DNA from: Gemmatimonadota bacterium
Lineage (GTDB): Bacteria; Latescibacterota; UBA2968
DNA length: 64,000 nucleotides
Direction: 5' to 3'
Assembly (NCBI GenBank): GCA_026706845.1
Contig: JAPOXY010000278.1
Coordinates: 4,131 to 68,130 of the forward strand
The notes under the pieces were generated by a model. It ran no database searches, was not told where the DNA came from, and saw nothing but the letters and a program-made list of their open reading frames with translations. The translations under genes and the position numbers were made by a program. Positions within the stretch are counted from its first letter, which is position 1; the number at the start of each line of letters is the position of its first letter. This document shows positions 1 through 64,000 of this stretch, piece after piece.

Positions 1-1014
1 AAGGAAATTATCAGGCCAGTTCGATACCAACAAGTCTTTCTCGCTGGCGGTGAGCAAAGCAGAATTTTTTCTGGCGTGTCCAGGGCTGGCACCGAATCAA
101 AGTTGAGCTTTCGCGTTGGGGGTATTGTTGAAGCGGTGAATGTCAAGGTTGGCGAGAAGGTCAACAAAGGCATAAAGATCGCTTCTATCGACAACTCCGA
201 TGCACAACTCAACTATGAAAAGGCACTCGAGACGTTGAGAAAAGTGGAGATACAAAAAGATAATGCCCGATCAAATTTGGACCGGGTAAAAGAGTTATAC
301 GAGAACAACAATGTGTCTTTAAGCGAGTATGAGGCTGCTAAAGACAAATACGCTTCGGCAAATTCCGCCCACAATACGGAAAAAAGAAATGCAGACCTGA
401 AGAAACGGGAGCTCGGCTATTACGCACTCTACGCGCCGATGGATGGCATTATCTCGGAGGTTGCTATTGAAAAAAATGAACAGGTCAGCCCCGGCCAGGC
501 CGTTGTTACCATTACATCAGAAGATGATATTGAAGTCAACGTCAGTATCCCGGAAGCATTTATTTCTCGCGTTCAGGCTGGGGAAAAAGTCTCTATAAGA
601 TTTTCATCTCTTCCCGATAAAATTTTTGATGGGACGATCTCTGAGGTATCTTTTGTCGCTGGAACCCAATCGTCTATTTATCCGGTTATCGCAACAGTAG
701 AACATCCAACCGGCGACATCAGGCCGGGTATGCCAGCGGATGTGACATTTAATTTTTCGGCTCGCAATGACGCGGCAACAGAAAGGTTGATCGTACCGGT
801 TGGTGCTGTGGGAGAAGACCTCGACGGCAATTTCGTTTTTACGCTCACAAAAAGTGAACCCGGCCTCGCCATCACGCAAAAAAAGAAGGTGATGGTAGGC
901 GAATTATCTCATGAGGGATTTGAAATAATTGAGGGATTGCAAAATGGTGCGCTGGTGGTAACCGCGGGTGTGGAAAGCCTCACAGATGGTATAACGGTGA
1001 AATTGTTAAAATAA
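1..1014 (+). CDS. RND efflux periplasmic adaptor (membrane fusion protein, HlyD family). 5'-partial: frame 1 is open from the window edge
   Basis: The listed ORF starts at 76, but the same frame is open from position 1 (KEIIRPVRYQQVFLAGGEQSRIF...). Barrel-sandwich/β-barrel adaptor-like sequence. It sits immediately upstream (10-nt gap) of an AcrB-type pump gene. Confidence 0.8.
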   Translation, partial: KEIIRPVRYQQVFLAGGEQSRIFSGVSRAGTESKLSFRVGGIVEAVNVKVGEKVNKGIKIASIDNSDAQLNYEKALETLRKVEIQKDNARSNLDRVKELYENNNVSLSEYEAAKDKYASANSAHNTEKRNADLKKRELGYYALYAPMDGIISEVAIEKNEQVSPGQAVVTITSEDDIEVNVSIPEAFISRVQAGEKVSIRFSSLPDKIFDGTISEVSFVAGTQSSIYPVIATVEHPTGDIRPGMPADVTFNFSARNDAATERLIVPVGAVGEDLDGNFVFTLTKSEPGLAITQKKKVMVGELSHEGFEIIEGLQNGALVVTAGVESLTDGITVKLLK

Positions 1015-1024
1015 TGGAAAAAGT

Positions 1025-4000
1025 ATGAATATCACGCAATTTGCAATTAAAAACAATGTCGTTACACTGTCCCTACTGGTCGTCATAATCGTCGTCGGGA
1101 TTTCCGCTTTTCAAAACATGCCCCGCGATGATATGCCGCCGTTTCTCGTACGCGTTGCCAATGTCGTAACCATTTTTCCAGGGGCCAGTCCACAACGGAT
1201 GGAACTGCTCATTTCCAATAAAATTGAAGAAGTGTGCCAGGAAGTGCCAGAGGTGGATTATGTCCAGAGTGAAAATTGCACGGGTATATCGGTTGTCACG
1301 ATATTTATCAAAGACAGCGAGCGTGACCTCCAGCCGATTTTTGATAAGTTGCGCCGAAAAGTCGATGCTGTGCGCAACCAACTACCCGGCGGTGTCGCGA
1401 GTGTGAATTTCAACGACGAGGGCCTGGCAGATGTTTATGGCATCATCCTGGGGCTAACGGCAGATGGATTTACGTATGCAGAATTAAAAGAAGCAGCAGA
1501 CGCCATCCGCGATGATTTAATTAAATTGCCAAATGCCGCAAAAATAAAAATAGTAGGGGCTCGCGAAGAGCGAGTCTATCTCGATTACGATGATGCGCGT
1601 CTGGCGGAATTGGGACTCACGCAGCAAAAACTCAAAAATATTATTTCCAGTACCAATATCGTTTTCTCCGGCGGCGACATTGAAGTTGAAGATGAACGCA
1701 TTATCCTGGAGCCGACCGGAAATTTTGATCTGATAGAAGACATCAAAAAAATCATTGTTTCTTCCGAAAAAGGCGAACTGGTATTTTTGGGGGATATTGT
1801 CAATATTTATCGCGGCTATGTCGAACCTCAAAAATCGAGTGTACGCATTGATGGAAAACCGGGATTGGCCATTGGTGTCAATCTCAAAAAAGGCGGCAAC
1901 ATTATTGAATTGGGAAGAGAAATTGATGCGCGTCTCGAATATTATCAGACCGTTTTCCCCTGGGGATTCGAAATCGTCAGAGCGGCTTCTCAGGATGAAG
2001 TTGTAGATGACTCCGTGAAGAACTTCCTCGGAAATCTATACCAGGCAGTGGGCGTGGTGCTACTCGTCATGTTGCTTTTCCTCGGCTTGCGCACAGGTTT
2101 AATTGTGGCTTCTCTGATTCCAATGGCGATTGTCACCACGATATTGTTGATGTCGCAATCTGGTCTGGGGTTGAACCAGGTGTCACTGGCCTCTCTGATT
2201 ATCGCGCTCGGTATGCTGGTCGATAACGCCATTGTCGTTTCCGAATCCATTATGGTCAAAATGGAGAAGGGCGAAAAAGCCATTGATGCGGCCATCGCGT
2301 CTGCCAGAGAGTTATTTATGCCGTTGCTAATATCCTCATTAACGACCTCCGCGGCCTTCCTCGCTTTTTATCTTGCAGAATCGGTCATGGGCGAAATCAT
2401 GGGCGAATTATTCGTGGTAGTGAGTTACGCGCTCCTTTCTTCATGGCTCCTCTCTATGACATTGATACCGCTGTTGTGTTTTTATTTTTTAAAAGTAAAG
2501 CCCAAAATGGAACAAGCAAAGCCGAATAGGCTTCAGGCACTTTACGAGAAAATTCTATCGGTCAATCTACAACACCCTTTCCGGTTTCTGGGCTGTGTGG
2601 TCGTTGTCTTCATTGCCGCTTTGTGGTCTTTTCGTTTCATTCCTTTTGTCTTTTTTCCAGATAGCGAACGCGCTTTAGTGACCGTTACCGTGGATCTGCC
2701 CTTGGGTAGCACTATCGACAAAACAGAAGAAGTGGTCACATCCATCGAAAACTACGTCATAGAGGACCTTCTGGTTGGGGAAGACCGCACGGAAGGTGTG
2801 GTGTCATTTTCTTCGTATATCGGTGAAGGTGCGCCCAAATACGACCTGGGCTACACTGCGCCAGAAGCCCTGTCCAGTTCTGCCCATATTTTGCTTAACA
2901 CCAGTTCCTCAAATGCCAATCAGCGAGTGATCGATGCGGTTGACAATTTCATTTTTCAAAATCTACCGGAGGCGAAGGGGAAGGTGAAGCGATTATCTGG
3001 CGGCGGTGGCGGAGAAAACGCCATTGAAATTCGCATTTCAGGAGATGACGCAGAGGTGCTCTATCGGCTCATGGCAGAAACTAAGGCCAAATTGCGTAGC
3101 ATTGAGGGCACAAAAAATATTCGCGACAGTTGGGGGCCGCGCACGAAAAAAATCATCGTCGATATCGATCAGCACCGCGCCCGGCGTGCAGGTGTGACCA
3201 GTCAGGACATTGCCGTGTCTTTACAAACCGGGCTGATTGGTTTGGAAACCGGGGAATTCCGGGAGGGCGATAAAGTTATCCCGATTGTAATGCGAAACAA
3301 TCAGGTTGAAGACCGCCGCATTCAGGACCTGGAAAGCATGCATGTCTATTCACAGCAAAGCGGTGTGAATGTGCCTCTCAAGCAAGTTGCAGATCTCAAT
3401 ATCAAATGGCAGGCTGCGAAAATTTTGCGGCGAGATCTGACCAGAACGATTTCGGTTACGAGCGGATTGCAAACTGGATATACTGCTGCGGAGGTAGAAG
3501 AACAGATGGCACCGTGGTTAGAACAACAACAAATGTGGCCTTCTGACTATCGCTATGAATTGGGAGGAGAAGCAGAAGAGAGTGCAAAAAATATTGGGGC
3601 GATTATGAACTATCTACCCCTGTCGTTTTTTATTATTGTCCTCTTGCTCATCGGTCAATTCAATTCCATCCGCAAACCCTTGATCATTTTGCTGACCATT
3701 CCATTGGGCTTAATAGGGGTGATTTTGGGGTTGTTGTTGACCGGCTCCTATTTTGGCTTCATGCCTTTCTTAGGGGTTATTTCTCTATTTGGCATCGTGA
3801 TCAACAATGCAATTGTTTTGATTGATCGCATTCAAATTGAAATGGATGAGTTTAAGCGCACGCTACGAGATGCGATTGTGGCTGCTGCCCAACAGCGGTT
3901 TCGCCCCATTATGCTTACAACGGCAACCACGACTTTGGGATTGATTCCGCTATGGATCGGCGGTGGCGTCATCTGGGAACCCATGGCGATCACAATTATC

Positions 4001-4084
4001 TTTGGATTGCTATTTGCCACGATTTTAACACTTTTGGTCGTCCCCGTGATGTATAGGCTCTTTTTTAAGGTGTCTGCCCCTTAA
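1025..4084 (+). CDS. RND multidrug efflux permease, AcrB/AcrD/HAE1 family
   Basis: 1019 aa with 12-TM RND architecture. N-terminus MNITQFAIKNNVVTLSLLVVIIVVG and conserved periplasmic and TM blocks are typical of AcrB. Confidence 0.9.
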   Translation: MNITQFAIKNNVVTLSLLVVIIVVGISAFQNMPRDDMPPFLVRVANVVTIFPGASPQRMELLISNKIEEVCQEVPEVDYVQSENCTGISVVTIFIKDSERDLQPIFDKLRRKVDAVRNQLPGGVASVNFNDEGLADVYGIILGLTADGFTYAELKEAADAIRDDLIKLPNAAKIKIVGAREERVYLDYDDARLAELGLTQQKLKNIISSTNIVFSGGDIEVEDERIILEPTGNFDLIEDIKKIIVSSEKGELVFLGDIVNIYRGYVEPQKSSVRIDGKPGLAIGVNLKKGGNIIELGREIDARLEYYQTVFPWGFEIVRAASQDEVVDDSVKNFLGNLYQAVGVVLLVMLLFLGLRTGLIVASLIPMAIVTTILLMSQSGLGLNQVSLASLIIALGMLVDNAIVVSESIMVKMEKGEKAIDAAIASARELFMPLLISSLTTSAAFLAFYLAESVMGEIMGELFVVVSYALLSSWLLSMTLIPLLCFYFLKVKPKMEQAKPNRLQALYEKILSVNLQHPFRFLGCVVVVFIAALWSFRFIPFVFFPDSERALVTVTVDLPLGSTIDKTEEVVTSIENYVIEDLLVGEDRTEGVVSFSSYIGEGAPKYDLGYTAPEALSSSAHILLNTSSSNANQRVIDAVDNFIFQNLPEAKGKVKRLSGGGGGENAIEIRISGDDAEVLYRLMAETKAKLRSIEGTKNIRDSWGPRTKKIIVDIDQHRARRAGVTSQDIAVSLQTGLIGLETGEFREGDKVIPIVMRNNQVEDRRIQDLESMHVYSQQSGVNVPLKQVADLNIKWQAAKILRRDLTRTISVTSGLQTGYTAAEVEEQMAPWLEQQQMWPSDYRYELGGEAEESAKNIGAIMNYLPLSFFIIVLLLIGQFNSIRKPLIILLTIPLGLIGVILGLLLTGSYFGFMPFLGVISLFGIVINNAIVLIDRIQIEMDEFKRTLRDAIVAAAQQRFRPIMLTTATTTLGLIPLWIGGGVIWEPMAITIIFGLLFATILTLLVVPVMYRLFFKVSAP

Positions 4085-4093
4085 TCACATGTC

Positions 4094-4146
4094 AAAAAAA
4101 CGAACAAAAAAACGCCCAGTCCCGACAAGACTGGGCGTTTTGCGGG
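4094..4146. terminator. Bidirectional rho-independent terminator between the convergent RND pump and ppk
   Basis: GC hairpin aacgcccagtc/gactgggcgtt (4111-4139), flanked by an A-run upstream and a T-run downstream. Confidence 0.7.
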
Positions 4147-4189
4147 TTACCCTCAAGTTTGAGGACTAACCTATCTGGCGGTGCTGTAT

Positions 4190-6310
4190 TTAAGTGGCAG
4201 CGGTCGATTCGATTGAGGATGGTGTTTGGGCAAAGAAGTCGGGGATATCGACGGGTTCACCCAGAGATAGATTCATGAGCATGTCGTGTACGCAGAATGC
4301 GGGTTCGTTTTGGGCGGGTTCAATGTGACGGTCCGTGCCATCGGGCAATAGCTCGCGCGATTTGACATTGTCGGCAAAGCAGGTGCTGAGGAGTTCTGAT
4401 TTTATCCGTGTAATTAAATCCGGGTCTTCGACAGGACAAAGCGTTTCTACGCGCCGGCGCAAATTTCGAGGCATCCAATCTGCACTGCCGATGTACACAT
4501 CGGGGTCCCCATCATTTTCGAAATAATAGACGCGGCTGTGTTCCAAAAAGCGCCCGATGATGCTGCGTACTCTGATGTTGTCGCTTATACCGGGAACACC
4601 CGCACGCAGACAGCATATACCGCGCACAATCAGGTCAATTTGCACGCCGTTTTGCGATGCGCGATATAGCGCGCGAATGACTTTGGGGTCTTGAAGTGAA
4701 TTCATTTTCGCGACAATGCGGGCTGTGCGTCCCTGGCGTGCATGGTCGATTTCGCGGTCGATTTTTTTGAGGATGGAATCGAGCATGGTAGAGGGTGCAA
4801 TGAGCATCTTGCTGACCTGGGGATGTGCAGATTGCGTGGTGAGCAGGTTAAAAACTTCGGCTACATCATTTGTGATGTCTTCGCGTGCTGTGAACAATCC
4901 CAGGTCCGTATAAAGTCGGGCTGTTGAGGGATTGTAATTGCCCGTGCCGATGTGGGCGTAGCGGCGTAGCCCGTTGTTGGCTTCGCGCCTGACCAGCATC
5001 GAGAGTTTGCAGTGCGTTTTAAGGCCCACGACCCCATATACGACGCATACACCCGCATCCTGAAGGCGCCGCGCCCATCGAATATTGGATGCTTCGTCAA
5101 ATCGCGCTTTGAGTTCAACTACCACTGTGACTTCTTTGCCCGCCTCTGCTGCGCGAATCAGTGCATCGATAACGGGTGAATCTTCGCTGGTGCGATAGAG
5201 CGTCTGTTTGATGGCCAGTACATCGGGGTCGGTTGCTGCTGAATTGACGAACTGAACAACGGGTGTAAAGGCATCGTAGGGGTGGTGGAGCAGTATATCT
5301 TTTTGTCTGATCTGGTCAAAGAGGGTATCGATTTCCTCATACGTCTGGTCGGGCGGGTGATAGGGTAAATATTTCAAATCGGGTCTGGGGGTCGCGCTGT
5401 AAAGTCCCATTAAACGGTTGAGATTCACCGGTCCGTTGACCTGATACACCTGATTGTTTTTCAGACTGTATGTCGATTGTAAGCGCTTGACAAGTGCCCG
5501 ACTGGCATCGGCTTCGATTTCGAGGCGGACGGTGTCGCCTTTGCGCCGATTTTGCAATTCGTCTTCAATGGCGAGCAATAAGTCGTCGGCTTCTTCTTCG
5601 TCCAGATAGAGATCGCTGTTTCGGGTGATGCGAAAAGCAGCCGAGTCGAGAATTTGATATCCCCGGAAAAGTTCGGGAATATGCGCCTGGACAATATCGG
5701 CGAGGAAGACGAAGTCGATGCGCTGGCTGTCTTCTTCTCGGGGCAAGCGAATCAGACGCGGCAATAGACGGGGAACCTGCACGACGCCGAGCAGTGTTTC
5801 GCCTTCGCGGTTTTTGAGCAAAAGGGCGATGCAAAGGGCTTTGTTGATCAGGCGTGGTAATGGGTGTGCAGGGCTGATGGTGAGCGGGGTTAAAACCGGG
5901 TAGAGTTCTGCGTGGCAATAGTCGTCGAGGAAGGATTTTTCGCGTTTGGAAAGCGTGCTGATGGTGCGTATGTGAACATCTGCATCGCGCAATGCGGGAA
6001 GGAGTTCGTCATTCCAGCAGGCGTATTGTTCCTCGACCATGCGATGGGCTTCTTTTGCTATGGCTGAAATTTGTTCTTCGGGCAGGAGGCCATCGGGACC
6101 GTAGTCGGAAATGCCCGCTTCTACTTGCTGGAGTAGGCCCGCTACGCGCACTTCAAAGAATTCGTCGAGGTTATTGGCCACAATGCCCAGGAATTTGACC
6201 CGTTCCAGCAGGGGATTTTCGGGGGTACGGGCTTCTTGTAATACGCGCTGATTAAAGCGCAGCCATGAAAGTTCTCTGTTAAAGTAGAGACTGGTATCGC
6301 CGAGGTCCAT
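4190..6310 (-). CDS. ppk: Polyphosphate kinase 1
   Basis: 706 aa. N-terminus MDLGDTSLYFNRELSWLRFNQRVLQEA and overall length are diagnostic of PPK1. Confidence 0.9.
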   Translation of the reverse strand: MDLGDTSLYFNRELSWLRFNQRVLQEARTPENPLLERVKFLGIVANNLDEFFEVRVAGLLQQVEAGISDYGPDGLLPEEQISAIAKEAHRMVEEQYACWNDELLPALRDADVHIRTISTLSKREKSFLDDYCHAELYPVLTPLTISPAHPLPRLINKALCIALLLKNREGETLLGVVQVPRLLPRLIRLPREEDSQRIDFVFLADIVQAHIPELFRGYQILDSAAFRITRNSDLYLDEEEADDLLLAIEDELQNRRKGDTVRLEIEADASRALVKRLQSTYSLKNNQVYQVNGPVNLNRLMGLYSATPRPDLKYLPYHPPDQTYEEIDTLFDQIRQKDILLHHPYDAFTPVVQFVNSAATDPDVLAIKQTLYRTSEDSPVIDALIRAAEAGKEVTVVVELKARFDEASNIRWARRLQDAGVCVVYGVVGLKTHCKLSMLVRREANNGLRRYAHIGTGNYNPSTARLYTDLGLFTAREDITNDVAEVFNLLTTQSAHPQVSKMLIAPSTMLDSILKKIDREIDHARQGRTARIVAKMNSLQDPKVIRALYRASQNGVQIDLIVRGICCLRAGVPGISDNIRVRSIIGRFLEHSRVYYFENDGDPDVYIGSADWMPRNLRRRVETLCPVEDPDLITRIKSELLSTCFADNVKSRELLPDGTDRHIEPAQNEPAFCVHDMLMNLSLGEPVDIPDFFAQTPSSIESTAAT

Positions 6311-6495
6311 AACACACTCCGGGGGAAGATGCGACGGAATTGCGTTAAAGGTGTGGTATTATAATGCGATGAGGGGCAGATTGTCAAATGAAAACAGCAA
6401 TCCTTAAGGTCGGATGGGCATAAATCCATCCGACCTTTTCTTTTCAGAAGAGAGTTAGCGGGAAGAATCCCTGAAGAAAGGATGAAATGGCGTAT

Positions 6496-6558
6496 TTGTA
6501 ACACAAATGTCACAATCTTGTGACCAAAGCGTGACCGTTTTGGAAGCGATTTGTAACA
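6496..6558. promoter_or_regulatory. Pho-box-like array. Direct repeats TGTAACA/TGTCACA/TGTGACC at 11-bp phasing, in the divergent ppk / porin-pst intergenic region
   Basis: 7-mers at 6498, 6509, 6520, ~6531 and 6552 are spaced 11 bp apart. This resembles PhoB box organisation (7-bp repeats separated by 4 bp) upstream of a pst operon and ppk. Confidence 0.45.
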
Positions 6559-6617
6559 TTATAGCGATATCTTATCGCTGAGAACGTCGTTTATCCATCA
6601 ATTCGGAGGGAGAGCAC

Positions 6618-7571
6618 ATGCGCATTTGTAAAGCAATTTGGAGAATGATGTTGTGTTTGGGTTTTGTATTGGCGGGACGGGGTGAAGCTGTAGATACCAG
6701 GCTCCAGGGTGTTATGTTTGCCGATTATTATATCGTGAGAGGAAATGGGGAAGAAGAGAATGGCTTTCGGTTTCGACGCATTTATCTCACCCATGATCTG
6801 AAGTGGAGTGATGCTTTTTCTGGACGGGTTCGGCTGGAGGCCAAGGATGCGGGATTTAATAGTGAGCAAAAAATAGAACCTTTTGTAAAGCACGCGTATT
6901 TGCGCTATCGCAAAAATGGCCATGCGCTCTATATGGGGCTGTCGGGTACGCCAACATGGAACGTATCAGAGTCTATTTGGGGTTATCGCTCGGTCGAGAA
7001 GACCCTCATGGATCGAAAAAAGATTGCCTCTTCGGCTGATATAGGCATAGCATATCGCGCGCGATTGGATGAAGCTGGAAAGTTAAATGCCCAAGTTATG
7101 CTGGCCAATGGCAGCGGGCAGCAGTCCGAGACAGATCACTATAAGAAAATTTACGGTCTGTTGCATTTTGAGCCTGGAACCCTGAATGTGACGACTTATA
7201 TAGATTGGGAAAAACGCCCGGACAATCTAGATCGCACGACTTTTGCTACGTTTATCGGATTAAAAAAGAAAAATTTCCACGGTGGTTTGGAAGGCTTTGT
7301 GCAATGGCGCAACCATACCGCACAGGTGCGGGGGCTTTCACTGTTCGGCGCAGGACAGATTAGCGAGAAGATAAAGGTGTTTGCTCGTGGCGATTTCTTT
7401 GATCCAGACGATAAGTCCGACGACGATGGAGAATATTGCTTCCTCGGAGGGCTTGACATTGAGCCGGTAAAGGATATTCACATTATGCCCAATGTGATGG
7501 GTACAAATTTTCAGGCTCCAGATGTGGACCTTGAGGTGATTCCTCGGCTGACGCTATATGTTAAGTTTTGA
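6618..7571 (+). CDS. Putative outer-membrane β-barrel porin, possibly a phosphate-regulated porin
   Basis: Signal peptide. Amphipathic β-strand-like composition. C-terminal ...YVKF aromatic terminus. Position as first gene ahead of pstSCAB-phoU. Good RBS (ggagggagagcacATG). Confidence 0.45.
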   Translation: MRICKAIWRMMLCLGFVLAGRGEAVDTRLQGVMFADYYIVRGNGEEENGFRFRRIYLTHDLKWSDAFSGRVRLEAKDAGFNSEQKIEPFVKHAYLRYRKNGHALYMGLSGTPTWNVSESIWGYRSVEKTLMDRKKIASSADIGIAYRARLDEAGKLNAQVMLANGSGQQSETDHYKKIYGLLHFEPGTLNVTTYIDWEKRPDNLDRTTFATFIGLKKKNFHGGLEGFVQWRNHTAQVRGLSLFGAGQISEKIKVFARGDFFDPDDKSDDDGEYCFLGGLDIEPVKDIHIMPNVMGTNFQAPDVDLEVIPRLTLYVKF

Positions 7572-7661
7572 TTATCACATAAATGTCGTGTTTTTATCAC
7601 ATGTGTAACGCGATACAGGTTTATTTTTTGTATGCTATTACACTACGCCAGGGGAGATTGA

Positions 7662-8639
7662 ATGACCAGATTTATTTGTATGATCGCATGTGTGGCTGTT
7701 TTGACACAGGCTGCGGCTCAGGCGCAGCAAGATTCGCCTGTTCCCGCGTATCAAAAGGTGAGTGGGATTTCCGGAAGTGCCAACAGCATTGGATCAGATA
7801 CGATGAATAATTTGATGACGCTGTGGCTGGAGGGGTTTCGCAAGTACTATCCCAGTGTAACTATTCAGGTCGAGGGCAAGGGATCGAGCACTGCACCGCC
7901 CGCGTTGATTGAGGGGACTGCACAATTCGGCCCTATGTCGCGTCCGATGAAGGCTTCGGAAATTGACAAATTTGAAAAGCATTTTGGATATCCACCAACA
8001 TTGTTGCGCGCCTCGCTGGATGCACTGGCTGTTTTTGTCAATAAAGACAATCCCATAAAAGGGTTGACTTTGCAGCAGGTAGATGCGATTTTTTCCAAGA
8101 CGCGACGCGGTGAGTACAGGGAAAATGTTACGAGATGGGGGCAGTTGGGTTTGGGAGACGATTGGAAAAATGCCGCATTTAGCCTGTACGGGCGCAATTC
8201 CGCGTCGGGCACTTATGGGTTCTTCAAAGATCACGCGTTGTTTAAGGGCGATTTTAGAGATGAAGTAAAAGAGCAGCCCGGGTCTGCTTCGGTTGTGCAG
8301 GGCGTGGCCGAAGACAGGTACAGTATTGGTTATAGTGGCATTGGTTACAAGACCTCTGGCGTGCGTGTCGTACCTCTGGCGCTGGAAACTGGCGAACCCT
8401 TCAGAGAAGGCACGATAGAAAATGTGATAGATGGATCTTATCCTCTGGGGCGTTTTTTGTATTTGTACATCAACAAGGCACCCAATAAACCTCTCGATCC
8501 GCTCGTGAGAGAATTTTGTAAATTCATTTTCTCCAAAGAAGGGCAAGAGATTGTCGTTAAAGATGGCTATATGCCCGTGCCCTATCAGGTGGTTAAAGAG
8601 GAACTCGAGAAGTTACAATTCCCCACCCTAACCCCCTGA
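7662..8639 (+). CDS. pstS: Phosphate ABC transporter substrate-binding protein PstS
   Basis: Signal peptide followed by the PstS family core (SGSANSIGSDTMNNLMTLWLEGFRKYYPSVTIQVEGKGSSTAPPALIEGTAQFG). Confidence 0.9.
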   Translation: MTRFICMIACVAVLTQAAAQAQQDSPVPAYQKVSGISGSANSIGSDTMNNLMTLWLEGFRKYYPSVTIQVEGKGSSTAPPALIEGTAQFGPMSRPMKASEIDKFEKHFGYPPTLLRASLDALAVFVNKDNPIKGLTLQQVDAIFSKTRRGEYRENVTRWGQLGLGDDWKNAAFSLYGRNSASGTYGFFKDHALFKGDFRDEVKEQPGSASVVQGVAEDRYSIGYSGIGYKTSGVRVVPLALETGEPFREGTIENVIDGSYPLGRFLYLYINKAPNKPLDPLVREFCKFIFSKEGQEIVVKDGYMPVPYQVVKEELEKLQFPTLTP

Positions 8640-8810
8640 TTACCCGCGGTGAGACATTAGAGGGCCACACAGCCCCATCCCAGATACGAGAGAAAGTTCC
8701 CGCCCTGTCTCGCACCTCTTAATGTCTCATCCCATATAAGCCCTGCTTAAAAGGTAGGCACGGCAGGGCTGATTCTCTCACTCCTCACCTTTTACGTCTC
8801 ACTCCTTATT

Positions 8811-11051
8811 ATGGTACTTCCATTAGAACCGCTATCAAAGCGACAATTGCCGGGCATCACGCCAAAGGCACATCTGATGGACCGCGTTGGGCGGTGGATA
8901 ATCACTGCTGGCGGCATCGGGGTGATCCTGTCGGTGCTGGGCATTTTTCTTTTTGTGTTGATGGAGTCCTATCCCCTGTTTTTGAAGCCGAGCGCGTCCA
9001 GGGCACATACCTTTGATTTTTCGCACCGTCAGCCCGTCCTGTGTACGGGGGTTGATCCCTATCAGGCGGTGATGTTTGTCGTGCATGAAGCGGGGATTGA
9101 TTTTGTGGATATGACCACAAAGTCGGTGACAGAGTCTGTGTCTATTCCCGAACTACAGGGACGGCGTATTCGGTCGGCTTATCGCGCTCTGGATAATACG
9201 CATGTTGGTCTGGGTCTGGACGACGGTACAATGCTGGGTTGCCGCGTGAATTTTGCCGTGGATTACGATGCGGAGGGAAAGCAGATTGTGACGCCGTCTT
9301 TTTCTGTTGAGTCGTCGATGGATCTGACTAATGAGGCTCTTGTGCATCTCGTATTTCGGCACGATGGAAAATATCGAGGTACAGTAATTGGCATTGCGGA
9401 TTCCGGGCAACTCGTTTTGGGGATTTCCGAAAAACAGCGGGGTCTTTTGGGCGGTGGCAAAACCACGATTCGCACATACGATTTGACCGATGAGATTAAA
9501 GGGCGCGCCAGAGTGGGTGCTGTGGCAAAATCGGGACGCTATGTTCTGGTGGGCACAGACCGCGGTGAAGTATTTCGATGGGAAATTGGACGGGCGAGTT
9601 CCAATCCCAGGCTGTTGGATTATTTCCGGGTTTCCGATCAGGAGGTGTCTGCGCTGGATTTTGTGCTGGGTGATGTGTCGCTCGTCGTGGGCGATGTGGG
9701 TGGTCGCGTGTCTGTCTGGATGCCCGTCAGAACGAGCGAGGACGACAATAAAAGGGTGTTCAAAAAGATCCACACTTTGCAGTCTCATCCGATGGCGGTG
9801 ACTGCACTGGCGTCGTCTGCTCGCGACAAACAATTTTTATCGGGCGATGTATCGGGGATGGTTGCGTTGCATCACATGACATCGGAACAAACATTTTTCC
9901 AATTGCCCGGTGATGATTCCATTCAATCCCTGTCTTTTGCGCCAAAAGCAAATGGCTTTTTGACTGTGAGTAAGTCTGGGCAGGTGACGGATTTTGGTCT
10001 TCAAAATCCACATCCCGAAGTGACGTTACAAACGCTTTTTGGCAAAGTGTGGTACGAGGGATATACGGAGCCTCAATACGTGTGGCAATCCACGGGTGGA
10101 TCGGATGATTTTGAACCCAAGTTGAGTATTGTACCTTTGATATTTGGCACCTTTAAGGGTACGCTTTACGCGATGTTATTCGCGCTGCCTCTATCTGTTC
10201 TGGCAGCGATTTATACATCGGAATTTGCCTCTCCCGGTGTGCGTAGTGTGGTCAAACCCGTAGTGGAATTGATGGCTTCGCTTCCCAGTGTGATTTTGGG
10301 CTTTTTAGCTGGTTTGTGGTTGGCTCCGCTGCTGGAGACGAGGATCGTCGGTGCATTGCTGTTGTTGCCCTGTGTGCCTATTGTCGTGGTGATATGCGCC
10401 TGGGGCTGGGGGCAGGTGTCCGAAGATCTTGTACGTAGAGTACCCGATCACTGGATTCTAACTTTACTGGCGGGCATCGCGTTGTTCGCGCTCTATCTGT
10501 CGTTCGCGCTCGGTCCAGTGGCTGAATCGCTTTTGTTCGGCGGCAATTTTCAAGGCTGGCTGCTCGGTACAACGGGTACGCGCTACGATCAGCGCAATTG
10601 TCTGGTGGTGGGCTTTGCGATGGGGTTTGCCGTAGTGCCCATTATTTACACGATCTGCGAAGATGCCCTGTCGAGTGTGCCGCAGCATCTGCGCGCCGGG
10701 TCACTCGCGCTTGGCGCAACGCCCTGGCAGACGGCTATCCGCGTGGTGTTGCCCACGGCGAGCCCGGGCATTTTTTCCGCGACTATGATTGGATTTGGCC
10801 GCGCTGTGGGCGAGACGATGATTGTGCTGATGGCTACGGGTAATACGCCGATTCTGGATTGGACCATTTTTAATGGCATGCGCACGATGTCGGCCAATAT
10901 CGCCGTGGAGATTCCCGAAGCGCCCCATGAAGGTACGCTTTATCGCGTGTTGTTTTTGACAGGGGTTTTGCTGGCGGCGATTACTTTTTTGGTGAATACA
11001 CTGGCAGAAGTGGTGCGGCAGCGTTTGCGCGAGAAGTATAGCAGGATTTGA
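8811..11051 (+). CDS. pstC: Phosphate ABC transporter permease PstC, long form with a ~380-aa N-terminal periplasmic domain
   Basis: C-terminal ~300 aa is a typical PstC permease. The N-terminal extension after TM1 is as in long-form PstC (for example Pseudomonas). Confidence 0.85.
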   Translation: MVLPLEPLSKRQLPGITPKAHLMDRVGRWIITAGGIGVILSVLGIFLFVLMESYPLFLKPSASRAHTFDFSHRQPVLCTGVDPYQAVMFVVHEAGIDFVDMTTKSVTESVSIPELQGRRIRSAYRALDNTHVGLGLDDGTMLGCRVNFAVDYDAEGKQIVTPSFSVESSMDLTNEALVHLVFRHDGKYRGTVIGIADSGQLVLGISEKQRGLLGGGKTTIRTYDLTDEIKGRARVGAVAKSGRYVLVGTDRGEVFRWEIGRASSNPRLLDYFRVSDQEVSALDFVLGDVSLVVGDVGGRVSVWMPVRTSEDDNKRVFKKIHTLQSHPMAVTALASSARDKQFLSGDVSGMVALHHMTSEQTFFQLPGDDSIQSLSFAPKANGFLTVSKSGQVTDFGLQNPHPEVTLQTLFGKVWYEGYTEPQYVWQSTGGSDDFEPKLSIVPLIFGTFKGTLYAMLFALPLSVLAAIYTSEFASPGVRSVVKPVVELMASLPSVILGFLAGLWLAPLLETRIVGALLLLPCVPIVVVICAWGWGQVSEDLVRRVPDHWILTLLAGIALFALYLSFALGPVAESLLFGGNFQGWLLGTTGTRYDQRNCLVVGFAMGFAVVPIIYTICEDALSSVPQHLRAGSLALGATPWQTAIRVVLPTASPGIFSATMIGFGRAVGETMIVLMATGNTPILDWTIFNGMRTMSANIAVEIPEAPHEGTLYRVLFLTGVLLAAITFLVNTLAEVVRQRLREKYSRI

Positions 11052-11055
11052 TGTT

Positions 11056-12669
11056 TTGGAGATGGATGTGAAAAATTTTTGGAAAACAGGTGTGCCATTT
11101 ATCTGGTTGACCGGCAGCGCGCTGGCACTTTGTTTGCTCATGATTACAGGGCTGATCGCGCTGGTTATGTACAATGGCACTGGATTTTTTTGGCCCTCGG
11201 ATATCGAAGCAGTGATACTCAAAGATGGTCGGAGGGCGATGGGGCAGCGGTGGGACAAACAGGAAATTCCCGTGTCGCACCGAACGGGGTCCGGGCAATT
11301 TCGCATTCAGCTCAAAGTGGGCAATCGCGATGTGTATGGCAGCGATTTTCAATGGATAGATGAATCGGATATTCAATCGACGGATTATCCCGTAGATGCG
11401 GTGGTTTTTGAACGGCGCGAGTGGGGCAATTTTTACGGGTTTATCGAAGCGCTGTACGAAGGTGAAACCCAGATGACGAATACATGGGATGTGCTGCAAG
11501 CACAATTGGATAATACCCGGGAACGACACGAACAGATTCGGCGAATTGAAAAAGATGCGATTGGCGACTTAAATCGGCAAATTGAAAGCCTGCGACTAAA
11601 AAAACGCGAGATAGAATTGGGTGGTGGAAATGCCGATGAAGTGGATGCGATTGATCGAGAGAGCAGAACCTATTGGGAAGCTTATGAACAATTGGCTGAC
11701 CAACTGGCGCAATTGCGTGCAGCCAACGAGATCTACCGCATAGATGTGCGGTTAATTGGCGGCGAGGTGCGGCAGATTGCCACGGCCGATATCGTGCGTG
11801 CTTATCGTCCCAACCGACTGGGGATTTTGGGAAAAATGAGCGTTTATTTTGAACGCGTTGGGGAATTTTTATTTGCTGAACCCCGTGAGTCCAATACAGA
11901 AGGCGGGGTATTTCCCGCGATCTTTGGCACTGTTATGATGGTTTTTTTGATGAGTTTGGCGGCTGTGCCATTTGGTATCTTGGCCGCGCTCTATTTGCGC
12001 GAATACGCCAGGCAAGGTATTTTAGTTAGAGTGATTCGCATTGCGGTTAATAATCTGGCGGGTGTACCTTCTATTGTTTTTGGGATGTTTGGACTGGGAT
12101 TTTTTGTTTATGGCATTGGCGGAAGTATCGATCAACTCTTTTTTCCCGAGGCGTTGCCCACGCCTACATTTGGTACTGGCGGCATTTTGTGGGCGTCGTT
12201 GACCCTGGCATTGCTGACAGTGCCGGTGATGATCGTTTCAGCCGAAGAAGCGCTTTCTGCCGTGCCGAGTGATGTGCGTGCCGGGTCGCTGGCTCTGGGG
12301 GCGACCAAATTGCAGACTATTTTGCGCGTGGTTTTGCCCGGCGCGTTGCCGGGTATTCTCACGGGCATTATTCTCGTGATTGCACGCGGTGCTGGCGAGG
12401 TGGCTCCGCTGATGATTACTGGCGTTGTGAAATTGGCTCCTGCATTGCCCGTGGATGGTGTCTGGCCCTTTTTTCACCTGGAACGCAAGTTTATGCATCT
12501 GGGGTTTCACATTTACGATGTGGGTTTCCAGTCGCCCAATGTCGAGGCGGCTCGTCCCATGGTATATACGACGACTTTATTGCTGATGGGAATTGTACTG
12601 GCTCTGAATCTGGTGGCGATTCTGGTTCGCAATCGGCTTCGCAAGCGCGTTGGTGGTGCGACGTTCTAA
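11056..12669 (+). CDS. pstA: Phosphate ABC transporter permease PstA, long form with a ~250-aa periplasmic/coiled-coil insertion after TM1
   Basis: PstA permease core (…GSLALGATKLQTILRVVLPGALPGILTGIILVIARGAGEVAPLM…). The insertion contains a coiled-coil-like segment. Confidence 0.85.
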   Translation: MEMDVKNFWKTGVPFIWLTGSALALCLLMITGLIALVMYNGTGFFWPSDIEAVILKDGRRAMGQRWDKQEIPVSHRTGSGQFRIQLKVGNRDVYGSDFQWIDESDIQSTDYPVDAVVFERREWGNFYGFIEALYEGETQMTNTWDVLQAQLDNTRERHEQIRRIEKDAIGDLNRQIESLRLKKREIELGGGNADEVDAIDRESRTYWEAYEQLADQLAQLRAANEIYRIDVRLIGGEVRQIATADIVRAYRPNRLGILGKMSVYFERVGEFLFAEPRESNTEGGVFPAIFGTVMMVFLMSLAAVPFGILAALYLREYARQGILVRVIRIAVNNLAGVPSIVFGMFGLGFFVYGIGGSIDQLFFPEALPTPTFGTGGILWASLTLALLTVPVMIVSAEEALSAVPSDVRAGSLALGATKLQTILRVVLPGALPGILTGIILVIARGAGEVAPLMITGVVKLAPALPVDGVWPFFHLERKFMHLGFHIYDVGFQSPNVEAARPMVYTTTLLLMGIVLALNLVAILVRNRLRKRVGGATF

Positions 12670-12692
12670 ATAGGTGAGAGAAAGGAATCACG

Positions 12693-13502
12693 ATGGCTGA
12701 AGCAGAACTTGCAAATACACGGTCCGAAGCAATTGTTCCAGATATTCAGAATCCCATTGTCACCATATCGAATCTGAGCCTGTATTACGGCGAGACGCAG
12801 GCCCTTTTTGACATTGACATGCAGATTCCCGAGTATCAGGTAACGGCTTTGATCGGTCCTTCGGGATGCGGGAAGTCAACGCTGTTGCGGTGCATGAACA
12901 GGCTGAACGATTTGATCGATTCGGTGCGTACCGAGGGTGCGGTTGAAATTGACGATGACGACATTTACGGTCCCGGATACGATGTGATTTCGCTGCGCCG
13001 CCAGGTCGGGATGGTGTTTCAAAAGTCCAATCCCTTTCCCAAGTCGATCTATGAGAATCTCGTTTACGGTTTGAGAATTGCAGGTGAAAATCGGCGGGCA
13101 GTACTCGATGAGGTGGTGGAACGCAGTTTGCAGGCTGCCGCGCTTTGGGATGAAGTAAAAGACCGGCTCGATGACAGTGCTCTGGGTCTTTCAGGAGGAC
13201 AACAGCAGAGGTTGTGCATTGCGCGTGCAATTGCTGTTGAGCCTGCGGTAATCTTGATGGATGAACCCTGTTCGGCACTGGATCCTATTGCGACGGGGCG
13301 TATTGAAGAGACAATTGAAGAGCTCAAAAAGCAATATACGATTGTGATTGTAACACACAATATGCAGCAGGCATCGCGCATTTCGGACTATACGGCGTTT
13401 TTCTATTTGGGACGTTTGATTGAGATGGCCGAAACGAGCGAGATGTTTACCAATCCGCAACTCAAACAAACCGAAGATTATGTGACGGGGCGGTTTGGCT
13501 AA
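12693..13502 (+). CDS. pstB: Phosphate ABC transporter ATP-binding protein PstB
   Basis: Walker [13 protein letters not shown] signature [14 protein letters not shown] and Walker B ILMDEP. PstB-specific length (269 aa). Confidence 0.95.
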
Positions 13503-13513
13503 GCAGAGGAGTA

Positions 13514-14197
13514 ATGATTATGGAGCGTAATCTTGACCAGCATCTCGACCATCTCAAAGGTGAGCTGTTAAAGATGGGCAGTGCGGTGGAAGAGTCTATT
13601 GAACAGGCAGTACAATCGCTTGTAGAACGCGATAACCACCTCGTCGATGTGGTTGAGGAGGGAGGTCATCACATCGATACCTGGGAAGTAGCGATAGAAG
13701 AAGAGTGTTTGAAGTTGCTGGCTGTGCAGCAACCTGTGGCTGGCGATTTGCGCCTGGTGGCGGGTATTATGAAGATCAATTACGATCTCGAGCGCATCAA
13801 TGATCAGGCGGTGAATATCGCGCAGCGCGCCCGCTTGCTCAATCAGATGCCGCAATTGAAACCGCTGATCGATATTCCGCGGATGGCCGAGTTGGCACGG
13901 GGCATGGTCAAGGATGCACTGGATGCTTTTGTCAATCGCGATGTGGAATTGGCCAATAAGGTGCGCAGAACTGACGATATTCTGGATGCCTTGCGCGATC
14001 AAATTTTCCGCGAGTTGTTGACGTACTTAAACACGGGCATGCCCTCGACTGTGGATCAGGGAATTTTACTCATTCTCGTGTCCCGGCATTTGGAGCGCAT
14101 AGGCGATCATTCATCCAATATTGCCGAAAATGCCGTCTATCTCGTTCAGGGACGCATTGTGAGACATAAGAAGGAGGAATTACGGGAAGAAGAGTAA
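13514..14197 (+). CDS. phoU: Phosphate-transport system regulatory protein PhoU
   Basis: 227 aa with duplicated PhoU helical repeats. Last gene of the pst operon. Confidence 0.9.
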   Translation: MIMERNLDQHLDHLKGELLKMGSAVEESIEQAVQSLVERDNHLVDVVEEGGHHIDTWEVAIEEECLKLLAVQQPVAGDLRLVAGIMKINYDLERINDQAVNIAQRARLLNQMPQLKPLIDIPRMAELARGMVKDALDAFVNRDVELANKVRRTDDILDALRDQIFRELLTYLNTGMPSTVDQGILLILVSRHLERIGDHSSNIAENAVYLVQGRIVRHKKEELREEE

Positions 14198-14288
14198 TCC
14201 CTCTTTGTGGCGAACACTGTCGTGTAAACGACACGCGATTGTAACACGGCAATGATATTATACTCAAAGCACGACGTATTCTCCCTCT

Positions 14289-14351
14289 TGGGAACCGGCC
14301 CGTGACTCGGTTCCCATTTTTTTTGCCCCGAATTTGAATTCGGGGCTTTTT
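14289..14351 (+). terminator. Tandem rho-independent terminators after phoU
   Basis: Hairpin gggaaccg…cggttccc + T8 (14289-14324), then hairpin gccccgaatt…aattcggggc + T5 (14325-14351). Confidence 0.75.
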
Positions 14352-14440
14352 CGTTGACCCAAAATTGGTACCTGTGTATTTTACTGTTTGAAGATACTAC
14401 TATATTATATTAATATTAAAGAATAAGGTGGTTAGTCTCT

Positions 14441-14980
14441 TTGCCCAATTGCATAAAATCCGAAGCCCGATTTTGCGAGCGCTGTGGGACTTTGCTGGTT
14501 GTAAAAGCAGTTGAAGATCGGGAGAGGCCTTGTTGTCCGTCGTGTGGATTTGTGGCCTATCTTGACCCCAAGGTAGCAGCCGGGGTTATTGTAACCCTCG
14601 ATGGTGGCGTTGTCCTGCTCAAGCGCAATATTGATCCCGGGTTTGGCAAGTGGGTGTTCCCCGGCGGATATGTGGATGCAGGCGAGCCAACCGATGTCGC
14701 GGCTGTGCGCGAAACCCGCGAGGAAGTGGGGTTAGAGGTTGAGATCGGCGAGTTGCTCGGCGTGTTGTCTTATGAAGGGGAACGGGTGGTGCTGATTGTT
14801 TATACTGGACGGGTTGTGGGCGGAAAGTTGGAAGGCAATTTTGAATCGCAAGCTGTGGCTACATTTGCCCCTCGGGATATTCCCTGGAATGATCTGGCTT
14901 TTGACACGACCAGAGAGGCATTGCAAATTTGGGTGGCGCAGTATGGCGAAATGTATGAAAAAGAAAGGTTATTATGCTGA
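14441..14980 (+). CDS. NUDIX hydrolase with an N-terminal Cys4 zinc ribbon (NADH-pyrophosphatase-like architecture)
   Basis: CERCG…CCPSCG zinc ribbon. Nudix box GGYVDAGEPTDVAAVRETREEVGLEV. Overlaps the next gene by 7 nt. Confidence 0.85.
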   Translation: MPNCIKSEARFCERCGTLLVVKAVEDRERPCCPSCGFVAYLDPKVAAGVIVTLDGGVVLLKRNIDPGFGKWVFPGGYVDAGEPTDVAAVRETREEVGLEVEIGELLGVLSYEGERVVLIVYTGRVVGGKLEGNFESQAVATFAPRDIPWNDLAFDTTREALQIWVAQYGEMYEKERLLC

Positions 14981-15885
14981 ATTCTATTGAAGATGTTGAA
15001 GAGCGGTTTGCCGAGCAGGGGTATATCACGGACCGCACATTGGCAACGACGATTTTTTTGGCGCAGTCGCTTGGCAAACCAATTTTTCTGGAGGGGGAAC
15101 CAGGCGTTGGAAAGACGGAAGTAGCCAAAGTTATGGCCGGTATTTTTGATACCGAGTTGATTCGATTGCAGTGCTATGAAGGCATTGATGCCAATACGGC
15201 ATTGTACGAATGGAATTATCCGCGCCAGATGCTGGAGTTGAGGCTTGAAGAAGCGCGAGGAATCGACAAGGCCGAAATTGGTCAAAATATTTTCCGCGAA
15301 GATTTTTTGCTCAAGCGCCCCCTTTTGTCGGCTCTTGAGGGTAGCGCAAAAAAGCAGCAGGTGTTGTTGATTGACGAGGTGGATCGGTCGGATGAAGAGT
15401 TTGAAGCGTTTTTGCTCGAAGTTTTGTCGGATTTTCAGATTACAATTCCCGAGATTGGGGCGATAAGAGCGATGCAGGTGCCGTTTGTCGTGCTTACGTC
15501 CAACCGCACGCGCGAGTTGCACGACGCGCTGAAGCGCCGGTGTTTGTATTTGTGGATTGACTATCCCACGTTTAGCAAAGAAATGGATATTGTGCGGTCG
15601 CGTGTGTCGGGTGTGCAGGACGAATTGGCACAACAGGTTTGCGGGTTTATGCAATTGTTGCGCAATCGCGATTTTTACAAAAAACCCGGTGTTGCTGAAA
15701 CGATTGATTGGGCACTGGCCCTGATGGCTATGCAAGTTGAAGAATTGGACCCGCAGACAGTGGATGCGACATTGGGATGTGTTTTGAAGTATAAAGAAGA
15801 TATCGAAAAAATTCAGGAAGATGGCCTGCCACAACTGATTGAGAAGGCCCGGTTGTTAAAAGAGCGCACACAAGTTGCCGTTTAG
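14974..15885 (+). CDS. MoxR-family AAA+ ATPase (CoxD/CbbQ-like)
   Basis: Walker A LEGEPGVGKTEVAK, Walker B/sensor LLIDEVDRSDEEF. ~300-aa MoxR size. Confidence 0.85.
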   Translation: MLNSIEDVEERFAEQGYITDRTLATTIFLAQSLGKPIFLEGEPGVGKTEVAKVMAGIFDTELIRLQCYEGIDANTALYEWNYPRQMLELRLEEARGIDKAEIGQNIFREDFLLKRPLLSALEGSAKKQQVLLIDEVDRSDEEFEAFLLEVLSDFQITIPEIGAIRAMQVPFVVLTSNRTRELHDALKRRCLYLWIDYPTFSKEMDIVRSRVSGVQDELAQQVCGFMQLLRNRDFYKKPGVAETIDWALALMAMQVEELDPQTVDATLGCVLKYKEDIEKIQEDGLPQLIEKARLLKERTQVAV

Positions 15886-15893
15886 GAGATCAC

Positions 15894-17030
15894 ATGCCAA
15901 GGACCATGCTGGGACGAGTCGTCGGTTTTTCAAGGGCTTTGCACAGTGCAGGTGTTGAAGTCAATGCGGGCAATCTCATTGATTTGTGCGATAGTTTTCA
16001 ATATATCAGCCTGCACAATCGGAGCGATTTTTACGCTGCTGCGCGTGCGACACTGGTGTCGCGCTACGACGATCTGGAGACTTTTGACGAGGTTTTCAGG
16101 GCTTTCTGGGCGCGGCCGATTTTGCCCGACGATATGACGCTGACCGATACGGATGCCGGCGGAGATCCCGACCTCGATGTTCAGGCAGATGTCAATGAGG
16201 TGGTGGATACTGCAGATTTGCAGGAAGAGGCCGAGGGGGAGGGCGAATCCGAGGAAGTCGGGTATAGTCCCGATGAGGCTTTGATGGGAAAAGATTTGGC
16301 CGCAATGTCCGATCGCGAAATTGAGCAGGCCCGAAAGGTGATCCACGAAATTGTGAATATCATTGCCAATCGCCGCAGTCGCAGGCGCGTACCCGAGAAT
16401 CGGGGGGCTGAACTGGATTTCAGGCGTACATGGCGACGCAATGCGTTATATGGTTCTGATGGTGTGGAATTGATGATGAAGCGGCGGCGCATCAAAAAGA
16501 CCAAGCTGATGTTGTTGTGTGATGTGAGCGGCTCTATGGATTGTTATAGCCGTTTTTTGATTCGCTTTATCTACGCGCTCAAGCGCGAAATCCGAGATGT
16601 GGAAGTCGGGGTGTTTTCCACGCGGATGACCGCGATTTCGCGTTTGCTGAAAACAAAAGGTATTGAAGAATCGCTCGTGGAAGTGGCTGATACAGTACAC
16701 GACTGGGCGGGTGGCACAGATATTGGCGGGTGTTTGCGCGAGTTTAACGACCAGTTTGCACGCGATATGTTGCACTCGCGCACTGTGATGATTATTGTGA
16801 GCGATGGTTGGGACCGGGGCGATCCCGATTTGATGCGGCAAGAGATGGCGCGATTGCGAAAGCGCGTGCATAAGTTGATGTGGCTCAACCCGCTTTTGGG
16901 TACGCCGGGATATCAGCCCCTGTGTTTGGGGATGAAGACAGCACTTCCATATCTGGATTATTTTTTGCCCGCACACAATCTGGAGAGTTTGATTCAACTT
17001 GCCCGCACACTGCGGTCTGTTTGGAAGTAG
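15894..17030 (+). CDS. VWA domain protein, CoxE-like partner of the MoxR ATPase
   Basis: C-terminal VWA with MIDAS (LLCDVSGSM…). N-terminal region resembles the CoxE family. Confidence 0.8.
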   Translation: MPRTMLGRVVGFSRALHSAGVEVNAGNLIDLCDSFQYISLHNRSDFYAAARATLVSRYDDLETFDEVFRAFWARPILPDDMTLTDTDAGGDPDLDVQADVNEVVDTADLQEEAEGEGESEEVGYSPDEALMGKDLAAMSDREIEQARKVIHEIVNIIANRRSRRRVPENRGAELDFRRTWRRNALYGSDGVELMMKRRRIKKTKLMLLCDVSGSMDCYSRFLIRFIYALKREIRDVEVGVFSTRMTAISRLLKTKGIEESLVEVADTVHDWAGGTDIGGCLREFNDQFARDMLHSRTVMIIVSDGWDRGDPDLMRQEMARLRKRVHKLMWLNPLLGTPGYQPLCLGMKTALPYLDYFLPAHNLESLIQLARTLRSVWK

Positions 17031-17039
17031 GGGGATGTT

Positions 17040-18131
17040 ATGGCTGGTCGTGATGTTTTTCAAGAGGCGTTGACCCTGATTTCTCAGGGGGAAAAGGCAG
17101 CCTTATCGACGATTGTGTCGAGCAAGGGGTCTTTGCCGATGAGTAAAAAGGCCAAGATGCTCGTGCGTCCCGATGGCGTGATTATAGGTACGGTGGGCGG
17201 TGGTTGTTTGGAAGCCGATGTATGGGCCGAAGCCCGTCATGTGATGGAAACCGAAGCACCGACGTTGCAGAAGTTTATTTTGACGGAAAAACACGCGGGT
17301 GAAAATGGCCTCAATTGCGGCGGCAATGTCGAGATTTTTACCGAGCCTCTGTTGCCCGGTCGTGCAGATGACATGCTCGACGAGATTGCTCGGGTTCGCA
17401 AAGTGCGCGGTTCGGCTGTGTTGGCAACGCTGGTTTCGGGCGGCGATCAGGTGGGCGCGAAGTTATTGGTGCATCCCGATGGCAGAACAGTGGGGCGTCT
17501 GGGCCATGCCCTTGCCGAAGCCTGTGTGCGCGAAGAGGTGGCGGCTTTTGAGGCGATTCCGGAGAGTTTGCTCAAGGTTATAAAAATCGGTTCAGAATCC
17601 GTTGTGGTCTTTTTGGAATCTATTTGCCCCGAGCCCACGCTGTTTTTGTTTGGCGGGGGGCACGTTTCTTTTGCCATTGCACAGATCGCGCATTCGGTCG
17701 GGTTTCGGATTGTGGTTATTGACGATCGGCCCATGTTTGCCAATAAAGAGCGGTTTCCCATGGCGAGTGAAACGCTGACGCTGGAGATGGAGACGGCTTT
17801 TGATCATATAGTTGTTGACGATTTGTCTTATGTGGTGGCGGTGACGCGGGGACACCAGCACGACAAGCCGGTTATTGAGCAGGCGATTAATACCCAGGCG
17901 GCGTATGTTGGCATGATTGGCAGCCGCCGGAAGATTGCGTTGATGTGGAAAGAGTTTGAGGCCAAAGGCATTCCGAGAGAAAAATTGGATGCGGTTCACG
18001 CGCCGATTGGATTGGATATCGGCGCAGATACGCCCGAAGAAATCGCCGTGAGTATTGTTTCTGAACTTATACAGGTGCGCCGATCACAGGGAAAGCCCAT
18101 TCATCAGGGTATGTCGCTGTCATCGGTGTGA
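17040..18131 (+). CDS. XdhC/CoxI-family molybdenum-cofactor insertion accessory protein
   Basis: N-terminal XdhC_CoxI domain (…AALSTIVSSKGSLPMSKKAKMLVRPDGVIIGTVGGGCLEADV…) plus a C-terminal Rossmann-like XdhC_C domain. Confidence 0.8.
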   Translation: MAGRDVFQEALTLISQGEKAALSTIVSSKGSLPMSKKAKMLVRPDGVIIGTVGGGCLEADVWAEARHVMETEAPTLQKFILTEKHAGENGLNCGGNVEIFTEPLLPGRADDMLDEIARVRKVRGSAVLATLVSGGDQVGAKLLVHPDGRTVGRLGHALAEACVREEVAAFEAIPESLLKVIKIGSESVVVFLESICPEPTLFLFGGGHVSFAIAQIAHSVGFRIVVIDDRPMFANKERFPMASETLTLEMETAFDHIVVDDLSYVVAVTRGHQHDKPVIEQAINTQAAYVGMIGSRRKIALMWKEFEAKGIPREKLDAVHAPIGLDIGADTPEEIAVSIVSELIQVRRSQGKPIHQGMSLSSV

Positions 18132-18277
18132 GAGATCAAATGGTTTATTGTCGGGGGAGAACAAGGAGGTGATGTAGCAGCGATATAGCTGAGAACGGTT
18201 TACGTGAGGGGAAGTGACAGAGGCGCAAAGGCGCCTTTAAGTCTGGTTTTCGAAATTTTTTCAGAAGGGAGTTAACC

Positions 18278-21166
18278 ATGACGAGATGGATAATCGCATT
18301 TGTTGCGATGTCGTTTTTATCCGCATCGGCGATGGCCGGGGTGACGGGTAAAATTGCGGGTCAGATTGTTGACAAAGACGACGGTGGTGGATTGCCCGGT
18401 GCCAATGTGGTGGTTCTGGGCTTGCACAGTGTCTATGGTGCGACATCCGATCCCGAAGGTAATTATGTGATTTTGAATGTGCCCGCAGGCACGTATGACG
18501 TAAAATGTAGCTTTATCGGGTATCAAGATGTGGTGCTCAAAGGCATCAAGGTGTTGCCCGATTTGACTACCGAAGTTGATTTTGTGCTCGCAGAGCAAGC
18601 CCTGGAAGGCGAAACTATCGAAGTGGTGGCGGTGCGCCCGCTGGTGCAGAAAGACAAAACCAGTTCGATGCGCCTCGTAACCAGCGAAGAACTCGAGTAT
18701 ATGCCCGTTCGCGGGTATGCAGCGGCCACGTCCTTGCAGGCGGGCGTGACGAACCGGAACGGCTCGCTTTATATACGCGGCGGGCGGTTTTCCGAAGTTG
18801 ATTACATCGTCGATGGGGTATCGCAGAAGGATTTGCAATTCGGTTCATCGACCACGACCCTGAGCAATGGCGCTATTGATCAAGTATCCGTGATTGTGGG
18901 TGGGTTTGAAGCGGAGTATGGGCGCGTGATGTCGGGCGTTGTCAAGGTGGTGACGCGCGAAGGCGGGCAGCACTATTCGGGGTCTGTGGAATACATTACA
19001 GATGAGATGAATGACCGCAGTTGGGCCGGTGCGCCTTCTTATGGGTATAACACTACCGATGCGACATTTGGTGGTCCGCTCGTTCCCGGAACGAACGGAC
19101 CTTCATTTTTTGTTTCTGGAGAATACATCGATCGCCTCGACCGCAGCCCGCGCTGGGGGGTGGAAGCCCACGAGTGGGAAAAAGACCTGTTGTCACAGGA
19201 AGAGTACGATTTGCTCAGCGAGGGCATATTGCCGCACTATACACTCGAAAGATGGGGCTGGCAGGCCAAGCTGGCGTATCGGTTGTCCGACGAAATCGGC
19301 CTGAAAGCTGGGATTGTAGGCTCAAAAACGGATCGCTTGAGCTATAGTCACACCTATCGCTATAATTTGCGGCACGCGCCGCGTGTAAAAAGAAATAACA
19401 ACTCGGCATTTGCCCGCGTGACCTACACGCTCGGTGCAAAGACCTTTTTCACTTTGCAAACAAGTGTTTTTGACCAGAATTTCAAAGTAGGCGACGGGGT
19501 TCATTTCGACAATTTGCACGACTATGCCCGTCCCCAGGGCAATTCGCGTTATGACGCGGAAAGTTTGTTTGCACGCGGCGATGTGGATTCAACCGAGATT
19601 ACGCGGACAACGGAAACCATCAATGATCGCCCTATAACGTATTTTGAAGGCGATGAAGGGCGCGTGTATGATGATTTTGAGCAAACCAGCTCATTTTATC
19701 TCACGCCTATCGATTTTGATTTGACCAGCCAGATCAGCCGCAATCACCAGTTTAAGCTCGGTTTTGACGTGCAAATGCATCGGTTGCGTTATTACCGGCA
19801 CCTGACCCCCAGTTTGACCTACCGCGGTCCGTTCGTCAGCATAGACGACAGGGGTGGCTTTCAGGATGTAGATCGCTACGGGTATGATTACAACTGGAAT
19901 AATCAGGTAGTCGAGCCTCTAAATTCGACCCGAGACGCGCAAAAAGAACCCATTTTGGCTTCGTTTTACGTGCAGGACAAGATGGAATACGACGGGTTGA
20001 TCATCAATGCGGGCGTGCGATACGATTATTTGAATGCGAGTACCGATGTGCTGGCGAATGAAGGTGTGCCACTGGGTGGCGATTCCACGCTGGACCCATC
20101 GGATTTGGCTGGCAACAGCGTGTATCACAAGATCAGCCCGCGCCTGGGTGTTGGATTTCCCGTCACAGACAAGACTGTATTCCACATGAACTACGGCATT
20201 TTTTACCAGCAACCCAAGCTGGAAGACCTGTATGTTGGTCTGGATTATCTGGAATACAAAGCGCCTTTAGGAGGATATTATTACGCTTTTGGCAATCCGA
20301 ATCTCAGGCCGGAAAAAACCACGGCTTACGAAGTGGGTGTGGTGCAGCAGTTGGGCGGCCATGCCAGTGTCGATGTCACTGCTTATTACAAAGCCGTGGA
20401 AAACCTTGTTCAGGTAACGACAATTCCGTCTGATCCCGTGGCTTTTGCCTCGTTTCGCAACAACGACTACGGAACCATCAAGGGGCTGGACTTTGGTTTG
20501 CTCATGCGTCGCGTAGGGCGCACAACAGCGCGCGTGTCTTATTCTCTGGCTTATGCGACGGGTACGGGATCAAGCCCACAAACCCAGCGGCGGATCGCCT
20601 GGGGCTTCCAACCCGGTGTGACCGAGCCGCCCAAATCGACCTCGCCACTCGACTTTGATCAACGCCACAAAATTGCGGCATCGATTGACTATCGCTTTGT
20701 AGATAAAGATGGCCCGAGGTTCCTGGGTGGTCAGCCGCTGTCCAATGCGGGGATCAATGTGTTGTTCGAAGCCGGGAGTGGGTTCCCCTATACGCCCACG
20801 TTCACGTTTAATGAAGTGACCACAGGGGCTTCGGCGTCACGTCCTTCGGGACCGGTGAATTCCAGCTATGGTCCCTGGACATTCAGGACCGATGTGAAGG
20901 CGAACAAGCGTTTCAAAATTATAGGGCTTCAGGGTGATCTGTACGTCTGGGTGCTCAATTTGCTCAACCGCGCCAACGCAACCAGCCCCGTGTATTCGAG
21001 CACGGGCAGCCCGATGACTTCGGGCTGGTTGAATACAGACGAAGGCCGCAAATTTGTGGAGCGCTTTGGTCAACTGGGCGAAGACAAATACAAGCTCAAA
21101 GAGAAAAGCCCATTCAACTTTGGCACGCCGCGGCAGGTTCGCTTCGGACTCGCGCTCAGCTTCTAA
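18278..21166 (+). CDS. TonB-dependent outer-membrane receptor with an N-terminal CarboxypepD_reg-like domain
   Basis: Signal peptide. CarboxypepD_reg block (GVTGKIAGQIVDKDDGGGLPGANVVVLG…GNYVILNVPAGTYDV), then plug and 22-strand barrel. C-terminal …GLALSF. Confidence 0.8.
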   Translation: MTRWIIAFVAMSFLSASAMAGVTGKIAGQIVDKDDGGGLPGANVVVLGLHSVYGATSDPEGNYVILNVPAGTYDVKCSFIGYQDVVLKGIKVLPDLTTEVDFVLAEQALEGETIEVVAVRPLVQKDKTSSMRLVTSEELEYMPVRGYAAATSLQAGVTNRNGSLYIRGGRFSEVDYIVDGVSQKDLQFGSSTTTLSNGAIDQVSVIVGGFEAEYGRVMSGVVKVVTREGGQHYSGSVEYITDEMNDRSWAGAPSYGYNTTDATFGGPLVPGTNGPSFFVSGEYIDRLDRSPRWGVEAHEWEKDLLSQEEYDLLSEGILPHYTLERWGWQAKLAYRLSDEIGLKAGIVGSKTDRLSYSHTYRYNLRHAPRVKRNNNSAFARVTYTLGAKTFFTLQTSVFDQNFKVGDGVHFDNLHDYARPQGNSRYDAESLFARGDVDSTEITRTTETINDRPITYFEGDEGRVYDDFEQTSSFYLTPIDFDLTSQISRNHQFKLGFDVQMHRLRYYRHLTPSLTYRGPFVSIDDRGGFQDVDRYGYDYNWNNQVVEPLNSTRDAQKEPILASFYVQDKMEYDGLIINAGVRYDYLNASTDVLANEGVPLGGDSTLDPSDLAGNSVYHKISPRLGVGFPVTDKTVFHMNYGIFYQQPKLEDLYVGLDYLEYKAPLGGYYYAFGNPNLRPEKTTAYEVGVVQQLGGHASVDVTAYYKAVENLVQVTTIPSDPVAFASFRNNDYGTIKGLDFGLLMRRVGRTTARVSYSLAYATGTGSSPQTQRRIAWGFQPGVTEPPKSTSPLDFDQRHKIAASIDYRFVDKDGPRFLGGQPLSNAGINVLFEAGSGFPYTPTFTFNEVTTGASASRPSGPVNSSYGPWTFRTDVKANKRFKIIGLQGDLYVWVLNLLNRANATSPVYSSTGSPMTSGWLNTDEGRKFVERFGQLGEDKYKLKEKSPFNFGTPRQVRFGLALSF

Positions 21167-21181
21167 AAGGGAGATCAGGAC

Positions 21182-24100
21182 ATGAAAAGCTTTTTGAATA
21201 TTTTGACGCTGGCTTTGATGAGCGTGAGCATGGCTGGCATTGCGCTGGCTGTATCGCCCTCGCAAAAGCCGCGGCTGGGTAAAATCAGCAATGATCAAGT
21301 GATTGATGTGAACAATATCAGAATGTTTGTGACCAACCAGGGATCGTTTGCCTGGGACCTCGCGACCGGAGCTTCGGGTCTTGAATTTCCCAAGGGCACG
21401 GGCAAAACCGCTGTATTTGCCTCTGGTCCGTGGATTGCGGGCAAGGTCAATGGCGAAATCCGCGTGGCGATTGCCGAGTATTCGTTTGAGTATGCACCTG
21501 GTCCGATTTTGCCCGACGGCACACCCGCCGACCCGCAACTCGATCGATATCGGGTGTATAAGATCAGCAAAGGCGATGGTCCGGAAAATCAGGATTACGC
21601 GCAGTGGCCGGTTGAAGACGGCGCGCCGGTCAATCCCGATGGTACGCCGATGGTGCTGGGAGATCAGACCCTGTGGGCGGTTTATAACGATGCCGATCCC
21701 GGCGTTCACACCAATATGCAGACCGCGCCTCTGGGCGTTGAAATACAGCAGACGACATTTGCGTTTGACCGCACAGGTCCACTGGGCAATGTGGTATTCA
21801 TCAAATTTTTGCTCATTAACAAGGGTGGCAATACCATCGATAGCACGTATGTGTCGCTGTGGTCCGATCCCGATCTGGGGCAGTTCGATAACGACCTGGT
21901 GGGCTGCGATGTGGAGACCAGCTTTGGATTTTGCTATAACGGGTCAAACGTAGATGCGCAGTACGGTTCGTCACCTCCGGCCGTGGGATATGACTTTTTC
22001 CAGGGTCCGATTGGCGATGACGGTGTGGAATTGCCCATGACGTCGTTTAACAAATATATCAACGGCACGGATCCTCATACCGCAGAAGAAACTTATAATT
22101 ACATGAAAGGTCTTGATCCGGATGGCGGCGTGGCCGATCACACCGATCCAATTACGGGTCAGGTGAAGGCTTTTATGGTCGATGGAGATCCGGTTACGGG
22201 CGCGGGCTGGCTTGACGAAAATCCAGCTGATCGCCGCTTTATGCTCACGGCGGGACCGTTTACCTTCGCGCCCGGCGATACGCAGGAAGTGGTGGGCGCC
22301 ATTATTATAGGGCAAGGTCAAGATCGCCTCACGTCGATTACGGCCGCGCGTTTTAACGACACATTTGCACAATCGGCTTTTGATGCTAATTTTGCACTGC
22401 CATCGCCTCCGCCTGCACCCAAAGTGTCCGTAGGTGTGACGGGCGATCACGGGGGCAATGGCAGAATTCAGTTGACCTGGGGAGATGACTCAGAAGTCGC
22501 CTCAGGCGATTATGCATTTGAAGGTTATAACGTGTATCAGGGCGAGTCGGTCGCTGGCCCCTGGAGACGCCTTGTGACTTATGACATGGTCAATGGCTCG
22601 GCCATTATTTTTGACAGTCAGTTCGATGAAGGTGCCGGTGTGGTGATCAACTCGCCCGTGCAATTTGGCGGCGACTCGGGTATTCGGCGCTTTATTGAAC
22701 TGACCGAGGATAAGGTTTTGGGTGGTCGTCTGGTGACGGGTAAAACCTATTATTTTGCGGTGACGGCCTATTCGTTGAATGAGAGCAGGTCGCCCAAAAC
22801 GCTCGAGACATCCATCTCGCCTCTGGCAGATGGGCGCATGACGTTTAAGCCTCTCTCGGATGAGATGATCCCGGCCAATGGTATTGTGCCGCGCGGTCCC
22901 ACTGCGGGTACGCGATTCAATACCGTGGAGGTGGATAGTGTCGTAGAGCACACATCGGGTGTAAGCGATGGTATCGTGGCTGTGGAGGTGGTTGACGATA
23001 CACGGGTTACGGGCGCGTCTTACGAAGTGCGCTTCCGCGATACTGATGCGGGAACGGTGTGGGATCTGATCAATCTGTCGAGTGGTCAGGCCGTGCTTTC
23101 AGATATGCAGCAGCACGCAAATCTAAATGATGCGATTACCAATCCGATTGTCGAGGGTTTGCTCGTGCGCGTGACGGGTCCGCCTCTCGGCATGAAAGAT
23201 TGGGATATTCCATCGGGTGAGCGGTGGATGACCTGGGCGAATACCCGTCCCGATTTGGCTGGTTTTTCTACTGAAGGCTTCAGAGGTGCGATAACGGGCG
23301 ATGTTGCCCATAGTTGGTTTGGCCCAACGAGTGTGCCGCCTTCGCGATTGGTCAATGTGGAATTGCGATTTACGAGTGTGATTGAAGATGATGGCGAGGA
23401 TCAGTACAAACCCCTTGACCTGACGAATCCCAATGTGTCTTATGGGTATCGGTATTTGCGCGCTGCGGGTAGAGCTGCACCTGCACCCGATGAACTAACC
23501 CTGTCCAAAGTGCCTTATGACTGGAGCAATTATATCATCAATACAGAAGGTCCCGGTGTTTATGTGTATCAAGACCGGAGTCCCATTGCTCTGTCGGCAT
23601 GGGATGTTGAAAATAATCGGCGTCTCGAAGTGGGTTGGCTGGAAAACAACTTGGCTGGCGGCCTGGTCAATGGGGCCTGGGGGCCGCCATTTTACGAAGA
23701 TGTACCCCATACGTTTGTCGCTCGTGAGTGGCTATTCATTTTTGATCGGGATTATACCGAGCCGGACGATGATTCCAATTTGGCGGAGTTGTCTCAGGGC
23801 TTGATCAACGATGCGCCGGCACCGCCCATTATGTATATCCTTTTTGTTAATCGCCGCATTCCAGATCGTTTCCCGCAGGATGGCGATTCGTTTTTGATGG
23901 TCGCCAATAAAATCAATACCTCCAACGATGTGTTTTCATTTAGTACGCAGGGGGCTCTCCGCGGTGACCAAGAGTTGGCGGCGGAGGATTTGACAAAAAT
24001 TCTGGCGGTGCCCAATCCGTATCTGGGGCGTTCGTCTTATGAATTCACTTCTCTCGCACGCCAGATGCGTTTTACCAATCTTCCCGCGCAGTGCACGATC

Positions 24101-24304
24101 CGAATTTTCAGTCTGTCGGGTGATCTGGTGCGAACGATTAACCACAATAACGGTCTGTCGTTTGATACCTGGGATCTGAAAACAGATCAGGGCGTGCTGG
24201 TTGCCAGCGGCATTTATATCGCGCATTTTGATGCGCCAAATATCGGTACGCATTTTATCAAGTGCGCGGTGTTCATGGAAGCCGAGACGCTGAATACATT
24301 TTAA
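21182..24304 (+). CDS. Large secreted protein (1040 aa) with a T9SS-type C-terminal sorting domain
   Basis: Signal peptide MKSFLNILTLALMSVSMAGIALA. The last ~90 aa (…VPNPYLGRSSYEF…CTIRIFSLSGDLVRTI…WDLKTDQGVLVASGIYIAHF…) match the Por_Secre_tail / FlgD-Ig-like β-sandwich pattern. Confidence 0.6.
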   Translation: MKSFLNILTLALMSVSMAGIALAVSPSQKPRLGKISNDQVIDVNNIRMFVTNQGSFAWDLATGASGLEFPKGTGKTAVFASGPWIAGKVNGEIRVAIAEYSFEYAPGPILPDGTPADPQLDRYRVYKISKGDGPENQDYAQWPVEDGAPVNPDGTPMVLGDQTLWAVYNDADPGVHTNMQTAPLGVEIQQTTFAFDRTGPLGNVVFIKFLLINKGGNTIDSTYVSLWSDPDLGQFDNDLVGCDVETSFGFCYNGSNVDAQYGSSPPAVGYDFFQGPIGDDGVELPMTSFNKYINGTDPHTAEETYNYMKGLDPDGGVADHTDPITGQVKAFMVDGDPVTGAGWLDENPADRRFMLTAGPFTFAPGDTQEVVGAIIIGQGQDRLTSITAARFNDTFAQSAFDANFALPSPPPAPKVSVGVTGDHGGNGRIQLTWGDDSEVASGDYAFEGYNVYQGESVAGPWRRLVTYDMVNGSAIIFDSQFDEGAGVVINSPVQFGGDSGIRRFIELTEDKVLGGRLVTGKTYYFAVTAYSLNESRSPKTLETSISPLADGRMTFKPLSDEMIPANGIVPRGPTAGTRFNTVEVDSVVEHTSGVSDGIVAVEVVDDTRVTGASYEVRFRDTDAGTVWDLINLSSGQAVLSDMQQHANLNDAITNPIVEGLLVRVTGPPLGMKDWDIPSGERWMTWANTRPDLAGFSTEGFRGAITGDVAHSWFGPTSVPPSRLVNVELRFTSVIEDDGEDQYKPLDLTNPNVSYGYRYLRAAGRAAPAPDELTLSKVPYDWSNYIINTEGPGVYVYQDRSPIALSAWDVENNRRLEVGWLENNLAGGLVNGAWGPPFYEDVPHTFVAREWLFIFDRDYTEPDDDSNLAELSQGLINDAPAPPIMYILFVNRRIPDRFPQDGDSFLMVANKINTSNDVFSFSTQGALRGDQELAAEDLTKILAVPNPYLGRSSYEFTSLARQMRFTNLPAQCTIRIFSLSGDLVRTINHNNGLSFDTWDLKTDQGVLVASGIYIAHFDAPNIGTHFIKCAVFMEAETLNTF

Positions 24305-24336
24305 CGAACTGATTCTGGCTTATGGAGGAATAAATT

Positions 24337-25392
24337 ATGTTCAGGAAGATGATTTTTCTGTTTGCCGCGCTGGCATTGATCGCTCAGGATGCCCGTGCAG
24401 GCGATGAGAGCCGCATCGGCACAGCCGCGGCACAAGAGTTGCGCATTCCAATTGGTTCGCGCGGTACAGCACTTGGAGGCGCCATACTGGCCCATGTAAA
24501 AGGTGCGGAGGCATTGCAGTGGAATCCCTCGGGATTGGTATTTGGAACGCACAAACGCGAAGCCATATTTTCATATCTGGATTATATCGCGGATATGAAT
24601 GTGAATTATTTTGCGATTACTACGCGTCTGCGGGATGATATTTCGGTGGGGATCAGTGCCCGCGTGTTTGCGGTGGGCGATATTGTTGTGACGACCGAGG
24701 AGTCGCCCGAAGGCACGGGCGAGATACTCTCCCCGAGGTTTTCGTGTGTGACATTTACATATTCGCAGTTGTTGACAGACCGCGTGTCGTTTGGCACCAC
24801 GATCAAATATATCCACGAGGCGATTAAGCGAGAGGTCGCCAATGGTCTGGCGTTTGATTTTGGTTTTCAATACAAAACCGCGCTAAAGGGTTTGACGCTG
24901 GGTATTGCTATGCGAAACTATGGTCCAGACCTGCGGTTTGATGGTCCGGATCTGGACCGGGTGGTGAAATTGCAAGACGCGGTGCCAGAGGCCGATCCCC
25001 AAGCCGGGTCGCGCAGTTTCCGCACATCGCTGGCAGCGGCTGAGTTGCCCACGTCTATAGAAATCGGTTTTTCCTATGCATTCTATGAAGATGCGCTGGG
25101 CAAAGCTGCTTTTTCTGCGACCTTCCGCAATAATAATCTGGCGACTGACGAGTATCAGGCTGGCGTTGAGTATTCGATGAAGCAAATTCTTCAGTTGCGC
25201 GGAGGGTATGTGGCTTCTCCAACAGGTGATGCCCTGCCCAGCGGGTTTAAGAAGGAATATATTCTGGGCCCGACGTTTGGCTTTGGTCTGAATGTGCCCA
25301 TGGGCAATATGGCTTTTCAGGTGGATTATGCCTATGGCAAGACAGAGTACTTTCAGGATAATCACTGGTTGACTGTGGGACTCGGGTTTTAG
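24337..25392 (+). CDS. PorV/FadL-like outer-membrane β-barrel
   Basis: Signal peptide. N-terminal hatch-like motif …GSRGTALGGAILAHVKGAEALQWNPSGLV (the FadL/PorV NPxGL motif). C-terminal …VGLGF. Adjacent to the T9SS-CTD protein. Confidence 0.5.
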   Translation: MFRKMIFLFAALALIAQDARAGDESRIGTAAAQELRIPIGSRGTALGGAILAHVKGAEALQWNPSGLVFGTHKREAIFSYLDYIADMNVNYFAITTRLRDDISVGISARVFAVGDIVVTTEESPEGTGEILSPRFSCVTFTYSQLLTDRVSFGTTIKYIHEAIKREVANGLAFDFGFQYKTALKGLTLGIAMRNYGPDLRFDGPDLDRVVKLQDAVPEADPQAGSRSFRTSLAAAELPTSIEIGFSYAFYEDALGKAAFSATFRNNNLATDEYQAGVEYSMKQILQLRGGYVASPTGDALPSGFKKEYILGPTFGFGLNVPMGNMAFQVDYAYGKTEYFQDNHWLTVGLGF

Positions 25393-25491
25393 AAGTGTGA
25401 AGTGTGAAGGAGGAAGTAGGAGAAGCACCCGCCCTGGGGAGGTGTTGGGTGGATTTCTTACTTCTCTCTTCTCTTCTTATCGGTGTATTTA

Positions 25492-25535
25492 ACCGCCTGT
25501 GTTGGTTTATCTCGCCAATACAGGCGGTTTTTTTG
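25492..25535 (+). terminator. Rho-independent terminator after the PorV-like gene
   Basis: Hairpin accgcctgt…acaggcggt followed by T7. Confidence 0.7.
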
Positions 25536-25591
25536 GTACTCAAAAAAATTTATTTATATAAAAAACAATAAGATAGAGTCTGAAGGATATT

Positions 25592-25606
25592 TTGGCACGG
25601 ATATTG
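25592..25606 (+). promoter_or_regulatory. σ54 (RpoN) -24/-12 promoter element upstream of pspA
   Basis: TGGCACG-N4-TTGCA (tggcacggatattgca) is a perfect match to the σ54 consensus. It lies ~55 bp upstream of the pspA ATG. Confidence 0.55.
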
Positions 25607-25660
25607 CAGAGAGATAGATGTGCGTTTGATCGATAACCAAAAACTAAAAGGAGATATACC

Positions 25661-26335
25661 ATGGGCACTTTTTCGAGAATCCGCACTGTGGTACGCGCTG
25701 CGGTTGAGCATGTTGTGCGTAAGATAGAGGATCCAAAGAAGATGGTGCGACAGATGGTGCTGGATATGGAGGACGCACTGGATGATGCGGTGGTTGCCGT
25801 GGCACAGGCGATGGCCAATGAGAAGTTGCTGGCGCGTCGGATTGCTCAGAAGCGGGAAGAGTCGGCTTTGTGGGCGTGCAAGGCAGAGGATGCTATGGAT
25901 GCAGGTGAGGAGGCGTTGGCGCGCAAGGCGCTGTTTCTGAAGGTGACGGTTGATGAAGCGGTCAATACACTGCAAAAAGCGCGGGAGGAAGCAGAAGAGG
26001 TGACGGTGACGCTGAAGCAGCGACTTGCAGAACTGAAGGCGAAGTTGGCGTCTGCCCGCGCACGGCAGAGCACTCTGGCGATTCGCAGACAGGTGGTGCA
26101 GGAGGTGCGGCAAGATGCGCGTGTAGAAGCTTATGATCGGTTTGTTCGGGATGTGGCGCGCGAGGAAGCGACTGCTGAGATCTATGCGGAGATGGTGGGA
26201 AGTGGCGATGCGCAGTTGGAAGAAGAGTTTGATCAATTGGAGCGAAAGCAGCGCGTTGAAGCCGAGATTCAGGTGTTGAAGGAGAAGATAAAACAAAGTG
26301 CGCGCCAGAATGACGAATCTGAGGAGGAGAAGTAA
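25661..26335 (+). CDS. pspA: PspA/IM30 (phage-shock protein A / Vipp1) family protein
   Basis: 224-aa coiled-coil protein. N-terminus MGTFSRIRTVVRAAVEHVVRKIEDPKKMVRQMVLDMEDAL is typical of the PspA family. Confidence 0.85.
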   Translation: MGTFSRIRTVVRAAVEHVVRKIEDPKKMVRQMVLDMEDALDDAVVAVAQAMANEKLLARRIAQKREESALWACKAEDAMDAGEEALARKALFLKVTVDEAVNTLQKAREEAEEVTVTLKQRLAELKAKLASARARQSTLAIRRQVVQEVRQDARVEAYDRFVRDVAREEATAEIYAEMVGSGDAQLEEEFDQLERKQRVEAEIQVLKEKIKQSARQNDESEEEK

Positions 26336-26337
26336 TC

Positions 26338-26526
26338 ATGTTGGCAAAATTATTCGGCATTACTCTGCTGGTCGTCGGTGGGTTTGTTGCTTTTTGCTTG
26401 CTGATGGCGCTCATTGGAACGGTTTTTAGTATTTTGATTTTTGCATTGAAGGTGGCAATCCCCGTTTTACTGGTGTATCTGGGGTACCGGTTGATTACGA
26501 GAGATAGGCATCAAGTTACGTATTAA
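26338..26526 (+). CDS. Small 2-TM membrane protein translationally coupled to pspA (PspG/PspD-like position)
   Basis: 62 aa with two hydrophobic helices. Start is 2 nt after the pspA stop. Confidence 0.4.
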   Translation: MLAKLFGITLLVVGGFVAFCLLMALIGTVFSILIFALKVAIPVLLVYLGYRLITRDRHQVTY

Positions 26527-26550
26527 AATTGGCTGACCGCTAATAATTAA

Positions 26551-26585
26551 AGCCCTGGGCGTTGAATGACGTCCAGGGCTTTTGT
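26551..26585 (+). terminator. Rho-independent terminator after the psp genes
   Basis: Hairpin agccctgg…ccagggct followed by a T-run. Confidence 0.6.
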
Positions 26586-26647
26586 GTACAAATGCTTGAC
26601 AGGGAGACTTATTGCAGATTATTTTTTTCCATTCAGTAGAGTGATTT

Positions 26648-28654
26648 ATGATGAATAAAAAAAGGTGGCTTGTATTGAAAAATCTTTTTTTTAAACTGCG
26701 ATCGCGAACTACTGACCCGGTTGCGCGAGTAAAAAATTACCTGAAATTTCGCGTTGAGCGATTGTTGTTGAGCGGGGCGCATTCTCGATTGCTATTTATC
26801 GCGACCTTAATTGGCATTGTCGCCATTGGTGGTGGTTTGCTGGTGCAGGAAACGGATAAACCTTTTGATGATCGCGAATCAGCTATCTGGTGGGCATTTT
26901 TGCGTTTGACCGATCCGGGTTATTTGGGAGATGACGAAGGGCTTGCCCGCCGCGTGATTTCAACGGTGGTGACAGTGCTTGGATACGTGCTTTTTATGGG
27001 GTCGTTGATCGCGATTATGACGCAGTGGCTCAATCAGACGATTCGCGATTTTGAGCGCGGGCTTACGCCTATTGTGCGTCGCAATCACATTTTGATTTTG
27101 GGATGGACCAATCGCACGTCTGAAATTGTCAGCGAGTTGATGCGCGCTGAAGGTCGCGTGCGCCGGTTTTTGCAACTACTCGGTGCGCGGGGGTTACATG
27201 TGGTGATTCTTTCCGAAGACGTGAGTTTGGAGCGCACAATGGAATTGCGGAGAGCACTGGGTTCTTTGTGGAATCCTAAGAAGATTACATTTCGGTCGGG
27301 GATACCCCTGCGGATAGAACATTTGGAGCGCGTGGATTTTCAAAATGCGGGTGCCATTATTTTGCCCGGTGCTGATTTTGCTTATGGCAGCGCGGATGAA
27401 TCGGATACGCGTATCATAAAAACACTGTTGTCGATATCGAATCAGCGGGAAAAAGAAGATGAGATAGAAGTTCTACCCCTGCTGGTGACAGAAATTTTCG
27501 ATTCCGACAAAGTGTTTATGGCTAAAAGGGCCTATAGAGGCATTTTAGAGATTTTGGCGAGTGATCTTTTTATTACGCGATGTATGGCGCAAAATGTGCG
27601 TCATCCGGGATTGTCACAGGTGTTCCACGATATCTTGTCGCACGGGGTTGGCAATGAGGTCTATGTGCGAATGTGCGAGGAGTTTACGGGTTCTCGTTTT
27701 GGCGATCTTTCAGGTGCGTATCCCAAAGCGATTTTGCTGGGCGTGGTGCGTCCTCAAGGTGAGACATTTTGCCCCCTGCTCAATCCGTCTGGGGATTTGA
27801 TTGTGGAATCAGAAGACCGTCTGGTCTTTTTGGCGCAGGAGTACGAGGATTGTGAACCTCTGAGAAATTATCAGATAGAACGCGTATCGCGTAAATTTCA
27901 AGAGGTGCCCCATGTGAGGGAAAAAGGCAAACGACGCATCTTAATTTTGGGATGGAATCACAAAGCTGCGGTTTTGCTTAAAGAATTCGGCAGGCAAATG
28001 CGCGAACAATTTGAGATCGCGGTTTTGTCTCTTATACCCTCGGCACAAAGAGAAGCTGAAGTGGCGCAAAAAGGTATTGACCCGCGCCGCGTGGTTGTTA
28101 CCCATCGCGAGGGCGATCCCACTTCACTATCTGATTTAAGAGAAATGGAGCCAGGTGGGTATGACAATGTGGTGATTTTGGGCAGTGATTGGGTAGAGAC
28201 ACAGGAAGAGTCAGATGCGCGGACGATTGTGGGACATCTGGTGCTGAGGAATGTGCTGGATGAGGGCACACATAAACCAGAAATTCTGGTCGATTTGATG
28301 GATTCCGAAAATGTGGTGTTGTTTGAAGATTACGATACCGAGGTTCTGGTTACGCCCATGATCGCAAGCCATGTGCTGGCACAGGTTGCGTTGCGTCGGG
28401 AGATCAATGTCGTTTATGAAGAGTTGTTTGCCGCTGGTGGTGCAGAGATTTTCTTTCGCCGGGTTTCAGATTACGGCATAGCAGGTCAAAATGTGAGCTT
28501 TGGACAGATTGTGGAGATGTCGGCATGTCGGGGCGAAATCGCACTGGGTATTCGCCAAAACGGCGGGGTTGTGCTCAATCCGAAACATGATGAGCTATAT
28601 ATTCTAAGTGAATCGGATGATCTTATTGTATTGATTCGGGAGGATCAGGCATGA
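26648..28654 (+). CDS. CASTOR/POLLUX (DMI1)-like ion channel with tandem RCK/TrkA-N domains
   Basis: N-terminal TM/pore region (…AIWWAFLRLTDPGYLGDDEGLARRVISTVVTVLGYVLFMGSLIAIMTQ). Two RCK-like Rossmann modules (HILILGWTNRTSEIV… and RILILGWNHKAAVLL…). Confidence 0.55.
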   Translation: MMNKKRWLVLKNLFFKLRSRTTDPVARVKNYLKFRVERLLLSGAHSRLLFIATLIGIVAIGGGLLVQETDKPFDDRESAIWWAFLRLTDPGYLGDDEGLARRVISTVVTVLGYVLFMGSLIAIMTQWLNQTIRDFERGLTPIVRRNHILILGWTNRTSEIVSELMRAEGRVRRFLQLLGARGLHVVILSEDVSLERTMELRRALGSLWNPKKITFRSGIPLRIEHLERVDFQNAGAIILPGADFAYGSADESDTRIIKTLLSISNQREKEDEIEVLPLLVTEIFDSDKVFMAKRAYRGILEILASDLFITRCMAQNVRHPGLSQVFHDILSHGVGNEVYVRMCEEFTGSRFGDLSGAYPKAILLGVVRPQGETFCPLLNPSGDLIVESEDRLVFLAQEYEDCEPLRNYQIERVSRKFQEVPHVREKGKRRILILGWNHKAAVLLKEFGRQMREQFEIAVLSLIPSAQREAEVAQKGIDPRRVVVTHREGDPTSLSDLREMEPGGYDNVVILGSDWVETQEESDARTIVGHLVLRNVLDEGTHKPEILVDLMDSENVVLFEDYDTEVLVTPMIASHVLAQVALRREINVVYEELFAAGGAEIFFRRVSDYGIAGQNVSFGQIVEMSACRGEIALGIRQNGGVVLNPKHDELYILSESDDLIVLIREDQA

Positions 28655-29541
28655 AGACCTGGGATGATTTACGCGCGGTATTTGAGAAACAACTCGTATC
28701 TTTTGGCGAGGTGGAAGTAACTCCAGCTATTTTACTGACGTCTGTGCTGATTGTCCTTGTTGCATATGGGATCTCGCGGTTGTTGCAGCGCATGTTGCGA
28801 CGCAATGTGTTTGAACAGATACACCTGCGTCAAGGTTCGCAGTCTGCTATCTGTCGTCTATTGCACATTATCATCATGTGCATCGGCGCATTTATCGCCA
28901 TACAACATACCGGGATTGATCTGACGGCATTGGCTGCGGTCAGTGCTGTTTTGTTGGTAGGGATTGGTCTGGGGTTGCAAAATATTACCCACAATTTTAT
29001 CAGCGGACTCATTATGTTGTTTGAGCGGCCCGTGCAGGAGGGAGATTTTGTCGAGGTGGGTGGCGTACAAGGCACTGTACAGGCAGTTAATGCATATAGC
29101 ACAAAGGTCGAAACCCTGGACAGGGTGACGATTATTGTGCCCAATTCACATTTTTTATCTGACAATGTCACAAACTGGAGCTTTCAAGAGTCAAAAGTGC
29201 GTATTCACGTGTCTGTGGGGGTGTCCTACGGTTCCGATGTGGAACTGGTCGCGGAGACGTTGTTGGAGGTGGGGCGGGTGCATCAAGAGGTTTTGTCCGA
29301 TCCCGAACCGCAGATCCAGTTCCTGACATTTGGCGATAGTTCGCTGAATTTTGATTTGCTGGTGTGGATTGAGGATCCGACCCGCCAGTATTTTGTGATT
29401 AGCGATTTGAATTTTGCAATTGTTCAGGCATTTCGAGAGCGGAATATCGAGATTCCATTTCCACAGCGGGATTTGCATGTGCGAAGTGCCGTGCCCATAC
29501 AGTTGCCGACACCATTACCTGAAAATAGGCGAGAAGAATAA
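28651..29541 (+). CDS. Small-conductance mechanosensitive channel, MscS family
   Basis: MscS signature region GLGLQNITHNFISGLIMLFERPVQEGDFVEVGGVQGTVQAVNAYSTKVETLDRVTIIVPNS. 4-nt overlap (ATGA) with the upstream channel gene. Confidence 0.85.
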   Translation: MKTWDDLRAVFEKQLVSFGEVEVTPAILLTSVLIVLVAYGISRLLQRMLRRNVFEQIHLRQGSQSAICRLLHIIIMCIGAFIAIQHTGIDLTALAAVSAVLLVGIGLGLQNITHNFISGLIMLFERPVQEGDFVEVGGVQGTVQAVNAYSTKVETLDRVTIIVPNSHFLSDNVTNWSFQESKVRIHVSVGVSYGSDVELVAETLLEVGRVHQEVLSDPEPQIQFLTFGDSSLNFDLLVWIEDPTRQYFVISDLNFAIVQAFRERNIEIPFPQRDLHVRSAVPIQLPTPLPENRREE

Positions 29542-30803
29542 TGTCAGTAGATAGACGACCTGTTGCCGGTGCATTGACGGTGGGATTTGCAGCGAGCTTT
29601 TTGTTGTGTGGATATGAGTTTGTGCGGAGTGTATCCACGTCGTTGTTCATCGGGGCGTATGGGGCGCACAATTTGCCTTTTGTGATGACGCTGGCGCCTC
29701 TGGGTACGTTTGGTATGGTTTGGATGTACGGGGTGTTGTTGTCGCGGTTTGGGTCGCGGCAGACTTTGTTTTTGACGTCGGTGCTTTCGGGTGGGGGTAT
29801 TCTGGCGTGTTACGGGGGGATTTTATCTGGTTTTCATCCGGCGGTCGGGGTGTTATATGTGCTGCGCGAAGCGTATATTGTGTTGATTATTGAACAGTAC
29901 TGGTCGTTTATCAATAGCGTCTTGCGAGATGATCAGGGGCGAAAGTACAATGGTCCGATCTGTGGTATTGCGTCGGTGGGGGCGATTTGTGGGGGGTTGA
30001 TTGTAGGGCAAACGGCGAAGGTGATAGGCAGTGAACACCTGTTGATTTTTGCTGGAATATCCCTGCTGCCGTCAGCAGTTCTGGCGTGGTGGGCGTATGG
30101 TCTGGGGGGTGTGCCGGTTCAGGAGCCGGAAAAGCGAGGCAAGCTGGCGTTGGGTTTGTTTCGAGATATTCCGACTTTGCGCTATCTCGTAGGTCTGATT
30201 TTTGTCACGCAGATGGTGTCGGCGGTGCTGGATTTGCGGTTCAGTGGGTTGGTGGAAACGGCTTTGCCGATGCAGGACGAACGCACCGCATATTTTGGGT
30301 ATTTTTATGCGTTTTTGAATGCCTGTGCATTTGTGTTTCAGTTTGGCGTTGCACCCCTGTTGCTGCATTTTGTGTCGTTGCGAACCGCCCATCTCGGTAT
30401 TCCGGTGGTTCATCTGATAACGTGTGGGGTGTTGTTGGCATATCCGACTCTGACTACTGGTGCACTGGCTTATCTGGTGTTTAAGACGCTGGATTATTCG
30501 GTGTTTCGAGCGGCGAAAGAGTTGCTCTATATTCCGCTTTCGTTTGATGCGAGGTACCGGGCGAAAGAAGTGATCGATGCGTTTGGTTATCGCGCGTCAA
30601 AGGGGATGACTTCGGGGTTGATTGCACTGGCGGGGACTATTTCTTACAGGGTTTTCAATATTGGACGATTGCCGGGGTCAGTGTATCCGCTTGTTGCTTT
30701 GGGCGCGTTGGGTGTATGGAGTTGGATCGCGTGGGCAATTACAAGATCGGAGGATGATAGGGGCAGGCGACTACGGGTTTCAGAGGAAGTTGCCGATTTG
30801 TAG
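29541..30803 (+). CDS. Polytopic membrane transporter, TLC (ATP/ADP translocase / NTT)-like family candidate
   Basis: ~11-12 TM. The motif EQYWSFINSVLRDDQGRKYNGPICGIASVGAICGG resembles the TLC block W-x-F-x-N-x-I…AKRFY…G-x-N-x-G. Shorter (420 aa) than canonical NTTs. Confidence 0.4.
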   Translation: MSVDRRPVAGALTVGFAASFLLCGYEFVRSVSTSLFIGAYGAHNLPFVMTLAPLGTFGMVWMYGVLLSRFGSRQTLFLTSVLSGGGILACYGGILSGFHPAVGVLYVLREAYIVLIIEQYWSFINSVLRDDQGRKYNGPICGIASVGAICGGLIVGQTAKVIGSEHLLIFAGISLLPSAVLAWWAYGLGGVPVQEPEKRGKLALGLFRDIPTLRYLVGLIFVTQMVSAVLDLRFSGLVETALPMQDERTAYFGYFYAFLNACAFVFQFGVAPLLLHFVSLRTAHLGIPVVHLITCGVLLAYPTLTTGALAYLVFKTLDYSVFRAAKELLYIPLSFDARYRAKEVIDAFGYRASKGMTSGLIALAGTISYRVFNIGRLPGSVYPLVALGALGVWSWIAWAITRSEDDRGRRLRVSEEVADL

Positions 30804-30811
30804 ATGAGTGC

Positions 30812-30840
30812 TTGACACAAAATGTCAAAACCTCTATTTT
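30812..30840 (+). promoter_or_regulatory. σ70-like promoter (TTGACA-17-TATTTT) with an embedded palindrome TGACA-N5-TGTCA, upstream of the ileS leader
   Basis: ttgacacaaaatgtcaaaacctctatttt. The inverted repeat at 30813-30827 overlaps the -35. Confidence 0.4.
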
Positions 30841-31033
30841 TAACCGCGCTGATAGGAAAAAGGATGAGAATATGAACGCAATCCGTCAAAAATCCCCGCA
30901 ACTGAGAAAGGGTCCTGCCCAGGTGACAGGTTGTCTGACACCGGGCAGTGCTATTGGGGTTATACGTATATATGCCGCGGAGACGCTTGTGGGGTGTTGT
31001 TTGTCTTAAGCTATATACTTTTTGTATGACACA

Positions 31034-31066
31034 CCGCCAGAGGCGTTTGCCGTGGCGGTTTTTTGT
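31034..31066 (+). terminator. Terminator/attenuator-like hairpin in the ileS 5' leader
   Basis: GC-rich stem ccgcc…ggcgg followed by tttttt, 43 nt upstream of the ileS ATG and ~200 nt downstream of the promoter-like element. Confidence 0.45.
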
Positions 31067-31108
31067 TGTACACAGAGATGTTCTTGGCACGATTTCAAGG
31101 AGTTTTTA

Positions 31109-34100
31109 ATGTTTGAAAAAGTAGATACAAATGTGAATTTTCCCAAAGAGGAAGAAAAGGTGCTCGCTTTTTGGGATGAGATCAGAGCATTTGAAAAATC
31201 GCTCGAGATCAGAAGAAATAACGATGAATATGTTTTTTACGATGGGCCGCCTTTTGCGACGGGTCTGCCGCACTACGGACACTTGCTGGCAGGGACGATT
31301 AAAGATGTGATTCCGCGCTATCAAACTATGAATGGCAAATACGTAGATCGCGTCTTTGGATGGGACTGTCACGGCTTGCCCGTAGAATATGAACTCAGCC
31401 AGGAACTGGGCTTGAATAGCAAGCACGAGATTGAAGAGTACGGGATTGCGGAATACAATGAGGCATGCCGGGGCATTGTTTTGCGATATACTGCCGAGTG
31501 GCGACAATTCGTCAAACGCATTGGGCGCTGGGTCGATTTTGAAAATGGGTACCGCACGATGGACCGCGACTATATGGAGTCTATCTGGTGGGTGTTCAAA
31601 CAGCTTTGGGACAAGGGCTTGATCTACGAGGGACACAAAATTTTGCCTTATTGTCCCCGGGATGCGACACCTTTGTCCAATTTTGAAGCTAATCAGGGTT
31701 ATGAGTCCGTGCAGGATCCGGCTATTACCGTTGCGTTTAAACTCAAAGATGAACCGGATACATATCTTCTGGCGTGGACGACAACGCCATGGACCTTGCC
31801 GTCAAATTTGGCAATGACTGTGCACGAAGATATAGATTATGTGTATGTCAAAGATGAGGATGTGACGTACGTTCTCGCTGAGGCGCGTGTGGATACCTAC
31901 TATCCCGCAGGCAGACCCGAGATTGTCAGGACCGTAAAGGGGAAGGAGCTTCTGGGTCTTCAATACGAACCGCTTTTTCCCTATTTTGAAGACCTTCGCG
32001 CAGAGGGGGCGTTCCGCATTATTACAGCCGAATTTGTTACTACTGAAGAGGGAACGGGTATTGTCCACACGGCACCTGGATTTGGTGAAGACGATGCCGA
32101 AGCCGGTATCGTTCACGGCGTTCCATCTGTTTGTCCGATTGATGCCGAATGCCGTTTTACATCTGAGGTACGTGATTATGAAGGGCGTTTTGTCAAGGAC
32201 TGTGATGGCGATATTGTGAATCGTTTGAAAGAAGAAGGCAAGCTCGTACACCGCTCTACACATCACCACAGTTATCCCCATTGCTGGCGGTGTGAGTCGC
32301 CCCTTATTTACAGGGCGATTTCGACGTGGTTTGTCAATATTGAGAAGATTAAAGACAGGATGCTCCGTGCAAACGCGCAGATCCACTGGGTGCCCGAACA
32401 TATCAAAGCGGGGCGTTTTGGCAATTGGCTGGAAAATGCGCGGGATTGGGCGATTTCCCGCAATCGCTATTGGGGTTGCCCGCTTCCCCTGTGGCGCAAC
32501 GAAGAGACGGGTGAGACTGTGTGTGTTGGCTCTATCGGCGAACTGGAGGAACGCACGGGCGGCAAGTTTGACGATATCCACAAGCATTTTATGGATCCGG
32601 TTATTATGGAGGGTGAAACGGGACCTCTGACCCGCGTGCCCGAAGTGCTCGACTGCTGGTTTGAGAGCGGTTCTATGCCTTATGCACAGCGCCATTACCC
32701 ATTTGAGAACAAGGAGTGGCTGAATGCGCATTTTCCAGCGGATTTTATCGCTGAGGGATTGGACCAGACGCGGGGCTGGTTTTATACGCTTGTGGTACTC
32801 GGCGCTGCTCTTTTTGACCGTCCGCCGTTTGAAAATGTGGTGGTCAACGGTATGATTCTCGCCGAAGATGGGCGCAAAATGTCCAAGCGTTTGAAGAATT
32901 ATCCCGATCCCATGCATATTATGAATACCTATGGTGCCGATGCTCTGCGTCTCAATATGTTGTCTTCTCCTGTGGTGCGCGGCGAAGATCTCGCGTTTTC
33001 GGAACAGGGGGTTCAAAAGACGATGCGCAGCGTTCTGCTGCCTTTGTGGAATGCGTACAGTTTTCTCGTTACTTATGCGAGGGTTGATAACTGGCAGCCT
33101 GCATCGGATCGGTCAGATCATCCGCTCGATCGCTGGATTCGCGCGCGTTTGAATCATCTGGTGCGCGATATTCGCCAGGGGCTGGATCGCTGTCATTTGC
33201 AGACGGCGGCCACGCGATTTGCAACATTTATCGACGATATGACCAACTGGTATATCCGACGCAGCCGACGGCGGTTCTGGAAAAGCGATAATGATAGCGA
33301 TAAATTGTCTGCTTATGCGACGCTCTATCACGTGCTTTTGACGCTGGTTAAAGCACTGGCACCTTTCGCGCCGTTTATCACGGAGACTATCTACCGGAAT
33401 TTGCGCGCGAGCGATATGCCGGAGTCTGTTCATTTGTGCGATTATCCCGATGTGATTGAGGCCGATCTCGATGAGAGACTCGAGCAGCAGATGGCGCGCA
33501 CGCGAACAGCGGTTGGGTTGGGCAGGTTTTTGCGCAGTCAGGCCAATGTCAGGACCCGACATCCTTTGCGTGCGGTGATTCTCGTGTCTATGCAGGAGGA
33601 TGTGCGCGAAGATCTCAGGGCATTACAGGATATTGTCGCGGATGAGTTAAATGTGAAAGAGGTGGATATCCGCCACGATGAAGAGGCCGTTGTGACGCTT
33701 TCTGCAAAAGCTAACTTCAGAGCGCTGGGGCCGCGTCTGGGGAAAAATATGAAGGTGGCTGCGGGAAAGATTGCGGGTCTCGGCTTTGAAGAGATCCAAT
33801 CGCTGCGCGACGGCCACGCGCTGACATTGGATCTGGATGGTGCGGAGCCTTTAGATCTCACGGTGGATGATATTTTGATCCAGCGCGAAGAGAAAGAAGA
33901 TATGGCTGTGGCCAATGAAGGCGATATTACGGTGGCGCTGGATTTGCACAGGGATGAAAATTTAGTACGCGAAGGTCTGGCGCGCGAGATCGTCCATGTG
34001 ATTCAAAATATCCGCAAGGATAAGGGGCTGGATGTTTCAGACCGGATCACTGTGACATATATGGATAATGGCAATTCTCTGGCACCTGCTTTCGACCAGT

Positions 34101-34228
34101 TTCGAGATTATATCATGGGTGAGACGCTCTGTACGAGATTGGTTCGCGTAGATGAGGTGGATGGCGATGCGGTTGATCTCGAAGGCCAGACCGTGCGGTT
34201 TCTCGTCGAGAAAAACAGTGCGTCATAA
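31109..34228 (+). CDS. ileS: Isoleucine--tRNA ligase, type 2 (eukaryote/archaeal-like form)
   Basis: True start at MFEKVDTNVNFPKEEEKVLAFWDEI (RBS aggag). The listed ORF start at 31022 is an in-frame upstream extension. Has HYGH and KMSKRL class-I motifs and lacks the type-1 C-terminal zinc finger. Confidence 0.9.
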   Translation: MFEKVDTNVNFPKEEEKVLAFWDEIRAFEKSLEIRRNNDEYVFYDGPPFATGLPHYGHLLAGTIKDVIPRYQTMNGKYVDRVFGWDCHGLPVEYELSQELGLNSKHEIEEYGIAEYNEACRGIVLRYTAEWRQFVKRIGRWVDFENGYRTMDRDYMESIWWVFKQLWDKGLIYEGHKILPYCPRDATPLSNFEANQGYESVQDPAITVAFKLKDEPDTYLLAWTTTPWTLPSNLAMTVHEDIDYVYVKDEDVTYVLAEARVDTYYPAGRPEIVRTVKGKELLGLQYEPLFPYFEDLRAEGAFRIITAEFVTTEEGTGIVHTAPGFGEDDAEAGIVHGVPSVCPIDAECRFTSEVRDYEGRFVKDCDGDIVNRLKEEGKLVHRSTHHHSYPHCWRCESPLIYRAISTWFVNIEKIKDRMLRANAQIHWVPEHIKAGRFGNWLENARDWAISRNRYWGCPLPLWRNEETGETVCVGSIGELEERTGGKFDDIHKHFMDPVIMEGETGPLTRVPEVLDCWFESGSMPYAQRHYPFENKEWLNAHFPADFIAEGLDQTRGWFYTLVVLGAALFDRPPFENVVVNGMILAEDGRKMSKRLKNYPDPMHIMNTYGADALRLNMLSSPVVRGEDLAFSEQGVQKTMRSVLLPLWNAYSFLVTYARVDNWQPASDRSDHPLDRWIRARLNHLVRDIRQGLDRCHLQTAATRFATFIDDMTNWYIRRSRRRFWKSDNDSDKLSAYATLYHVLLTLVKALAPFAPFITETIYRNLRASDMPESVHLCDYPDVIEADLDERLEQQMARTRTAVGLGRFLRSQANVRTRHPLRAVILVSMQEDVREDLRALQDIVADELNVKEVDIRHDEEAVVTLSAKANFRALGPRLGKNMKVAAGKIAGLGFEEIQSLRDGHALTLDLDGAEPLDLTVDDILIQREEKEDMAVANEGDITVALDLHRDENLVREGLAREIVHVIQNIRKDKGLDVSDRITVTYMDNGNSLAPAFDQFRDYIMGETLCTRLVRVDEVDGDAVDLEGQTVRFLVEKNSAS

Positions 34229-34311
34229 AATTAGCAACTCGGTGTACAACTGGTTCAGGTCGGTCCATCAACGGCGTTATTCAGCACTGACATTTCTTCA
34301 CCGAAAGGACT

Positions 34312-36762
34312 ATGATGCAAGATCACGCACGGGTCGTTATCATCGGTGCCGGTATCGCCGGAACCAGCGTCGCCTACCACCTTGGGCAACTGGGGTGGAA
34401 GGACATTATGGTCCTGGAAAAGGGGCCGCTGTTCAAAACCGGCGGCTCGACCTCCCACGCCCCCGGCCTCGTTTTCCAGGTCAATGTCTCGCGCCTGATG
34501 TCTGTTTTTGCACGCGAGACGACCCAACTCTACCAACGCCTCAGTCCACCCGACGGCGAGCCATTGTGGTTTGAGGTCGGAGGATTGGAAGTAGCGACGA
34601 CGCTCGAGCGGTTCGACGACCTCAAGCGCAAGGTCGGGGCTGGCCGGGCCTGGGGCATTGATACCGGTTTGCTCGGTCCGGACGAGGTCCGCGAAAAAAT
34701 CCCGCTGTTGACCGACCCGATTTACGGTGCCCTGTACACGCCTAGCGATGGTATTGCACGGGCCTGGCAACTGGCCGAGACCATGGCCGAGCACGCCCAG
34801 GCTGGCGGGGCTGCACGGTTTTATGGAAATACCACAGTAACCGGCATTGACGTGGTCGAAGGTCGCGTGGTTGCGGTGCATACTGATCGCGGGCATATCC
34901 GCACCGAGGCCATCGTCTGCGCGGCCGGGATATGGGGGCGCCTGATCGGTCAGATGGCCGGTGTCTCCCTGCCGCTGGTGCCTTTTTGCCACCTGTACGC
35001 CGAAACAGCCCCCTTGCCCGAACTCGCTGGGGAAACCATGCAGTACCGGCACCCCATCCTCCGCCATCAGGATCGGGCGATCTACTGTCGGCAAGAGGGC
35101 GAGGCGTACCTGGTCGGTTCCTACGATCACGAGCCTTTGCGCGTCGAGCCAGAGAATATCGAATCACACGAGGAAGCTCCCGTGATGCCTTCCATGCGGC
35201 CCTGGTCGGCCGCAGCCTTCCGCGAGGGGATGATCTCGGCCAGCAAACTGCTGCCAGCACTTGATCGAGCCGCACTATCCCGCAAGGTCAACGGCCTGTT
35301 GCTGTTTACACCAGACGGAATGCCCGTGCTCGGCGAGGCCCCTCAGGTCAAGGGGTTTTGGTCGGCCGAGGCGGTGTGGATCACGCATGCTGGTGGTGCT
35401 GGCAAGGCGGTCGCCGAGTGGATGGCAAACGGTCAGCCAACCATGGATTTGCGCCACGCCGACCTCGCCCGCTTCCTTCCCTACCAGCGTACCACATCCT
35501 ACGTCGTCCAGCGCAGTACGCAGCAATACCGCGAGGTTTACGACATCATTCATCCGGCCCAGCCTATAGACGCCCCGCGCGGCCTGCGCCTCCTCCTGTG
35601 CCACCAACGCTATCGGGAACTGGGGGCCGTCTTTGTCGAAAGCGCGGGATGGGAACGGCCTCAGTGGTTTGAGACCAACGCGGTTCCCATTGACCACAGC
35701 CACACCCGCAGCGGTTGGGCGGCGCGTTTTTGGTCGCCGATCATCGGCACAGAGCATCTCGCCGTCCGCGAGCGCGTGGGGCTTTTTGACCTGACCCCGT
35801 TTGCCAAATTTCGCGTATCCGGGCCGGGGGCTCTGGCGTTCTTGGACTATTTGGCCGCCAACCGCATGGATCAACCCCAGGGCTGCATTACCTACACTTC
35901 AATGCTCACGCCGCAGGGAGGCATCCAGTGCGACCTGACCGTAACACGCCTTGCCGACGATCAATTCCTCATCGTCACAGGCGGCAGCACCGCCGAGCGC
36001 GACAAGGCGTGGATCCGCCGTTACATGCCCACAGATGGCTCGGTTGTCCTGTGCGATGAGAGTAGCCGCTGGTGTTGTATAGGCGTTTGGGGTCCCAGGG
36101 CGCGCGAACTACTGCGTCGCACTACCGACGCCGATGTGTCTGACCGCGCATTTCCCTACCTGACCGCGCGGCATCTCGACATCGGCGCGATTCCGGTCCT
36201 CGCTTTGCGGATTTCCTATGTCGGCGAACTCGGCTGGGAACTTTACGCGCCGTTCGAGTTTGGGCAAGCCCTGTGGGATGAGCTCTGGCAAGCCGGTCAG
36301 CCCCACGGCGCAATTGCCGCCGGGCTGGGGGCTTTTGACTCCCTGAGGCTCGAAAAGGGCTATCGGCTTTGGGGAAACGAACTCCACACAGAGTACAATC
36401 CGCTGGAGGCCGGGCTTTCTTTTGCGGTGAGGATGGAGAAGGGGGACTTCATTGGTCGGGCAGCTCTTGCCAGGGCTCGTGAGCAAGGTCCGGCGCAAAA
36501 ACTCTGCTGTCTGACCCTTGACGTACCCAACGCGGTGGTGATGGGGAACGAGCCGATTTGGATCAACGGTCGCATAGGCGGTTATGTCACCAGTGCCAAT
36601 TACGGCTACTCCATTGACCGCGGTATCGCCTACGGTTATCTGCCGGTGCAACACGCCCGCGTGGGAACCCAGGTGGAGATCGAATACTTTGGCGAGTCTT
36701 TTCCAGCCACGGTCGCCTCCGAACCCTTGTGGGACCCGCAGATGACGCGCCTCAAGTGCTGA
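34312..36762 (+). CDS. Dimethylglycine/sarcosine dehydrogenase-family flavoprotein (N-terminal FAD/DAO domain fused to a C-terminal GcvT-like folate-binding domain)
   Basis: 816 aa. VVIIGAGIAGTSVAYHL dinucleotide fold. C-terminal aminomethyltransferase-fold half. Confidence 0.8.
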   Translation: MMQDHARVVIIGAGIAGTSVAYHLGQLGWKDIMVLEKGPLFKTGGSTSHAPGLVFQVNVSRLMSVFARETTQLYQRLSPPDGEPLWFEVGGLEVATTLERFDDLKRKVGAGRAWGIDTGLLGPDEVREKIPLLTDPIYGALYTPSDGIARAWQLAETMAEHAQAGGAARFYGNTTVTGIDVVEGRVVAVHTDRGHIRTEAIVCAAGIWGRLIGQMAGVSLPLVPFCHLYAETAPLPELAGETMQYRHPILRHQDRAIYCRQEGEAYLVGSYDHEPLRVEPENIESHEEAPVMPSMRPWSAAAFREGMISASKLLPALDRAALSRKVNGLLLFTPDGMPVLGEAPQVKGFWSAEAVWITHAGGAGKAVAEWMANGQPTMDLRHADLARFLPYQRTTSYVVQRSTQQYREVYDIIHPAQPIDAPRGLRLLLCHQRYRELGAVFVESAGWERPQWFETNAVPIDHSHTRSGWAARFWSPIIGTEHLAVRERVGLFDLTPFAKFRVSGPGALAFLDYLAANRMDQPQGCITYTSMLTPQGGIQCDLTVTRLADDQFLIVTGGSTAERDKAWIRRYMPTDGSVVLCDESSRWCCIGVWGPRARELLRRTTDADVSDRAFPYLTARHLDIGAIPVLALRISYVGELGWELYAPFEFGQALWDELWQAGQPHGAIAAGLGAFDSLRLEKGYRLWGNELHTEYNPLEAGLSFAVRMEKGDFIGRAALARAREQGPAQKLCCLTLDVPNAVVMGNEPIWINGRIGGYVTSANYGYSIDRGIAYGYLPVQHARVGTQVEIEYFGESFPATVASEPLWDPQMTRLKC

Positions 36763-36775
36763 GAACCTGGCATGC

Positions 36776-36817
36776 TGAAAAAAAATAATACGCCCCCGAA
36801 AGGAAGGCGTATTATTG
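36776..36817. terminator. Bidirectional terminator between the convergent DMGDH-like and GcvT-like genes
   Basis: 11-bp perfect stem aataatacgcc/ggcgtattatt with an A-run upstream. This reads as hairpin + T-run on the minus strand. Confidence 0.7.
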
Positions 36818-36840
36818 TCTCTGGTGATTGGAGCATCCTG

Positions 36841-38151
36841 TTAGTTGACGTAATCGCGGCCTTTGCGCTGCGCCACTTCGCGGATGTTGGGGTTTACCGA
36901 TGGGCGGAAGGGCACCTCGACGACCTCGGCGGACACCGCGCAGTCGCCGTATTCAGGGGGGAGGTGGACGCGCAGGGCTGTTCCGGTGGCCCGCATTTTC
37001 CAGGGTACATAAGCCAGCGCGATGTTGGTTTCCAGCTCGGGCGAAAACCACGGCGAGGTGACGTAGCCGACCGGATCGTCGCCTTCGGCGGCACTGATTA
37101 GCCAGAAGTCGTGGGCATAGTCTGTCACCGGCATTCCCCCGAAGGTGATCCCGACCAGTACATTGCGAAATGGAGGTTTCCCGGCTTCGATGGCCGCCCG
37201 TACCTCGTTGAGCTTTTGCTTGCCGATGTAGGAGGCCTGCTTTTTGCGCGGCACCTGGTAGCTGAGGTTGCACTGGAACGGCAGGGTTTCCTGGTCCATG
37301 TCCTGACCCCAGGAGAGGATGCCGGCAGCGATGCGTCGGTGATGAGCCGGGGCAATTACCATCAGTTGGTGTCGCTCGCCGATTTCGAGCAGCGTGTGCC
37401 ACAGGTCTTCGGCGTACAGGGTGGCGTCTCTGAGGTAAATTTCGTAGCCCTTCTCGCCGCTAAAGCCGGTTTGCGAAATCACGACTGGATGTCCGGCCAC
37501 TTTCCCTTCCATCAAGCCATAAAACGGAATATCGCGCACGCGCTCGCCAAACAGATCGACCATCAATGCCTCGGACTTCGGCCCTTGAATCTGCACCGGT
37601 GCCACATCGATTTCGCCGATGGACACGTCGTAGCCCAGCCCCACGTTGACACCGCGCAACCACAGTTCCAGGTCGCTGTCTGCCAGCGAAAACCAGTACT
37701 CGTCCTCGGCGAGGCGCAACAGCACGGGGTCGTTGAGTATGCCGCCATCTTCGTTGCAGAGGATGACGTATTTGCCGTGCATCGGTTTGATGAGGGTGGC
37801 GTCGCGGGTGATGACGTAGTTGACAAAGGCGGCGGCGTCTGGCCCCTTTACCTGGATCTGGCGCTCGACTGCCACGTTCCACAGCGAGACGTGGTTGACC
37901 AGTGCGTCGTATTCGACCATAGCCCCGCCATCTTGCGGGCGCACATAGCCGCGCGGGTGATATATGCGGTTGTACACAGTGGCACGCCAGCACCCGACTT
38001 CCATTGACAGGTGCCAATACGGAGATTTGCGGACGCGGGTGGAAATGAGCATTTCCACCGGGGTCGCACCGGACTGGCGGAGATTAATGGGCACGCGCCG
38101 ATCAGACTGATCCACGCTGGTGCATTGAGTAGCTGATCGAGGGCGGTTCAT
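36841..38151 (-). CDS. Aminomethyltransferase (GcvT/DmdA-like) family protein
   Basis: GcvT-fold sequence. Start chosen at the internal ATG (MNRPRSATQ…) preceded by GGAG. The 53-aa upstream extension in the listed ORF lacks an RBS. Confidence 0.75.
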   Translation of the reverse strand: MNRPRSATQCTSVDQSDRRVPINLRQSGATPVEMLISTRVRKSPYWHLSMEVGCWRATVYNRIYHPRGYVRPQDGGAMVEYDALVNHVSLWNVAVERQIQVKGPDAAAFVNYVITRDATLIKPMHGKYVILCNEDGGILNDPVLLRLAEDEYWFSLADSDLELWLRGVNVGLGYDVSIGEIDVAPVQIQGPKSEALMVDLFGERVRDIPFYGLMEGKVAGHPVVISQTGFSGEKGYEIYLRDATLYAEDLWHTLLEIGERHQLMVIAPAHHRRIAAGILSWGQDMDQETLPFQCNLSYQVPRKKQASYIGKQKLNEVRAAIEAGKPPFRNVLVGITFGGMPVTDYAHDFWLISAAEGDDPVGYVTSPWFSPELETNIALAYVPWKMRATGTALRVHLPPEYGDCAVSAEVVEVPFRPSVNPNIREVAQRKGRDYVN

Positions 38152-38192
38152 GGAAAATCTCCTTTTGATAATGCACCGGGGCCTCCGGCTGG

Positions 38193-38453
38193 CTATGGGG
38201 AAAAATGGCTTCGTGTCCTGTTTTTGTACAACCCCAAAATCCCCACCGCGATCAATACGCCCGCTGTTGGTCCCGCCATGTCCAATCCCAACCAGAATCC
38301 TTCTTTCCACTCTATGCTTTCAGTGCCAAACATTTCATCTACTACGACCACTTGCTGCTTGTTTTTCGTGAAGATCTGAGTGCCGTCTATTATCCACTTT
38401 GCACCTATACCTATCGCGAGTATAAATGCGATTACGCTGATGGTTTTCCACAT
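38193..38453 (-). CDS. Small 2-TM membrane protein, last gene of the Cyc2-like operon
   Basis: 86 aa with two hydrophobic helices. 18 nt downstream of the β-barrel/cytochrome gene. Confidence 0.35.
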   Translation of the reverse strand: MWKTISVIAFILAIGIGAKWIIDGTQIFTKNKQQVVVVDEMFGTESIEWKEGFWLGLDMAGPTAGVLIAVGILGLYKNRTRSHFSP

Positions 38454-38471
38454 GGGTTCTCCACACAGGTG

Positions 38472-39614
38472 TTAATAAAACACGTGCAATTGCAGCGCGT
38501 AGCGCGATGAGCGAAAGGTCTCTGTGTCTAGGATGCGATATTCGGGGCGCAATTCAATTTGCGGTGTTAGAAATATTTGTATGCCAAGTACAGCCTGCCG
38601 CGTCATCAGATCAACAGAGCGCGCTGATGCGCGGATGTGCGTTACTTCGCCGGTTTCTCCTCGTGCGAACAAAAGCAGTCCGGGTATTGCTTGAAGCGTG
38701 ATATCGACCGAGGCGGTTTTTGCCTCGCGCACGCCTTTCTTATCGGATAGGACATATTCGGCCATGATGGCGATCTTGTCCTGTAATCCGACGCCTGCAA
38801 AGAGATTTGTCATCAAAAAGTCGCCGTTTTTGAGCCACGATCCTCCCAGATAAAAATTTATTCTTTGTTCGACCAATCTGGGCCACAATACTATGCGCCC
38901 CAGGTATGAGGGTTTATCGTGGTTTTCGATCAAGGAGGCGTCTTGTACGGTATTTTCAGAGAGTGCCCGGGCAGAATAAATGCCTGCGGTTAGCGATAGC
39001 CACAATTTTTTGTAATAGTGTACTTCTGCGCCGTATTCTGCGTAATTGGGCGCGATTAGCGATGTGGCTCCGGCAACGTCGGGCGTTTGCCGCACGAGCA
39101 TGGTGTGGTCGTCATACCGCATGCCAATGGTTGGCTGAAAATGTCCGACGCGCAATGCGGGCCAGTTGTAATTGGGTTGATATATTGCCGATGCTGTCCA
39201 CGCGCGCTGTCCCGCGTATTTTTCGGGACCAAAATTATAAGAGCCTTCGATTTTCAGGGCGTTTGAGGGGCGGACAACACTGTATAGGGCGACTTGCATG
39301 GGGAATACTTTGCGCTCGGCTTCTGGCGATGTATGAGATCGCGCCATTTGTCCGCGGAGATCCGCACCCATGAGTACCAGGCCATCGGCATAAGCGGTTT
39401 TGCCCGGCAAGACGTAATTGGGTGCGAGCAATCCCACGCCGTCCATCGAGTACTGTCCCAATTCGTCCCGCTGTGCCCCGCCCTGCGCGGTGATGTGACA
39501 GTTCACACACCGATTTGCAGTCAGCAATGCAAACTGCGATAGCGCATCCGCCTGCCCCACAGAGCACAGCAGGATTAACAGCCCGAATAATCTAAAATAT
39601 GCGGTCTTGCCCAT
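38472..39614 (-). CDS. Secreted outer-membrane β-barrel with a single N-terminal CXXCH haem-binding motif: Cyc2-like fused monohaem cytochrome-porin candidate
   Basis: Signal peptide MGKTAYFRLFGLLILLCSVGQADA. Haem motif …QFALLTANRCVNCHITAQGG at residues 36-40 (nt 39495-39509). Remainder is β-strand-rich with an aromatic C-terminus (…LQLHVFY). ~380 aa, as for the short Cyc2 clusters. Confidence 0.5.
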   Translation of the reverse strand: MGKTAYFRLFGLLILLCSVGQADALSQFALLTANRCVNCHITAQGGAQRDELGQYSMDGVGLLAPNYVLPGKTAYADGLVLMGADLRGQMARSHTSPEAERKVFPMQVALYSVVRPSNALKIEGSYNFGPEKYAGQRAWTASAIYQPNYNWPALRVGHFQPTIGMRYDDHTMLVRQTPDVAGATSLIAPNYAEYGAEVHYYKKLWLSLTAGIYSARALSENTVQDASLIENHDKPSYLGRIVLWPRLVEQRINFYLGGSWLKNGDFLMTNLFAGVGLQDKIAIMAEYVLSDKKGVREAKTASVDITLQAIPGLLLFARGETGEVTHIRASARSVDLMTRQAVLGIQIFLTPQIELRPEYRILDTETFRSSRYALQLHVFY

Positions 39615-39623
39615 GTTATGCCT

Positions 39624-40226
39624 TTATTGTCTTTTTGTTTTGTGTTCATTCTTCCCCGCCACTTCTCCGCCAAAGGTCTGCCCATCTCCGGGGAGGCTGC
39701 CGCCGAAATTCACTGGTAGGCCGGTCAGGTCGCGCAGAAAGATCTGCAGGCGGATGATGTGTACATTGCCCGCTCCCATGCGCATGTTCAGGCCATTTAT
39801 AACTTCTGGCGTGATAAAATCGATATTTTGTTGCAGAAAAGTGACCCCATCGAGATAATCTACAAAGGCGGCTTCAAATTCCTCGATGTGCAATCTGAGC
39901 AGATACGGATTTGTGGGACGCATGTCGTGCAAGGTAGATTGAATGGCGTGAATTCGCGCGATTATGTTGCTTAAAAATTGCCGCGACCAGTAGAGCGGGA
40001 TCAAGTTATTAATGGTCTCGGTGGTTACGCCGCTGTATTCCCAGAGAAAGACGTCAATAGATGTAAAAACCCGGTGGATGTCGGCGACATAGGCATCGGC
40101 CTCATCCGCGGTGACGTGGTCATACGTTTCTTCAGCAGATGGTTCGGGCGCGGGTGTCACGGGATTGGATGAACCACATCCCGTGTACAACGCAAGCAGT
40201 GCAAAACACAAAAGCCATCGTTTCAT
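39624..40226 (-). CDS. Hypothetical lipoprotein
   Basis: Lipobox LYTG|C after the signal peptide. 9-nt gap to the Cyc2-like gene. No recognisable domain. Confidence 0.5.
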   Translation of the reverse strand: MKRWLLCFALLALYTGCGSSNPVTPAPEPSAEETYDHVTADEADAYVADIHRVFTSIDVFLWEYSGVTTETINNLIPLYWSRQFLSNIIARIHAIQSTLHDMRPTNPYLLRLHIEEFEAAFVDYLDGVTFLQQNIDFITPEVINGLNMRMGAGNVHIIRLQIFLRDLTGLPVNFGGSLPGDGQTFGGEVAGKNEHKTKRQ

Positions 40227-40275
40227 AAAAGGTCTCCTGAGGCGCGTTAAAGCTGAGGGCTAGGTATCTCGCATC

Positions 40276-40788
40276 TTACCTCTTACCCATATAAAGCAGA
40301 CGCCGTTTCTGATATCTTCTGGTATTGTTTAAAAAACGCGCGATTTCGTCGTCTGATAATGTGCGACGCGGTTTGGCGGGCACCCCGGCAACAAGTGTGC
40401 GCGGCTCGACCTCTGCTCCCTCTAATACCAGTGCGTGGGCAGCCACCAGCGCGGATTTACCCACTGCTGAGCCAGTCAATACAGTTGCTCCCATTCCGAT
40501 GGTTACGCCCTGTTCTATTCGACAACCGTGCAAGATCGCATTGTGCCCCACGGTTACATTTTTGCCGACATTACAGGGATAACCCGGGTCGGTGTGCACG
40601 ACAGTGCCGTCCTGAATATTTGAGCCTTCGCCGATTACAATGGGTTCAACATCGCCCCGAATCACGGCATTGAACCAGATGCTCGCGTGTGCTTCAATCA
40701 CCACATCGCCAATGACAACAGCACCGGGCGCGATATAAACCGACGGGTCAATGTGAGGGGTTTTGTCCTTATAGGGCAAAATTGTCAT
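40276..40788 (-). CDS. γ-carbonic anhydrase / hexapeptide-repeat (LbH) family protein (YrdA/PaaY/CaiE-like)
   Basis: Left-handed β-helix hexapeptide repeats with the conserved His-containing motif (GHNAILHGC). Start at MTILPYKDK… preceded by GGAG. The listed ORF carries an RBS-less 24-aa extension. Confidence 0.8.
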   Translation of the reverse strand: MTILPYKDKTPHIDPSVYIAPGAVVIGDVVIEAHASIWFNAVIRGDVEPIVIGEGSNIQDGTVVHTDPGYPCNVGKNVTVGHNAILHGCRIEQGVTIGMGATVLTGSAVGKSALVAAHALVLEGAEVEPRTLVAGVPAKPRRTLSDDEIARFLNNTRRYQKRRLLYMGKR

Positions 40789-40792
40789 TGGG

Positions 40793-41755
40793 TTATCTCC
40801 GATTGTCACCCTCAACAGGACCCAGTGTGAAGGTCTTGCCGCTTTGCGTGGCTCTGGCACCTGTTACCAGCCCGCTTACAAAACCAAAGATGCCAAAAAT
40901 TGCAGCGGCCCAAATTGTCGTCTCTTTGACGTCGGCATTGGTCTGCCAGGCGGCAAGTGCCCCGGTCAATGCGCCCATTGCGGCGCCTCCAATTCCCTGT
41001 ATAATTGCCCGTTCCATCGCAACTGAGCCGCGTTCTCCAAAGAAATGCACTTTGTGAATTTCATCTACAGTGACTTTTTGAACGCGCAGATCCGTCTCGA
41101 TCAAAATGTTACTATCTTCATAGGCGGGCAAAAATTCGCCTTTGATTTGTTGCCCATTCTTCAGGGTGACCATTCCGGGAAAGCGCGTTTGTACTTGAAA
41201 ACGCACCCTGCGTTCTTCAAAAGAAATGTCATCCTCGGTATATTGCGGATAGGTCTCGTCTATTTTGGAGGAGTCTGTCAGTGTGTATTCGCCCTTTACG
41301 ATTTCATCGAAATGTTCGATGTATTCTCTCAAGCGGCGCAGATTATTTTCACTTTGCACATTCACCAGCCGCGTTTCAATGCGAGGGCCTGATCGATATT
41401 GAATTTTAATGGCGAGTTTGCCATTGTCTCGCTTCATAAATTCGGCAAATTGAAATCCCGCTACGCCCAGATGCAAGATCGGAAGATCTATTTTTTGAGT
41501 ATAAACGGTTGCTCCCTGAAATAAAGCGTAGCGATTGCTTTCTTCCAAGTCGATTTGAGGACCCACCCGGGGACTTAACACGATGCGTGTGCCCGATACG
41601 CGCCGCACATCAACTATTTCCCATCCATCATCTTCCAATTCGTGAATTCCGCGGTCGTATTGCGTTTCCTTTTCGCTTTCGGCTGCCCGAACAGGGCAAA
41701 TAGAAAAAAGTAAAAAGCTCATCGCAGTAATCAATGAAATCGATTTTTTAATCAT
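40793..41755 (-). CDS. Hypothetical secreted protein with a C-terminal glycine-zipper (2-TM) region
   Basis: Start at MIKKSISLITAMSFLLFSICPVRAAESE (signal peptide, RBS GAGGAG). C-terminus GIGGAAMGALTGALAAW…AIFGIFGFVSGLVTGA is glycine-zipper-like. Confidence 0.45.
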   Translation of the reverse strand: MIKKSISLITAMSFLLFSICPVRAAESEKETQYDRGIHELEDDGWEIVDVRRVSGTRIVLSPRVGPQIDLEESNRYALFQGATVYTQKIDLPILHLGVAGFQFAEFMKRDNGKLAIKIQYRSGPRIETRLVNVQSENNLRRLREYIEHFDEIVKGEYTLTDSSKIDETYPQYTEDDISFEERRVRFQVQTRFPGMVTLKNGQQIKGEFLPAYEDSNILIETDLRVQKVTVDEIHKVHFFGERGSVAMERAIIQGIGGAAMGALTGALAAWQTNADVKETTIWAAAIFGIFGFVSGLVTGARATQSGKTFTLGPVEGDNRR

Positions 41756-42386
41756 GAAATTCTCCTCGCTCACCACAGATTGCCTCAAAAATGCCATCTA
41801 AAATATACGGGCGGTACTTGTGAAACCGCAGACGGGGGTGAAACCATGTGCCTTCAGGGTCTGATGTGCCGGGCACGGAAACCATGCTGGTCAGGTCGAT
41901 TCTGGACAATGTCGCTTCCCCCAAAAACCATTCTGCAATTTGTCTGGCCGTGCGATTTGGCCGTCCATTTTCTATCGAAATTTCCCTGTCCATAGGGAAA
42001 AATAGCGCGCCATCTCCCAACACGGATACATCTTTTTGATATGCCAGTGCGGCTTCGGTTATTTGCCCGGGTTCCGTTATGACAACACCTGTTACACACG
42101 CAATATCCTCTTTGGATACCACGTCGCTAAATAGCGTGCGAATGCGATTTTGCAGCCCGCCGTAGCTGTCTAAAAGATGTGATGACCGGGGGTTCACGCC
42201 AGCTTGAAGAAGGCCCAGTGTATTGTAGCGCGAACACTCAGAGACAAAATCATCTTCGTTGTCAAACAGTCCCACGCCAATCAGATTTTCGCCATCCATT
42301 ACATTGAGTTGCGTGAGGCCCAAGTCTGATTTGTGTTGAAGCAAATCGTAAAAACGCCGCACATCCTGCTCGTAAAAACGCTTCAT
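41748..42386 (-). CDS. Hypothetical protein (no confident family assignment)
   Basis: 212-aa ORF tightly packed between argH and the glycine-zipper protein. Codon usage is consistent with its neighbours. Confidence 0.4.
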   Translation of the reverse strand: MKRFYEQDVRRFYDLLQHKSDLGLTQLNVMDGENLIGVGLFDNEDDFVSECSRYNTLGLLQAGVNPRSSHLLDSYGGLQNRIRTLFSDVVSKEDIACVTGVVITEPGQITEAALAYQKDVSVLGDGALFFPMDREISIENGRPNRTARQIAEWFLGEATLSRIDLTSMVSVPGTSDPEGTWFHPRLRFHKYRPYILDGIFEAICGERGEFHD

Positions 42387-43792
42387 CCAGATGCCTCTCC
42401 ATCGGTCAGCAAACGCCGTCCTGCTTCGATCTGTCTCAAAACAGAATCGCGTCCTGTTCCGCCATCCAGATTGCGCTGTGCTGTACTGGCTTCTGCGGAC
42501 AATACGGCTTGCACATCGGTGTCGAATACCTCAGATGCTGCGCGCAATGTCGGCAGGTCCAATTCTTCTAATTTTTGTCCGCGCGCCAGAGCGGTTTTTA
42601 CCAGTTCTCCTACGATGCGGTGACACCTGCGAAAAGGTACGCCTTTTCGCACGAGATAATCGGCCAGGTCGGTGGCTAAAATGGTGCCATCTATTGCATC
42701 GGCCATCCGCTCGCCTTTGATTTTCATGGTTTGCCATACACCCGCAAAGACCGATAGAGACATGTGTACGGTTTCTGCGGTATCAAAGACGGGTTCTTTG
42801 TCTTCTTGCATGTCTTTGGCATAAGCCAGCGACACGCCTTTCATCGCGGTGAGCAGAGACATCAGGTTGCCGTACACACGCCCGGTTTTGCCGCGTACCA
42901 GTTCCAGTGAATCGGGGTTCTTCTTTTGCGGCATCATGCTCGATCCGGTGCTGAAGGCGTCGTCCAGTTCGACAAATCCAAATTCAGAAGACGACCAGAT
43001 GATCAGATCTTCGCAAAAGCGGCTCAAGTGTGCCATCAAGATAGATGATGCCGATAAATACTCGAGGAAATAATCGCGATCACTGACTGCATCTATGCTG
43101 TTTTCCGTGATGCGATCAAATCCCAGTTCTTCGCGCACAAATTCTCGATCGGCCGGATACGCACTTCCCGCTAATGCGCCCGATCCGAGGGGCATGGCAT
43201 TGGCGCGTTTCCAACAGTCTTCAAAGCGCGAGTGGTCGCGCGCCAACATCCAGAACAGGGCCATGGCATAATGCGAAAATCGGATCGGTTGTGCCTGTTG
43301 GACGTGCGTATATCCCGGCATCAGGACATCGAGATGTTCTTCGGCAATGTCTAATACTACGCCCATTAACCGCTCAATCTGCGCGAGGGTGTTGGCGACT
43401 GTTTCGCGCAAGTATAGACGCTCATCCAGGGCGACTTGATCGTTGCGGCTGCGTCCCGTGTGAATTTTTGCGCCAGCATCGCCGACCAGTTCCGTCAAGC
43501 GCTTTTCCACTGCGGTGTGTATGTCTTCCAGATCATCCGTCAATGGCAAGGTGCCTGCGTCGAGTTCACGCTCCACACGATTTAGACCTTTGAGGACCTG
43601 TTCCAGTTCCTGTTTTGTCAAGACATCCATTCGAGCCAATGCGCGGGCGTGCGCTCGGCTGCCTTCAATATCCATTTTGTACAGACGCCGATCAAAACCA
43701 ATGGATGCATTGAATTTTTCCATTAGTTTTTCAGTCGATCCCGAAAATCGCCCTTCCCAGAGCTTTTCGGATGATTTCGATGATTCATTCAT
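42383..43792 (-). CDS. argH: Argininosuccinate lyase
   Basis: …LWEGRFSGSTEKLMEKFNASIGFDRRLYKMDIEGSRAHARAL… and the fumarate-lyase signature. Start taken at MNESS. The listed ORF extends 17 aa further, into argG. Confidence 0.9.
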   Translation of the reverse strand: MNESSKSSEKLWEGRFSGSTEKLMEKFNASIGFDRRLYKMDIEGSRAHARALARMDVLTKQELEQVLKGLNRVERELDAGTLPLTDDLEDIHTAVEKRLTELVGDAGAKIHTGRSRNDQVALDERLYLRETVANTLAQIERLMGVVLDIAEEHLDVLMPGYTHVQQAQPIRFSHYAMALFWMLARDHSRFEDCWKRANAMPLGSGALAGSAYPADREFVREELGFDRITENSIDAVSDRDYFLEYLSASSILMAHLSRFCEDLIIWSSSEFGFVELDDAFSTGSSMMPQKKNPDSLELVRGKTGRVYGNLMSLLTAMKGVSLAYAKDMQEDKEPVFDTAETVHMSLSVFAGVWQTMKIKGERMADAIDGTILATDLADYLVRKGVPFRRCHRIVGELVKTALARGQKLEELDLPTLRAASEVFDTDVQAVLSAEASTAQRNLDGGTGRDSVLRQIEAGRRLLTDGEASG

Positions 43793-43802
43793 AGCGTTGT
43801 AC

Positions 43803-45041
43803 CTACAAAGCACTTTGTCCCGCTGCGTGTTGGGCTTTTGCACCGACGCCGAGGACGTTTAGGAAGCCTTCGGAATCGCGGTGGTCGTAGTCGCCGATGT
43901 CTTCCATTGAGGCGGTTTCTTCGGAATAGAGAGAGTGGGGCACATTTTCCGATGATTGAAATAATACCGTGCCCTTATATGCGGCGACTGTGATTGTACC
44001 CGTCAATAGCTTTGCTACGGGTGCGAGCGCGCCCTGCATCATTTGAGTGGATAAATCGCAGTAATATCCCTGGTAGATTTGTTCGGCGAGGGATGAAGAA
44101 ATCGAATCGTAAAATCTCCGCGCACGTCTGTCCAGAACTTGTTGGAGCAAGAACTCGTAACACGCGCCGAGCAGGCAAAGCCCCGGGCTTTCATATACGC
44201 CGCGCGATTTAATGCCGACAAAGCGGTTTTCCACGGTGTGAATTCCGATGCCCACGCCGTTTCGTCCGCCTATTTCATTGGCTTTCAGGATTGCGGTTAC
44301 GGAATCGGTATCCGTACCATTGATTTGCACCGGGAGGCCCGCGTCTATTCTGACGTTAAATGTTTCGGGTGTATCTGGTGCTTGTTCGGGAAATACGCCC
44401 ATGCCCGGTTCGATAAAATCGGCTGCTATGTCGAGGTATTCGAGTTTGCCCGCTTCGTGTGTGAGACCCAGAAAGTTGGCGTCGGTAGAATAGGGTTTTT
44501 CATACGTCGCTGTGATCGGCAAATTGTATGCATTGCAAAAGTCGATCATTTCTTTGCGCCCGCCAAATATGTCGAGGAATGCGGGGTCGCGCCAGGGGGC
44601 ATATACGGTTACGCTGGGTTTGAGCATGTTGGCAACGAGTTGAAAACGCACCTGGTCGTTGCCGCGTCCGGTTGCGCCGTGCGCGAGTACGTCGATATCG
44701 CGCCGGTCCATTTCTTCCAATAATCCCCGCGTGGTGACATATCGCGCGATGCCCGTTGTATTCCAATATCCGCCTTCGTAACGCGCTTGTCCAATCAGCA
44801 TTGCAATACCCGCTTCTGCCAGATCGGTTTTCAGGTCGATCAGCACGGCTTCACGCGCGCCACAGGCGAGCATGCGTTTGGATATGTCATCGATATTTTC
44901 CTCATCGGGTTGTCCAATATCGGCGGTTAAACTCACGACATTTACGCCGCGGTCAGCCAGCCATTTTGTCACGGTGCAACTGTCCAATCCCCCCGACGAT
45001 GCAAGTGCTACTGTTTTTCCGCGCAGTTCATTAAGCGTCAT
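43803..45041 (-). CDS. argG: Argininosuccinate synthase
   Basis: MTLNELRGKTVALASSGGLDSCTV… (PP-loop SGGLDS). Start at MTL preceded by AAGGAAGG. An alternative upstream ATG lies at 45065. Confidence 0.9.
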   Translation of the reverse strand: MTLNELRGKTVALASSGGLDSCTVTKWLADRGVNVVSLTADIGQPDEENIDDISKRMLACGAREAVLIDLKTDLAEAGIAMLIGQARYEGGYWNTTGIARYVTTRGLLEEMDRRDIDVLAHGATGRGNDQVRFQLVANMLKPSVTVYAPWRDPAFLDIFGGRKEMIDFCNAYNLPITATYEKPYSTDANFLGLTHEAGKLEYLDIAADFIEPGMGVFPEQAPDTPETFNVRIDAGLPVQINGTDTDSVTAILKANEIGGRNGVGIGIHTVENRFVGIKSRGVYESPGLCLLGACYEFLLQQVLDRRARRFYDSISSSLAEQIYQGYYCDLSTQMMQGALAPVAKLLTGTITVAAYKGTVLFQSSENVPHSLYSEETASMEDIGDYDHRDSEGFLNVLGVGAKAQHAAGQSAL

Positions 45042-45054
45042 AGTTCCTTCCTTT

Positions 45055-45909
45055 TCATCCCTCATCTAAAGAAAAGCCCGCACTATTCAGTAAATCTATC
45101 ACATTTTCGCGTGCGTGTCGGATGCGAATGTCGATTTCTTCAGCCGTAAAAGTGCCACCCGTGCCATTTACGCGCTCGACCACCACTGGGCCATCAAAGC
45201 CCGCTTCTAATGCCGTGGCAAAGATGCGTTCAAAATCTATATCCCCTTCGCCGGGAATGGGGAAGTTGTTTTCTGCTTTGGGACCAATGTGGTCTTTGGC
45301 GATTATTTTACAGGTTTGGTCTGCAATATGGGGAAAATCGTCTTCGGGAGATATGCCTTCGTAATAATGGACATTTCCCGGGTCGTAACAGGCTCGCACC
45401 GAGGGCCGATCAATTTCGGGGAGAAGGCTGGCGAGATGTTTTGCGGTCGCGGTATTGCCCGTATGCGGTTTGGGTGCGAGGATAATGTCTCGTTCCTGCG
45501 CATAGGTGCCCGCTTCTTGCAGGTCTGCGACATAGGCTTCGTGGGCAGCACGAAAGACTTCGGGGGCGAGCGGTTCATCGGGGAACCGCCGATATCCGCC
45601 TGCACCTCCCATCTGAATTGTTTCGGCGCCAAGTGCCTGGCACACATCAATTCTGCGCATAAGATAACGCGCGTTATCTCTTGCCGGGGTGGATCCAAGT
45701 CCGATTACAACAGGGGTTAAACCCGCTTGTTCGCACAGGGTTTTTGTGCGATGCACAAGCGGCCCATCGGGATCAAAACCGAGCGTGTCTTCGCCTTCGT
45801 GCGACCAGCCCAAACCCACATAGGAATATCCCGCGCGGGCAACACCTTCAATTCCTCGCTCGAGAGGATAGTTTGCATAGGGCAGTGTTAGACAGACGAG
45901 TTTGGCCAA
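45055..45909 (-). CDS. Sugar-phosphate isomerase/epimerase (xylose-isomerase-like TIM barrel)
   Basis: 284 aa. TIM-barrel AP-endonuclease-2-family pattern. Confidence 0.7.
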   Translation of the reverse strand: MAKLVCLTLPYANYPLERGIEGVARAGYSYVGLGWSHEGEDTLGFDPDGPLVHRTKTLCEQAGLTPVVIGLGSTPARDNARYLMRRIDVCQALGAETIQMGGAGGYRRFPDEPLAPEVFRAAHEAYVADLQEAGTYAQERDIILAPKPHTGNTATAKHLASLLPEIDRPSVRACYDPGNVHYYEGISPEDDFPHIADQTCKIIAKDHIGPKAENNFPIPGEGDIDFERIFATALEAGFDGPVVVERVNGTGGTFTAEEIDIRIRHARENVIDLLNSAGFSLDEG

Positions 45910-45927
45910 AAGAGACCTCCACAGGTG

Positions 45928-46470
45928 TTAGTCGGTTTTCCGCGTTACAAATAGTGCGAGAAACCCGGGCAAAAAGGCAATGGTCCAGGAAAGCAACTTA
46001 TAGACATAATGCGGCCCGCCGAGCGCGTGTTTGGTCCATATACCTAAAATCAAGAAGGCGAGACCAGAAGTCACGGCGGCCAGGATACCCCGGAGCAATG
46101 TGCGTTTCAGGCTTTCGGAGATGGTGTTTACCCACCAGTGGAGCAGGGCTGCAAGGATCCACAGTTCCATCCATGCGACGACTATTGCGTTAGCGCGAAT
46201 GAACGGGCGCAAGAGGTAATATCCACCAGCGGATAATATGCCAAGGACGAGGCCACCGAGTGCGCCCAACAGGATCGTTTGTGTCGTTTTGCCGCCATAG
46301 CCGAGAACAACACCCAAACAGAGGCACAAGAGTGCGCCGTGAAGGATGCCGGTGAACATGCGGTGTTTGATCGCGTGGTGCGCCCACAGAAAATCGCCCA
46401 GCGTGCTGACCGCGGCGAGTATGACCGCGGCGACGAGTGCGCGTAATATTCCGTTGTATTGAATAGTCAT
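45928..46470 (-). CDS. Hypothetical membrane protein (4-5 TM)
   Basis: 180 aa of hydrophobic helices. No recognised family. Confidence 0.4.
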   Translation of the reverse strand: MTIQYNGILRALVAAVILAAVSTLGDFLWAHHAIKHRMFTGILHGALLCLCLGVVLGYGGKTTQTILLGALGGLVLGILSAGGYYLLRPFIRANAIVVAWMELWILAALLHWWVNTISESLKRTLLRGILAAVTSGLAFLILGIWTKHALGGPHYVYKLLSWTIAFLPGFLALFVTRKTD

Positions 46471-46494
46471 GTGCTCCTCCTGGATAACTGAGGT

Positions 46495-47940
46495 CTATCC
46501 ATTTTGTCGATATGCGGGGTTGGGCGTGGGTATCACAGCGCCGGTGTCTGTCAGGAATTGGTCGATAAGGTCATTCAATTCAGATACGCGGTCGGGATAT
46601 TCGTCCGCCAGATTATTTGTTTCGCCAATGTCTTCCACCAGATTGTAGAGTTCTACGCGGTCGGTCTGGTCGTCGTTGTCGCAGTAGAATCGGATGAGTT
46701 TCCAATCGCCTTTGCGAACATAAGTCGATGGCAGGCCATCTGCTGCCGGCGTATAGTGCGGAAAGTGACAGAAAATGGTGTTCCGATCAAGGGTTTCGCC
46801 GCGAAGTGCGGGTGCAAAACTGATGCCGTCAACCGATTCGGGAGCGTCGAGGCCGCAGAGTTCGGTCATGGTGGGGAAGAAATCGATGCTCTGTACGATT
46901 GCCTGGTCGTTGCGGGTACTCGCTTCAATATGGCCGGGCCACGCGATGATCAACGGTTCGCGGGTGCCGCCTTCGTAGGTATTTGCCTTTCCGCCTCTCA
47001 GGGGCGCGTTGCTTGTGATGGGTACATCGATATAATCGGGATGGACGTGTTCTGTCGCGCTCCAGTGTACTCCGCCGTTGTCGGAAAAGAAGATCACGAT
47101 GGTATTGTCTAAAATCCCCTCTTCCTCAAGCGTTCCCATTAATTGCCCTACTGCGTCGTCCATTGTTTCAACCATGGCTGCATAGACGGGATTGTGCTGA
47201 GGGTCTTCGATATCGATTTTTTGCGCGTATTTTTCTATTACATCCTGTTTGGCGTGCCATGGAGAATGTACGGAAAATTGCCAGAATTGGAGATAAAAAG
47301 GTGTGTCTTTGTTTTCGCGAATAAATTCAACGGCTTCTTGTGCCATGCGGTCTTCCAGGTGCTCGCCCGGTTCGCCCTTGTTGGGATAGACTTTCCACGG
47401 TGCAAACCATCCATCGGCCAATGGGCTGGGGGCAGGTGTGTGCGGGATGTCGATGTCGAATCCGTGTTCAAACGGGCTATAAGGCTCTGCACCCAGGTGC
47501 CATTTCCCAATGTGCGCGGTTTTGTATCCCGCGTCGCGAAATACCGATGATAGGGTCTGGTATTTTGTGCTTAAGCGGGTGACGCTTTGGGCGATCAGAG
47601 CTTTGTTATGCGGTGGTCCTTTTTCATTTAAAGAGGATTCTAGTACGACGCGGTCCAGATGGCATCCTGGCGTTGTAATGCCAACGCGCGCAGGCCACAA
47701 TCCCGTCATGATGCTCGCGCGGGTGGGAGAACACAGCGGGTTGGCGGCGTACGCATTGGTAAACATCATGCCGCGCTCGGCAAGGGTGTCGATGTTTGGG
47801 GTTTTGCAAAATGCACTGCCGTATAACGATGTATCGCGCCAGCCCAGGTCGTCTGCGAGAATGAATAATACATTTGGTTTGTTTTTTTTCATGGGGTCCT
47901 CTATCTCAGACTTTATCAATTCCCTCTCGGGTTTCGGCAA
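46495..47940 (-). CDS. Sulfatase (formylglycine-dependent arylsulfatase family), apparently cytoplasmic
   Basis: Signature …LFILADDLGWRDTSLYG…CSPTRASIMTG (C-x-P-x-R). No signal peptide. An alternative start MKKNKPNVLF at 47892 has a better RBS and removes the overlap with ybdK. Confidence 0.85.
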   Translation of the reverse strand: MPKPERELIKSEIEDPMKKNKPNVLFILADDLGWRDTSLYGSAFCKTPNIDTLAERGMMFTNAYAANPLCSPTRASIMTGLWPARVGITTPGCHLDRVVLESSLNEKGPPHNKALIAQSVTRLSTKYQTLSSVFRDAGYKTAHIGKWHLGAEPYSPFEHGFDIDIPHTPAPSPLADGWFAPWKVYPNKGEPGEHLEDRMAQEAVEFIRENKDTPFYLQFWQFSVHSPWHAKQDVIEKYAQKIDIEDPQHNPVYAAMVETMDDAVGQLMGTLEEEGILDNTIVIFFSDNGGVHWSATEHVHPDYIDVPITSNAPLRGGKANTYEGGTREPLIIAWPGHIEASTRNDQAIVQSIDFFPTMTELCGLDAPESVDGISFAPALRGETLDRNTIFCHFPHYTPAADGLPSTYVRKGDWKLIRFYCDNDDQTDRVELYNLVEDIGETNNLADEYPDRVSELNDLIDQFLTDTGAVIPTPNPAYRQNG

Positions 47941-49051
47941 TCAGGAGATCGACTACGGCGCGCAATGCCTCTATTTCTGTAGCACCTTCCAGGCAGCGGA
48001 TGCGAAAATGGTCAACCTGTCGGTCAGCGCTGCTGCCGTCGCGGATGATTTCGGATACGCGGTGTAATTCGTTTTCGCAGCCGAGTGCGCGTGCGTCTTC
48101 GTCTAACTGTTCAATTAGTCCGCGTGCGTAGTCGTCGATATCCATGCGCCCGCCGTCGCGCGTATCACCCAGGAACGCAAATACTCCGTAGCGCTGTGCA
48201 AGCCAGCGATTCTCGGCGATGATTTCGGTGCGTGGCTCAGGGGGCAGGGTGCCTGCCCGTGCCCGTCGCAGCAGCATGCGGATGAGGGATGCGTAGAGTG
48301 CGACTATGCATACTGCGTCTTCAACGCGCGAACAGGTGTCACAGATGCGTATTTCTACTGTTGGATAAGCGTTGCCGGGGCGGATGTCCCACCACAGTTC
48401 GCTGCCGTCTTCGATGAAGTTCAGGCGCTGGTAGTCTTCTACGAGTTGCTCGTATTCGGCCTGGGAGTACAGGGGCCCGGGAAGGCCGGTGCGCGGGAGA
48501 GCACTGAAGATGTTCAGGCGATAGGACTTGAAGCCGGTGAGGTTCCCGCCGCTGAACGGCGACGAGGTGGATAGTGCGTGGAGCAGGGGCAAGTACCGGC
48601 GAAGTGCGGTCATGACGCGGATGCGTTCCTCTGGGTTCCCGAAGCTGGCGTGAATGTGCATGCCCCCGATGAGCAACCGCCGCACGGATTCCTGATACGT
48701 GATTGCAAATTCCTCATAACGCTTTTGAGGGGTAGGCATCTGTGCTGACCACGACGCGAAGGGATGGGTGGAGGCAGCTATCAATGCGGCACCATACTGT
48801 GCAGCGCCTTCAATGACTATTCGGCGGGTCTCTATCAGTGCCGTGCGGACTTCGGCTATCGATGTGCAGACGCGGGTGTTGGTCTCTATTTGGGAGCGCA
48901 GAAATTCCGTCACTACTTTGTGCGGTCCGCTGTTCTTTTCGCAAACGGCGAGGATACCCGGGTCGGGGTCGGCAACGAGGTCGCGGGTGTTGGGGTCAAC
49001 GAGAAAGAATTCTTCTTCGACGCCGAGGGTGATTTTGAGGTCTTTATCCAT
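47906..49051 (-). CDS. Carboxylate-amine ligase, YbdK/GCS2 (glutamate-cysteine-ligase family 2)
   Basis: MDKDLKITLGVEEEFFLVDPNTRDL… is the characteristic YbdK N-terminus. 381 aa. Confidence 0.8.
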   Translation of the reverse strand: MDKDLKITLGVEEEFFLVDPNTRDLVADPDPGILAVCEKNSGPHKVVTEFLRSQIETNTRVCTSIAEVRTALIETRRIVIEGAAQYGAALIAASTHPFASWSAQMPTPQKRYEEFAITYQESVRRLLIGGMHIHASFGNPEERIRVMTALRRYLPLLHALSTSSPFSGGNLTGFKSYRLNIFSALPRTGLPGPLYSQAEYEQLVEDYQRLNFIEDGSELWWDIRPGNAYPTVEIRICDTCSRVEDAVCIVALYASLIRMLLRRARAGTLPPEPRTEIIAENRWLAQRYGVFAFLGDTRDGGRMDIDDYARGLIEQLDEDARALGCENELHRVSEIIRDGSSADRQVDHFRIRCLEGATEIEALRAVVDLLIAETREGIDKV

Positions 49052-49061
49052 ATTGGGCCTT

Positions 49062-49772
49062 TTATGCGATTGCTTCGGCCAATTCTGTAAAATCGGCGAC
49101 TGTTACATCTGTGCGATACGGGGAGTCTTCGTAGGGCAGGTTATAGCGGTTTACATAAGCACCTCGCAAACCGCAGGCGCGAGCGCCTACCACGTCAAAC
49201 GAGTTGGCCGATACCATCATGCATTCGCCCACTTCCAGTCCCAGGATTTGCGCGGCGCGGCGATATACGGCGGGATGCGGTTTGAATGCGCCCATTGTCG
49301 TTACTGATATGACGTCGTCGAAATTCCACTGGATTCGGTTTTTTGCCAGGTGATCGAGAAAGGCGGGGTCGCCGTTGGATAGTCCGACGAGTTTGTAACG
49401 CACAGCCAATTTTTCCAGTCCTGCTCTGACTTCGGGAAAGGGCGATAATTCCTGCCAGCATGCGAGGAATGTCTGTACTTCCTCTTTTGACATTTCAATT
49501 TTATTCAGGGCGAGTACATATACAAATGCCCGCCGCACTGTCTCCAGGTAGCCTCCGTGCCCGAGCATCATGATTGTGTCCTGAAATTGTTCCAGGCGTT
49601 GACGATAACGCCATTGCTGCCAGAACTGTTCTGCTGTGGTGTCGGCACCTTTCTCTCGCAACATGTCGGCGATAAATGGGGTCAAGCTGCCGCCCAGATC
49701 CAAAATCGTGCCAAATAGGTCAAATGTCAATGCCTGTACTTGTTCGAATTTTGCCATTGAGGCCTCCGTCAA
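49062..49772 (-). CDS. HAD-superfamily hydrolase (haloacid dehalogenase type II-like)
   Basis: Motif I FDLFGTILD. HAD fold length. Confidence 0.75.
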   Translation of the reverse strand: MTEASMAKFEQVQALTFDLFGTILDLGGSLTPFIADMLREKGADTTAEQFWQQWRYRQRLEQFQDTIMMLGHGGYLETVRRAFVYVLALNKIEMSKEEVQTFLACWQELSPFPEVRAGLEKLAVRYKLVGLSNGDPAFLDHLAKNRIQWNFDDVISVTTMGAFKPHPAVYRRAAQILGLEVGECMMVSANSFDVVGARACGLRGAYVNRYNLPYEDSPYRTDVTVADFTELAEAIA

Positions 49773-50773
49773 CTATATCCCTGTACTTCTACTTTTTTAC
49801 CTGTGCGCGCAGATTCATGAGCGGCGAGGGAAATCGCAATGGTGCGTCTGCCGTCGTGGCCATTGGATTGCGGTTGTTCGCCTGTTCGGATACAGTTTAA
49901 AAAATAGGTCATTTCTTCCAGCAATCCGTTGTTCCTCTCATAAGTCATGTGTTCGGATTTTTCGCCTATTCGGTTGAGTGTGAGTTGCGCGCCTGTTCCG
50001 CTGGTGATTTTTACTGAGCCTTCAGTGCCAGCCACGCCCAGTTCATAGCTTCCGCCCGGATAAATTCGGCTGCTGCTCAAGGATCCGATTGCACCTGAAC
50101 TGAATTCCAAATTGATAAAGATACTTTCCTCTACGGTGTTATGTGACGCATCATCGTATCGCATCACAGCTTGAACAGCGCACACTTCGCCAGCCATCCA
50201 GGTCAGTTGATCCAGTTCGTGGCTGTGCATTGAAAAAAGCCCGCCGTATCTCTCCTTATCCAACTGCCATCCCGCCACGCCTCCAGGTGCTCCTGTGCCC
50301 AAACGCACGGTATGCGCCATGCGAATCTCGCCGATTTGCCCTTCATCGATCAATCGTTTCATTTCGCGGTAGGCGTTTTGAAATCGCCGCACATATCCGA
50401 TCATTAAAAAGACACCGGCCTGATCAGCCGCTTCAATCATTGCGTCGCAATCTTCTACCGCGAGTGCCATTGGTTTTTCGCAAAATACATGCGCGCCTGC
50501 TGTGGCGGCATCGACTGTAATGGGACTGTGTACAAAATTGGGTGTTACGACCAGTACGGCGTCTGGGGATTGCGCCGATAGCATGGTTCGGTGATTGTCG
50601 TAAATAGCTGGCTGGGACGCGAGTTTGTCGACCAAAGCCTCTGCCGAAGCCCGTTCCTGATCGCAAACTGCCACGAGTTCTACGCCTTCTATGCTCTCTA
50701 CGTTGGCGGCGTGCCGCGATCCCAGCCCTCCACAGCCTACGAGTCCTATTTTGAGTGTTTGGTCGGACGCCAT
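49769..50773 (-). CDS. Gfo/Idh/MocA-family NAD(P)-dependent oxidoreductase
   Basis: IGLVGCGGLGSRHA Rossmann N-terminus. C-terminal GFO_IDH_MocA_C-like domain. Confidence 0.85.
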   Translation of the reverse strand: MASDQTLKIGLVGCGGLGSRHAANVESIEGVELVAVCDQERASAEALVDKLASQPAIYDNHRTMLSAQSPDAVLVVTPNFVHSPITVDAATAGAHVFCEKPMALAVEDCDAMIEAADQAGVFLMIGYVRRFQNAYREMKRLIDEGQIGEIRMAHTVRLGTGAPGGVAGWQLDKERYGGLFSMHSHELDQLTWMAGEVCAVQAVMRYDDASHNTVEESIFINLEFSSGAIGSLSSSRIYPGGSYELGVAGTEGSVKITSGTGAQLTLNRIGEKSEHMTYERNNGLLEEMTYFLNCIRTGEQPQSNGHDGRRTIAISLAAHESARTGKKVEVQGYS

Positions 50774-50786
50774 GTGGTATCTCCTC

Positions 50787-51800
50787 CTATCTCAAGTGAA
50801 CAGGTGCGCCCCGATCCCGGGCAGATGCTTCAGCGGCGAAGCAGGCCAGGTGGGTGTTGACCGCTACGGATAGATTGTCGTGGGATTCCACGTCTGTTGT
50901 GATACAGTCGATGAAGTGGTCGATCATTTCCTGGAAGGGATGGTGTGATACTGCGCCGCTGTCTGGCAATACGGTTGGTATTTCAGATAGGTCGCGTTGT
51001 CCCGGGATTTGTTTTGTATAAAACCGATTGTTGCGGATTATGCCTTCGTCGCCAAATACTTCCAGATTGAATACATAGGGCATAAAAAATTCGGTCGATC
51101 CGGAAATTTTTCCCGCGGTGCCGCGCTCAAATTGAACCGCGGCCGCAGTTGTTGCGAGGTATGTTTCGGGATGACTGGAATTGCGAGCAGATACTCCGGA
51201 TACCTGAATGATGGGGTCATTATCCAGTACATATCGCGCAGCATCCATTGCGTGACAGCCCCCGTGTACAATAGCCCCGGCATTCATGGGATTCCACCCG
51301 GGTCGTTCAAATTTTTTGGGGCGCTGATGGGTTGGCCCGTGCCAGTAGTCGGCCTGTACGAGAAGAGGCTGTCCGATCCATCCTTTTTCAATGACTTGTT
51401 TGATGGATAGGACCATCGGGTTCCACCGCAGGACAAAGCTCACGACGGTTTTTACCCCGGCTTTTTGAACCGCTGCATCCATGGCGTGTAGTTCGTCGGG
51501 ATTCAGGGCCACGGGTTTTTCGATCAGGATGTGTTTGCCAGCTTCGGCTGCTGCGATGGTTTCTGCTGCGTGTAAATCCGGGGGTGTGCAAATCGATACC
51601 AGATCCACGCCGGGATGGGCGAGCATGCGGTCGTAAGAATCGAATAGTTCACAATCTATACCGCAGGCGATGGCCTTTTTTTTCGCGCTTTCCAACGTGC
51701 GACTGCCAATGGCTACCACCCGGGTATGGGGGTTGTTCTGATAGGCTTTGATATGTTCGGTAGATACGTTTCCCGCGCCTTGAATTGCTACTCCGATCAT
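50787..51800 (-). CDS. Gfo/Idh/MocA-family NAD(P)-dependent oxidoreductase (second copy)
   Basis: MIGVAIQGAGNVSTEHIKAY… EKPVA motif. Confidence 0.85.
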   Translation of the reverse strand: MIGVAIQGAGNVSTEHIKAYQNNPHTRVVAIGSRTLESAKKKAIACGIDCELFDSYDRMLAHPGVDLVSICTPPDLHAAETIAAAEAGKHILIEKPVALNPDELHAMDAAVQKAGVKTVVSFVLRWNPMVLSIKQVIEKGWIGQPLLVQADYWHGPTHQRPKKFERPGWNPMNAGAIVHGGCHAMDAARYVLDNDPIIQVSGVSARNSSHPETYLATTAAAVQFERGTAGKISGSTEFFMPYVFNLEVFGDEGIIRNNRFYTKQIPGQRDLSEIPTVLPDSGAVSHHPFQEMIDHFIDCITTDVESHDNLSVAVNTHLACFAAEASARDRGAPVHLR

Positions 51801-51812
51801 TGGGTTTCCTTT

Positions 51813-53777
51813 TTAGTAATTGTGTACATTGTGCCCGCGTGCTGGGAACCACACCCAATCGATGGCAAAGACCAGAGCCGTGCTCAAAGCCTGGGCGACG
51901 ATCAATCCGATAAAAAAGGGCTTGCCGCGTTCGTAGAGATCCACGCCGCCTATTCTCATCAGCAGCGATTTGATTGCCCAGACGATCACAATTGAAAAGA
52001 AGACCTTTGTGACGCCGTAGTTGCCCTGTATGGCCAGGCCTATGGGGTGCAGGGGCCACCAGGGGAGCCAATAGCGCGCCATCGTGAATGCGGCCATAGC
52101 TGCCGCACCGATTAAAGCCCATATTGCCAACCCGCCTTTGCCACCCATTGGAATTGGGTTGCGAATGGAGTTGATCGCTTTGTTAAATGCGCCCGGCGCG
52201 GCGTTTTTGAGTCCCATGTTGCCCAGGTTGTACGCGCCATAAGCGTATCCCAGGTACAGTGTGTTGGCGACGGAAACCATATAACCCAGGATGAGTGATA
52301 TCCCGATCATCAGGGCAATCTGTCTGGGTTTTACCACGCGATCTACGGCTTTGACGGATTGTGTCATAGCGGGCATGACATAGCCTTTGCCGGCGCTGTT
52401 AAATATCCGCATAAACGATAGGATTGTGACACTTTGCCCGTTGATTGTTGGCGTGCCCCAAATTTGCAATACTGCGTCAAATGGCTGTACCTGATAATAC
52501 ACGTACACGAGGCCGAGTTCGGCAACTACGCGAGAGAGTCCCAAAAATGTCAACAGGGCAATTGGCAAAAATGTGAGAATGACAAATAGTGCCAGGCCCG
52601 CGGCGTATAACCAGGTAGCGACAAATAACAGGGAGACGATCAGTCCGATGACAGCCGTGCGATACGATAGCAATTCGCCGCTGTCATCGACTTCGCAATC
52701 TGGTTGCACGGCTTTTCGCCAGACATCTGTGAGGTGTGCGCGGCCCATCCACAGGCTCCAGATTGCGAGAAAAATGAGTGCGCCACCGCTTTGCCAGCCC
52801 AGTGCCGGACTTTGCCACTGTCGGTCTGCTGCGCCGGGTGTGTACCCAAATTTGTTGAATAAAAGGACCTCAAAGCCAGATAAAAGCACCCATACCCAAA
52901 CGCTGAACAGCACGTCCAATCGCGCAAAATAACCGAAGCCTATTGCGTAAAAACTGACTCTGCGAATTAAAAAAGGAAAGTCGGGATAGAACCGAAACTG
53001 TCCGCCTTCAAACGGAATGTGCGGAAAAATCGGTGTGAAGTACGACCCGATGTTCCAGACTTTCAGCAGCATCACGAGTCCAAACGCGATCCAGAACAGC
53101 GGCGACGAAAAAACCTGAGATAGCCTGCCCCCTTGTTGGGTCTCGGTCAATAGGGTGCCCACTTCTACGATGGGATAGGTCAGGCGTTCGTGATCTACCC
53201 ACTGTCGGCGCAACATGACGACCACACAAAAGACGGCAAATGCGACTGCGCCGAGGAAGCAGGTCCACCAGAAAAGCGGGGTTATCCAGGCGCCGAGTGC
53301 GGGGACATGGCCTGCGGGCGTGCCCTCGTAAAACCAGTTCATCGCGCCCGTATCATTTTGCGGTGCCAGCCACGTTGGGATATTGTGATGGAGATAAAAA
53401 TTCCATCCGTTTTCGGGCGTTGCAAAATAGTACACCCCGGCCAAGACACCGATTAGGTGCCCGGTAACGCCGTCATAAGGCACAATTGCGGCGACGAGCC
53501 CCATCCCCAAAACCACGCGCAATTCCGGTGGTGTGAGCACGAGAGAGGGCAGGGCACGGCGCGCGATGATGTTCAATACGGCCAGCGATAAGAATGGAAA
53601 GAGCAGCGCCAGGGGGAAATGGCTGCGGCTGATATTGGAGCCGCTCATGTAGTAGGCCATCCACTCGTCCCACAGGACGGTTGCGATGATGATCACGATG
53701 GCTACAAAAATGGCCCGGGGTGTTACGGCGCGACCGCTTTGTACCTCAGTTGTGCGATATGTCGATGCTTCTGCCAT
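51813..53777 (-). CDS. Large polytopic membrane protein of unknown family (654 aa, ≥14 TM)
   Basis: Long hydrophobic multi-helix ORF. Shares 1-nt spacing with the downstream AlkP-family gene. Confidence 0.4.
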   Translation of the reverse strand: MAEASTYRTTEVQSGRAVTPRAIFVAIVIIIATVLWDEWMAYYMSGSNISRSHFPLALLFPFLSLAVLNIIARRALPSLVLTPPELRVVLGMGLVAAIVPYDGVTGHLIGVLAGVYYFATPENGWNFYLHHNIPTWLAPQNDTGAMNWFYEGTPAGHVPALGAWITPLFWWTCFLGAVAFAVFCVVVMLRRQWVDHERLTYPIVEVGTLLTETQQGGRLSQVFSSPLFWIAFGLVMLLKVWNIGSYFTPIFPHIPFEGGQFRFYPDFPFLIRRVSFYAIGFGYFARLDVLFSVWVWVLLSGFEVLLFNKFGYTPGAADRQWQSPALGWQSGGALIFLAIWSLWMGRAHLTDVWRKAVQPDCEVDDSGELLSYRTAVIGLIVSLLFVATWLYAAGLALFVILTFLPIALLTFLGLSRVVAELGLVYVYYQVQPFDAVLQIWGTPTINGQSVTILSFMRIFNSAGKGYVMPAMTQSVKAVDRVVKPRQIALMIGISLILGYMVSVANTLYLGYAYGAYNLGNMGLKNAAPGAFNKAINSIRNPIPMGGKGGLAIWALIGAAAMAAFTMARYWLPWWPLHPIGLAIQGNYGVTKVFFSIVIVWAIKSLLMRIGGVDLYERGKPFFIGLIVAQALSTALVFAIDWVWFPARGHNVHNY

Positions 53778-53778
53778 C

Positions 53779-55674
53779 TTATTTTATATGCCAATCGGGG
53801 TCTTCGAGGGCTTCGTAAACCACGCCGCCTTCGACCTGCATCGGCATGGGCACTCCGGTGAGATAACAGATTGTGGGGGCGACATCGATTGAGCGCACTT
53901 GTTTTGTGAGCAGGCCAGTCTGCTTAATCCCCGCGCCCGCAATCACAAATGTCGAATGTTGACCAGCCATGCCAAAGCTCACCGAGGGCAATTGCTTGCC
54001 GTGTGCGCCGTCAAACTCGGGATGCAGTGCATAGACCACATCGCCGACCAGATCGCTCCACAAGTTGACCATTTCGGCATTTTCGCGGCTCAGAGCCAGC
54101 GCGAAGGGGTGGCGTCCGGTGGCTTCGTCTTTGTATTCCATCAGCGCGGCGATTAGCTCTCGACGCACGGTTTCGTAATCCTCTTGAGAAACGATTCCGT
54201 CGGGTTCGCGTCCTTCCAGATTGATGAAGATATGCACCAATCCCACGTCGCAGGCGCGCGTTTTGCTCCAGTCGATTTGCCCATTTTCGTGGTATTTCAC
54301 AAATCCGGTTTCTGTGAGGACTTTGCGAATGTTGACCGCGGGGAATTGATTGGACGTACCGCCGTGATCGGCCACGACTGCGACGACGGTATCGTCATCG
54401 GCGATATCGTCAACGATGCGCCCGATCATGCGATCGATTGACTGATAGGTGCGGAAGACGCCTTCGCGCGACCGCTCGAGGACCGATTGCTCGGCACCGC
54501 TGGTGGGATCGGCCTGCCCCAGGAAGAAGTGGCTCGTATAATCCGAAGCGTGCGTTTCAATCATCAGCAGATCCCAGGAGCGAGATTCCGTCAGGTACTG
54601 CGCTACATCGGCCAGTCGCTGGTGGTGGAACTCCAGCAATTCAAAATACGTGTCATCGTCAATTACGCCCAGGGCATCGCGGCCGGGGTTTTGCAAGAAA
54701 TTACCGACGTTTTCGTCGATTTCCCGCGCGATTGACGCCGGTTTGGTATAGTCGTCGGGAGGCCAGATTTGCGGTACAAATAGCTCGAACATATCGGCAT
54801 TTTCGGTCAGTGCGATCAATTTCATCTGTACGTAGCCGCTTACCTGTTCGCCGTCTATTTCAAATGTGTCGAGCCACCAATCGCTCCATTCGCCCACGCC
54901 GAGGTCACACACTTTTGTATCCCCGTCGCGCGTGCTACAGACGGATACGCGATCGTATCCCTTTGCGGTTGTCGCGTAGATTAAGCCGTAGAACGGCTTG
55001 GGTGTGCCTTTCTTTCCCCGGTTCATGGGGCTGCGCCCGCGCGCCAGAGGCGTGATCACCATTTCAACTTCAAGCGGTGGTTTTTTGGAGTCGGGTAGAG
55101 CTGTCCACCCATCTGCCTCTTTGAGGGTGACGGGATCAAATTCCGATACTGTTTGCAGGGCGCTCGGGTCCAGTGTTTCGGGGTCGCGCTGTACGACCAG
55201 TCGCCGCGGTGCCCACTTGCCTCCTACAAATAAGTGATAGCCCGCGACCTGATGGTGATTGGATACACCGGGGCCCGTGCCTTCCACCTGGATCCCGGTC
55301 GTGACGGTGGGCGGCCACGACATTTCCCATTTGACCAGAATCGGCATTTTACCCGCGCGCTCATAAGTATTCCAGATGTATTCGGATTTGGACAGATCTG
55401 TATTGATGCCCCATACGGTCTGGTCCAGTCGTTTGCCCAGGGCGCGGATGTTAAAATCCATGACCTCGTGATTGCCCGGCCATGATCCCGTGGCTATAGC
55501 CGTCCATCCCGGCGGCGTGAGGGTGGGAAATACTCCGATCATGGGGCGCCAGGCTCCGCGTTCCATGAGTTTTGCGATATTGGGCATGTGCCCCCAGTCG
55601 GCCAGGTTTTTCACAATTTCCATGCTCGCCCCATCCATCCCTATGACAATTGCCTTCTTTGCTGGACTTTCCAT
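53779..55674 (-). CDS. Alkaline-phosphatase-superfamily enzyme, type I phosphodiesterase/nucleotide pyrophosphatase family
   Basis: N-terminal KKAIVIGMDGASMEIV…PTLTPPGWTAIATGSWPGNH (metal-binding Asp/Thr nucleophile region). Start at MESPAKK preceded by GAGGAGGAG. Confidence 0.7.
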   Translation of the reverse strand: MESPAKKAIVIGMDGASMEIVKNLADWGHMPNIAKLMERGAWRPMIGVFPTLTPPGWTAIATGSWPGNHEVMDFNIRALGKRLDQTVWGINTDLSKSEYIWNTYERAGKMPILVKWEMSWPPTVTTGIQVEGTGPGVSNHHQVAGYHLFVGGKWAPRRLVVQRDPETLDPSALQTVSEFDPVTLKEADGWTALPDSKKPPLEVEMVITPLARGRSPMNRGKKGTPKPFYGLIYATTAKGYDRVSVCSTRDGDTKVCDLGVGEWSDWWLDTFEIDGEQVSGYVQMKLIALTENADMFELFVPQIWPPDDYTKPASIAREIDENVGNFLQNPGRDALGVIDDDTYFELLEFHHQRLADVAQYLTESRSWDLLMIETHASDYTSHFFLGQADPTSGAEQSVLERSREGVFRTYQSIDRMIGRIVDDIADDDTVVAVVADHGGTSNQFPAVNIRKVLTETGFVKYHENGQIDWSKTRACDVGLVHIFINLEGREPDGIVSQEDYETVRRELIAALMEYKDEATGRHPFALALSRENAEMVNLWSDLVGDVVYALHPEFDGAHGKQLPSVSFGMAGQHSTFVIAGAGIKQTGLLTKQVRSIDVAPTICYLTGVPMPMQVEGGVVYEALEDPDWHIK

Positions 55675-55684
55675 ATACTCCTCC

Positions 55685-56998
55685 TCAAAGTGATTGAAGA
55701 ACGTCTCGCGTTTTTGAGAGCGTTTCATCTATATCTGATCGTGAATGTGCAAATGAAATACTGCCTTGCTTGGTTGCCAGTGGAAAGTGATAGATGCCCT
55801 TTTCAATCAATGCGCGGCGATACCGCTCGTCAAGCGCGAAATCGTGGTGTTCGGCAATATCGTGCCAATCAACCGGCGCGTGGTCCATGAAATAGACGCA
55901 AAAAGCCGATCCCTGTCGGGCACTGGATACTTCTATTCCGGCTTCTTTGAATAATGCGGTCAATTCCGTCTCTAACTGTTCGCCCATCGCGTACAGTTGT
56001 TCAAAATCTGCCGATGCGAGTTTTTCCATTGTGGCAATGGCGCCCGCGCATGATATGGGATGGGCATTGTACGTTCCGGCGATCAGTACGCGTTTTGCGG
56101 GATCTTTGTGGACAAAATAATCCATGAGCGATGCCCGCCCGCCAATCGCGCCAATGGGATAGCCATTGGCTATTGCTTTGCCAAATACGGACAGGTCTGG
56201 CATGATGCCACATATGCTTTGATAGCCTCCCATCGCGTGGCGAAATCCCGTTTTCACTTCGTCGAATATTAGCACAACCCCTCGCGCATCGCACAAATCG
56301 CGCAGTCCCTGTAAATAGCCCGCTTGTGGGTGTACGATGCCGATATTTTGCAAAATTGGCTCGAGAATTAACGCGGCGATATCGTATTGATCCATTGCCC
56401 AGCGCACTGAATTCAGGTCGTTAAAATTCACCACATGTATATCGTCTAACGCGCTATTGGGTACGCCGGCAGAGAGCGGTATTTTTTGGTATTCGCCCGG
56501 CGAGACCCGCGGTCCGATTGCATCTATTGGCGTCATTACATTCAGTGCCACGTCGTTGTGCCAGCCGTTGTATCCTCCCTGTATTACGATGACGCCATTG
56601 CGCCCCGTGTGCGCCCGCGCGATTCGAATGGCGTGATAGGTGGCTTCCGATCCCGTATTGGTTAGCATGACTTTTTCGACGGAAGGTACGTGTTTTACAA
56701 TTAATGCGGCACAATGCCCTTCCCAGGGGTTGGTGCCCGATCCCATCAGTGTTGCGCCTTCGGTGAGTACTTTTGCCACTGCCGCGTTCACATCCGGATC
56801 GTTGTGCCCCAGGATAAATGGCGCGAATGCCGCGTGATAATCGATGTATTCTTTGCCGTCTGCATCCCACACATGGCTGCCCTGCCCGCGCACAAAGGCT
56901 ATTTCCGGCGCGACAGCGCGGTTGACTGATACTACGCCGCCGGGGATGACTTTGCGGTTTTTTTGAAAAATTGTTTTGGAAGAGGACATATAAATCAC
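55685..56998 (-). CDS. Class-III PLP-dependent aminotransferase (glutamate-1-semialdehyde aminomutase-like)
   Basis: Class-III aminotransferase fold. The listed start is GTG at 56998. ATG at 56989 (MSSSK…) is the alternative. Confidence 0.8.
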   Translation of the reverse strand: MIYMSSSKTIFQKNRKVIPGGVVSVNRAVAPEIAFVRGQGSHVWDADGKEYIDYHAAFAPFILGHNDPDVNAAVAKVLTEGATLMGSGTNPWEGHCAALIVKHVPSVEKVMLTNTGSEATYHAIRIARAHTGRNGVIVIQGGYNGWHNDVALNVMTPIDAIGPRVSPGEYQKIPLSAGVPNSALDDIHVVNFNDLNSVRWAMDQYDIAALILEPILQNIGIVHPQAGYLQGLRDLCDARGVVLIFDEVKTGFRHAMGGYQSICGIMPDLSVFGKAIANGYPIGAIGGRASLMDYFVHKDPAKRVLIAGTYNAHPISCAGAIATMEKLASADFEQLYAMGEQLETELTALFKEAGIEVSSARQGSAFCVYFMDHAPVDWHDIAEHHDFALDERYRRALIEKGIYHFPLATKQGSISFAHSRSDIDETLSKTRDVLQSL

Positions 56999-57708
56999 AC
57001 GTCACGTTTGTAATAATTTTCCCAGCGTTCAGCCGGTTCGTAACCCAGAATGCGTTGTGCTTTTTCCGTGGTGTATTTCTGGTGCGCTGTCATACTCACC
57101 ATGTTGAATTCCTGATAATTATCCGGCACGGATTCGATGTCCAGTGCGAGACAACACGCATGCGCCAGGTCTTTCCAGAATATGCGAAATGGGGGGAAGT
57201 CCTCGCCTTTGATTGGCTCACTCGGCTCGGGGCCCAGGCCGTTGAATACAAAACAAATCGTCTGTATATCGTAAATCCGCGCATATGTGCGACAAATTTC
57301 GTAGCTGAGCATTTTGGTTATGCCGTAATACCCGGTGCCGGGAGCGCGGGGGACATCAGTGATTTCAAAATCCTGATCGTAGTCACTTCGCACCAGTTGC
57401 GGTCCCGTATGTACCACTTTTTTGATGCCCAATTCGGCAGCGGCTTTCATGACATGCAATGCGCCCAATGTACTGACGTGAAAGCTCAAGATGGGATCGG
57501 GACGATTTACAGTGAAATTCATCACCGCGTCCATGCCCTGCATGGCATCGCGTACCTGATCGTATTGGCGCATATCTACATGTTCGATAGGTCTGCCATC
57601 GGGATAGGGCTTTATGTCGGCGAGTATGAGATCGCAATGCGATTCCATATCCGGTATGATATTGGGGGCAATTAGTCCCGAAGCGCCCAGCAAAAGTACT
57701 TTTTTCAC
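56995..57708 (-). CDS. NAD-dependent epimerase/dehydratase-family protein (short SDR-like)
   Basis: MKKVLLLGASGLIAPNI Rossmann motif. 237 aa. Confidence 0.7.
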   Translation of the reverse strand: MKKVLLLGASGLIAPNIIPDMESHCDLILADIKPYPDGRPIEHVDMRQYDQVRDAMQGMDAVMNFTVNRPDPILSFHVSTLGALHVMKAAAELGIKKVVHTGPQLVRSDYDQDFEITDVPRAPGTGYYGITKMLSYEICRTYARIYDIQTICFVFNGLGPEPSEPIKGEDFPPFRIFWKDLAHACCLALDIESVPDNYQEFNMVSMTAHQKYTTEKAQRILGYEPAERWENYYKRDV

Positions 57709-58472
57709 GCGTCACCTCCACGCCAGATGGCTTCAAAATTGTGTTGCGGTTGAAATCCTCGCAACTGAGATCCACTAATTTGGCCGACCAGATATTTTGG
57801 ATTCGGAATGTCCGCACAAATGTGATGGAGGGCAAATCGCCGGTTCCACTTCAGTTCGGACTGTGCATCGCGATTGAGAGATAGGCGAAAAGCCCGCGCT
57901 GCATCGCGATAATCGGTCCACATGAGGTCCGGGTCCTGTGGGGAAGCGTTTTCTTCTAATATTAGCTTGCCCAGGCGCAATACTGTGACGGCTACGGGAA
58001 AATCGCGCGCAAATTCGCGTGCTGTCATTTCGCCGAGGTAGCGCGTGAGTTGAAATTTGTCTGTCGATGGCATGGGGCGCCACATTTCGCTGATATACAC
58101 ATCATCGGGATAGGCTTCGAATATTTGGAGTGTGCTTCCATATACGAATCGCTTTATACCGGCATCTATACCGGCTTTGAATAAGACATGGGTGCCCCGG
58201 GTTGCCAGATCGAGTAATTCACGTTCGCAGGCGAGGTCGTCCTCGGGCAGATTGGGTGGTGGCTCACCTGTGTGGATAATAGCCTGCATGTTTCGAACGG
58301 CACGCCACGCTACGTCTAGGTCGCGCATGTCGCCTTCAAAATAGGTGATGTTTTCATCCAGTTCAGAAGGCGGTTCGCCCGCTCCCCAGAGTCGCAACTG
58401 GTTGCCCGGTGCCAATTCTCTGGCAACGGCCTGTCCCAAACGGCTCTCGGCTCCTGTTATCAGTACATTCAT
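57705..58472 (-). CDS. NAD-dependent epimerase/dehydratase-family protein
   Basis: MNVLITGAESRLGQAVAREL Rossmann motif. 4-nt overlaps on both sides. Confidence 0.7.
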   Translation of the reverse strand: MNVLITGAESRLGQAVARELAPGNQLRLWGAGEPPSELDENITYFEGDMRDLDVAWRAVRNMQAIIHTGEPPPNLPEDDLACERELLDLATRGTHVLFKAGIDAGIKRFVYGSTLQIFEAYPDDVYISEMWRPMPSTDKFQLTRYLGEMTAREFARDFPVAVTVLRLGKLILEENASPQDPDLMWTDYRDAARAFRLSLNRDAQSELKWNRRFALHHICADIPNPKYLVGQISGSQLRGFQPQHNFEAIWRGGDA

Positions 58473-59218
58473 AAGTTGTCCTCCAGATCAGATTCCCAGC
58501 CAAATTGCTGAAATAAACGATGAATTGGTCCGGGGATTGGCGCGGAGATTTCGGTCCATTTCTCCGATTTGGGGTGTGCAAAGCCGATGCGGGTGGCCAT
58601 TAGCAGCAATCGGCTAATTTCAAAATGGGATTGAAAAAAGCGATTGTGATGGCGGTCGCCATAGCGCGTATCGCCGATGATCGGATGGCGAAGATGCACA
58701 CAGTGGCGGCGGATCTGGTGTTGCCGACCTGTTACTGGCATTGCGCGCATGAGCGAATACCGCGCGGTTTCATATCGCCCCACGGGGTATGGTAGTTCAA
58801 CGGTGCCTTCGCAGTGAAAATCGGTGATGGCTTCGACGGGCGACGAGGTGTTGGGCGGGCAATAGGCGTGGTGTATCCGCCCTTTATCTGGCAAGTACCC
58901 GCGCACTACGGATAGGTATTCTTTTTTTATTTGTCGCGCTGAAAATGCAGCACCCAATGTACGTGCGATTTCAGGGCGAAGTGCGAATAGCACAACGCCC
59001 GATGTCCCGCGGTCCAGGCGGTGAACCGGATAAACCCATTGTCCGAGTTGATTTCGCAATACGGGCATGCAACACATGGCCGACCGGTCCAGTTGGGTCT
59101 GGTGTACAAACCAGCTACAGGGTTTTTGAATGGCGACCAGGTCGTTGTCGCGATACAGAATGTCCAGCTTCAAAATCGATTCCCGCGAAAAAATAGGGCA
59201 GACCGTGCGTCTGCCCAT
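58469..59218 (-). CDS. RluA-family pseudouridine synthase (TruC-like)
   Basis: Catalytic motif HRLDRGTSGVVLFA. Confidence 0.8.
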   Translation of the reverse strand: MGRRTVCPIFSRESILKLDILYRDNDLVAIQKPCSWFVHQTQLDRSAMCCMPVLRNQLGQWVYPVHRLDRGTSGVVLFALRPEIARTLGAAFSARQIKKEYLSVVRGYLPDKGRIHHAYCPPNTSSPVEAITDFHCEGTVELPYPVGRYETARYSLMRAMPVTGRQHQIRRHCVHLRHPIIGDTRYGDRHHNRFFQSHFEISRLLLMATRIGFAHPKSEKWTEISAPIPGPIHRLFQQFGWESDLEDNL

Positions 59219-59241
59219 CGAGACATCAGATTAGATGTCCA

Positions 59242-59940
59242 TTATTTGATCTCGAGCAATTCCAATTCAAATATGAGCGTTGAATTGGGACTGATTTGCC
59301 CGGCTTGCCGTGCGCCGTAGGCCAGATAGGATGGGATATAGAGTTCCCATTTCGATCCCGCGGGCATGAGTTGCAGGGCTTCTGTCCAGCCGGGAATGAG
59401 TTGATCCACGCGAAATTGCGCCGGTTCTCCGCGGCTGTAAGAACTGTCAAATTCCGTGCCGTCGAGCAATGTTCCGCGATAGTGACATACTACGGAGTCG
59501 GTTTTTTTGGGTTTCGCTCCGTCGCCGGCTTTGATCACTTTGTATTGCAAGCCGCTGTCCAATGTCACCACGCCTTCTTTTTTTCTGTTTTCCGCGAGGA
59601 AAGCCTCGCCAGCTTTTTGGTTTTCTGCTGCCATTTTGTTTTTCTCCGCAAGTTGTTGTGCCCTTTGTTCTTCCTGTATCTCGATTAGAAATTTTAGCGC
59701 TTCGTCTGAGGAAAGCAGGGGGGATTCTCCAGAATAACCATCTTTGAATCCCTGTACAAATACATCCATATCAATCGCCATGCCCTGTTGCTTTTTTAGT
59801 TGATCGGATAGATTTAAGCCGAGTGCATAACTCAGCTTGTGTTGCTTGTCCTCGAGGTTGACCTCTACAAATTCGGGTTTTTCCTGTGCCTGGCAACCCA
59901 GTAAGCCAGCGGCAATGCATACGGCAAAAAGACGCTTCAT
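59242..59940 (-). CDS. FKBP-type peptidyl-prolyl cis-trans isomerase (FkpA/Mip-like lipoprotein)
   Basis: Lipobox LLGC. C-terminal FKBP domain (…YRGTLLDGTEFDSSYSRGEPAQFRVDQLIPGWTEALQLMPAGSKWELYIPSYLAYG…). Confidence 0.85.
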   Translation of the reverse strand: MKRLFAVCIAAGLLGCQAQEKPEFVEVNLEDKQHKLSYALGLNLSDQLKKQQGMAIDMDVFVQGFKDGYSGESPLLSSDEALKFLIEIQEEQRAQQLAEKNKMAAENQKAGEAFLAENRKKEGVVTLDSGLQYKVIKAGDGAKPKKTDSVVCHYRGTLLDGTEFDSSYSRGEPAQFRVDQLIPGWTEALQLMPAGSKWELYIPSYLAYGARQAGQISPNSTLIFELELLEIK

Positions 59941-60014
59941 ATTTTCTCCTGAATAATAGGTAAATGTCCACCTGCCAGGTCTGTCCCCGCAGGTCTGTGG
60001 AGGACGTGTACAGA

Positions 60015-61538
60015 CTAAATAGCCTGAAATCGCGTTTTTACTTCTGATAGCACAATATCTGGAATATCCTCTGTGCGTTCAACTGCATAAACACAGATGT
60101 GGTCTGCAGTGGCAGCCCGCTGGCGAAATCGTTGGGCATCCCGGTTTTTCGCTACGTGAACAGCGGTTACCCGGTTTTCTTTTTGGATCAGAAATTGCAT
60201 CAGTGCATCGAGGTTGGTGATCTGCATATCTGTTATGAGAAAAATATCCACATGATTTTTGAGAAGGGGTTCCAGATCCGGCAGATGCAATGCTGTTCCA
60301 CCACCGAAGTAGCGGCACAATGCAAAGAATACGCGCTTGCGATCTCTTGAGAAATCCAGCACTTCTTTCCCACCGGCCTGGGCATCGCTAAAATTGTAAA
60401 CGGCCACGCGCTTGCCCCGTCGCAAATACGCATCGGCCGCGCATCCAGCGCCTAAGACTGCGTGGGATATTTCTCGACACGGATCGACCATACTGCCCGA
60501 GGAATCGACGATGACCACACAATCGGGTATGCCATCGCCGTCCCCGTGGGTTTCGCCATCTCGCCAGTTCCACATCTGGGAAATGCCCGGCATGACGCGC
60601 CCAAAACTCGTCCACACATCGATGTGCTGAACGGGTTTGCCAATTTCCCAGGGCGAATGGGAATGCGGATGTAATCCGCCCACTTTTTCCAGGGGCATGG
60701 TTTGCACGGGCAGGCGAAATGCGGATGCGCGCGCCATGTAAAACAAGAGGTCGGCATCCGAGGGCATGCCTTTGCCCCGGCCCATATCGGGCATCATGTT
60801 GGCGTCTTGTAGCTCGTCGGCAAAATCGCGCACCATTTCTCGAAAGGCGTAAAATCCCTGTTCGGCAAATTGTGCCATTCCCGCTGCGAGTTCGCCTGCG
60901 GAATACTGCTGGGTATCACCCATCATGCCACCCTGTCCATTCCCATCGTCCATTTCTTTTTGGATTAAGGGGGCAATCACCTGTGCGAATGCTCTAAGGC
61001 TATCGCCCCACTGCGAGGCGTCCAGATAGGGTATGCGCGCGAGTCGATCGACTTCGCCGCGGTCTTCTACACCCAAATTTTCACCCCAGAGACGCTGATA
61101 CAATGCCCGAATTACGTCTGTTACTTCACTCGATTCGGCGTGGCGATATACTTCGGGCAATTTCGATTCGCGCTCGCGCACGGCATGGGTATCGACTACC
61201 ACGTCCGAAAAATATTCGACTACTTGTTTGACCAATGCACCATCCAATAACACGGGTTTGAGCGCGGCATATAGCTTTAAGTGCGTCTCAAAATCCCAGG
61301 GACAAACGGTGTGATGCCCCACGCCGTGGTCCAGGAGTGCAGAGGTGGCGTCTTCTATGTCCATTACTTGCGCGAGGGCGGCCAGCCGATTGGCATTCAA
61401 TTGGATCACTTTGTCCATCATTTGAATGCTCGCGGCTTCGTCGCCTGTTTCGATTACTTCTGGCGTCGGCAATTCGGGAAATAGATGGCGCTTGCGAACA
61501 GCGGGCCAAACGCGCTGGATGATGTCGTTGAAGTTCAT
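60015..61538 (-). CDS. von Willebrand factor A domain protein
   Basis: MIDAS motif VVIVDSSGSM. ~300-aa N-terminal region of unknown function. 4-nt overlap with the upstream gene. Confidence 0.7.
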   Translation of the reverse strand: MNFNDIIQRVWPAVRKRHLFPELPTPEVIETGDEAASIQMMDKVIQLNANRLAALAQVMDIEDATSALLDHGVGHHTVCPWDFETHLKLYAALKPVLLDGALVKQVVEYFSDVVVDTHAVRERESKLPEVYRHAESSEVTDVIRALYQRLWGENLGVEDRGEVDRLARIPYLDASQWGDSLRAFAQVIAPLIQKEMDDGNGQGGMMGDTQQYSAGELAAGMAQFAEQGFYAFREMVRDFADELQDANMMPDMGRGKGMPSDADLLFYMARASAFRLPVQTMPLEKVGGLHPHSHSPWEIGKPVQHIDVWTSFGRVMPGISQMWNWRDGETHGDGDGIPDCVVIVDSSGSMVDPCREISHAVLGAGCAADAYLRRGKRVAVYNFSDAQAGGKEVLDFSRDRKRVFFALCRYFGGGTALHLPDLEPLLKNHVDIFLITDMQITNLDALMQFLIQKENRVTAVHVAKNRDAQRFRQRAATADHICVYAVERTEDIPDIVLSEVKTRFQAI

Positions 61539-62314
61539 GGTCGGTTTTTTGTTCCTCTGAGCATTTGGTCGCGGTGATAAATCGCGCCGCCTTCGGTGTT
61601 GCCCACACCTCCCAGGCGTCCATTGATGTGGATTTCGCCAGCTTGCATTTGTTCGCCGATAGATCTGCCAGCGTCTCCCGAGACTTCAATCCGTCCGTCG
61701 ATCATACCCGCGCCCAGATAGTGTCGGACATTTCCCTCGACCTTCAGGTGCCCCCCCATGAGCGAAATGCCCGTGAGGTCGCCCAGGTCTCCCACAATTG
61801 TCAGTGTGATGTCTTTGCGAAGGCGGTATCCCATAAGGGATAGACGCAAATCGTGACCCGTGAGATCGAGATGAATGTCCGATTGGGACGATGCGTTGCA
61901 AAAGGCCGATAAGAACAAGCCGAGGGGTTCCATGACAAAGAAAGCCGCGTCATTGCTTTGCAGGGCGTGCGCGCAAAATGCTTCGATATCGGTCATTTCC
62001 CAATCGATTTGTCCCACTATGTGCGATGCCGCAGTATAGGTCGATTCAATGGTTTTGCGGTCGGCTTGCCAGAGTCCCTCGCCGACGCATTCGTCGATCA
62101 GTGCGCTGTAAGCTGCTGTCAACCGATCCATTGTCTCGGTGTGAGATGCGAGAATTTTATCCATGGGCAGGACGCGCTTTTTTTCTGTGTCTTCGACGAA
62201 TTCGGCAAAGGGATTGCGTTTTGGGGATAGTAAGCCGTTGACGCGCTCTGCGTTTTCAGGGGTCAGATCGGATGGTGCAATCCGATCAAATTCGCGAAAT
62301 GGATTTTGTCGCAT
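61535..62314 (-). CDS. GXGXG-motif β-helix protein (GltB-C / FwdC-like domain) with an unknown N-terminal domain
   Basis: C-terminal repeats …IVGDLGDLTGISLMGGHLKVEGNVRHYLGAGMIDGRIEVSGDAGRSIGEQMQAGEIHINGRLGGVG… match the G-x-G-x-G β-helix pattern. Confidence 0.5.
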   Translation of the reverse strand: MRQNPFREFDRIAPSDLTPENAERVNGLLSPKRNPFAEFVEDTEKKRVLPMDKILASHTETMDRLTAAYSALIDECVGEGLWQADRKTIESTYTAASHIVGQIDWEMTDIEAFCAHALQSNDAAFFVMEPLGLFLSAFCNASSQSDIHLDLTGHDLRLSLMGYRLRKDITLTIVGDLGDLTGISLMGGHLKVEGNVRHYLGAGMIDGRIEVSGDAGRSIGEQMQAGEIHINGRLGGVGNTEGGAIYHRDQMLRGTKNRP

Positions 62315-62329
62315 GTCTGACTCCTGGGA

Positions 62330-63652
62330 TTACGAAAATTCTGGATGCACAGGCTCTTGTCCCAGATCGCGCATAATTTCCATGTAAATGGGGTGTTCGC
62401 CCTGAATGGGTTTTTCGTCGGTACCATTTAAGATGCGATTGGCAGTCATTAGAGCTGTTTGGATGCGCTCGCTCTGCTCGGTATAGCGCCGAAAGACCTG
62501 CCGCACCGCTTCTCGCGCTCTGTGAATGGGCAATACATCGTCCCGGTGGTCTTGCGTTTCTTCTTCGTCTCGCCATTGGATGCGGTGAGCACAGGTGTAT
62601 GGCAATATTGTGCGGATATGTTCGATATCCACTTCTTTGTCGCGCAGCACCCAGGCGAGTGCCTGTGCGTAGCGCCGGATGGAGATGGGCAGGCGATTAG
62701 ACGGGCATGTTTGTACTTCGTAACACAGATAGCCCGTGTAATGACAACCTTCGCCACAGACTTCATTTGTGCGTTTTTGTCCGTATTTGCAGCAGAAAGA
62801 CAATTCGGCCAAAAAGGTTCGAACATAGGCACTGGCATCGGCCTGGAAAGGCAGAGCGCTCATTTCACTGCGAATGGTTTCGCGCTCGGCACGCCCCAGG
62901 GTTGGTACGGACAAACGCTTGGAGATCGTTTTTCCATAATCCTCGCAAATCGCTTCTATCTCTGCTTCGGCATTGGGGTTGACCAGACAGGCCTGGAGTG
63001 CTTGCTCGCGTTGGGGATCTCGCAGGAGATGTGCGGGAGAGGATTCGGTGCCGATCATCCAGGACAAATTCGCGCCCGGATATTTGGATTCCACCATTAC
63101 GTCAAAGCGATCCAGAAGGGGGATAACGATGGTATTTGTTCCGCGGTCCTGATAATTGGCCGTTGCGAACAAACAGTATTCATCATTGATTTGCATCTGG
63201 TTCAAGTAGGACCAGTTGCCGCGATCCACGCCGTTGAGGATCAAACTCTGCTTTGTTTCCGGCAGGCGGTTGATTTCATCTACGACTTTGACGGGTAGGA
63301 CAGAAAATGCCGACCACACCACATCTTCTTCGCCGCGGTTGAGCGCGCCGAGGTTTGGGCGTCCGACAATTTTTTCTTCGGTCTGCTCGGGATGGCCACT
63401 TACTTCGGCTTCCCACACAGCTCCCAATGGCATGCGATATAGTAGCGCGCCGATATACTCTGCCGCCGTTGTTTTGCCCAGGCCGGGTTCGCCTACGATC
63501 AGGATTTTGCCACCTAATAGTCCCGTCAGGGTGCTGAGCAACAAAGCGGCATTGTGTTTTTGTCCCTCAATCTCCAGGTCTGCCCGGTTAAAATACAACC
63601 GCTCTTGGATAAAGGTCAAAATATCGCGTATTGTTGTCTGTAAGTCGGCCAT
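62330..63652 (-). CDS. MoxR-like AAA+ ATPase with a C-terminal Cys/His-rich extension
   Basis: Walker A IVGEPGLGKTT, sensor VVDEINR. Cys cluster FCCKYGQKRTNEVCGEGCHYTGYLCYEVQTCP (residues ~287-316). 440 aa. Confidence 0.75.
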   Translation of the reverse strand: MADLQTTIRDILTFIQERLYFNRADLEIEGQKHNAALLLSTLTGLLGGKILIVGEPGLGKTTAAEYIGALLYRMPLGAVWEAEVSGHPEQTEEKIVGRPNLGALNRGEEDVVWSAFSVLPVKVVDEINRLPETKQSLILNGVDRGNWSYLNQMQINDEYCLFATANYQDRGTNTIVIPLLDRFDVMVESKYPGANLSWMIGTESSPAHLLRDPQREQALQACLVNPNAEAEIEAICEDYGKTISKRLSVPTLGRAERETIRSEMSALPFQADASAYVRTFLAELSFCCKYGQKRTNEVCGEGCHYTGYLCYEVQTCPSNRLPISIRRYAQALAWVLRDKEVDIEHIRTILPYTCAHRIQWRDEEETQDHRDDVLPIHRAREAVRQVFRRYTEQSERIQTALMTANRILNGTDEKPIQGEHPIYMEIMRDLGQEPVHPEFS

Positions 63653-63659
63653 TTTGACC

Positions 63660-64000
63660 TCAGTCTGCTTGAGAAGAGGCGGCGGAGCGTCGGCGCAGCC
63701 ATTCGACGGTGAGTAGTAGCAATACGGCGAAGGCGATCAGGAATGTTGCCACGGCGAGGATGGTTGGGCTGATTTGCTCGCGGATGCCCGCCCACATCTG
63801 GCGCGGAATGGTGCGTTGTTCTATGCCGCCCATGAAAAGGACGACTACTACTTCGTCAAAAGATGTTGCAAATGCGAAGAGCGCGCCAGAAATAACGCCC
63901 GGTGCGATTAGCGGCAGTTGTACTCTGCGAAACGTGAGGATCGGTGAGGCACCAAGACTTGCGGCAGCGCGCGTCAGGATTGTATCAAAGGCGGATAGGG
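63660..64000 (-). CDS. ABC-transporter inner-membrane permease (PotC/ModB-like), 3' portion. The gene continues beyond the window end
   Basis: Minus-strand frame open to the window edge. It translates to …LTFRRVQLPLIAPGVISGALFAFATSFDEVVVVLFMGG… (the EAA-loop permease signature). Stop at 63660-63662, 8 nt before the AAA ATPase start. Confidence 0.7.
   Translation of the reverse strand, partial: LSAFDTILTRAAASLGASPILTFRRVQLPLIAPGVISGALFAFATSFDEVVVVLFMGGIEQRTIPRQMWAGIREQISPTILAVATFLIAFAVLLLLTVEWLRRRSAASSQAD

Follow-up and report, generated by a model that had tools for sequence, protein, structure and literature searches.

A Nudix-led gene cassette for the probable maturation of a molybdo-flavoenzyme in Latescibacterota

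Four genes at positions 14441-18131 (+ strand) of the analyzed window, by which we mean the whole 64,000-nucleotide stretch of DNA from a Candidatus Latescibacterota contig, encode a Zn-ribbon Nudix hydrolase, a MoxR ATPase, a von Willebrand A (VWA) protein, and a molybdenum cofactor (Moco) chaperone of the XdhC/PaoD family. With a probability of roughly 0.7, they constitute a co-transcribed maturation cassette for a molybdo-flavoenzyme of the XO family whose own genes lie elsewhere in the genome, and this cassette is led by a lineage-specific Nudix protein. The unusual element is the partnership of a Nudix protein with a known maturation trio, which has been kept across the phylum.

Organization of the cassette

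The pstSCAB-phoU unit upstream of the cassette is ended by two tandem intrinsic terminators (14289..14346, +), as read from stems followed by T-runs. The first (14289-14316) has a 10-bp stem followed by T8, and the second (14325-14346) has a 9-bp stem followed by T5. A promoter-like region lies 5' of the Nudix gene in AT-rich DNA (14354..14408, +), where two overlapping sigma-70-like hexamer pairs were called from consensus matches alone. The Nudix gene (14441..14980, +; 179 aa) opens the operon and has a TTG start, with the ribosome binding site AAGGTGG at 14425-14431, 9 nt ahead of it. The start of the MoxR gene (14974..15885, +; 303 aa) lies over the Nudix stop in a 7-nt overlap (ATGCTGA), and the Nudix gene appears to be translationally coupled to MoxR in the window. 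The VWA gene (15894..17030, +; 378 aa) follows after an 8-nt spacer with the ribosome binding site AGGAGA, and the XdhC gene (17040..18131, +; 363 aa) after a 9-nt spacer. The four genes are one transcription unit, which begins 3' of the two strong terminators behind phoU. The first-pass annotation had described an overlapping operon led, with a 7-nt overlap, by the Nudix gene. The operon and this overlap are real, and the word "overlapping" is a slight overstatement, since spacers of 8 and 9 nt part the genes at the two other junctions.

Purifying selection on all four genes is strong, with dN/dS values of 0.02-0.10 in the clade of the window. MoxR and VWA are extremely constrained (0.02-0.04). 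The Nudix protein evolves faster, with 79% amino acid identity to its counterpart in L015 versus 94-96% for MoxR and VWA, and this counts against the preferred reading.

The MoxR, VWA, and XdhC proteins

Domains and motifs confirm the identities first given to the genes (NUDIX, CoxD-like MoxR, CoxE-like VWA, and XdhC), with exact coordinates. The MoxR protein matches AAA_5, AAA, and AAA_3, and carries a Walker A motif (GEPGVGKT, aa 41-48, 15094-15117) and a Walker B motif (VLLIDE, aa 130-135, 15361-15378). It is of the CoxD type, as it consists of a single AAA+ module of ~300 aa with a VWA_CoxE gene directly downstream. The VWA protein belongs to the VWA_CoxE family (PF05762, E 2.2e-55, 187.9 bits versus a cut-off of 26.4) and has the MIDAS motif DVSGS (aa 210-214, 16521-16535). 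In the XdhC protein, the XdhC_CoxI N-domain (PF02625, 94.3 bits) and the XdhC_C Rossmann domain (PF13478, 154.3 bits) both score above their cut-offs, and the best PDB sequence match is 2WE7 (E 4e-48). Two equivalog models fall short for this protein, XdhC_rel_AOR (NF045664) slightly (328.3 bits, cut-off 350) and xanthine_xdhC (TIGR02964) with 129.6 bits versus 161.6; the narrow miss of the former also counts against the preferred reading. Among the cassette proteins, the NCBIfam models MadB (NF047784, 264.5 bits, cut-off 475) and MadC (NF047783, 81.3 bits, cut-off 600) were likewise not reached. All three helper proteins look soluble.

Outside the phylum, the trio is usually found directly next to the genes for a small (S), a large (L), and a medium (M) enzyme subunit, often together with MocA. 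The trio is therefore an ordinary, already known maturation module. The roles of these families have been described (PMC2997495, PMC4240915). By analogy, XdhC would bind Moco in the cytoplasm, permit its sulfuration, and insert it into the apo large subunit. A MoxR hexamer, docked to the VWA protein through the MIDAS site of the latter, may remodel the active site of the apo-enzyme at the expense of ATP, which would let the cofactor be completed or inserted.

The candidate client enzyme

No XO-family subunits (MoCoBD, FAD_binding_5, or Fer2_2) were detected with Pfam in the 64-kb window, in which nearly all ORFs were searched and a few housekeeping genes were identified by eye (RND pump, Ppk, IleS, ArgG/H, sulfatase, and HAD). 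When E. coli PaoABC and the S, L, and M subunits of relatives were used as tblastn queries against the window, there was no match. This agrees with the first-pass annotation, which had reported no molybdenum-hydroxylase subunits in the window. Immediately outside the window, none were found in the 4.5 kb of source contig past its 3' end; the search spans the window and this 3' flank. Counted from the cassette, there is no client in the 14 kb before it or in the 50 kb after it.

Relatives of the window provide a candidate. In two of them (L030 and a JGI contig of 224,661 bp), genes for a small-large-medium enzyme lie 1.3-3.2 kb upstream of the same four-gene cassette. The order in L030 is Fer2_2 (S), a 701-aa MoCoBD protein (L), FAD_binding_5 (M), a cNMP-binding gene, NUDIX, and MoxR, and that on the JGI contig is S-L-M...NUDIX-MoxR-VWA-XdhC-PspA. 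Two further relatives carry the L subunit elsewhere on the contig or chromosome of the cassette. The S subunit of the relatives has the twin-arginine signal SRRTFLQG, and the enzyme as a whole appears to be a Tat-exported, PaoABC-like molybdo-flavoenzyme with three subunits. Because of the Tat signal, maturation of such a client must finish before export. The term "orphan", as initially applied to the cassette, fits only in part: structural genes are missing from the window and the 4.5 kb on its 3' side, and relatives carry the S-L-M enzyme nearby or on the same contig or chromosome. The wording that the cassette is without a cognate structural enzyme is unsupported in that form, given the enzyme close to it in the first two relatives and on the same contig or chromosome in the others.

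An aerobic Mo-Cu CO dehydrogenase (CODH) was considered as the client and rejected. Neither the form I loop (AYXCSFR) nor the form II loop (AYRGAGR) is present in the L subunit of the relatives, and scores against the CODH model are far under the cut-offs.

It is also conceivable, and we consider it unlikely, that in the clade of the window the cassette is truly orphan or re-purposed, with the trio serving another metallo- or cofactor-dependent client or general cofactor handling. Among the best 120 homologues of the relatives' L subunit, none is on a chromosome of the window's clade or on the cassette-bearing genomes of 8.08 and 8.43 Mb. At the syntenic site in L087, S-L-M is gone and the cassette is retained, which means that the cassette persists more widely than this one client does. 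The lack of a client in the window's clade and the loss in L087 both count against the preferred reading. In Zixibacteria and marine MAGs, XdhC homologues with 59-61% identity lie beside HesB, Mrp/ParA, and JAB peptidase genes, with no Mo-hydroxylase genes called in the DNA analyzed there (up to 10 kb on each side), and the extreme constraint on MoxR and VWA would also fit such a role. However, the comparison covers the best 120 L-subunit homologues, and the clade may well carry more distant XO-family paralogues; every informative context of this MoxR/VWA/XdhC lineage has XO-family subunits. Moreover, genes for XdhC homologues are known at a distance from any molybdoenzyme, and such homologues have already been discussed as possible multi-client chaperones (PMC2997495).

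The Nudix protein

The Nudix protein scores 67.2 bits against PF00293 (cut-off 21.1). Its Nudix box GYVDAGEPTDVAAVRETREEVGL (aa 76-98, 14666-14734) is intact, follows the GX5EX7REUXEEXGU pattern with the catalytic glutamates, and its residues are invariant across 25 homologues. The protein is a Zn-ribbon Nudix hydrolase in that a CxxC...CxxC arrangement precedes the Nudix fold. This Cys4 ribbon (14474-14545) has cysteines C12, C15, C32, and C35, which are invariant in the homologue alignment, and scores 24.0 bits against the Zn-ribbon N-terminal domain PF14803, slightly under the cut-off of 25.6. None of the characterized Nudix subfamilies could be assigned, as all 25 NCBIfam matches are far under their cut-offs, the best being MutT (48 bits versus 97.9).

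The AF2 model of the protein has a pLDDT of 91.5. Its best fold match is PDB 3CNG, a NUDIX hydrolase of Nitrosomonas europaea (TM 0.81), which also matches over the full length in sequence (E 8e-24, across the Zn ribbon and the Nudix domain) and is itself uncharacterized, without an assigned substrate. The Zn-ribbon and Nudix part of NudC superposes next best (TMq 0.70), with an identity of only 17-18%. Proteins of the NudC family have an N-terminal domain and the NADH-specificity motif SQPWPFPxS. In a reading of the cassette protein by eye, the motif was not seen, and the protein also differs from these family features in having no NudC-type N-terminal domain. Made from the same mRNA as the helpers, the Nudix protein looks catalytically intact and soluble, and it most likely hydrolyses a nucleoside-diphosphate-linked compound relevant to maturation. 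Candidate substrates would be a cofactor dinucleotide, an adenylylated intermediate, or an inhibitory by-product.

Conservation of the Nudix link

The order NUDIX-MoxR-VWA-XdhC is found, tightly spaced, in all 32 assessable loci of the Latescibacterota type. The spacing from NUDIX to MoxR does not exceed 51 nt in 29 of the 32, and is as tight as that between MoxR and VWA. In the 8-Mb genomes L086 and L087, the cassette is intact despite the fact that both flanks differ. Outside the phylum, none of 47 orthologues of the Nudix gene is operonic with Moco genes, and a Nudix gene of any kind occurs near a related CoxD-type MoxR in one of 80 loci, which is itself a Latescibacterota-type cassette. 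The proposed co-occurrence with coxD/E/xdhC thus holds within the phylum and fails beyond it. The link between the Nudix gene and the Moco helpers is real rather than accidental, yet confined to the Latescibacterota lineage.

A serious alternative, to which we give somewhat less than even odds, is that the Nudix protein is a housekeeping pyrophosphatase that is co-transcribed with the helpers and functionally unconnected to Moco insertion. It may act in nucleotide sanitation or on an ADP-ribose- or NAD-like substrate, and its gene may have become fixed in front of the MoxR operon at an early stage of Latescibacterota evolution. The rarity of Nudix genes at other MoxR loci fits this explanation, as does the finding of neither a subfamily specificity motif nor a characterized close homologue for the protein. 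Orthologues with 49-56% identity in Methylomirabilota, Binatia, Acidobacteriota, and deltaproteobacterial MAGs neighbour non-Moco genes (HAD phosphatase, Rieske-like, YgfZ/GcvT-like, SDR, LysR, and ThiI). In some of these loci, XdhC, MocA, or CoxM lie 5-10 kb away with unrelated housekeeping genes between. That this subfamily has no link to Moco genes in other phyla also counts against the preferred reading. Furthermore, 27 of the 32 loci have PhoU no more than 1 kb 5' of the cassette, an adjacency conserved almost as well as the Nudix link, and gene order here is therefore generally sticky. Against mere co-transcription, Nudix stays next to MoxR where both flanks have been completely replaced and in the five loci that have lost PhoU, the tight spacing across loci and, in the window, the translational coupling tie Nudix to MoxR, and the terminators part Nudix from phoU and not from MoxR.

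The frequent presence of PhoU raises the further idea of a phosphate-scavenging pyrophosphatase tied to the Pho regulon (pstSCAB-phoU, porin, Ppk/Ppx, and Na/Pi symporter), and in divergent genomes phosphate-related genes do turn up repeatedly around the cassette. This is highly improbable: the two strong terminators and the promoter-like region stand between phoU and Nudix, the cassette is intact without PhoU in L017, L019, L025, L030, and L032/L087, and the orthologues in other phyla are not beside pho genes.

A more specific role for the Nudix protein follows the suggestion in the first-pass annotation that it processes MCD or MGD. At 13 of 59 other MoxR loci, MocA is the gene directly upstream of MoxR; Nudix has this position in Latescibacterota, and there is no MocA within 10 kb of any Latescibacterota cassette. 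The protein might then be a dedicated pyrophosphatase for MCD, MGD, or adenylylated MPT that edits or recycles the form of the cofactor that XdhC hands over. Such a role would suit the chemistry, as each of MCD, MGD, and MPT-AMP is a nucleoside-diphosphate-X compound, and NudC, whose Zn-ribbon and Nudix part has a similar fold, acts on the dinucleotide cofactors NAD and dpCoA. We nevertheless regard this role as quite improbable. No biochemical or literature support was found for a Nudix protein acting on MCD or MGD, the association is limited to one phylum, and a position shared with MocA does not show a shared substrate. In addition, a hydrolase that destroyed MCD, which PaoC-type enzymes need, would defeat its purpose except with a client that relies on plain Mo-MPT. 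With similarly long odds, a cofactor-editing enzyme in the slot of MocA would control which form of the cofactor XdhC delivers, and if true, this would add a hitherto unknown step to the handling of Moco.

Comparison with known systems

The genes coxD-coxE-coxF in the CO-dehydrogenase cluster of Oligotropha (Afipia) carboxidovorans encode the same three families (MoxR AAA+, VWA, and XdhC-like) in the same order, and the likeness to the cassette trio rests on protein family and gene order. By analogy, the trio would mature the active site of a Mo-hydroxylase post-translationally (PMC4240915; PMC2997495). Unlike coxDEF, the trio in the window is away from structural genes, is led by a Nudix gene, and consists of three proteins that look soluble. 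The candidate client in relatives also differs in being a putative Tat-exported, PaoABC-like enzyme, and copper insertion is not expected because it has no CODH active-site loop.

The client can be compared with the E. coli paoABCD operon, which encodes a periplasmic aldehyde oxidoreductase and its chaperone. The enzyme of the relatives has a PaoA-like Tat signal and subunits for 2x[2Fe-2S], Moco, and FAD, with 30-43% identity to PaoA, PaoB, and PaoC, and scores far under the NCBIfam cut-offs for PaoA and PaoC. In E. coli, the XdhC-family chaperone PaoD is needed before export (PMC2997495). The alignment of PaoD with cassette-type XdhC homologues from related loci is weak and confined to their C-terminal part. 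The gene order in relatives is S-L-M rather than the S-M-L of paoA-B-C, and the chaperone gene belongs to a different operon that also encodes MoxR and VWA, neither of which occurs in pao.

The closest evolutionary relatives of the trio are clusters of the form S-L-M-(MocA)-MoxR-VWA_CoxE-XdhC, which are common in metagenomes of soil and sediment (L150, L153, L157, L161, L167, and L091, among others). They have the same trio order, and their MoxR and XdhC proteins are 53-69% and 31-59% identical to those of the cassette, respectively. They differ in that structural genes are included, MocA (MCD synthase) is often directly upstream of MoxR, and no Nudix gene is present.

A four-gene unit headed by a Nudix gene

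The cassette consists of four ORFs on the plus strand at window positions 14441-18131. The first encodes a Nudix hydrolase of 179 aa, with a TTG start and a ribosome-binding site (AAGGTGG) 9 nt upstream; the protein has a Cys4 zinc ribbon at its N-terminus, and its Nudix box is intact. It is followed by a MoxR-type AAA+ ATPase (303 aa, Walker A and B motifs), a VWA_CoxE protein (378 aa; PF05762, E 2e-55; MIDAS DxSxS motif) and an XdhC-family protein of 363 aa with both family domains. The last scored 328 bits against the NCBIfam model "XdhC family aldehyde oxidoreductase maturation factor", slightly below the 350-bit cut-off. For the NCBIfam best matches MadB and MadC, the literature search gave unrelated Mad proteins only. 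None of the four proteins contains a hydrophobic segment suggestive of a membrane anchor. The placement, the gene identities, the four-gene set and the lack of molybdenum-hydroxylase subunits in the window, all reported in the first-pass annotation, were confirmed by Pfam, motifs and tblastn.

The end of the Nudix gene overlaps the start of MoxR by 7 nt; spacers of 8 and 9 nt, each with a good ribosome-binding site, separate the remaining genes. The upstream pstSCAB-phoU operon closes with a tandem pair of strong terminators (14289-14346), and AT-rich DNA resembling a promoter comes next; the Nudix gene is therefore the head of its own four-gene unit. Downstream, XdhC and PspA (about 25661-26335, plus strand) are separated by three inserted genes (within 18278-26335), one for a TonB-dependent receptor, one for a 1040-aa protein lacking Pfam hits and one that is PorV-like. 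PspA immediately follows XdhC in L087, a related locus in an 8-Mb genome, and on a related 224,661-bp JGI contig. A long minus-strand ORF at 25550-26296 is spurious, because PspA sits there on the plus strand.

Several other features of the window were recorded. A second AAA+/VWA-like trio on the minus strand (60015-63652) is unrelated to the cassette. It comprises a 440-aa MoxR-like ATPase (AAA_5 and AAA_lid_2) and two proteins with no Pfam match at E 1e-5, one of 259 aa with GXGXG-like glycine repeats and one of 507 aa. At 8811-12669, the ABC permease domain of PstC (746 aa) is preceded by a fused WD40-like beta-propeller at the N-terminus, and PstA is unusually long (537 aa). Two genes, a dimethylglycine-dehydrogenase-like DAO+GCV_T gene and a GcvT-like gene convergent with it, lie in a GC-rich island at about 34000-38300 (GC 0.60 versus about 0.50 in the surroundings), which may have been horizontally acquired.

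Conservation across Latescibacterota

A Nudix-subfamily profile, run against GTDB with one genome for each species, returned 80 loci. Those with a Nudix 57-98% identical to that of the window came from Candidatus Latescibacterota and some MAGs labelled Gemmatimonadota, several of them complete 5-8-Mb chromosomes. Complete Latescibacterota chromosomes with a cassette nearly identical to that of the window include OZ241986.1, OZ220741.1, OX638317.1, OX638329.1, OZ253501.1, OZ244960.1 and OZ242311.1. The order Nudix-MoxR-VWA-XdhC was kept in all 32 such loci whose contigs permit judgement. The Nudix-to-MoxR distance was -7 nt in 11 of these, 21-51 nt in 17 and more than 100 nt in three; an apparent 140-nt overlap in the remaining one is probably not real but due to start-site choice or alignment in the estimate. 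PhoU lies immediately upstream in 27/32 loci, and the four genes stay together in the five that lack it. They also stay together in L086 and L087, both from 8-Mb genomes, where both flanks are wholly different. Membership of the Nudix gene in the Pho regulon was rejected on the basis of the terminators after phoU and the five loci without PhoU. Co-transcription of the Nudix gene with the maturation genes is well supported within this one phylum.

Strong purifying selection acts on each of the four genes in the clade of the window, with dN/dS values of 0.06-0.08 (Nudix), 0.02-0.06 (MoxR), 0.03-0.04 (VWA) and 0.06-0.10 (XdhC) at a dS of 0.13-0.35. Judged from these ratios, the cassette is functional and not decaying. 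In L030, another related locus, the Nudix gene has an in-frame stop at about 10340 where other sequences have Tyr (VV*AG versus VYTG); the stop reflects a sequencing error or marks a pseudogene.

The maturation trio in other lineages

Outside the phylum, XdhC homologues (56% identity) are found in MoxR-VWA_CoxE-CoxM-CoxS-MocA-XdhC clusters. A MoxR-profile scan of metagenome contigs gave 80 loci with a recurrent layout, namely the small, large and medium subunit genes (S-L-M) of the enzyme, then (MocA)-MoxR-VWA-XdhC-(MocA). Thus, by gene order, the trio of MoxR, VWA and XdhC is the ordinary maturation set of xanthine-oxidase-family enzymes. Of the 59 loci with sufficient upstream sequence, 13 had MocA immediately before MoxR, 11 a structural subunit gene and five XdhC. 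Only one of the 80 loci, L101, has a Nudix-box gene, and its cassette is of the Latescibacterota type. In Zixibacteria and marine MAGs (L088, L089 and L090, around 8000-11100), XdhC homologues of 59-61% identity belong to a conserved HesB (Fe-S_biosyn)-Mrp/ParA-Prok-JAB peptidase-XdhC cluster, and no MoxR, VWA, Nudix or molybdenum-hydroxylase genes were found near them.

A possible substrate of the Nudix protein

The cofactor dinucleotides MCD and MGD and adenylylated molybdopterin (MPT-AMP) are textbook Nudix-type substrates, yet no Nudix enzyme is known to act in Moco metabolism. In Latescibacterota, the Nudix gene fills the slot held in other lineages by MocA, the MCD synthase. The shared slot is a suggestive but weak pointer to a functional connection. 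In other phyla, the neighbours of Nudix orthologues (49-56% identity) are a HAD phosphatase, Rieske-like, YgfZ/GcvT-like and SDR proteins, a LysR regulator and ThiI. By tblastn, XdhC, MocA or CoxM/L genes lie 5-10 kb from the Nudix gene in about 19 of 47 such loci, a pattern that amounts to about three lineage-level syntenies. An operonic link was rejected here, as unrelated housekeeping genes lie between (DAHP synthase, FolD, DsbD, peroxiredoxin, HtrA, ThiI and DnaJ), some on the opposite strand.

Fold and motifs did not yield a substrate. The AF2 model is confident (pLDDT 91.5), yet 3CNG, the solved structure nearest to it in both sequence and fold, is an uncharacterised protein. The model also superposes on the zinc-ribbon and Nudix part of NudC. 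NudC carries an NADH-specificity motif, and no motif of this type was seen on inspection of the Nudix sequence, which approached none of the NCBIfam equivalogs. A literature search found no published Nudix link to XdhC, MCD or Moco, the sole match, in a reference list, being a mechanistic analogy. A functional connection with Moco maturation is plausible. The narrower proposal of a genuine pyrophosphatase for Moco dinucleotides or MPT-AMP is unlikely, at roughly one chance in eight; if true, it would add notably to what is known of Moco biology.

The probable client enzyme

No MoCoBD, FAD_binding_5 or Fer2_2 proteins were detected in the window by Pfam, precomputed Pfam or tblastn with PaoABC-type queries, a few obvious housekeeping genes being identified by eye alone. 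The metagenome scaffold (ENA ERZ23496111, scaffold_407) measures 72.6 kb, of which the window covers 64 kb, and the 4.5 kb beyond the 3' end of the window encode ABC permeases, a PLD-like gene and one gene of no assigned identity. Relatives encode such an enzyme near the cassette or on the same contig or chromosome. In L030 (Nudix 57% and MoxR 86% identical to those of the window), the genes just upstream of Nudix and MoxR, in the same direction, encode a small (Fer2_2), a large (MoCoBD, 701 aa) and a medium (FAD_binding_5) subunit and then a cNMP-binding protein; the contig ends after MoxR. The best homologue of this large subunit (86%) is on the JGI contig, which reads S-L-M-79aa-cNMP-CBM48-porin(-)-Nudix-MoxR-VWA_CoxE-XdhC-PspA. 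Two further homologues (66-67%) share a 211-kb contig or a 5.66-Mb chromosome with a cassette more than 10 kb away. The module had been called an orphan. This holds for the window, but probably not in the sense of a machine lacking its enzyme: maturation cassettes of this kind are known, and the client is probably encoded in another part of the genome, as it visibly is close by in relatives.

The small, large and medium subunits of relatives are 30-43% identical to E. coli PaoABC, and the small subunit has a clear twin-arginine signal (SRRTFLQGIGAGAAA). CO dehydrogenase was rejected as the client, as its active-site loops are absent from the large subunit. From these three features together, the client in relatives is therefore likely a periplasmic PaoABC-like hydroxylase, with its substrate unassigned. 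Such a client would have to obtain its cofactors ahead of Tat export. The literature search gave nothing specific on Latescibacterota molybdoenzymes. A conserved 79-aa cysteine-rich ORF and the cNMP-binding protein follow the S-L-M genes (L093, 13126-14074; L030, 8731-9675), and the cNMP gene is retained in L087 and L025 even without S-L-M.

A single dedicated client may not fit all genomes. L087 (about 6100-7300) and the JGI contig share AP_endonuc_2, acetyltransferase and redoxin-fragment flanks followed by the cNMP-binding gene; the S-L-M-79aa genes are missing in L087, and the cassette is intact. By this comparison, gain or loss of the client took place at a fixed site and left the cassette in place. 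The 120 best homologues of the large subunit, which extend down to about 50% identity, include none on a chromosome of the window's clade, where more distant family members may occur. Both observations argue against a simple one-client picture. Very strong purifying selection on the cassette persists in genomes whose adjacent PaoABC-like client is lost. Because the cassette is kept under selection after client loss, it is suggested to serve several clients, or to have a broader role than in the single-enzyme model derived from CO dehydrogenase.

Comparison with known maturation systems

The new element is the phylum-wide partnership of the Nudix gene with the maturation trio. The stable co-transcription of the Nudix gene with Moco machinery across an entire uncultured phylum offers a concrete and cheap biochemical hypothesis. 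CoxD/E/F and XdhC/PaoD show in outline what the trio does (PMC4240915, PMC2997495). XdhC homologues outside any molybdoenzyme operon have already been noted, and may serve several partners (PMC2997495). Because MoxR/VWA/XdhC sets have been described before, as have XdhC genes located away from their enzymes, the trio itself adds little to these systems.

Follow-up and report, generated by a model that had tools for sequence, protein, structure and literature searches.

A haem-porin of Cyc2 design without the Cyc2 signature: a candidate outer-membrane electron conduit in Latescibacterota and other FCB-group bacteria

Cyc2 is the main genetic marker from which microbial Fe(II) oxidation is inferred in genomes and metagenomes, and it is recognised via its FAR[QK] signature. 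The locus described here raises the question of whether a protein with the design of Cyc2 is a Cyc2, and what it might do if it is not. The locus lies in a 64-kb stretch of DNA, referred to as the window, and encodes a single-haem cytochrome fused to a porin (hereafter haem-porin). An earlier note on this DNA had described the protein as Cyc2-like and placed it in an operon of four genes. The gene features in that note were all recovered, and together with the elements of the haem-porin they are as follows:

38193..38453 (-): gene for an 86-aa protein with two transmembrane segments (2-TM protein), 18 nt downstream of the cytochrome-porin gene
38472..39614 (-): gene for the fused monohaem cytochrome-porin, 380 aa
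38475..38513 (-): final beta-strand, carrying the C-terminal beta-signal (...RYALQLHVFY); Q375 and H377 are near-invariant
39039..39137 (-): loop between strands 5 and 6, residues 160-192, at the 'L3' position; boundaries from the AlphaFold2 model
39495..39548 (-): haem block at the N-terminus, residues 23-40, with the CXXCH (CVNCH, residues 36-40) at 39495-39509
39543..39614 (-): signal peptide, residues 1-24, with cleavage between ADA and LS, read from the sequence
39624..40226 (-): gene for a 200-aa lipoprotein, lipobox LYTGC
40276..40788 (-): gene for a gamma-carbonic-anhydrase-family LbH protein (NCBIfam NF050158, Pfam Hexapep)

The four genes share the minus strand and are separated by 49, 9 and 18 nt, i.e., they are as tightly spaced as first described. 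The gamma-carbonic-anhydrase-like (gamma-CA-like) product matches NCBIfam NF050158 with an E value of 1.6e-52 over residues 3-166, which is under the curated cut-off of the family, and Pfam Hexapep with an E value of 7e-17, and the earlier assignment holds. The extent of the NF050158 match speaks for the ATG at 40788 as the start of this gene. The other two neighbours are also as described, a lipoprotein with a lipobox and a small protein with hydrophobic segments at residues 4-23 and 57-76. The Pfam and NCBIfam scans of the four genes left the haem-porin, the lipoprotein and the 2-TM protein without a family, and a promoter and terminator scan of the operon gave counts at chance level and was uninformative. 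Genes flanking the cluster are housekeeping or heterotrophic, and the 64-kb window lacks ccm genes, a terminal oxidase and any further c-type cytochrome. The window belongs to Latescibacterota, with 92-96% identical loci in about 15 named MAGs, and a PorV-like T9SS gene lies at 24337-25392, which agrees with the T9SS-bearing, FCB-type genome suspected earlier.

The N-terminus of the haem-porin (MGKTAYFRLFGLLILLCSVGQADA, followed by LSQF) has the basic n-region, hydrophobic core and A-D-A cleavage site of a Sec signal peptide, as judged by eye, and the AlphaFold2 model shows a helix at residues 2-17 in this region. The single CXXCH of the protein is located at mature residues 12-16, so that the reading of a cleavable signal peptide followed by one haem-c motif about 12 residues into the mature protein is retained. 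Among the credible ORFs of the window, it is the sole CXXCH. The haem block of the window reads D-A-L-S-Q-F-A-L-L-T-A-N-R-C-V-N-C-H, and the consensus of the family is A-L-P-Q-F-[SA]-L-L-T-G-N-[RK]-C-x-N-C-H-V-N-x-Q-G-G-G-L-R-N-E-L-G. The CXXCH is kept in 205 of 206 full-length database homologues, C36, C39 and H40 are invariant in the family, and conservation in the 25 residues flanking the motif ranks among the highest in the protein. The CXXCH is no chance match, and the protein would be expected to carry a covalently attached haem and to reside in the outer membrane.

The remainder of the protein had been described as beta-strand-rich with a terminal aromatic residue. AlphaFold2 predicts a closed 16-strand barrel (pLDDT 74, pTM 0.75), and the last residue of the C-terminus (...LHVFY) is Tyr. 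In this model, the N-terminal segment has a pLDDT < 50, so that any placement of the haem with respect to the pore is tentative. In general porins, L3 folds into the pore. The loop between strands 5 and 6 of the haem-porin is the best conserved of all its loops (mean identity 0.58 versus 0.07-0.53 in the others), with near-invariant P161, G164, D168-D169-H170 (nt 39105-39113) and T171. By analogy, this loop may fold into the pore and is a candidate pore constriction and cation-binding site. Judged from conservation across 206 sequences, M106 (0.99; nt 39297-39299), H377 (0.97) and H170 (0.95) are candidate sixth haem ligands.

Cyc2 is the closest known system (A. ferrooxidans Cyc2, Mariprofundus Cyc2PV-1 and Leptospirillum Cyt572, in clusters 1-3; McAllister, 2020; Keffer et al., 2021). 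Keffer et al. (2021; PMC8406198) define Cyc2 by AXPXFAR[Q/K][T/Y] upstream of the haem site, which they call unique to Cyc2 and use as a screen, and by PXL downstream of it; their criteria include a length of at least 365 aa, sequence homology to a Cyc2 of clusters 1-3 (BLAST E <= 1e-5, or a FeGenie HMM score over its cut-off) and Fe(II) oxidase activity with a haem potential near +200 mV, and they report OprO/OprP as the structural match of Cyc2. The haem-porin has much of this architecture, as the earlier note had claimed: a signal peptide (read by eye), a lone N-terminal CXXCH, a length of 380 aa and a predicted 16-strand barrel that resembles OprO/OprP. One motif-defined Cyc2 was modelled for fold comparison, and OprP is the best solved match for both proteins. 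In both, the CXXCH also lies about 11-12 residues from the mature N-terminus, the C-terminal residue is aromatic, and an F-P pair occupies the equivalent place of strand 2.

The two signature motifs are missing. At the position of AXPXFAR[Q/K][T/Y], the window has A-L-S-Q-F-A-L-L-T and the family A-L-P-Q-F-[SA]-L-L-T, with 6 of 9 positions agreeing in register, and PxFAR[QK][TY] occurs in 0 of the 263 retrieved homologues. Instead of PXL, the CH is followed by V-N-x-Q-G-G-G-L-R-N in the family; Pro is found at H+3 in only 48 of 212 sequences, and the Leu position of PxL, two residues further, is Gly in 210 of 212. As Leu-Leu replaces R and Q/K and the haem-stabilising PxL is absent, the haem environment may differ from that of Cyc2. 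The haem block of Cyc2 reads A-V-P-[SA]-F-A-R-Q-T-G-x-x-C-x-x-C-H, and the two families have A-x-P-x-F-[AS]-x-x-T-G-x-x-C-x-x-C-H in common in identical register, i.e., A(-12), P(-10), F(-8), A/S(-7), T(-4) and G(-3) relative to the first Cys. In both, the Ala at -12 is the residue preceding the mature N-terminus.

For sequence comparisons, the Cyc2 set consisted of 57 full-length proteins from a metagenome scan, assigned to Cyc2 by the published motif and not by organism; a protein search with one of them returned MAG proteins only, with no tie to named iron oxidisers. An earlier bait alignment of the Cyc2 type had retrieved only N-terminal fragments of 46-70 aa, and the gene on one long contig was fragmented. 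An HMM of the 57 proteins scored the haem-porin family at about 15-21 bits and the reverse search gave 20-27 bits, in both cases confined to the haem block. A phmmer search of 1.84 billion proteins with the haem-porin gave 231 matches, and the Cyc2 signature was present in none of the 150 matches listed. Because Cyc2 sequence searches miss the haem-porin, we consider it a separate family that is at most a deep sister of Cyc2.

The resemblance was also assessed by profile-profile comparison. Against Cyc2, the family reached 94-97% probability with signal peptides and 77-85% without, and the N-terminal block alone reached 95.7% (E 1e-8). An independent Cyc2 alignment was matched with 85.7% probability and an E value of 5.5e-6; this match spans 115 columns and takes in strands 1-3. 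The barrel alone gave 2-7%, which is not significant. The sequence similarity is therefore restricted to about 20-115 columns, comprising the haem block and the first strands. Reversed profiles gave at most 4%. Shuffles that kept only the CXXCH scored 22 +/- 2 (max 29.7, n=150) against an observed 35.0, i.e., the resemblance at the haem site is about 6 sd over the CXXCH-only baseline, and the likeness to the N-terminal block of Cyc2 that the earlier note had pointed out is real. The profile of another unannotated barrel of the window (6618-7571), used as a control, gave 0.2% probability, and kinship with this second barrel is rejected. Collectively, these results show a haem-porin with the Cyc2 design that is not a canonical Cyc2; what remains of the earlier description is the design and the haem block, whereas membership in Cyc2 proper is not supported. 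The families further differ in length (about 380-400 aa in the haem-porin and 416-524 in Cyc2), and their barrels have no detectable sequence similarity.

Other porins and porin-cytochrome systems are more distant. OprP and OprO (PDB 2O4V, 4RJW/4RJX) have a similar fold, but their sequence identity is 10-15% and they contain no haem. The haem-porin matched neither Porin_O_P nor another Pfam porin model, apart from a weak OMP_b-brl hit below cut-off (E 0.018), and the family profile found nothing at E <= 10 among PDB sequences. MtrAB, MtoAB and PioAB are outer-membrane barrels that pass haem-borne electrons over the membrane, a role the haem-porin may share. However, their 26-strand barrel encloses a separate decahaem protein and reaches solids, whereas the haem-porin is one polypeptide with one haem and a 16-strand barrel. 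In line with this, its only haem motif is on the same chain as the barrel and the window has no multihaem ORF, which separates it from MtrB, PioB and MtoB.

With 231 clusters at 50% identity, the haem-porin family is small; it is without annotation, and its members are only 27-45% identical overall. We retrieved 263 homologues, and conservation was scored over 206 full-length sequences; the PxL positions were counted in 212 sequences. The hosts are MAGs of Latescibacterota, Ignavibacteria, Kapabacteria and Chlorobiota, a range of taxa different from that of Cyc2, and every host is uncultured. The literature searched gave no description of this family or of a module of haem-porin and Rieske protein.

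The gene neighbourhood was compared between the window's clade (19 loci of at least 77% identity) and 49 other loci. Homologues of the 2-TM protein are encoded directly downstream in 16 of the 19 loci of the window's clade and in 31 of the 49 others, Ignavibacteria and Kapabacteria among them. Outside the window's clade, a Rieske gene (PF00355) follows within 3 kb downstream on the same strand at 45 of 49 loci and a YceI gene (PF04264) is found downstream at no fewer than 23 of 49. A small monohaem cytochrome c lipoprotein is encoded nearby, mostly upstream, in about 22 loci. At none of the 19 loci of the window's clade is the porin gene accompanied by a Rieske, YceI or cytochrome gene nearby, and a homologue search of the window found no Rieske, YceI or small cytochrome homologues. 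The conserved partners are thus the 2-TM protein and, outside the window's clade, Rieske and YceI. Within 2.5 kb at 80 canonical Cyc2 loci, none of these three partners was found. The lipoprotein and the gamma-CA-like protein do not belong to this core, as only close relatives show them linked to the porin gene, and often with an interruption: lipoprotein homologues were found only in Latescibacterota loci of 58-85% identity, always adjoining the gamma-CA gene, and the pair lies 1-5 kb from the porin gene in 8 of 18 close Latescibacterota loci. Of the operon as first proposed, only the 2-TM gene therefore holds as a partner across phyla.

The Rieske partners carry C-x-H-x-x-C...C-x-C-H in 39 of 46 cases, a twin-arginine motif in 43 of 46 and a lipobox-like Cys in 32 of 46. 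Their closest relatives among solved structures are, without exception, bc1/b6f Rieske subunits. They have both cluster-binding boxes and the extra disulfide cysteines in common with these subunits. They differ in being separate proteins, 150-190 aa long, that carry twin-arginine and in most cases lipobox-like signals, and in that the gene adjoins an outer-membrane haem-porin and not cytochrome b. No such pairing of Rieske and haem-porin genes turned up in the literature searched. The YceI partner matches PF04264 and solved polyisoprenoid-binding proteins of the YceI family. The earlier statement that no electron sink is visible is accurate for the window but does not extend to other lineages, where a bc1-type Rieske with YceI lies directly downstream.

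Taken together, we explain the gene product as an outer-membrane 16-strand porin with a c-type haem that serves as an electron conduit of Cyc2 design and represents a distinct family, so far undescribed, in FCB-group bacteria. For this explanation as a whole we estimate a probability of about 0.5. In the proposed mechanism, a small soluble redox-active species, most plausibly Fe2+, would enter the pore and bind the acidic and His-containing loop between strands 5 and 6 (R-Y-D-D-H). One electron would then pass to the haem, which would plug the periplasmic mouth of the barrel, and further to a periplasmic carrier. In most lineages, this carrier would be encoded in cis as a high-potential bc1/b6f-type Rieske [2Fe-2S] protein with a twin-arginine signal and usually a lipobox, accompanied by a YceI-type isoprenoid/quinone-binding protein and the small 2-TM protein. 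Rieske proteins of the bc1/b6f class have a high midpoint potential. This expected potential and the analogy with Cyc2 make Fe(II) a plausible substrate, and oxidation of Fe(II) by the haem-porin is accordingly put forward as plausible; the direction of electron flow and the roles assigned to loop and partners are likewise proposals. In the window's clade, the 2-TM partner is the only one left at the locus, so that the carrier would have to be encoded elsewhere or the conduit would work differently.

The evidence bears on other explanations to different degrees. It is highly improbable that the protein is a true Cyc2 iron oxidase, i.e., a divergent member of cluster 1, 2 or 3 as in Mariprofundus or Acidithiobacillus, as both screening motifs of Keffer et al. 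are missing, the HMM scores remain within the haem block, the phmmer matches listed lack the signature and the partners are absent from canonical Cyc2 loci. The common architecture and fold neighbour, the partial motif in register and the profile-profile probabilities of 77-97% would fit such a divergent member, and FeGenie-based surveys list 'Cyc2 cluster 3' in Ignavibacteriales MAGs, some of which could be members of the haem-porin family. An ordinary diffusion porin, with a CXXCH that is unused for haem attachment, is hardly credible: the barrel does resemble general and specific porins and the window has no cytochrome c maturation genes, but C36, C39 and H40 are invariant in a family of only 27-45% identity, their surroundings are among its best conserved residues, and Rieske and cytochrome c genes accompany the family.

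We also doubt that the haem-porin is non-respiratory, acting in iron acquisition (redox of iron in transit), protection against peroxide or redox stress, or surface redox sensing. The housekeeping and heterotrophic context of the window, which is without respiratory genes, points in this direction, as does the window's clade, where the Rieske and YceI linkage is lost and the gene is still intact at 92-96% identity; a pore for the selective uptake of a metal would also be compatible with the conserved D-D-H loop. However, a Rieske gene downstream at 45 of 49 loci of other lineages, often with cytochrome c, is more typical of an electron-transfer chain than of uptake, and the locus has no recurrent genes of the TonB, ABC-transporter, Feo or Efe type. 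Export of electrons to acceptors outside the cell, for example Fe(III) chelates, Mn or humics, is quite unlikely, even though Cyc2-type conduits are reversible in principle, most hosts are heterotrophs, Fe(III) reduction has repeatedly been associated with Ignavibacteria, and cytochrome and Rieske partners would be needed for export too. The bc1/b6f-type Rieske with its disulfide cysteines implies a high midpoint potential and thus a poor donor to low-potential Fe(III) minerals, and, by the argument that Keffer et al. make for Cyc2 (PMC8406198), solids are out of reach of one haem that sits behind a narrow pore.

A separate haem-porin family of Cyc2 design matters for how iron oxidation is read from genomes. 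A structurally equivalent family without FAR[QK] would be missed or mis-sorted by Cyc2 screens, which would hide possible extracellular electron-transfer capacity in widespread soil and sediment Latescibacterota, Kapabacteria and Ignavibacteria. Comparison of the two families separates common features of the haem block (A-x-P-x-F, T-G and CxxCH) from family-specific ones (Arg-Gln versus Leu-Leu, PxL versus QGGG). The bc1-type Rieske protein, whose gene is an almost constant partner in lineages other than the window's clade, is a concrete candidate for the periplasmic acceptor, a link that is uncertain even for neutrophilic Cyc2. More tentatively, the haem-porin could be a second, independent type of fused haem-porin conduit of the FCB group with a high-potential Rieske lipoprotein as acceptor, possibly together with an isoprenoid quinone bound by YceI and a small anchor in the inner membrane. 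If true, this would be an electron-uptake route from the outer membrane to a Rieske protein that is not described for any organism, and it would extend the capacity for metal or electron oxidation to three lineages that are considered heterotrophic, Latescibacterota, Kapabacteria and Ignavibacteria.

The region consists of four consecutive minus-strand genes, separated by gaps of 49, 9 and 18 nt; three of their products (lipoprotein, haem-porin and 2-TM protein) match no Pfam or NCBIfam family.

Genes of the four-gene region
40276-40788, minus strand: LbH protein, 170 aa, matching the gamma-carbonic-anhydrase/PaaY/CaiE group
39624-40226, minus strand: lipoprotein, 200 aa
38472-39614, minus strand: haem-porin, 380 aa
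38193-38453, minus strand: 2-TM protein, 86 aa, with two hydrophobic segments

The haem-porin starts with a Sec-type signal (MGKTAYFRLFGLLILLCSVGQADA, mature chain from LSQF) and ends in LHVFY. Its CVNCH (residues 36-40, nt 39495-39509) occupies residues 12-16 of the mature chain and is the only CXXCH among credible ORFs of the 64-kb window. The earlier note described these four genes, the signal, the CXXCH and the gaps exactly as they are in the sequence. Its interpretation as a Cyc2-like module holds for the design, which is that of Cyc2, but the protein is not Cyc2 as currently defined.

A word-indexed search of 5.8 billion clusters returned 212 proteins of the haem-porin family, and scanning 1.84 billion proteins exhaustively with phmmer gave 231 representatives at 50% identity. 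The family is compact, with nearly all members at 370-450 aa and every one named 'hypothetical'. Hosts with named genomes are MAGs of Latescibacterota, Kapabacteria (Kapaibacterium), Ignavibacteria, Melioribacter, Chlorobiota and Bacteroidota, and about 15 loci at 92-96% identity assign the window to Latescibacterota. Typical family synteny is also seen in loci L055, L056, L062, L063, L065, L067, L074 and L076, though their MAG labels differ (Hyphomicrobiales, Alphaproteobacteria, Patescibacteria or Didemnitutus); these names probably reflect mistakes in binning or labelling, not true hosts. The CXXCH lies within the first 110 residues in 205 of 206 full-length database homologues. Conservation scored across 206 sequences showed invariant or nearly invariant residues around the haem site (C36, C39, H40, G45, R49, G53), at G83, D85, R87, M106 and Q107, at P161, G164, D168, D169, H170 and T171, and in the C-terminal part (R318, E320, P357, E358, R360, Q375, H377).

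AlphaFold2, run with a 25-sequence alignment, gave a model (pLDDT 74, pTM 0.75) with a signal helix, low-confidence residues 17-46, a short helix and, from residue 80 onwards, 16 beta-strands that run to the C-terminus. The low confidence of residues 17-46 is expected, as the haem peptide was modelled without haem. Strands 5 and 6 are joined by a 33-residue loop that carries R-Y-D-D-H and is the most conserved of all loops. The equivalent loop of general porins (L3) bends into the barrel and creates its constriction, and by this analogy we propose the loop as a candidate cation-binding site.

Cyc2 is defined by a signal peptide, one CXXCH, a 16-strand OprO/OprP-like porin and a length of at least 365 aa, together with a 'unique' AXPXFAR[Q/K][T/Y] upstream of the haem site and PXL downstream (Keffer et al., 2021). 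For comparison, bait peptides were used to retrieve genuine N-terminal fragments, and 80 metagenome loci then yielded 57 full-length proteins (416-524 aa) matching the published motif definition. Before the first Cys, both families share A(-12), P(-10), F(-8), A/S(-7), T(-4) and G(-3) in register. The Arg-Gln/Lys of Cyc2 is replaced by Leu-Leu in the haem-porin family and the PxL of Cyc2 by QGGG, and the Cyc2 signature was found in 0 of 263 homologues. HMM-to-sequence scores between the two families were 15-27 bits, within the haem block only. Profile-profile comparison gave 94-97% probability when signal peptides were included and 77-85% when they were left out; the N-terminal block alone (20 columns) reached 95.7% (E 1e-8) and the barrel alone 2-7%. 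A second, independent Cyc2 alignment matched at 85.7% (E 5.5e-6) over 115 columns, taking in strands 1-3 and a shared strand-2 F-P pair. Among the controls, reversed profiles gave at most 4% and another outer-membrane barrel of the window 0.2%, while column shuffles keeping CXXCH alone scored 22 +/- 2 (maximum 29.7, n=150) and an unrelated monohaem cytochrome family 22, against 35.0 observed. Collectively, the haem-porin family has the design of Cyc2, to which it is probably distantly related, yet it falls outside Cyc2 as currently defined. 'Cyc2 cluster 3' genes, some of which may belong to the haem-porin family, have been reported from Ignavibacteriales by FeGenie surveys.

Gene neighbourhoods were compared across 78 genomic loci. 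The 2-TM gene directly follows the porin gene in 16 of the 19 loci of the window's clade (Latescibacterota, at least 77% identical) and in 31 of 49 other loci, across phyla. Outside the clade, the operon extends past the 2-TM gene to YceI and Rieske genes: Rieske (PF00355) in 45/49 loci and YceI (PF04264) in at least 23/49 by a position-restricted HMM count, or 33 loci in all by tblastn. Among 46 linked Rieske proteins, 43 have a twin-arginine motif, 32 a lipobox-like cysteine and 39 the C-x-H-x-x-C...C-x-C-H pattern, including the two extra cysteines typical of bc1/b6f centres; their best solved relatives are all bc1/b6f subunits. Additionally, about 22 loci have a small monohaem cytochrome c lipoprotein near the porin gene, mostly upstream. 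None of these partners (2-TM, YceI, Rieske) was found within 2.5 kb of the gene in the 80 canonical Cyc2 loci. Rieske and YceI are absent at the locus in the window's clade, and no homologue occurs in the 64-kb window; both are present in the more distant Latescibacterota loci L018 and L020 (68% identical). In the window's clade, their position is held by a GCV_T gene (36841-38148, minus strand).

The monohaem lipoprotein near the porin gene in these roughly 22 loci (L034, L036, L038, L039 and L044 among them) is about 135 aa long, carries a single CXXCH and weakly matches the Haem_bd and PccH models. Some loci also encode a PsbP/DcrB-like lipoprotein, or a CHRD-domain protein that ends in a T9SS sorting tail.

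The gamma-CA and lipoprotein genes always adjoin each other and are confined to Latescibacterota loci of at least 58% identity. Since they occur only in these close relatives, and 1-5 kb of inserted genes separates them from the porin gene in 8/18 loci, they were rejected as module members; they are part of the upstream arg-gene block. The lipoprotein/haem-porin junction is a variable insertion spot (L005, L008, L012, L016, L017, L018, L019, L021), where the extra genes include small zinc-ribbon-like proteins (cluster 23). In Latescibacterota relatives, argH, gamma-CA and lipoprotein form a conserved block with two genes of unknown function (40793-42386, minus strand), whose 334-aa and 212-aa ORFs overlap by 50 nt; the 334-aa protein has a Gly-zipper-like hydrophobic C-terminal tail. 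Two Latescibacterota loci of about 80% identity, L001 (981-11592) and L016 (8001-14608), carry tandem copies of the haem-porin gene; L001 has two intact 383-aa copies plus truncated ones. Each copy is preceded by an acidic 317-321-aa protein with EQGI repeats and no Pfam match, which looks like a transposase or nuclease, and the 2-TM gene follows the last copy only.

Elsewhere in the window, a pstS-pstC-pstA-pstB-phoU cluster (7662-14197) includes a 746-aa PstC-like permease (BPD_transp_1; 8811-11051, plus strand) in which an insert of about 200 aa (residues ~230-416) matches WD40/beta-propeller models, an unusual architecture for a phosphate permease. Directly upstream, 6618-7571 (plus strand) encodes an unannotated, beta-rich 317-aa protein with a signal peptide, a C-terminal Phe and no Pfam family. 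This protein probably forms a barrel in the outer membrane and may be a phosphate porin; it was rejected as a haem-porin relative (hhalign probability 0.2%). At 18278-25392 (plus strand), genes for a SusC-like TonB-dependent receptor (18278-21166), a 1040-aa protein (21182-24304, no Pfam match) and a PorV-like T9SS protein (24337-25392) stand in this order. Within 34312-38148, an 816-aa fusion of FAD oxidase (DAO) and GCV_T aminomethyltransferase, similar to dimethylglycine/sarcosine dehydrogenase, is convergent with the stand-alone GCV_T gene.

On the most economical reading, the haem-porin is a Cyc2-type, one-electron conduit in the outer membrane. A soluble species would enter the narrow pore and meet the conserved acidic/His loop; one electron would then be exchanged with the N-terminal haem, which would sit at the periplasmic mouth of the barrel, and a periplasmic Rieske lipoprotein would receive it in lineages with a linked Rieske gene. 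In the window's clade, either the acceptor would be encoded elsewhere or the conduit would work differently. The 2-TM and YceI proteins would serve to connect or arrange the route to the inner membrane. The Rieske partner resembles bc1-type proteins in features that point to a high potential, and this would agree better with taking up electrons from Fe(II) than with exporting them to ferric minerals. We infer the direction of flow and the substrate, and likewise the attachment of haem and what each partner does. A non-respiratory role, e.g., iron uptake or redox protection, is a real possibility given the heterotrophic, housekeeping gene context of the window.

The significance of the haem-porin finding is limited by its uncultured hosts, the absence of the Rieske and YceI partners from the window and its purely computational basis. 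In the literature, we found no description of the haem-porin family, of a link between Latescibacterota and Cyc2, or of a haem-porin and Rieske module. We regard the haem-porins as another, second family of fused monohaem cytochrome-porins that has a signature and a partner set of its own.

Follow-up and report, generated by a model that had tools for sequence, protein, structure and literature searches.

Three genes at one end of the window (the whole 64,000-nucleotide stretch of DNA that was analyzed) constitute a real, strongly conserved unit that is inherited together across at least five phyla. Translation confirmed three open reading frames, which, like the other window features given with coordinates below, lie on the minus strand. 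The first encodes a MoxR-class AAA+ ATPase of 440 residues (62330..63652); the second, a 259-residue middle protein (61535..62314) whose disordered, tagged tail is followed by a four-helix domain and then by a short β-helix of the FwdC type; and the third, a 507-residue VWA protein (60015..61538), the putative adaptor, with a possibly zincin-like N-domain, a conserved linker and a VWA domain. The explanation we favor, at close to but short of an even chance, is that the triad is a self-contained MoxR–VWA remodeling machine for which the tagged β-helix protein is the dedicated partner or client.

Organization and distribution of the triad

The first-pass annotation had described the triad as tightly coupled, and would have given it up had the middle protein shown no significant GXGXG-domain hit or had the three genes not been co-conserved in related genomes; the triad withstands both checks, being real, tightly coupled and co-conserved. 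Of the two intergenic gaps it reported, the 15-nt gap between the ATPase and middle genes stands and contains an AGGAG sequence, whereas the supposed 4-nt gap is really a 4-nt overlap (ATGA) that places the start of the VWA gene over the stop of the middle gene. We fetched 88 loci drawn from the 341 species genomes that hold a relative of the ATPase, and the order ATPase, middle, VWA was present in approximately 80, across at least five phyla and in taxa comprising Latescibacterota (to which the organism of the window belongs), Gemmatimonadota, Thermodesulfobacteriota, Binatia and Entotheonellaceae. Because the same order recurs this widely, the arrangement is not due to chance. The operon is split in L022, L023 and L025, where the middle and VWA genes still adjoin one another elsewhere in the same genome. 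Between Latescibacterota and either Thermodesulfobacteriota or Binatia, the ATPases are 57-60% identical. Among the listed loci, ATPase identity is 65-97% in Latescibacterota and 55-61% in Thermodesulfobacteriota and Binatia, with some Latescibacterota loci (L041 and L062) falling at 58-60% despite the grouping by taxon seen otherwise.

Comparison of the flanking genes revealed no neighbor conserved across phyla beside the triad. The ABC permease that had been joined to the operon is present at the window edge (63660..64000), where the 3' end of its gene encodes by translation a BPD_transp-type C-terminus with an EAA-type loop; the gene runs past the window end and its stop lies 7 nt before the ATPase ATG. 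The copy of this gene in L001 carries PF00528. Its link to the triad, however, is lineage-specific, with permease clusters c10 and c14 found only in close Latescibacterota, and unrelated housekeeping genes flank the triad in other phyla; the permease is thus a neighbor outside the conserved module. Downstream of the triad lies an FKBP-type PPIase gene (59242-59940; Pfam FKBP_N and FKBP_C) with a lipoprotein-like signal peptide, a placement restricted to loci from Latescibacterota and Gemmatimonadota. A terminator scan put the first strong terminator-like hairpin just after this gene (59216-59196), and transcription of the unit probably ends there. In Binatia loci, Amidohydro_2 genes adjoin the triad, and in L001 TA and Abi-like genes occur a few kb upstream.

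The combination of a MoxR ATPase, a vWA protein and a third protein is the hallmark of the ternary conflict or defense systems of the kind treated by Kaur et al. 2020, in which the dedicated third protein is thought to be restructured by the ATPase and its vWA co-chaperone (PMC7159879). The triad follows the same three-component logic, and under such a reading the β-helix protein would be the third component, with a (pseudo)peptidase acting in a proteolytic threshold switch. The sparse distribution of ATPase relatives (341 of 185,579 species genomes), the paralog expansion in the sister system described below, with its nearby AbiEii gene and group II intron, and the genes upstream in L001 are all consistent with this. 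The third protein, however, is a GXGXG β-helix rather than a VMAP, iSTAND, FtsH or β-propeller component, effector domains are absent, the neighbors are housekeeping genes, and PADLOC gave nothing but P-loop noise. Moreover, the components are extremely conserved rather than diversifying (ATPase identity is 57-60% across phyla, with many invariant columns, and in the listed loci it clusters by taxon save for some such as L041 and L062), and no relatives were found on viral contigs. The terms GXGXG, FwdC and glutamate synthase have zero occurrences in PMC7159879. We consider a role in conflict highly improbable.

The ATPase and its VWA partner

The ATPase scores above the Pfam gathering thresholds for AAA_5 (26.7 bits against 22) and AAA_lid_2 (26.1 against 22.7) and under that for AAA_3; a Pfam search found no CbbQ_C domain, and a profile search of the PDB gave a single relative, the MoxR-like protein 2r44 (E 0.002). 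Its AAA+ core is complete, comprising Walker A (GEPGLGKTT, 63467..63493), Walker B (VKVVDEI, 63272-63292), sensor 1, the arginine finger and sensor 2. GEPGLGKTT, VVDE, N166, R182 and R320 are retained in 83/83 sequences, and G57, G59, K60, T61, D125, E126, N166 and R182 are individually invariant in the same set. Between the two Walker motifs lies an acidic block of invariant columns, G86-P99 (GHPEQTEEKIVGRP, containing GHPEQTEEK; 63356..63397), which sits where the helix-2 insert of the MoxR clade is expected, an assignment made by position only. This block may be a docking site for the VWA domain, whose gene is the genomic partner of the ATPase gene, downstream of it in approximately 80 of the 88 loci.

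The Cys/His-rich cluster reported in the first pass lies at exactly the coordinates given there (62705..62794). Its residues C287, C299, C303, H304 and C316, located in the lid four residues before the sensor-2 residue R320, are invariant in all 83 distinct homologs, while the nearby C288 and C310 are variable. This Cys4-His site beside sensor 2 probably either binds Zn in a structural role or senses redox state and so adjusts the ATPase. The sister-system ATPase is without the cluster, which is therefore not essential to this kind of machine.

The VWA domain of the 507-residue protein (60018..60521) carries a complete MIDAS, composed of DSSGS (60492-60506) together with T415 and D437, and none of 70 sequences departs from this DxSxS…T…D motif (D345, S347, S349, T415 and D437). 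The domain adopts a Rossmann-like VWA fold resembling those of NorD and BchD. It scores 13.7 bits against Pfam VWA_2, below the cut-off of 27, and a weak match to VWA_2 recurs in 15 of the 15 family members tested, with a best E of 6e-6. Preceding the domain is a linker (60534..60713; residues 276-335, PHSHSPWE…WTSFG) that is predicted to be disordered (pLDDT <50), in which P291, H294, W297, E298, W309, T310, S311 and G313 show little or no variation. This highly conserved disordered segment is probably an interaction segment.

The N-domain of the same protein contains a degenerate zincin motif that was missed in the first pass (LDHGVGHHTVCPWD; 61293..61334), in which H71-G72-x-x-H75 replaces HExxH. 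H71 and H75 are invariant in 70/70 sequences, as is D112 (61203-61205), a candidate, and likely, third metal ligand. Position 72 is glycine in 68 and alanine in 2, such that the HExxH of zincin metallopeptidases reads H-G/A-x-x-H in all 70 and the catalytic glutamate is therefore lost. In alignment, the motif falls opposite an intact HEVGH/HEIGH in sister-system proteins (BLASTP E 8e-5), and the model shows a helix, three strands, a further helix and the motif helix in succession, an order that a zincin could have. On this one motif alignment and the secondary-structure order, the N-domain may be an inactive, zincin-like domain. Sequence searches returned no Pfam or PDB match for the N-domain, with Peptidase_Mx reached at E 0.035 on a sister protein only, and fold searches returned only VWA matches, which swamped the N-domain.

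The ATPase and the VWA protein each contain invariant residues that resemble metal ligands, which invites comparison with chaperones of metal centers. In such a scheme, the two proteins would bring a metalloenzyme encoded elsewhere to maturity in the manner of NorQD, CoxDE and CbbQO, with the Cys4-His and HxxxH/D sites handling the metal and the β-helix serving as a client-docking adaptor. The model for the adaptor role is FwdC, which binds FwdA, and the β-helix of GltS, which binds the catalytic domains of that enzyme. The NorD- and BchD-like VWA fold and the Amidohydro_2 genes of the Binatia loci lend some weight to this scheme, as does the precedent of several characterized MoxR–VWA pairs that perform metal-cluster insertion or enzyme activation (PMC7159879). 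Against it, no metalloenzyme that could be the client recurs next to the triad from one phylum to another, the sister-system ATPase lacks the Cys cluster, the ABC transporter link is lineage-specific, and ten tagged β-helix paralogs in one operon are hard to see as adaptors of a single enzyme. The metal- or cofactor-insertion or maturation role proposed in the first pass is possible but, with no conserved metalloenzyme client beside the triad, unsupported; it therefore stays an analogy with other MoxR–VWA pairs, and we regard it as rather unlikely. A narrower version, in which the pair would insert metal into a tetrapyrrole-like substrate as do the chelatases BchI/BchD or CobS/CobT, has a very slim chance. 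The ATPase scores 21.4 bits against TIGR02030 (BchI), for which the cut-off is 466.95, and in its predicted structure the VWA protein lacks the AAA-like N-half of BchD. No locus examined holds a BchH/CobN-like gene, and this missing substrate-binding subunit effectively rules a chelatase out.

The middle protein and a sister system

The C-terminal part of the middle protein is similar to FmdC/FwdC chains of known structure in the PDB (E 7.7e-11 and 3.8e-8) and forms a GXGXG right-handed β-helix of approximately four 19-residue coils (61556..61879; residues 146-253). The protein is thus of the FwdC/GltS β-helix type by chain match and fold, as had been recognized in the first pass, though it lies below the curated cut-offs for both Pfam GXGXG (PF01493; 21.5 against 32.5) and TIGR03122 (60 against 130.65). 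Its orthologs occupy the same position in approximately 80 loci at 33-93% identity, and all share the N-terminal tail and helical domain. The AF2 model has a pLDDT of 79.8 with low confidence for residues 1-47, and it is within this disordered tail that a nearly invariant NPFxEF motif nevertheless occurs (NPFAEF, 62198..62215; residues 34-39). N34, P35 and F39 are each conserved in 49/50 sequences and F36 in 48/50, and position 38 is E or D in 45/50; a second copy (NPFREF, 62288-62305; residues 4-9) is present in long forms only. The first-pass annotation did not mention this tail motif.

Since its product resembles FwdC/FmdC and the C-terminal domain of GltS in both sequence and fold, the middle gene might be taken to encode a FwdC- or GltB-domain subunit of the usual sort, belonging to a C1 or glutamate enzyme, its position being incidental. 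We give this next to no credence. Relative to the FwdC/FmdC/FhcC proteins and the glutamate synthase C-terminal domain, the middle protein has only about four coils and gains a domain of four helices and a disordered tail bearing the tag, unique features found in all orthologs, and its scores fall under both curated cut-offs. Furthermore, the middle gene never adjoins fwd, fhc or glt genes, unlike the FwdC family; fwdA/B/D, fhc and gltB/D genes were found neither in the window nor in any locus examined. An ordinary subunit is ruled out by the gene order fixed in approximately 80 loci.

A sister system, probably archaeal, was found on L094, L090 and L095. Its ATPase is homologous to that of the window (31% identity, E 2.5e-56), its zincin-VWA protein is homologous to the 507-residue protein (E 2e-19 and 8e-5), and its tail–helical–β-helix proteins are homologous to the middle protein, with all genes co-oriented. 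Each operon contains 6 to 10 β-helix paralogs; where there are ten, accompanied by a single zincin-VWA protein, all ten have a common N-terminal tag (AASKRFGKYKKEE) and a common C-terminal end. The sister tag is SKRFGxYKxE in place of the NPFxEF of the triad, the sister HExxH is intact (HEIGH/HEVGH) where the triad has HGxxH, and the L094 ATPase lacks the Cys4-His cluster that the triad ATPase possesses. An AbiEii gene and a group II intron lie nearby.

A proposed remodeling machine

In the general MoxR–VWA mechanism, the MIDAS captures a peptide, which is followed by ATP-driven release (PMC7159879). For the remodeling machine that we favor, the 507-residue protein would serve as the adaptor, with the VWA/MIDAS site, the inactive, putatively zincin-like domain (HGxxH), or both capturing the NPFxEF tail of the β-helix protein. 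The VWA domain or the conserved linker would dock on the ATPase hexamer, possibly at the acidic GHPEQTEEK block, and ATP hydrolysis would remodel the β-helix protein through assembly, release or unfolding. On this proposal the β-helix protein would be a dedicated client or co-adaptor and would not belong to formylmethanofuran dehydrogenase or to glutamate synthase. Complete conservation of the catalytic and MIDAS residues, the recurring gene order and translational coupling of the genes, the lack of any other neighbor shared among phyla, the near-invariance of NPFxEF within a disordered tail and the alignment of the N-domain motif with a true HExxH support such a machine, and the many tagged paralogs per one adaptor and one ATPase in the sister system are as a client relationship predicts. 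Against it, the tag tolerates some variation at its acidic position 38, the zincin assignment of the N-domain depends on one motif alignment and on secondary-structure order, and it is equally possible that the β-helix protein serves as adaptor to a client encoded elsewhere. A bolder proposal, which we advance tentatively and hold to be somewhat doubtful, is that the triad and its sister represent an unrecognized class of AAA+ machine, in which a MoxR ATPase, together with an adaptor of (pseudo)zincin–VWA type, would read a short N-terminal tag and process or assemble FwdC-like β-helix proteins, at the expense of ATP, into a higher-order scaffold or filament, with proteolysis by the sister HExxH as an addition. 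If tag-directed assembly is true, it would represent a new pathway shared by a number of uncultured bacterial phyla and, probably, by archaea.

MoxR–VWA pairs are widespread and, to our knowledge, few have a known client. Compared with the NorQ/NorD, CbbQ/CbbO, CoxD/CoxE and RavA/ViaA pairs, the triad has a third obligatory gene in between, a very divergent ATPase carrying a Cys4-His cluster, a VWA partner with a putative pseudo-zincin N-domain, and no linked client enzyme gene. Searches of Pfam, NCBIfam, PADLOC, the PDB and the literature yielded no family, structural relative or publication in which the triad is described, which bears out the earlier suggestion that the system is undescribed. 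Should the β-helix proteins prove to be clients, they would define a new functional type in the MoxR family and provide a role for 'FwdC-like' genes that automated annotation now mislabels. The sister system and the triad offer a natural comparison, of an active with an inactive peptidase and of many clients with one, that makes recognition by the VWA adaptor directly approachable by experiment.

Gene order and conservation of the triad

Our analysis shows that the minus strand between window positions 63652 and 60015 is occupied by three ORFs, which encode, in order, a MoxR-class AAA+ ATPase (440 aa), a β-helix protein (259 aa, hereafter the middle protein) and a VWA protein (507 aa). The 15-nt gap reported in the first-pass annotation is present between the ATPase stop and the start of the middle gene, and it contains an AGGAG sequence. 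What had been described as a 4-nt gap at the second junction is a 4-nt overlap, since the sequence ATGA is common to the stop of the middle gene and the start of the VWA gene. Upstream, the coding sequence for an ABC permease C-terminus ends 7 nt ahead of the ATPase gene. Downstream, a gene for an FKBP-type isomerase (59242-59940) is followed by the first strong terminator-like hairpin. This isomerase begins with a lipoprotein-like signal, MKRLFAVCIAAGLLGCQ, and is probably periplasmic; a partnership with the cytoplasmic triad is unlikely, even though its position implies co-transcription.

The triad lies in a run of ~27 kb of co-oriented, almost unbroken minus-strand genes (36841-64000). Downstream of the triad, the run includes the FKBP gene, an RluA-type pseudouridine synthase, two short epimerase-like genes and a class-III aminotransferase, and it also holds a type I phosphodiesterase, a DUF6785/DUF6784 membrane protein, two GFO/IDH/MocA oxidoreductases and GCS2. 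Neither tRNA genes nor Rfam families at gathering score were found in the whole 64-kb window.

The three genes are conserved together: when 88 loci were searched by tblastn with the three window proteins, the order ATPase, middle, VWA recurred in ~80 of them. These loci derive from Latescibacterota, Gemmatimonadota, Thermodesulfobacteriota (Syntrophaceae, Syntrophorhabdus), Binatia and Entotheonellaceae, and most of those lacking the full order are cut by contig ends. Another, L004, carries a solitary copy of the middle gene (L004:4291-5079, protein P0026), apparently frameshifted in its central part; it is surrounded by numerous short ORFs, neither an ATPase nor a VWA gene is close by, and it looks like a decaying duplicate. 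Compared across phyla with their window counterparts, the ATPase shows ~57-60% identity, the VWA protein 42-50% and the middle protein 33-40%. At least 952 homologues of the ATPase and at least 940 of the VWA protein turned up in database searches, against only 30 of the middle protein in a word-seeded search, a difference accounted for by the faster evolution of the middle protein. In a scan of one genome per species, an ATPase relative was present in 341 genomes, and the window was placed in Candidatus Latescibacterota (96-97% identity). The triad is well defined, widespread in uncultured lineages, and testable.

The operon is split in three genomes of one Latescibacterota lineage, which nevertheless keep all three genes: the ATPase gene is found beside ABC permeases (L022, L023, L025), while the middle and VWA genes lie together with an FKBP gene (L096:6001-8490) on the same chromosome of 5.66 Mb, ~3 Mb distant. 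Of the three genes, the middle and VWA genes are the most tightly linked.

Clustering of all flanking ORFs from the 88 loci revealed no partner conserved across phyla, and the module is therefore autonomous. Permeases adjoin the triad in close Latescibacterota only, so the ABC permease, previously taken for a part of the operon, is a neighbour of limited range. FKBP, SDR/epimerase and aminotransferase genes are restricted to Latescibacterota and Gemmatimonadota, gmk, rpoZ, HD and UbiE genes to Syntrophales, and Amidohydro_2 to Binatia. For want of cross-phylum conservation, the ABC transporter, FKBP, epimerases, aminotransferase and Amidohydro_2 were ruled out as parts of the system. Housekeeping genes among the neighbours, together with the extreme sequence conservation of the triad, argue against the alternative that it serves in defence or conflict. 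This alternative is unlikely, as effectors are absent, matches in PADLOC amount to P-loop noise only, and a scan of viral contigs yielded no relatives.

Around the triad, parts of the window run (SDR/epimerases, FKBP, YhbY, RluA, ADH, aminotransferase) recur on contigs L005, L007, L033 and L035, some of which are labelled Gemmatimonadetes. Beyond the point corresponding to the right end of the window, a close relative (L001:2564-6401) has PDDEXK_9, HTH, HEPN/Abi_C and Gp49-like genes, of toxin–antitoxin or abortive-infection type, which separate the three solute-binding-protein genes of the ABC transporter from its permease genes.

Features of the ATPase and the VWA protein

The ATPase scores above the Pfam gathering thresholds of both AAA_5 and AAA_lid_2 and carries Walker A (GEPGLGKTT), Walker B (VVDE), sensor-1 (N166), arginine finger (R182) and sensor-2 (R320) motifs, with all catalytic residues kept in 83 of 83 sequences. 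Equally invariant in this set are C287, C299, C303, H304 and C316, which form a Cys/His cluster ending four residues ahead of R320. A phmmer search of the PDB found no relative of the ATPase, and the sole match by profile was the MoxR-like protein 2r44 (E 0.002). Names given to cluster members are generic only ('MoxR-like ATPase', 'Mg-chelatase subunit ChlI', 'hypothetical protein').

In the AF2 model of the VWA protein (pLDDT 78), the N-domain is confidently predicted, helical and holds three short strands; a linker connects it to the VWA domain at the C-terminus. Although the linker (residues 276-335) is predicted to be disordered, H294, W297 and E298 within it are invariant. The MIDAS residues are complete and kept in 70/70 sequences, as are D70, H71, H75 and D112 of the N-domain; C79 and D82 are kept in 69/70, and position 72 holds G in 68 sequences and A in 2. 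Pfam at lenient thresholds, applied to 15 family members and to isolated N-domains, gave weak VWA_2 matches and nothing else; PDB searches with single proteins and profiles found no match for the N-domain, and Pfam, PDB profile and fold searches together assigned it to no peptidase family or fold. In a sister system described below, however, the homologous protein has LIHEIGHYMTFPR where the window protein has LLDHGVGHHTVCPWD, and neither family varies at H71, H75 or D112. Because of this, the N-domain is most simply read, on sequence grounds, as a zincin-like domain that has kept its metal ligands and lost its catalytic Glu. Such metal-like ligands, and analogy with other MoxR–VWA systems, could point to a chaperone that inserts a cofactor into an unlinked enzyme, a plausible role of fairly low probability, for which nothing else speaks positively. 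Roles as a chelatase or as a true Fwd/GltS subunit were ruled out by curated scores and missing partner genes.

At one locus (L032:8202-11795), the VWA gene is broken by ~2 kb with two opposite-strand ORFs (cluster c250, 372 and 250 aa), probably a mobile-element insertion.

The tagged β-helix protein and a proposed mechanism

Residues 167-245 of the middle protein match PDB chains of FmdC, FwdC and FhcC (E 7.7e-11 to 2.5e-3); for both Pfam GXGXG and TIGR03122, the protein stays under the curated cut-off. In its AF2 model (pLDDT 79.8), residues 1-47 form a disordered tail, residues 50-141 four helices and residues 146-253 a β-helix of about four 19-residue coils. The tail bears a conserved NPFxEF motif, with conservation of 49/50 for each of N34, P35 and F39 and of 48/50 for F36, and with an acidic residue at position 38 in 45/50; a second NPFxEF (residues 4-9) occurs in long forms only.

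The triad belongs with the MoxR–VWA chaperone systems, but differs from those known in that its third component, which is obligatory, and the architecture of its adaptor are both new. We found no curated family, solved structure or paper covering it, literature searches on GXGXG, FwdC, MoxR, vWA, metallopeptidase and DUF2201 returned no description, and the main MoxR–vWA survey (PMC7159879) does not mention GXGXG. In MoxR–VWA pairs, the vWA MIDAS takes up an extended peptide, and a conformational change driven by the ATPase ring releases or assembles the bound protein (PMC7159879). The sole constant companion of the present ATPase–VWA pair is the middle protein with its tagged disordered tail, and in the sister system there is one adaptor and one ATPase for many tagged paralogues. 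From this we propose that the VWA protein would capture the NPFxEF tail with its MIDAS site, with the groove of the dead peptidase domain, or with both, and would then bring the β-helix protein to the ATPase, which would remodel it. Gene content, conservation, motifs and folds come straight from the data, while the contacts, the way in which remodelling runs and its outcome in the cell are inferred.

Searched exhaustively as a profile, the middle protein matched thousands of GXGXG proteins, most of them FwdC-like, and some of these matches led to the sister-system contigs L090, L095 and L094. The expanded system at L094:5576-16924 (JGI Ga0315281_10001715) lies on a single strand: an ATPase homologue comes first, followed by three β-helix paralogues, then a zincin-VWA protein and finally seven more β-helix paralogues. 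The ATPase is 31% identical to that of the window (E 2.5e-56), with AAA_5 and AAA_lid_2 present and the Cys cluster absent. The VWA homologue (572 aa) contains an intact HEIGH motif, and its two ends align to the window VWA protein (E 2e-19 and 8e-5). All ten β-helix paralogues have in common an N-terminal tag, AASKRFGKYKKEE, and a C-terminal end, HGKIFHKGKLIVDK. The sister system is represented on further contigs as well (L090:1-7482, L095:14-5657, L091, L092 and L089), which carry tandem arrays of GXGXG/FwdC-like paralogues; some of these paralogues score above the cut-off of TIGR03122 ('FwdC') and would therefore be misannotated by automated pipelines as subunit C of formylmethanofuran dehydrogenase. 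The flanks of the L094 system (cupin-type GPI, AlaRS, group II intron RT, AbiEii) hint at an archaeal host.
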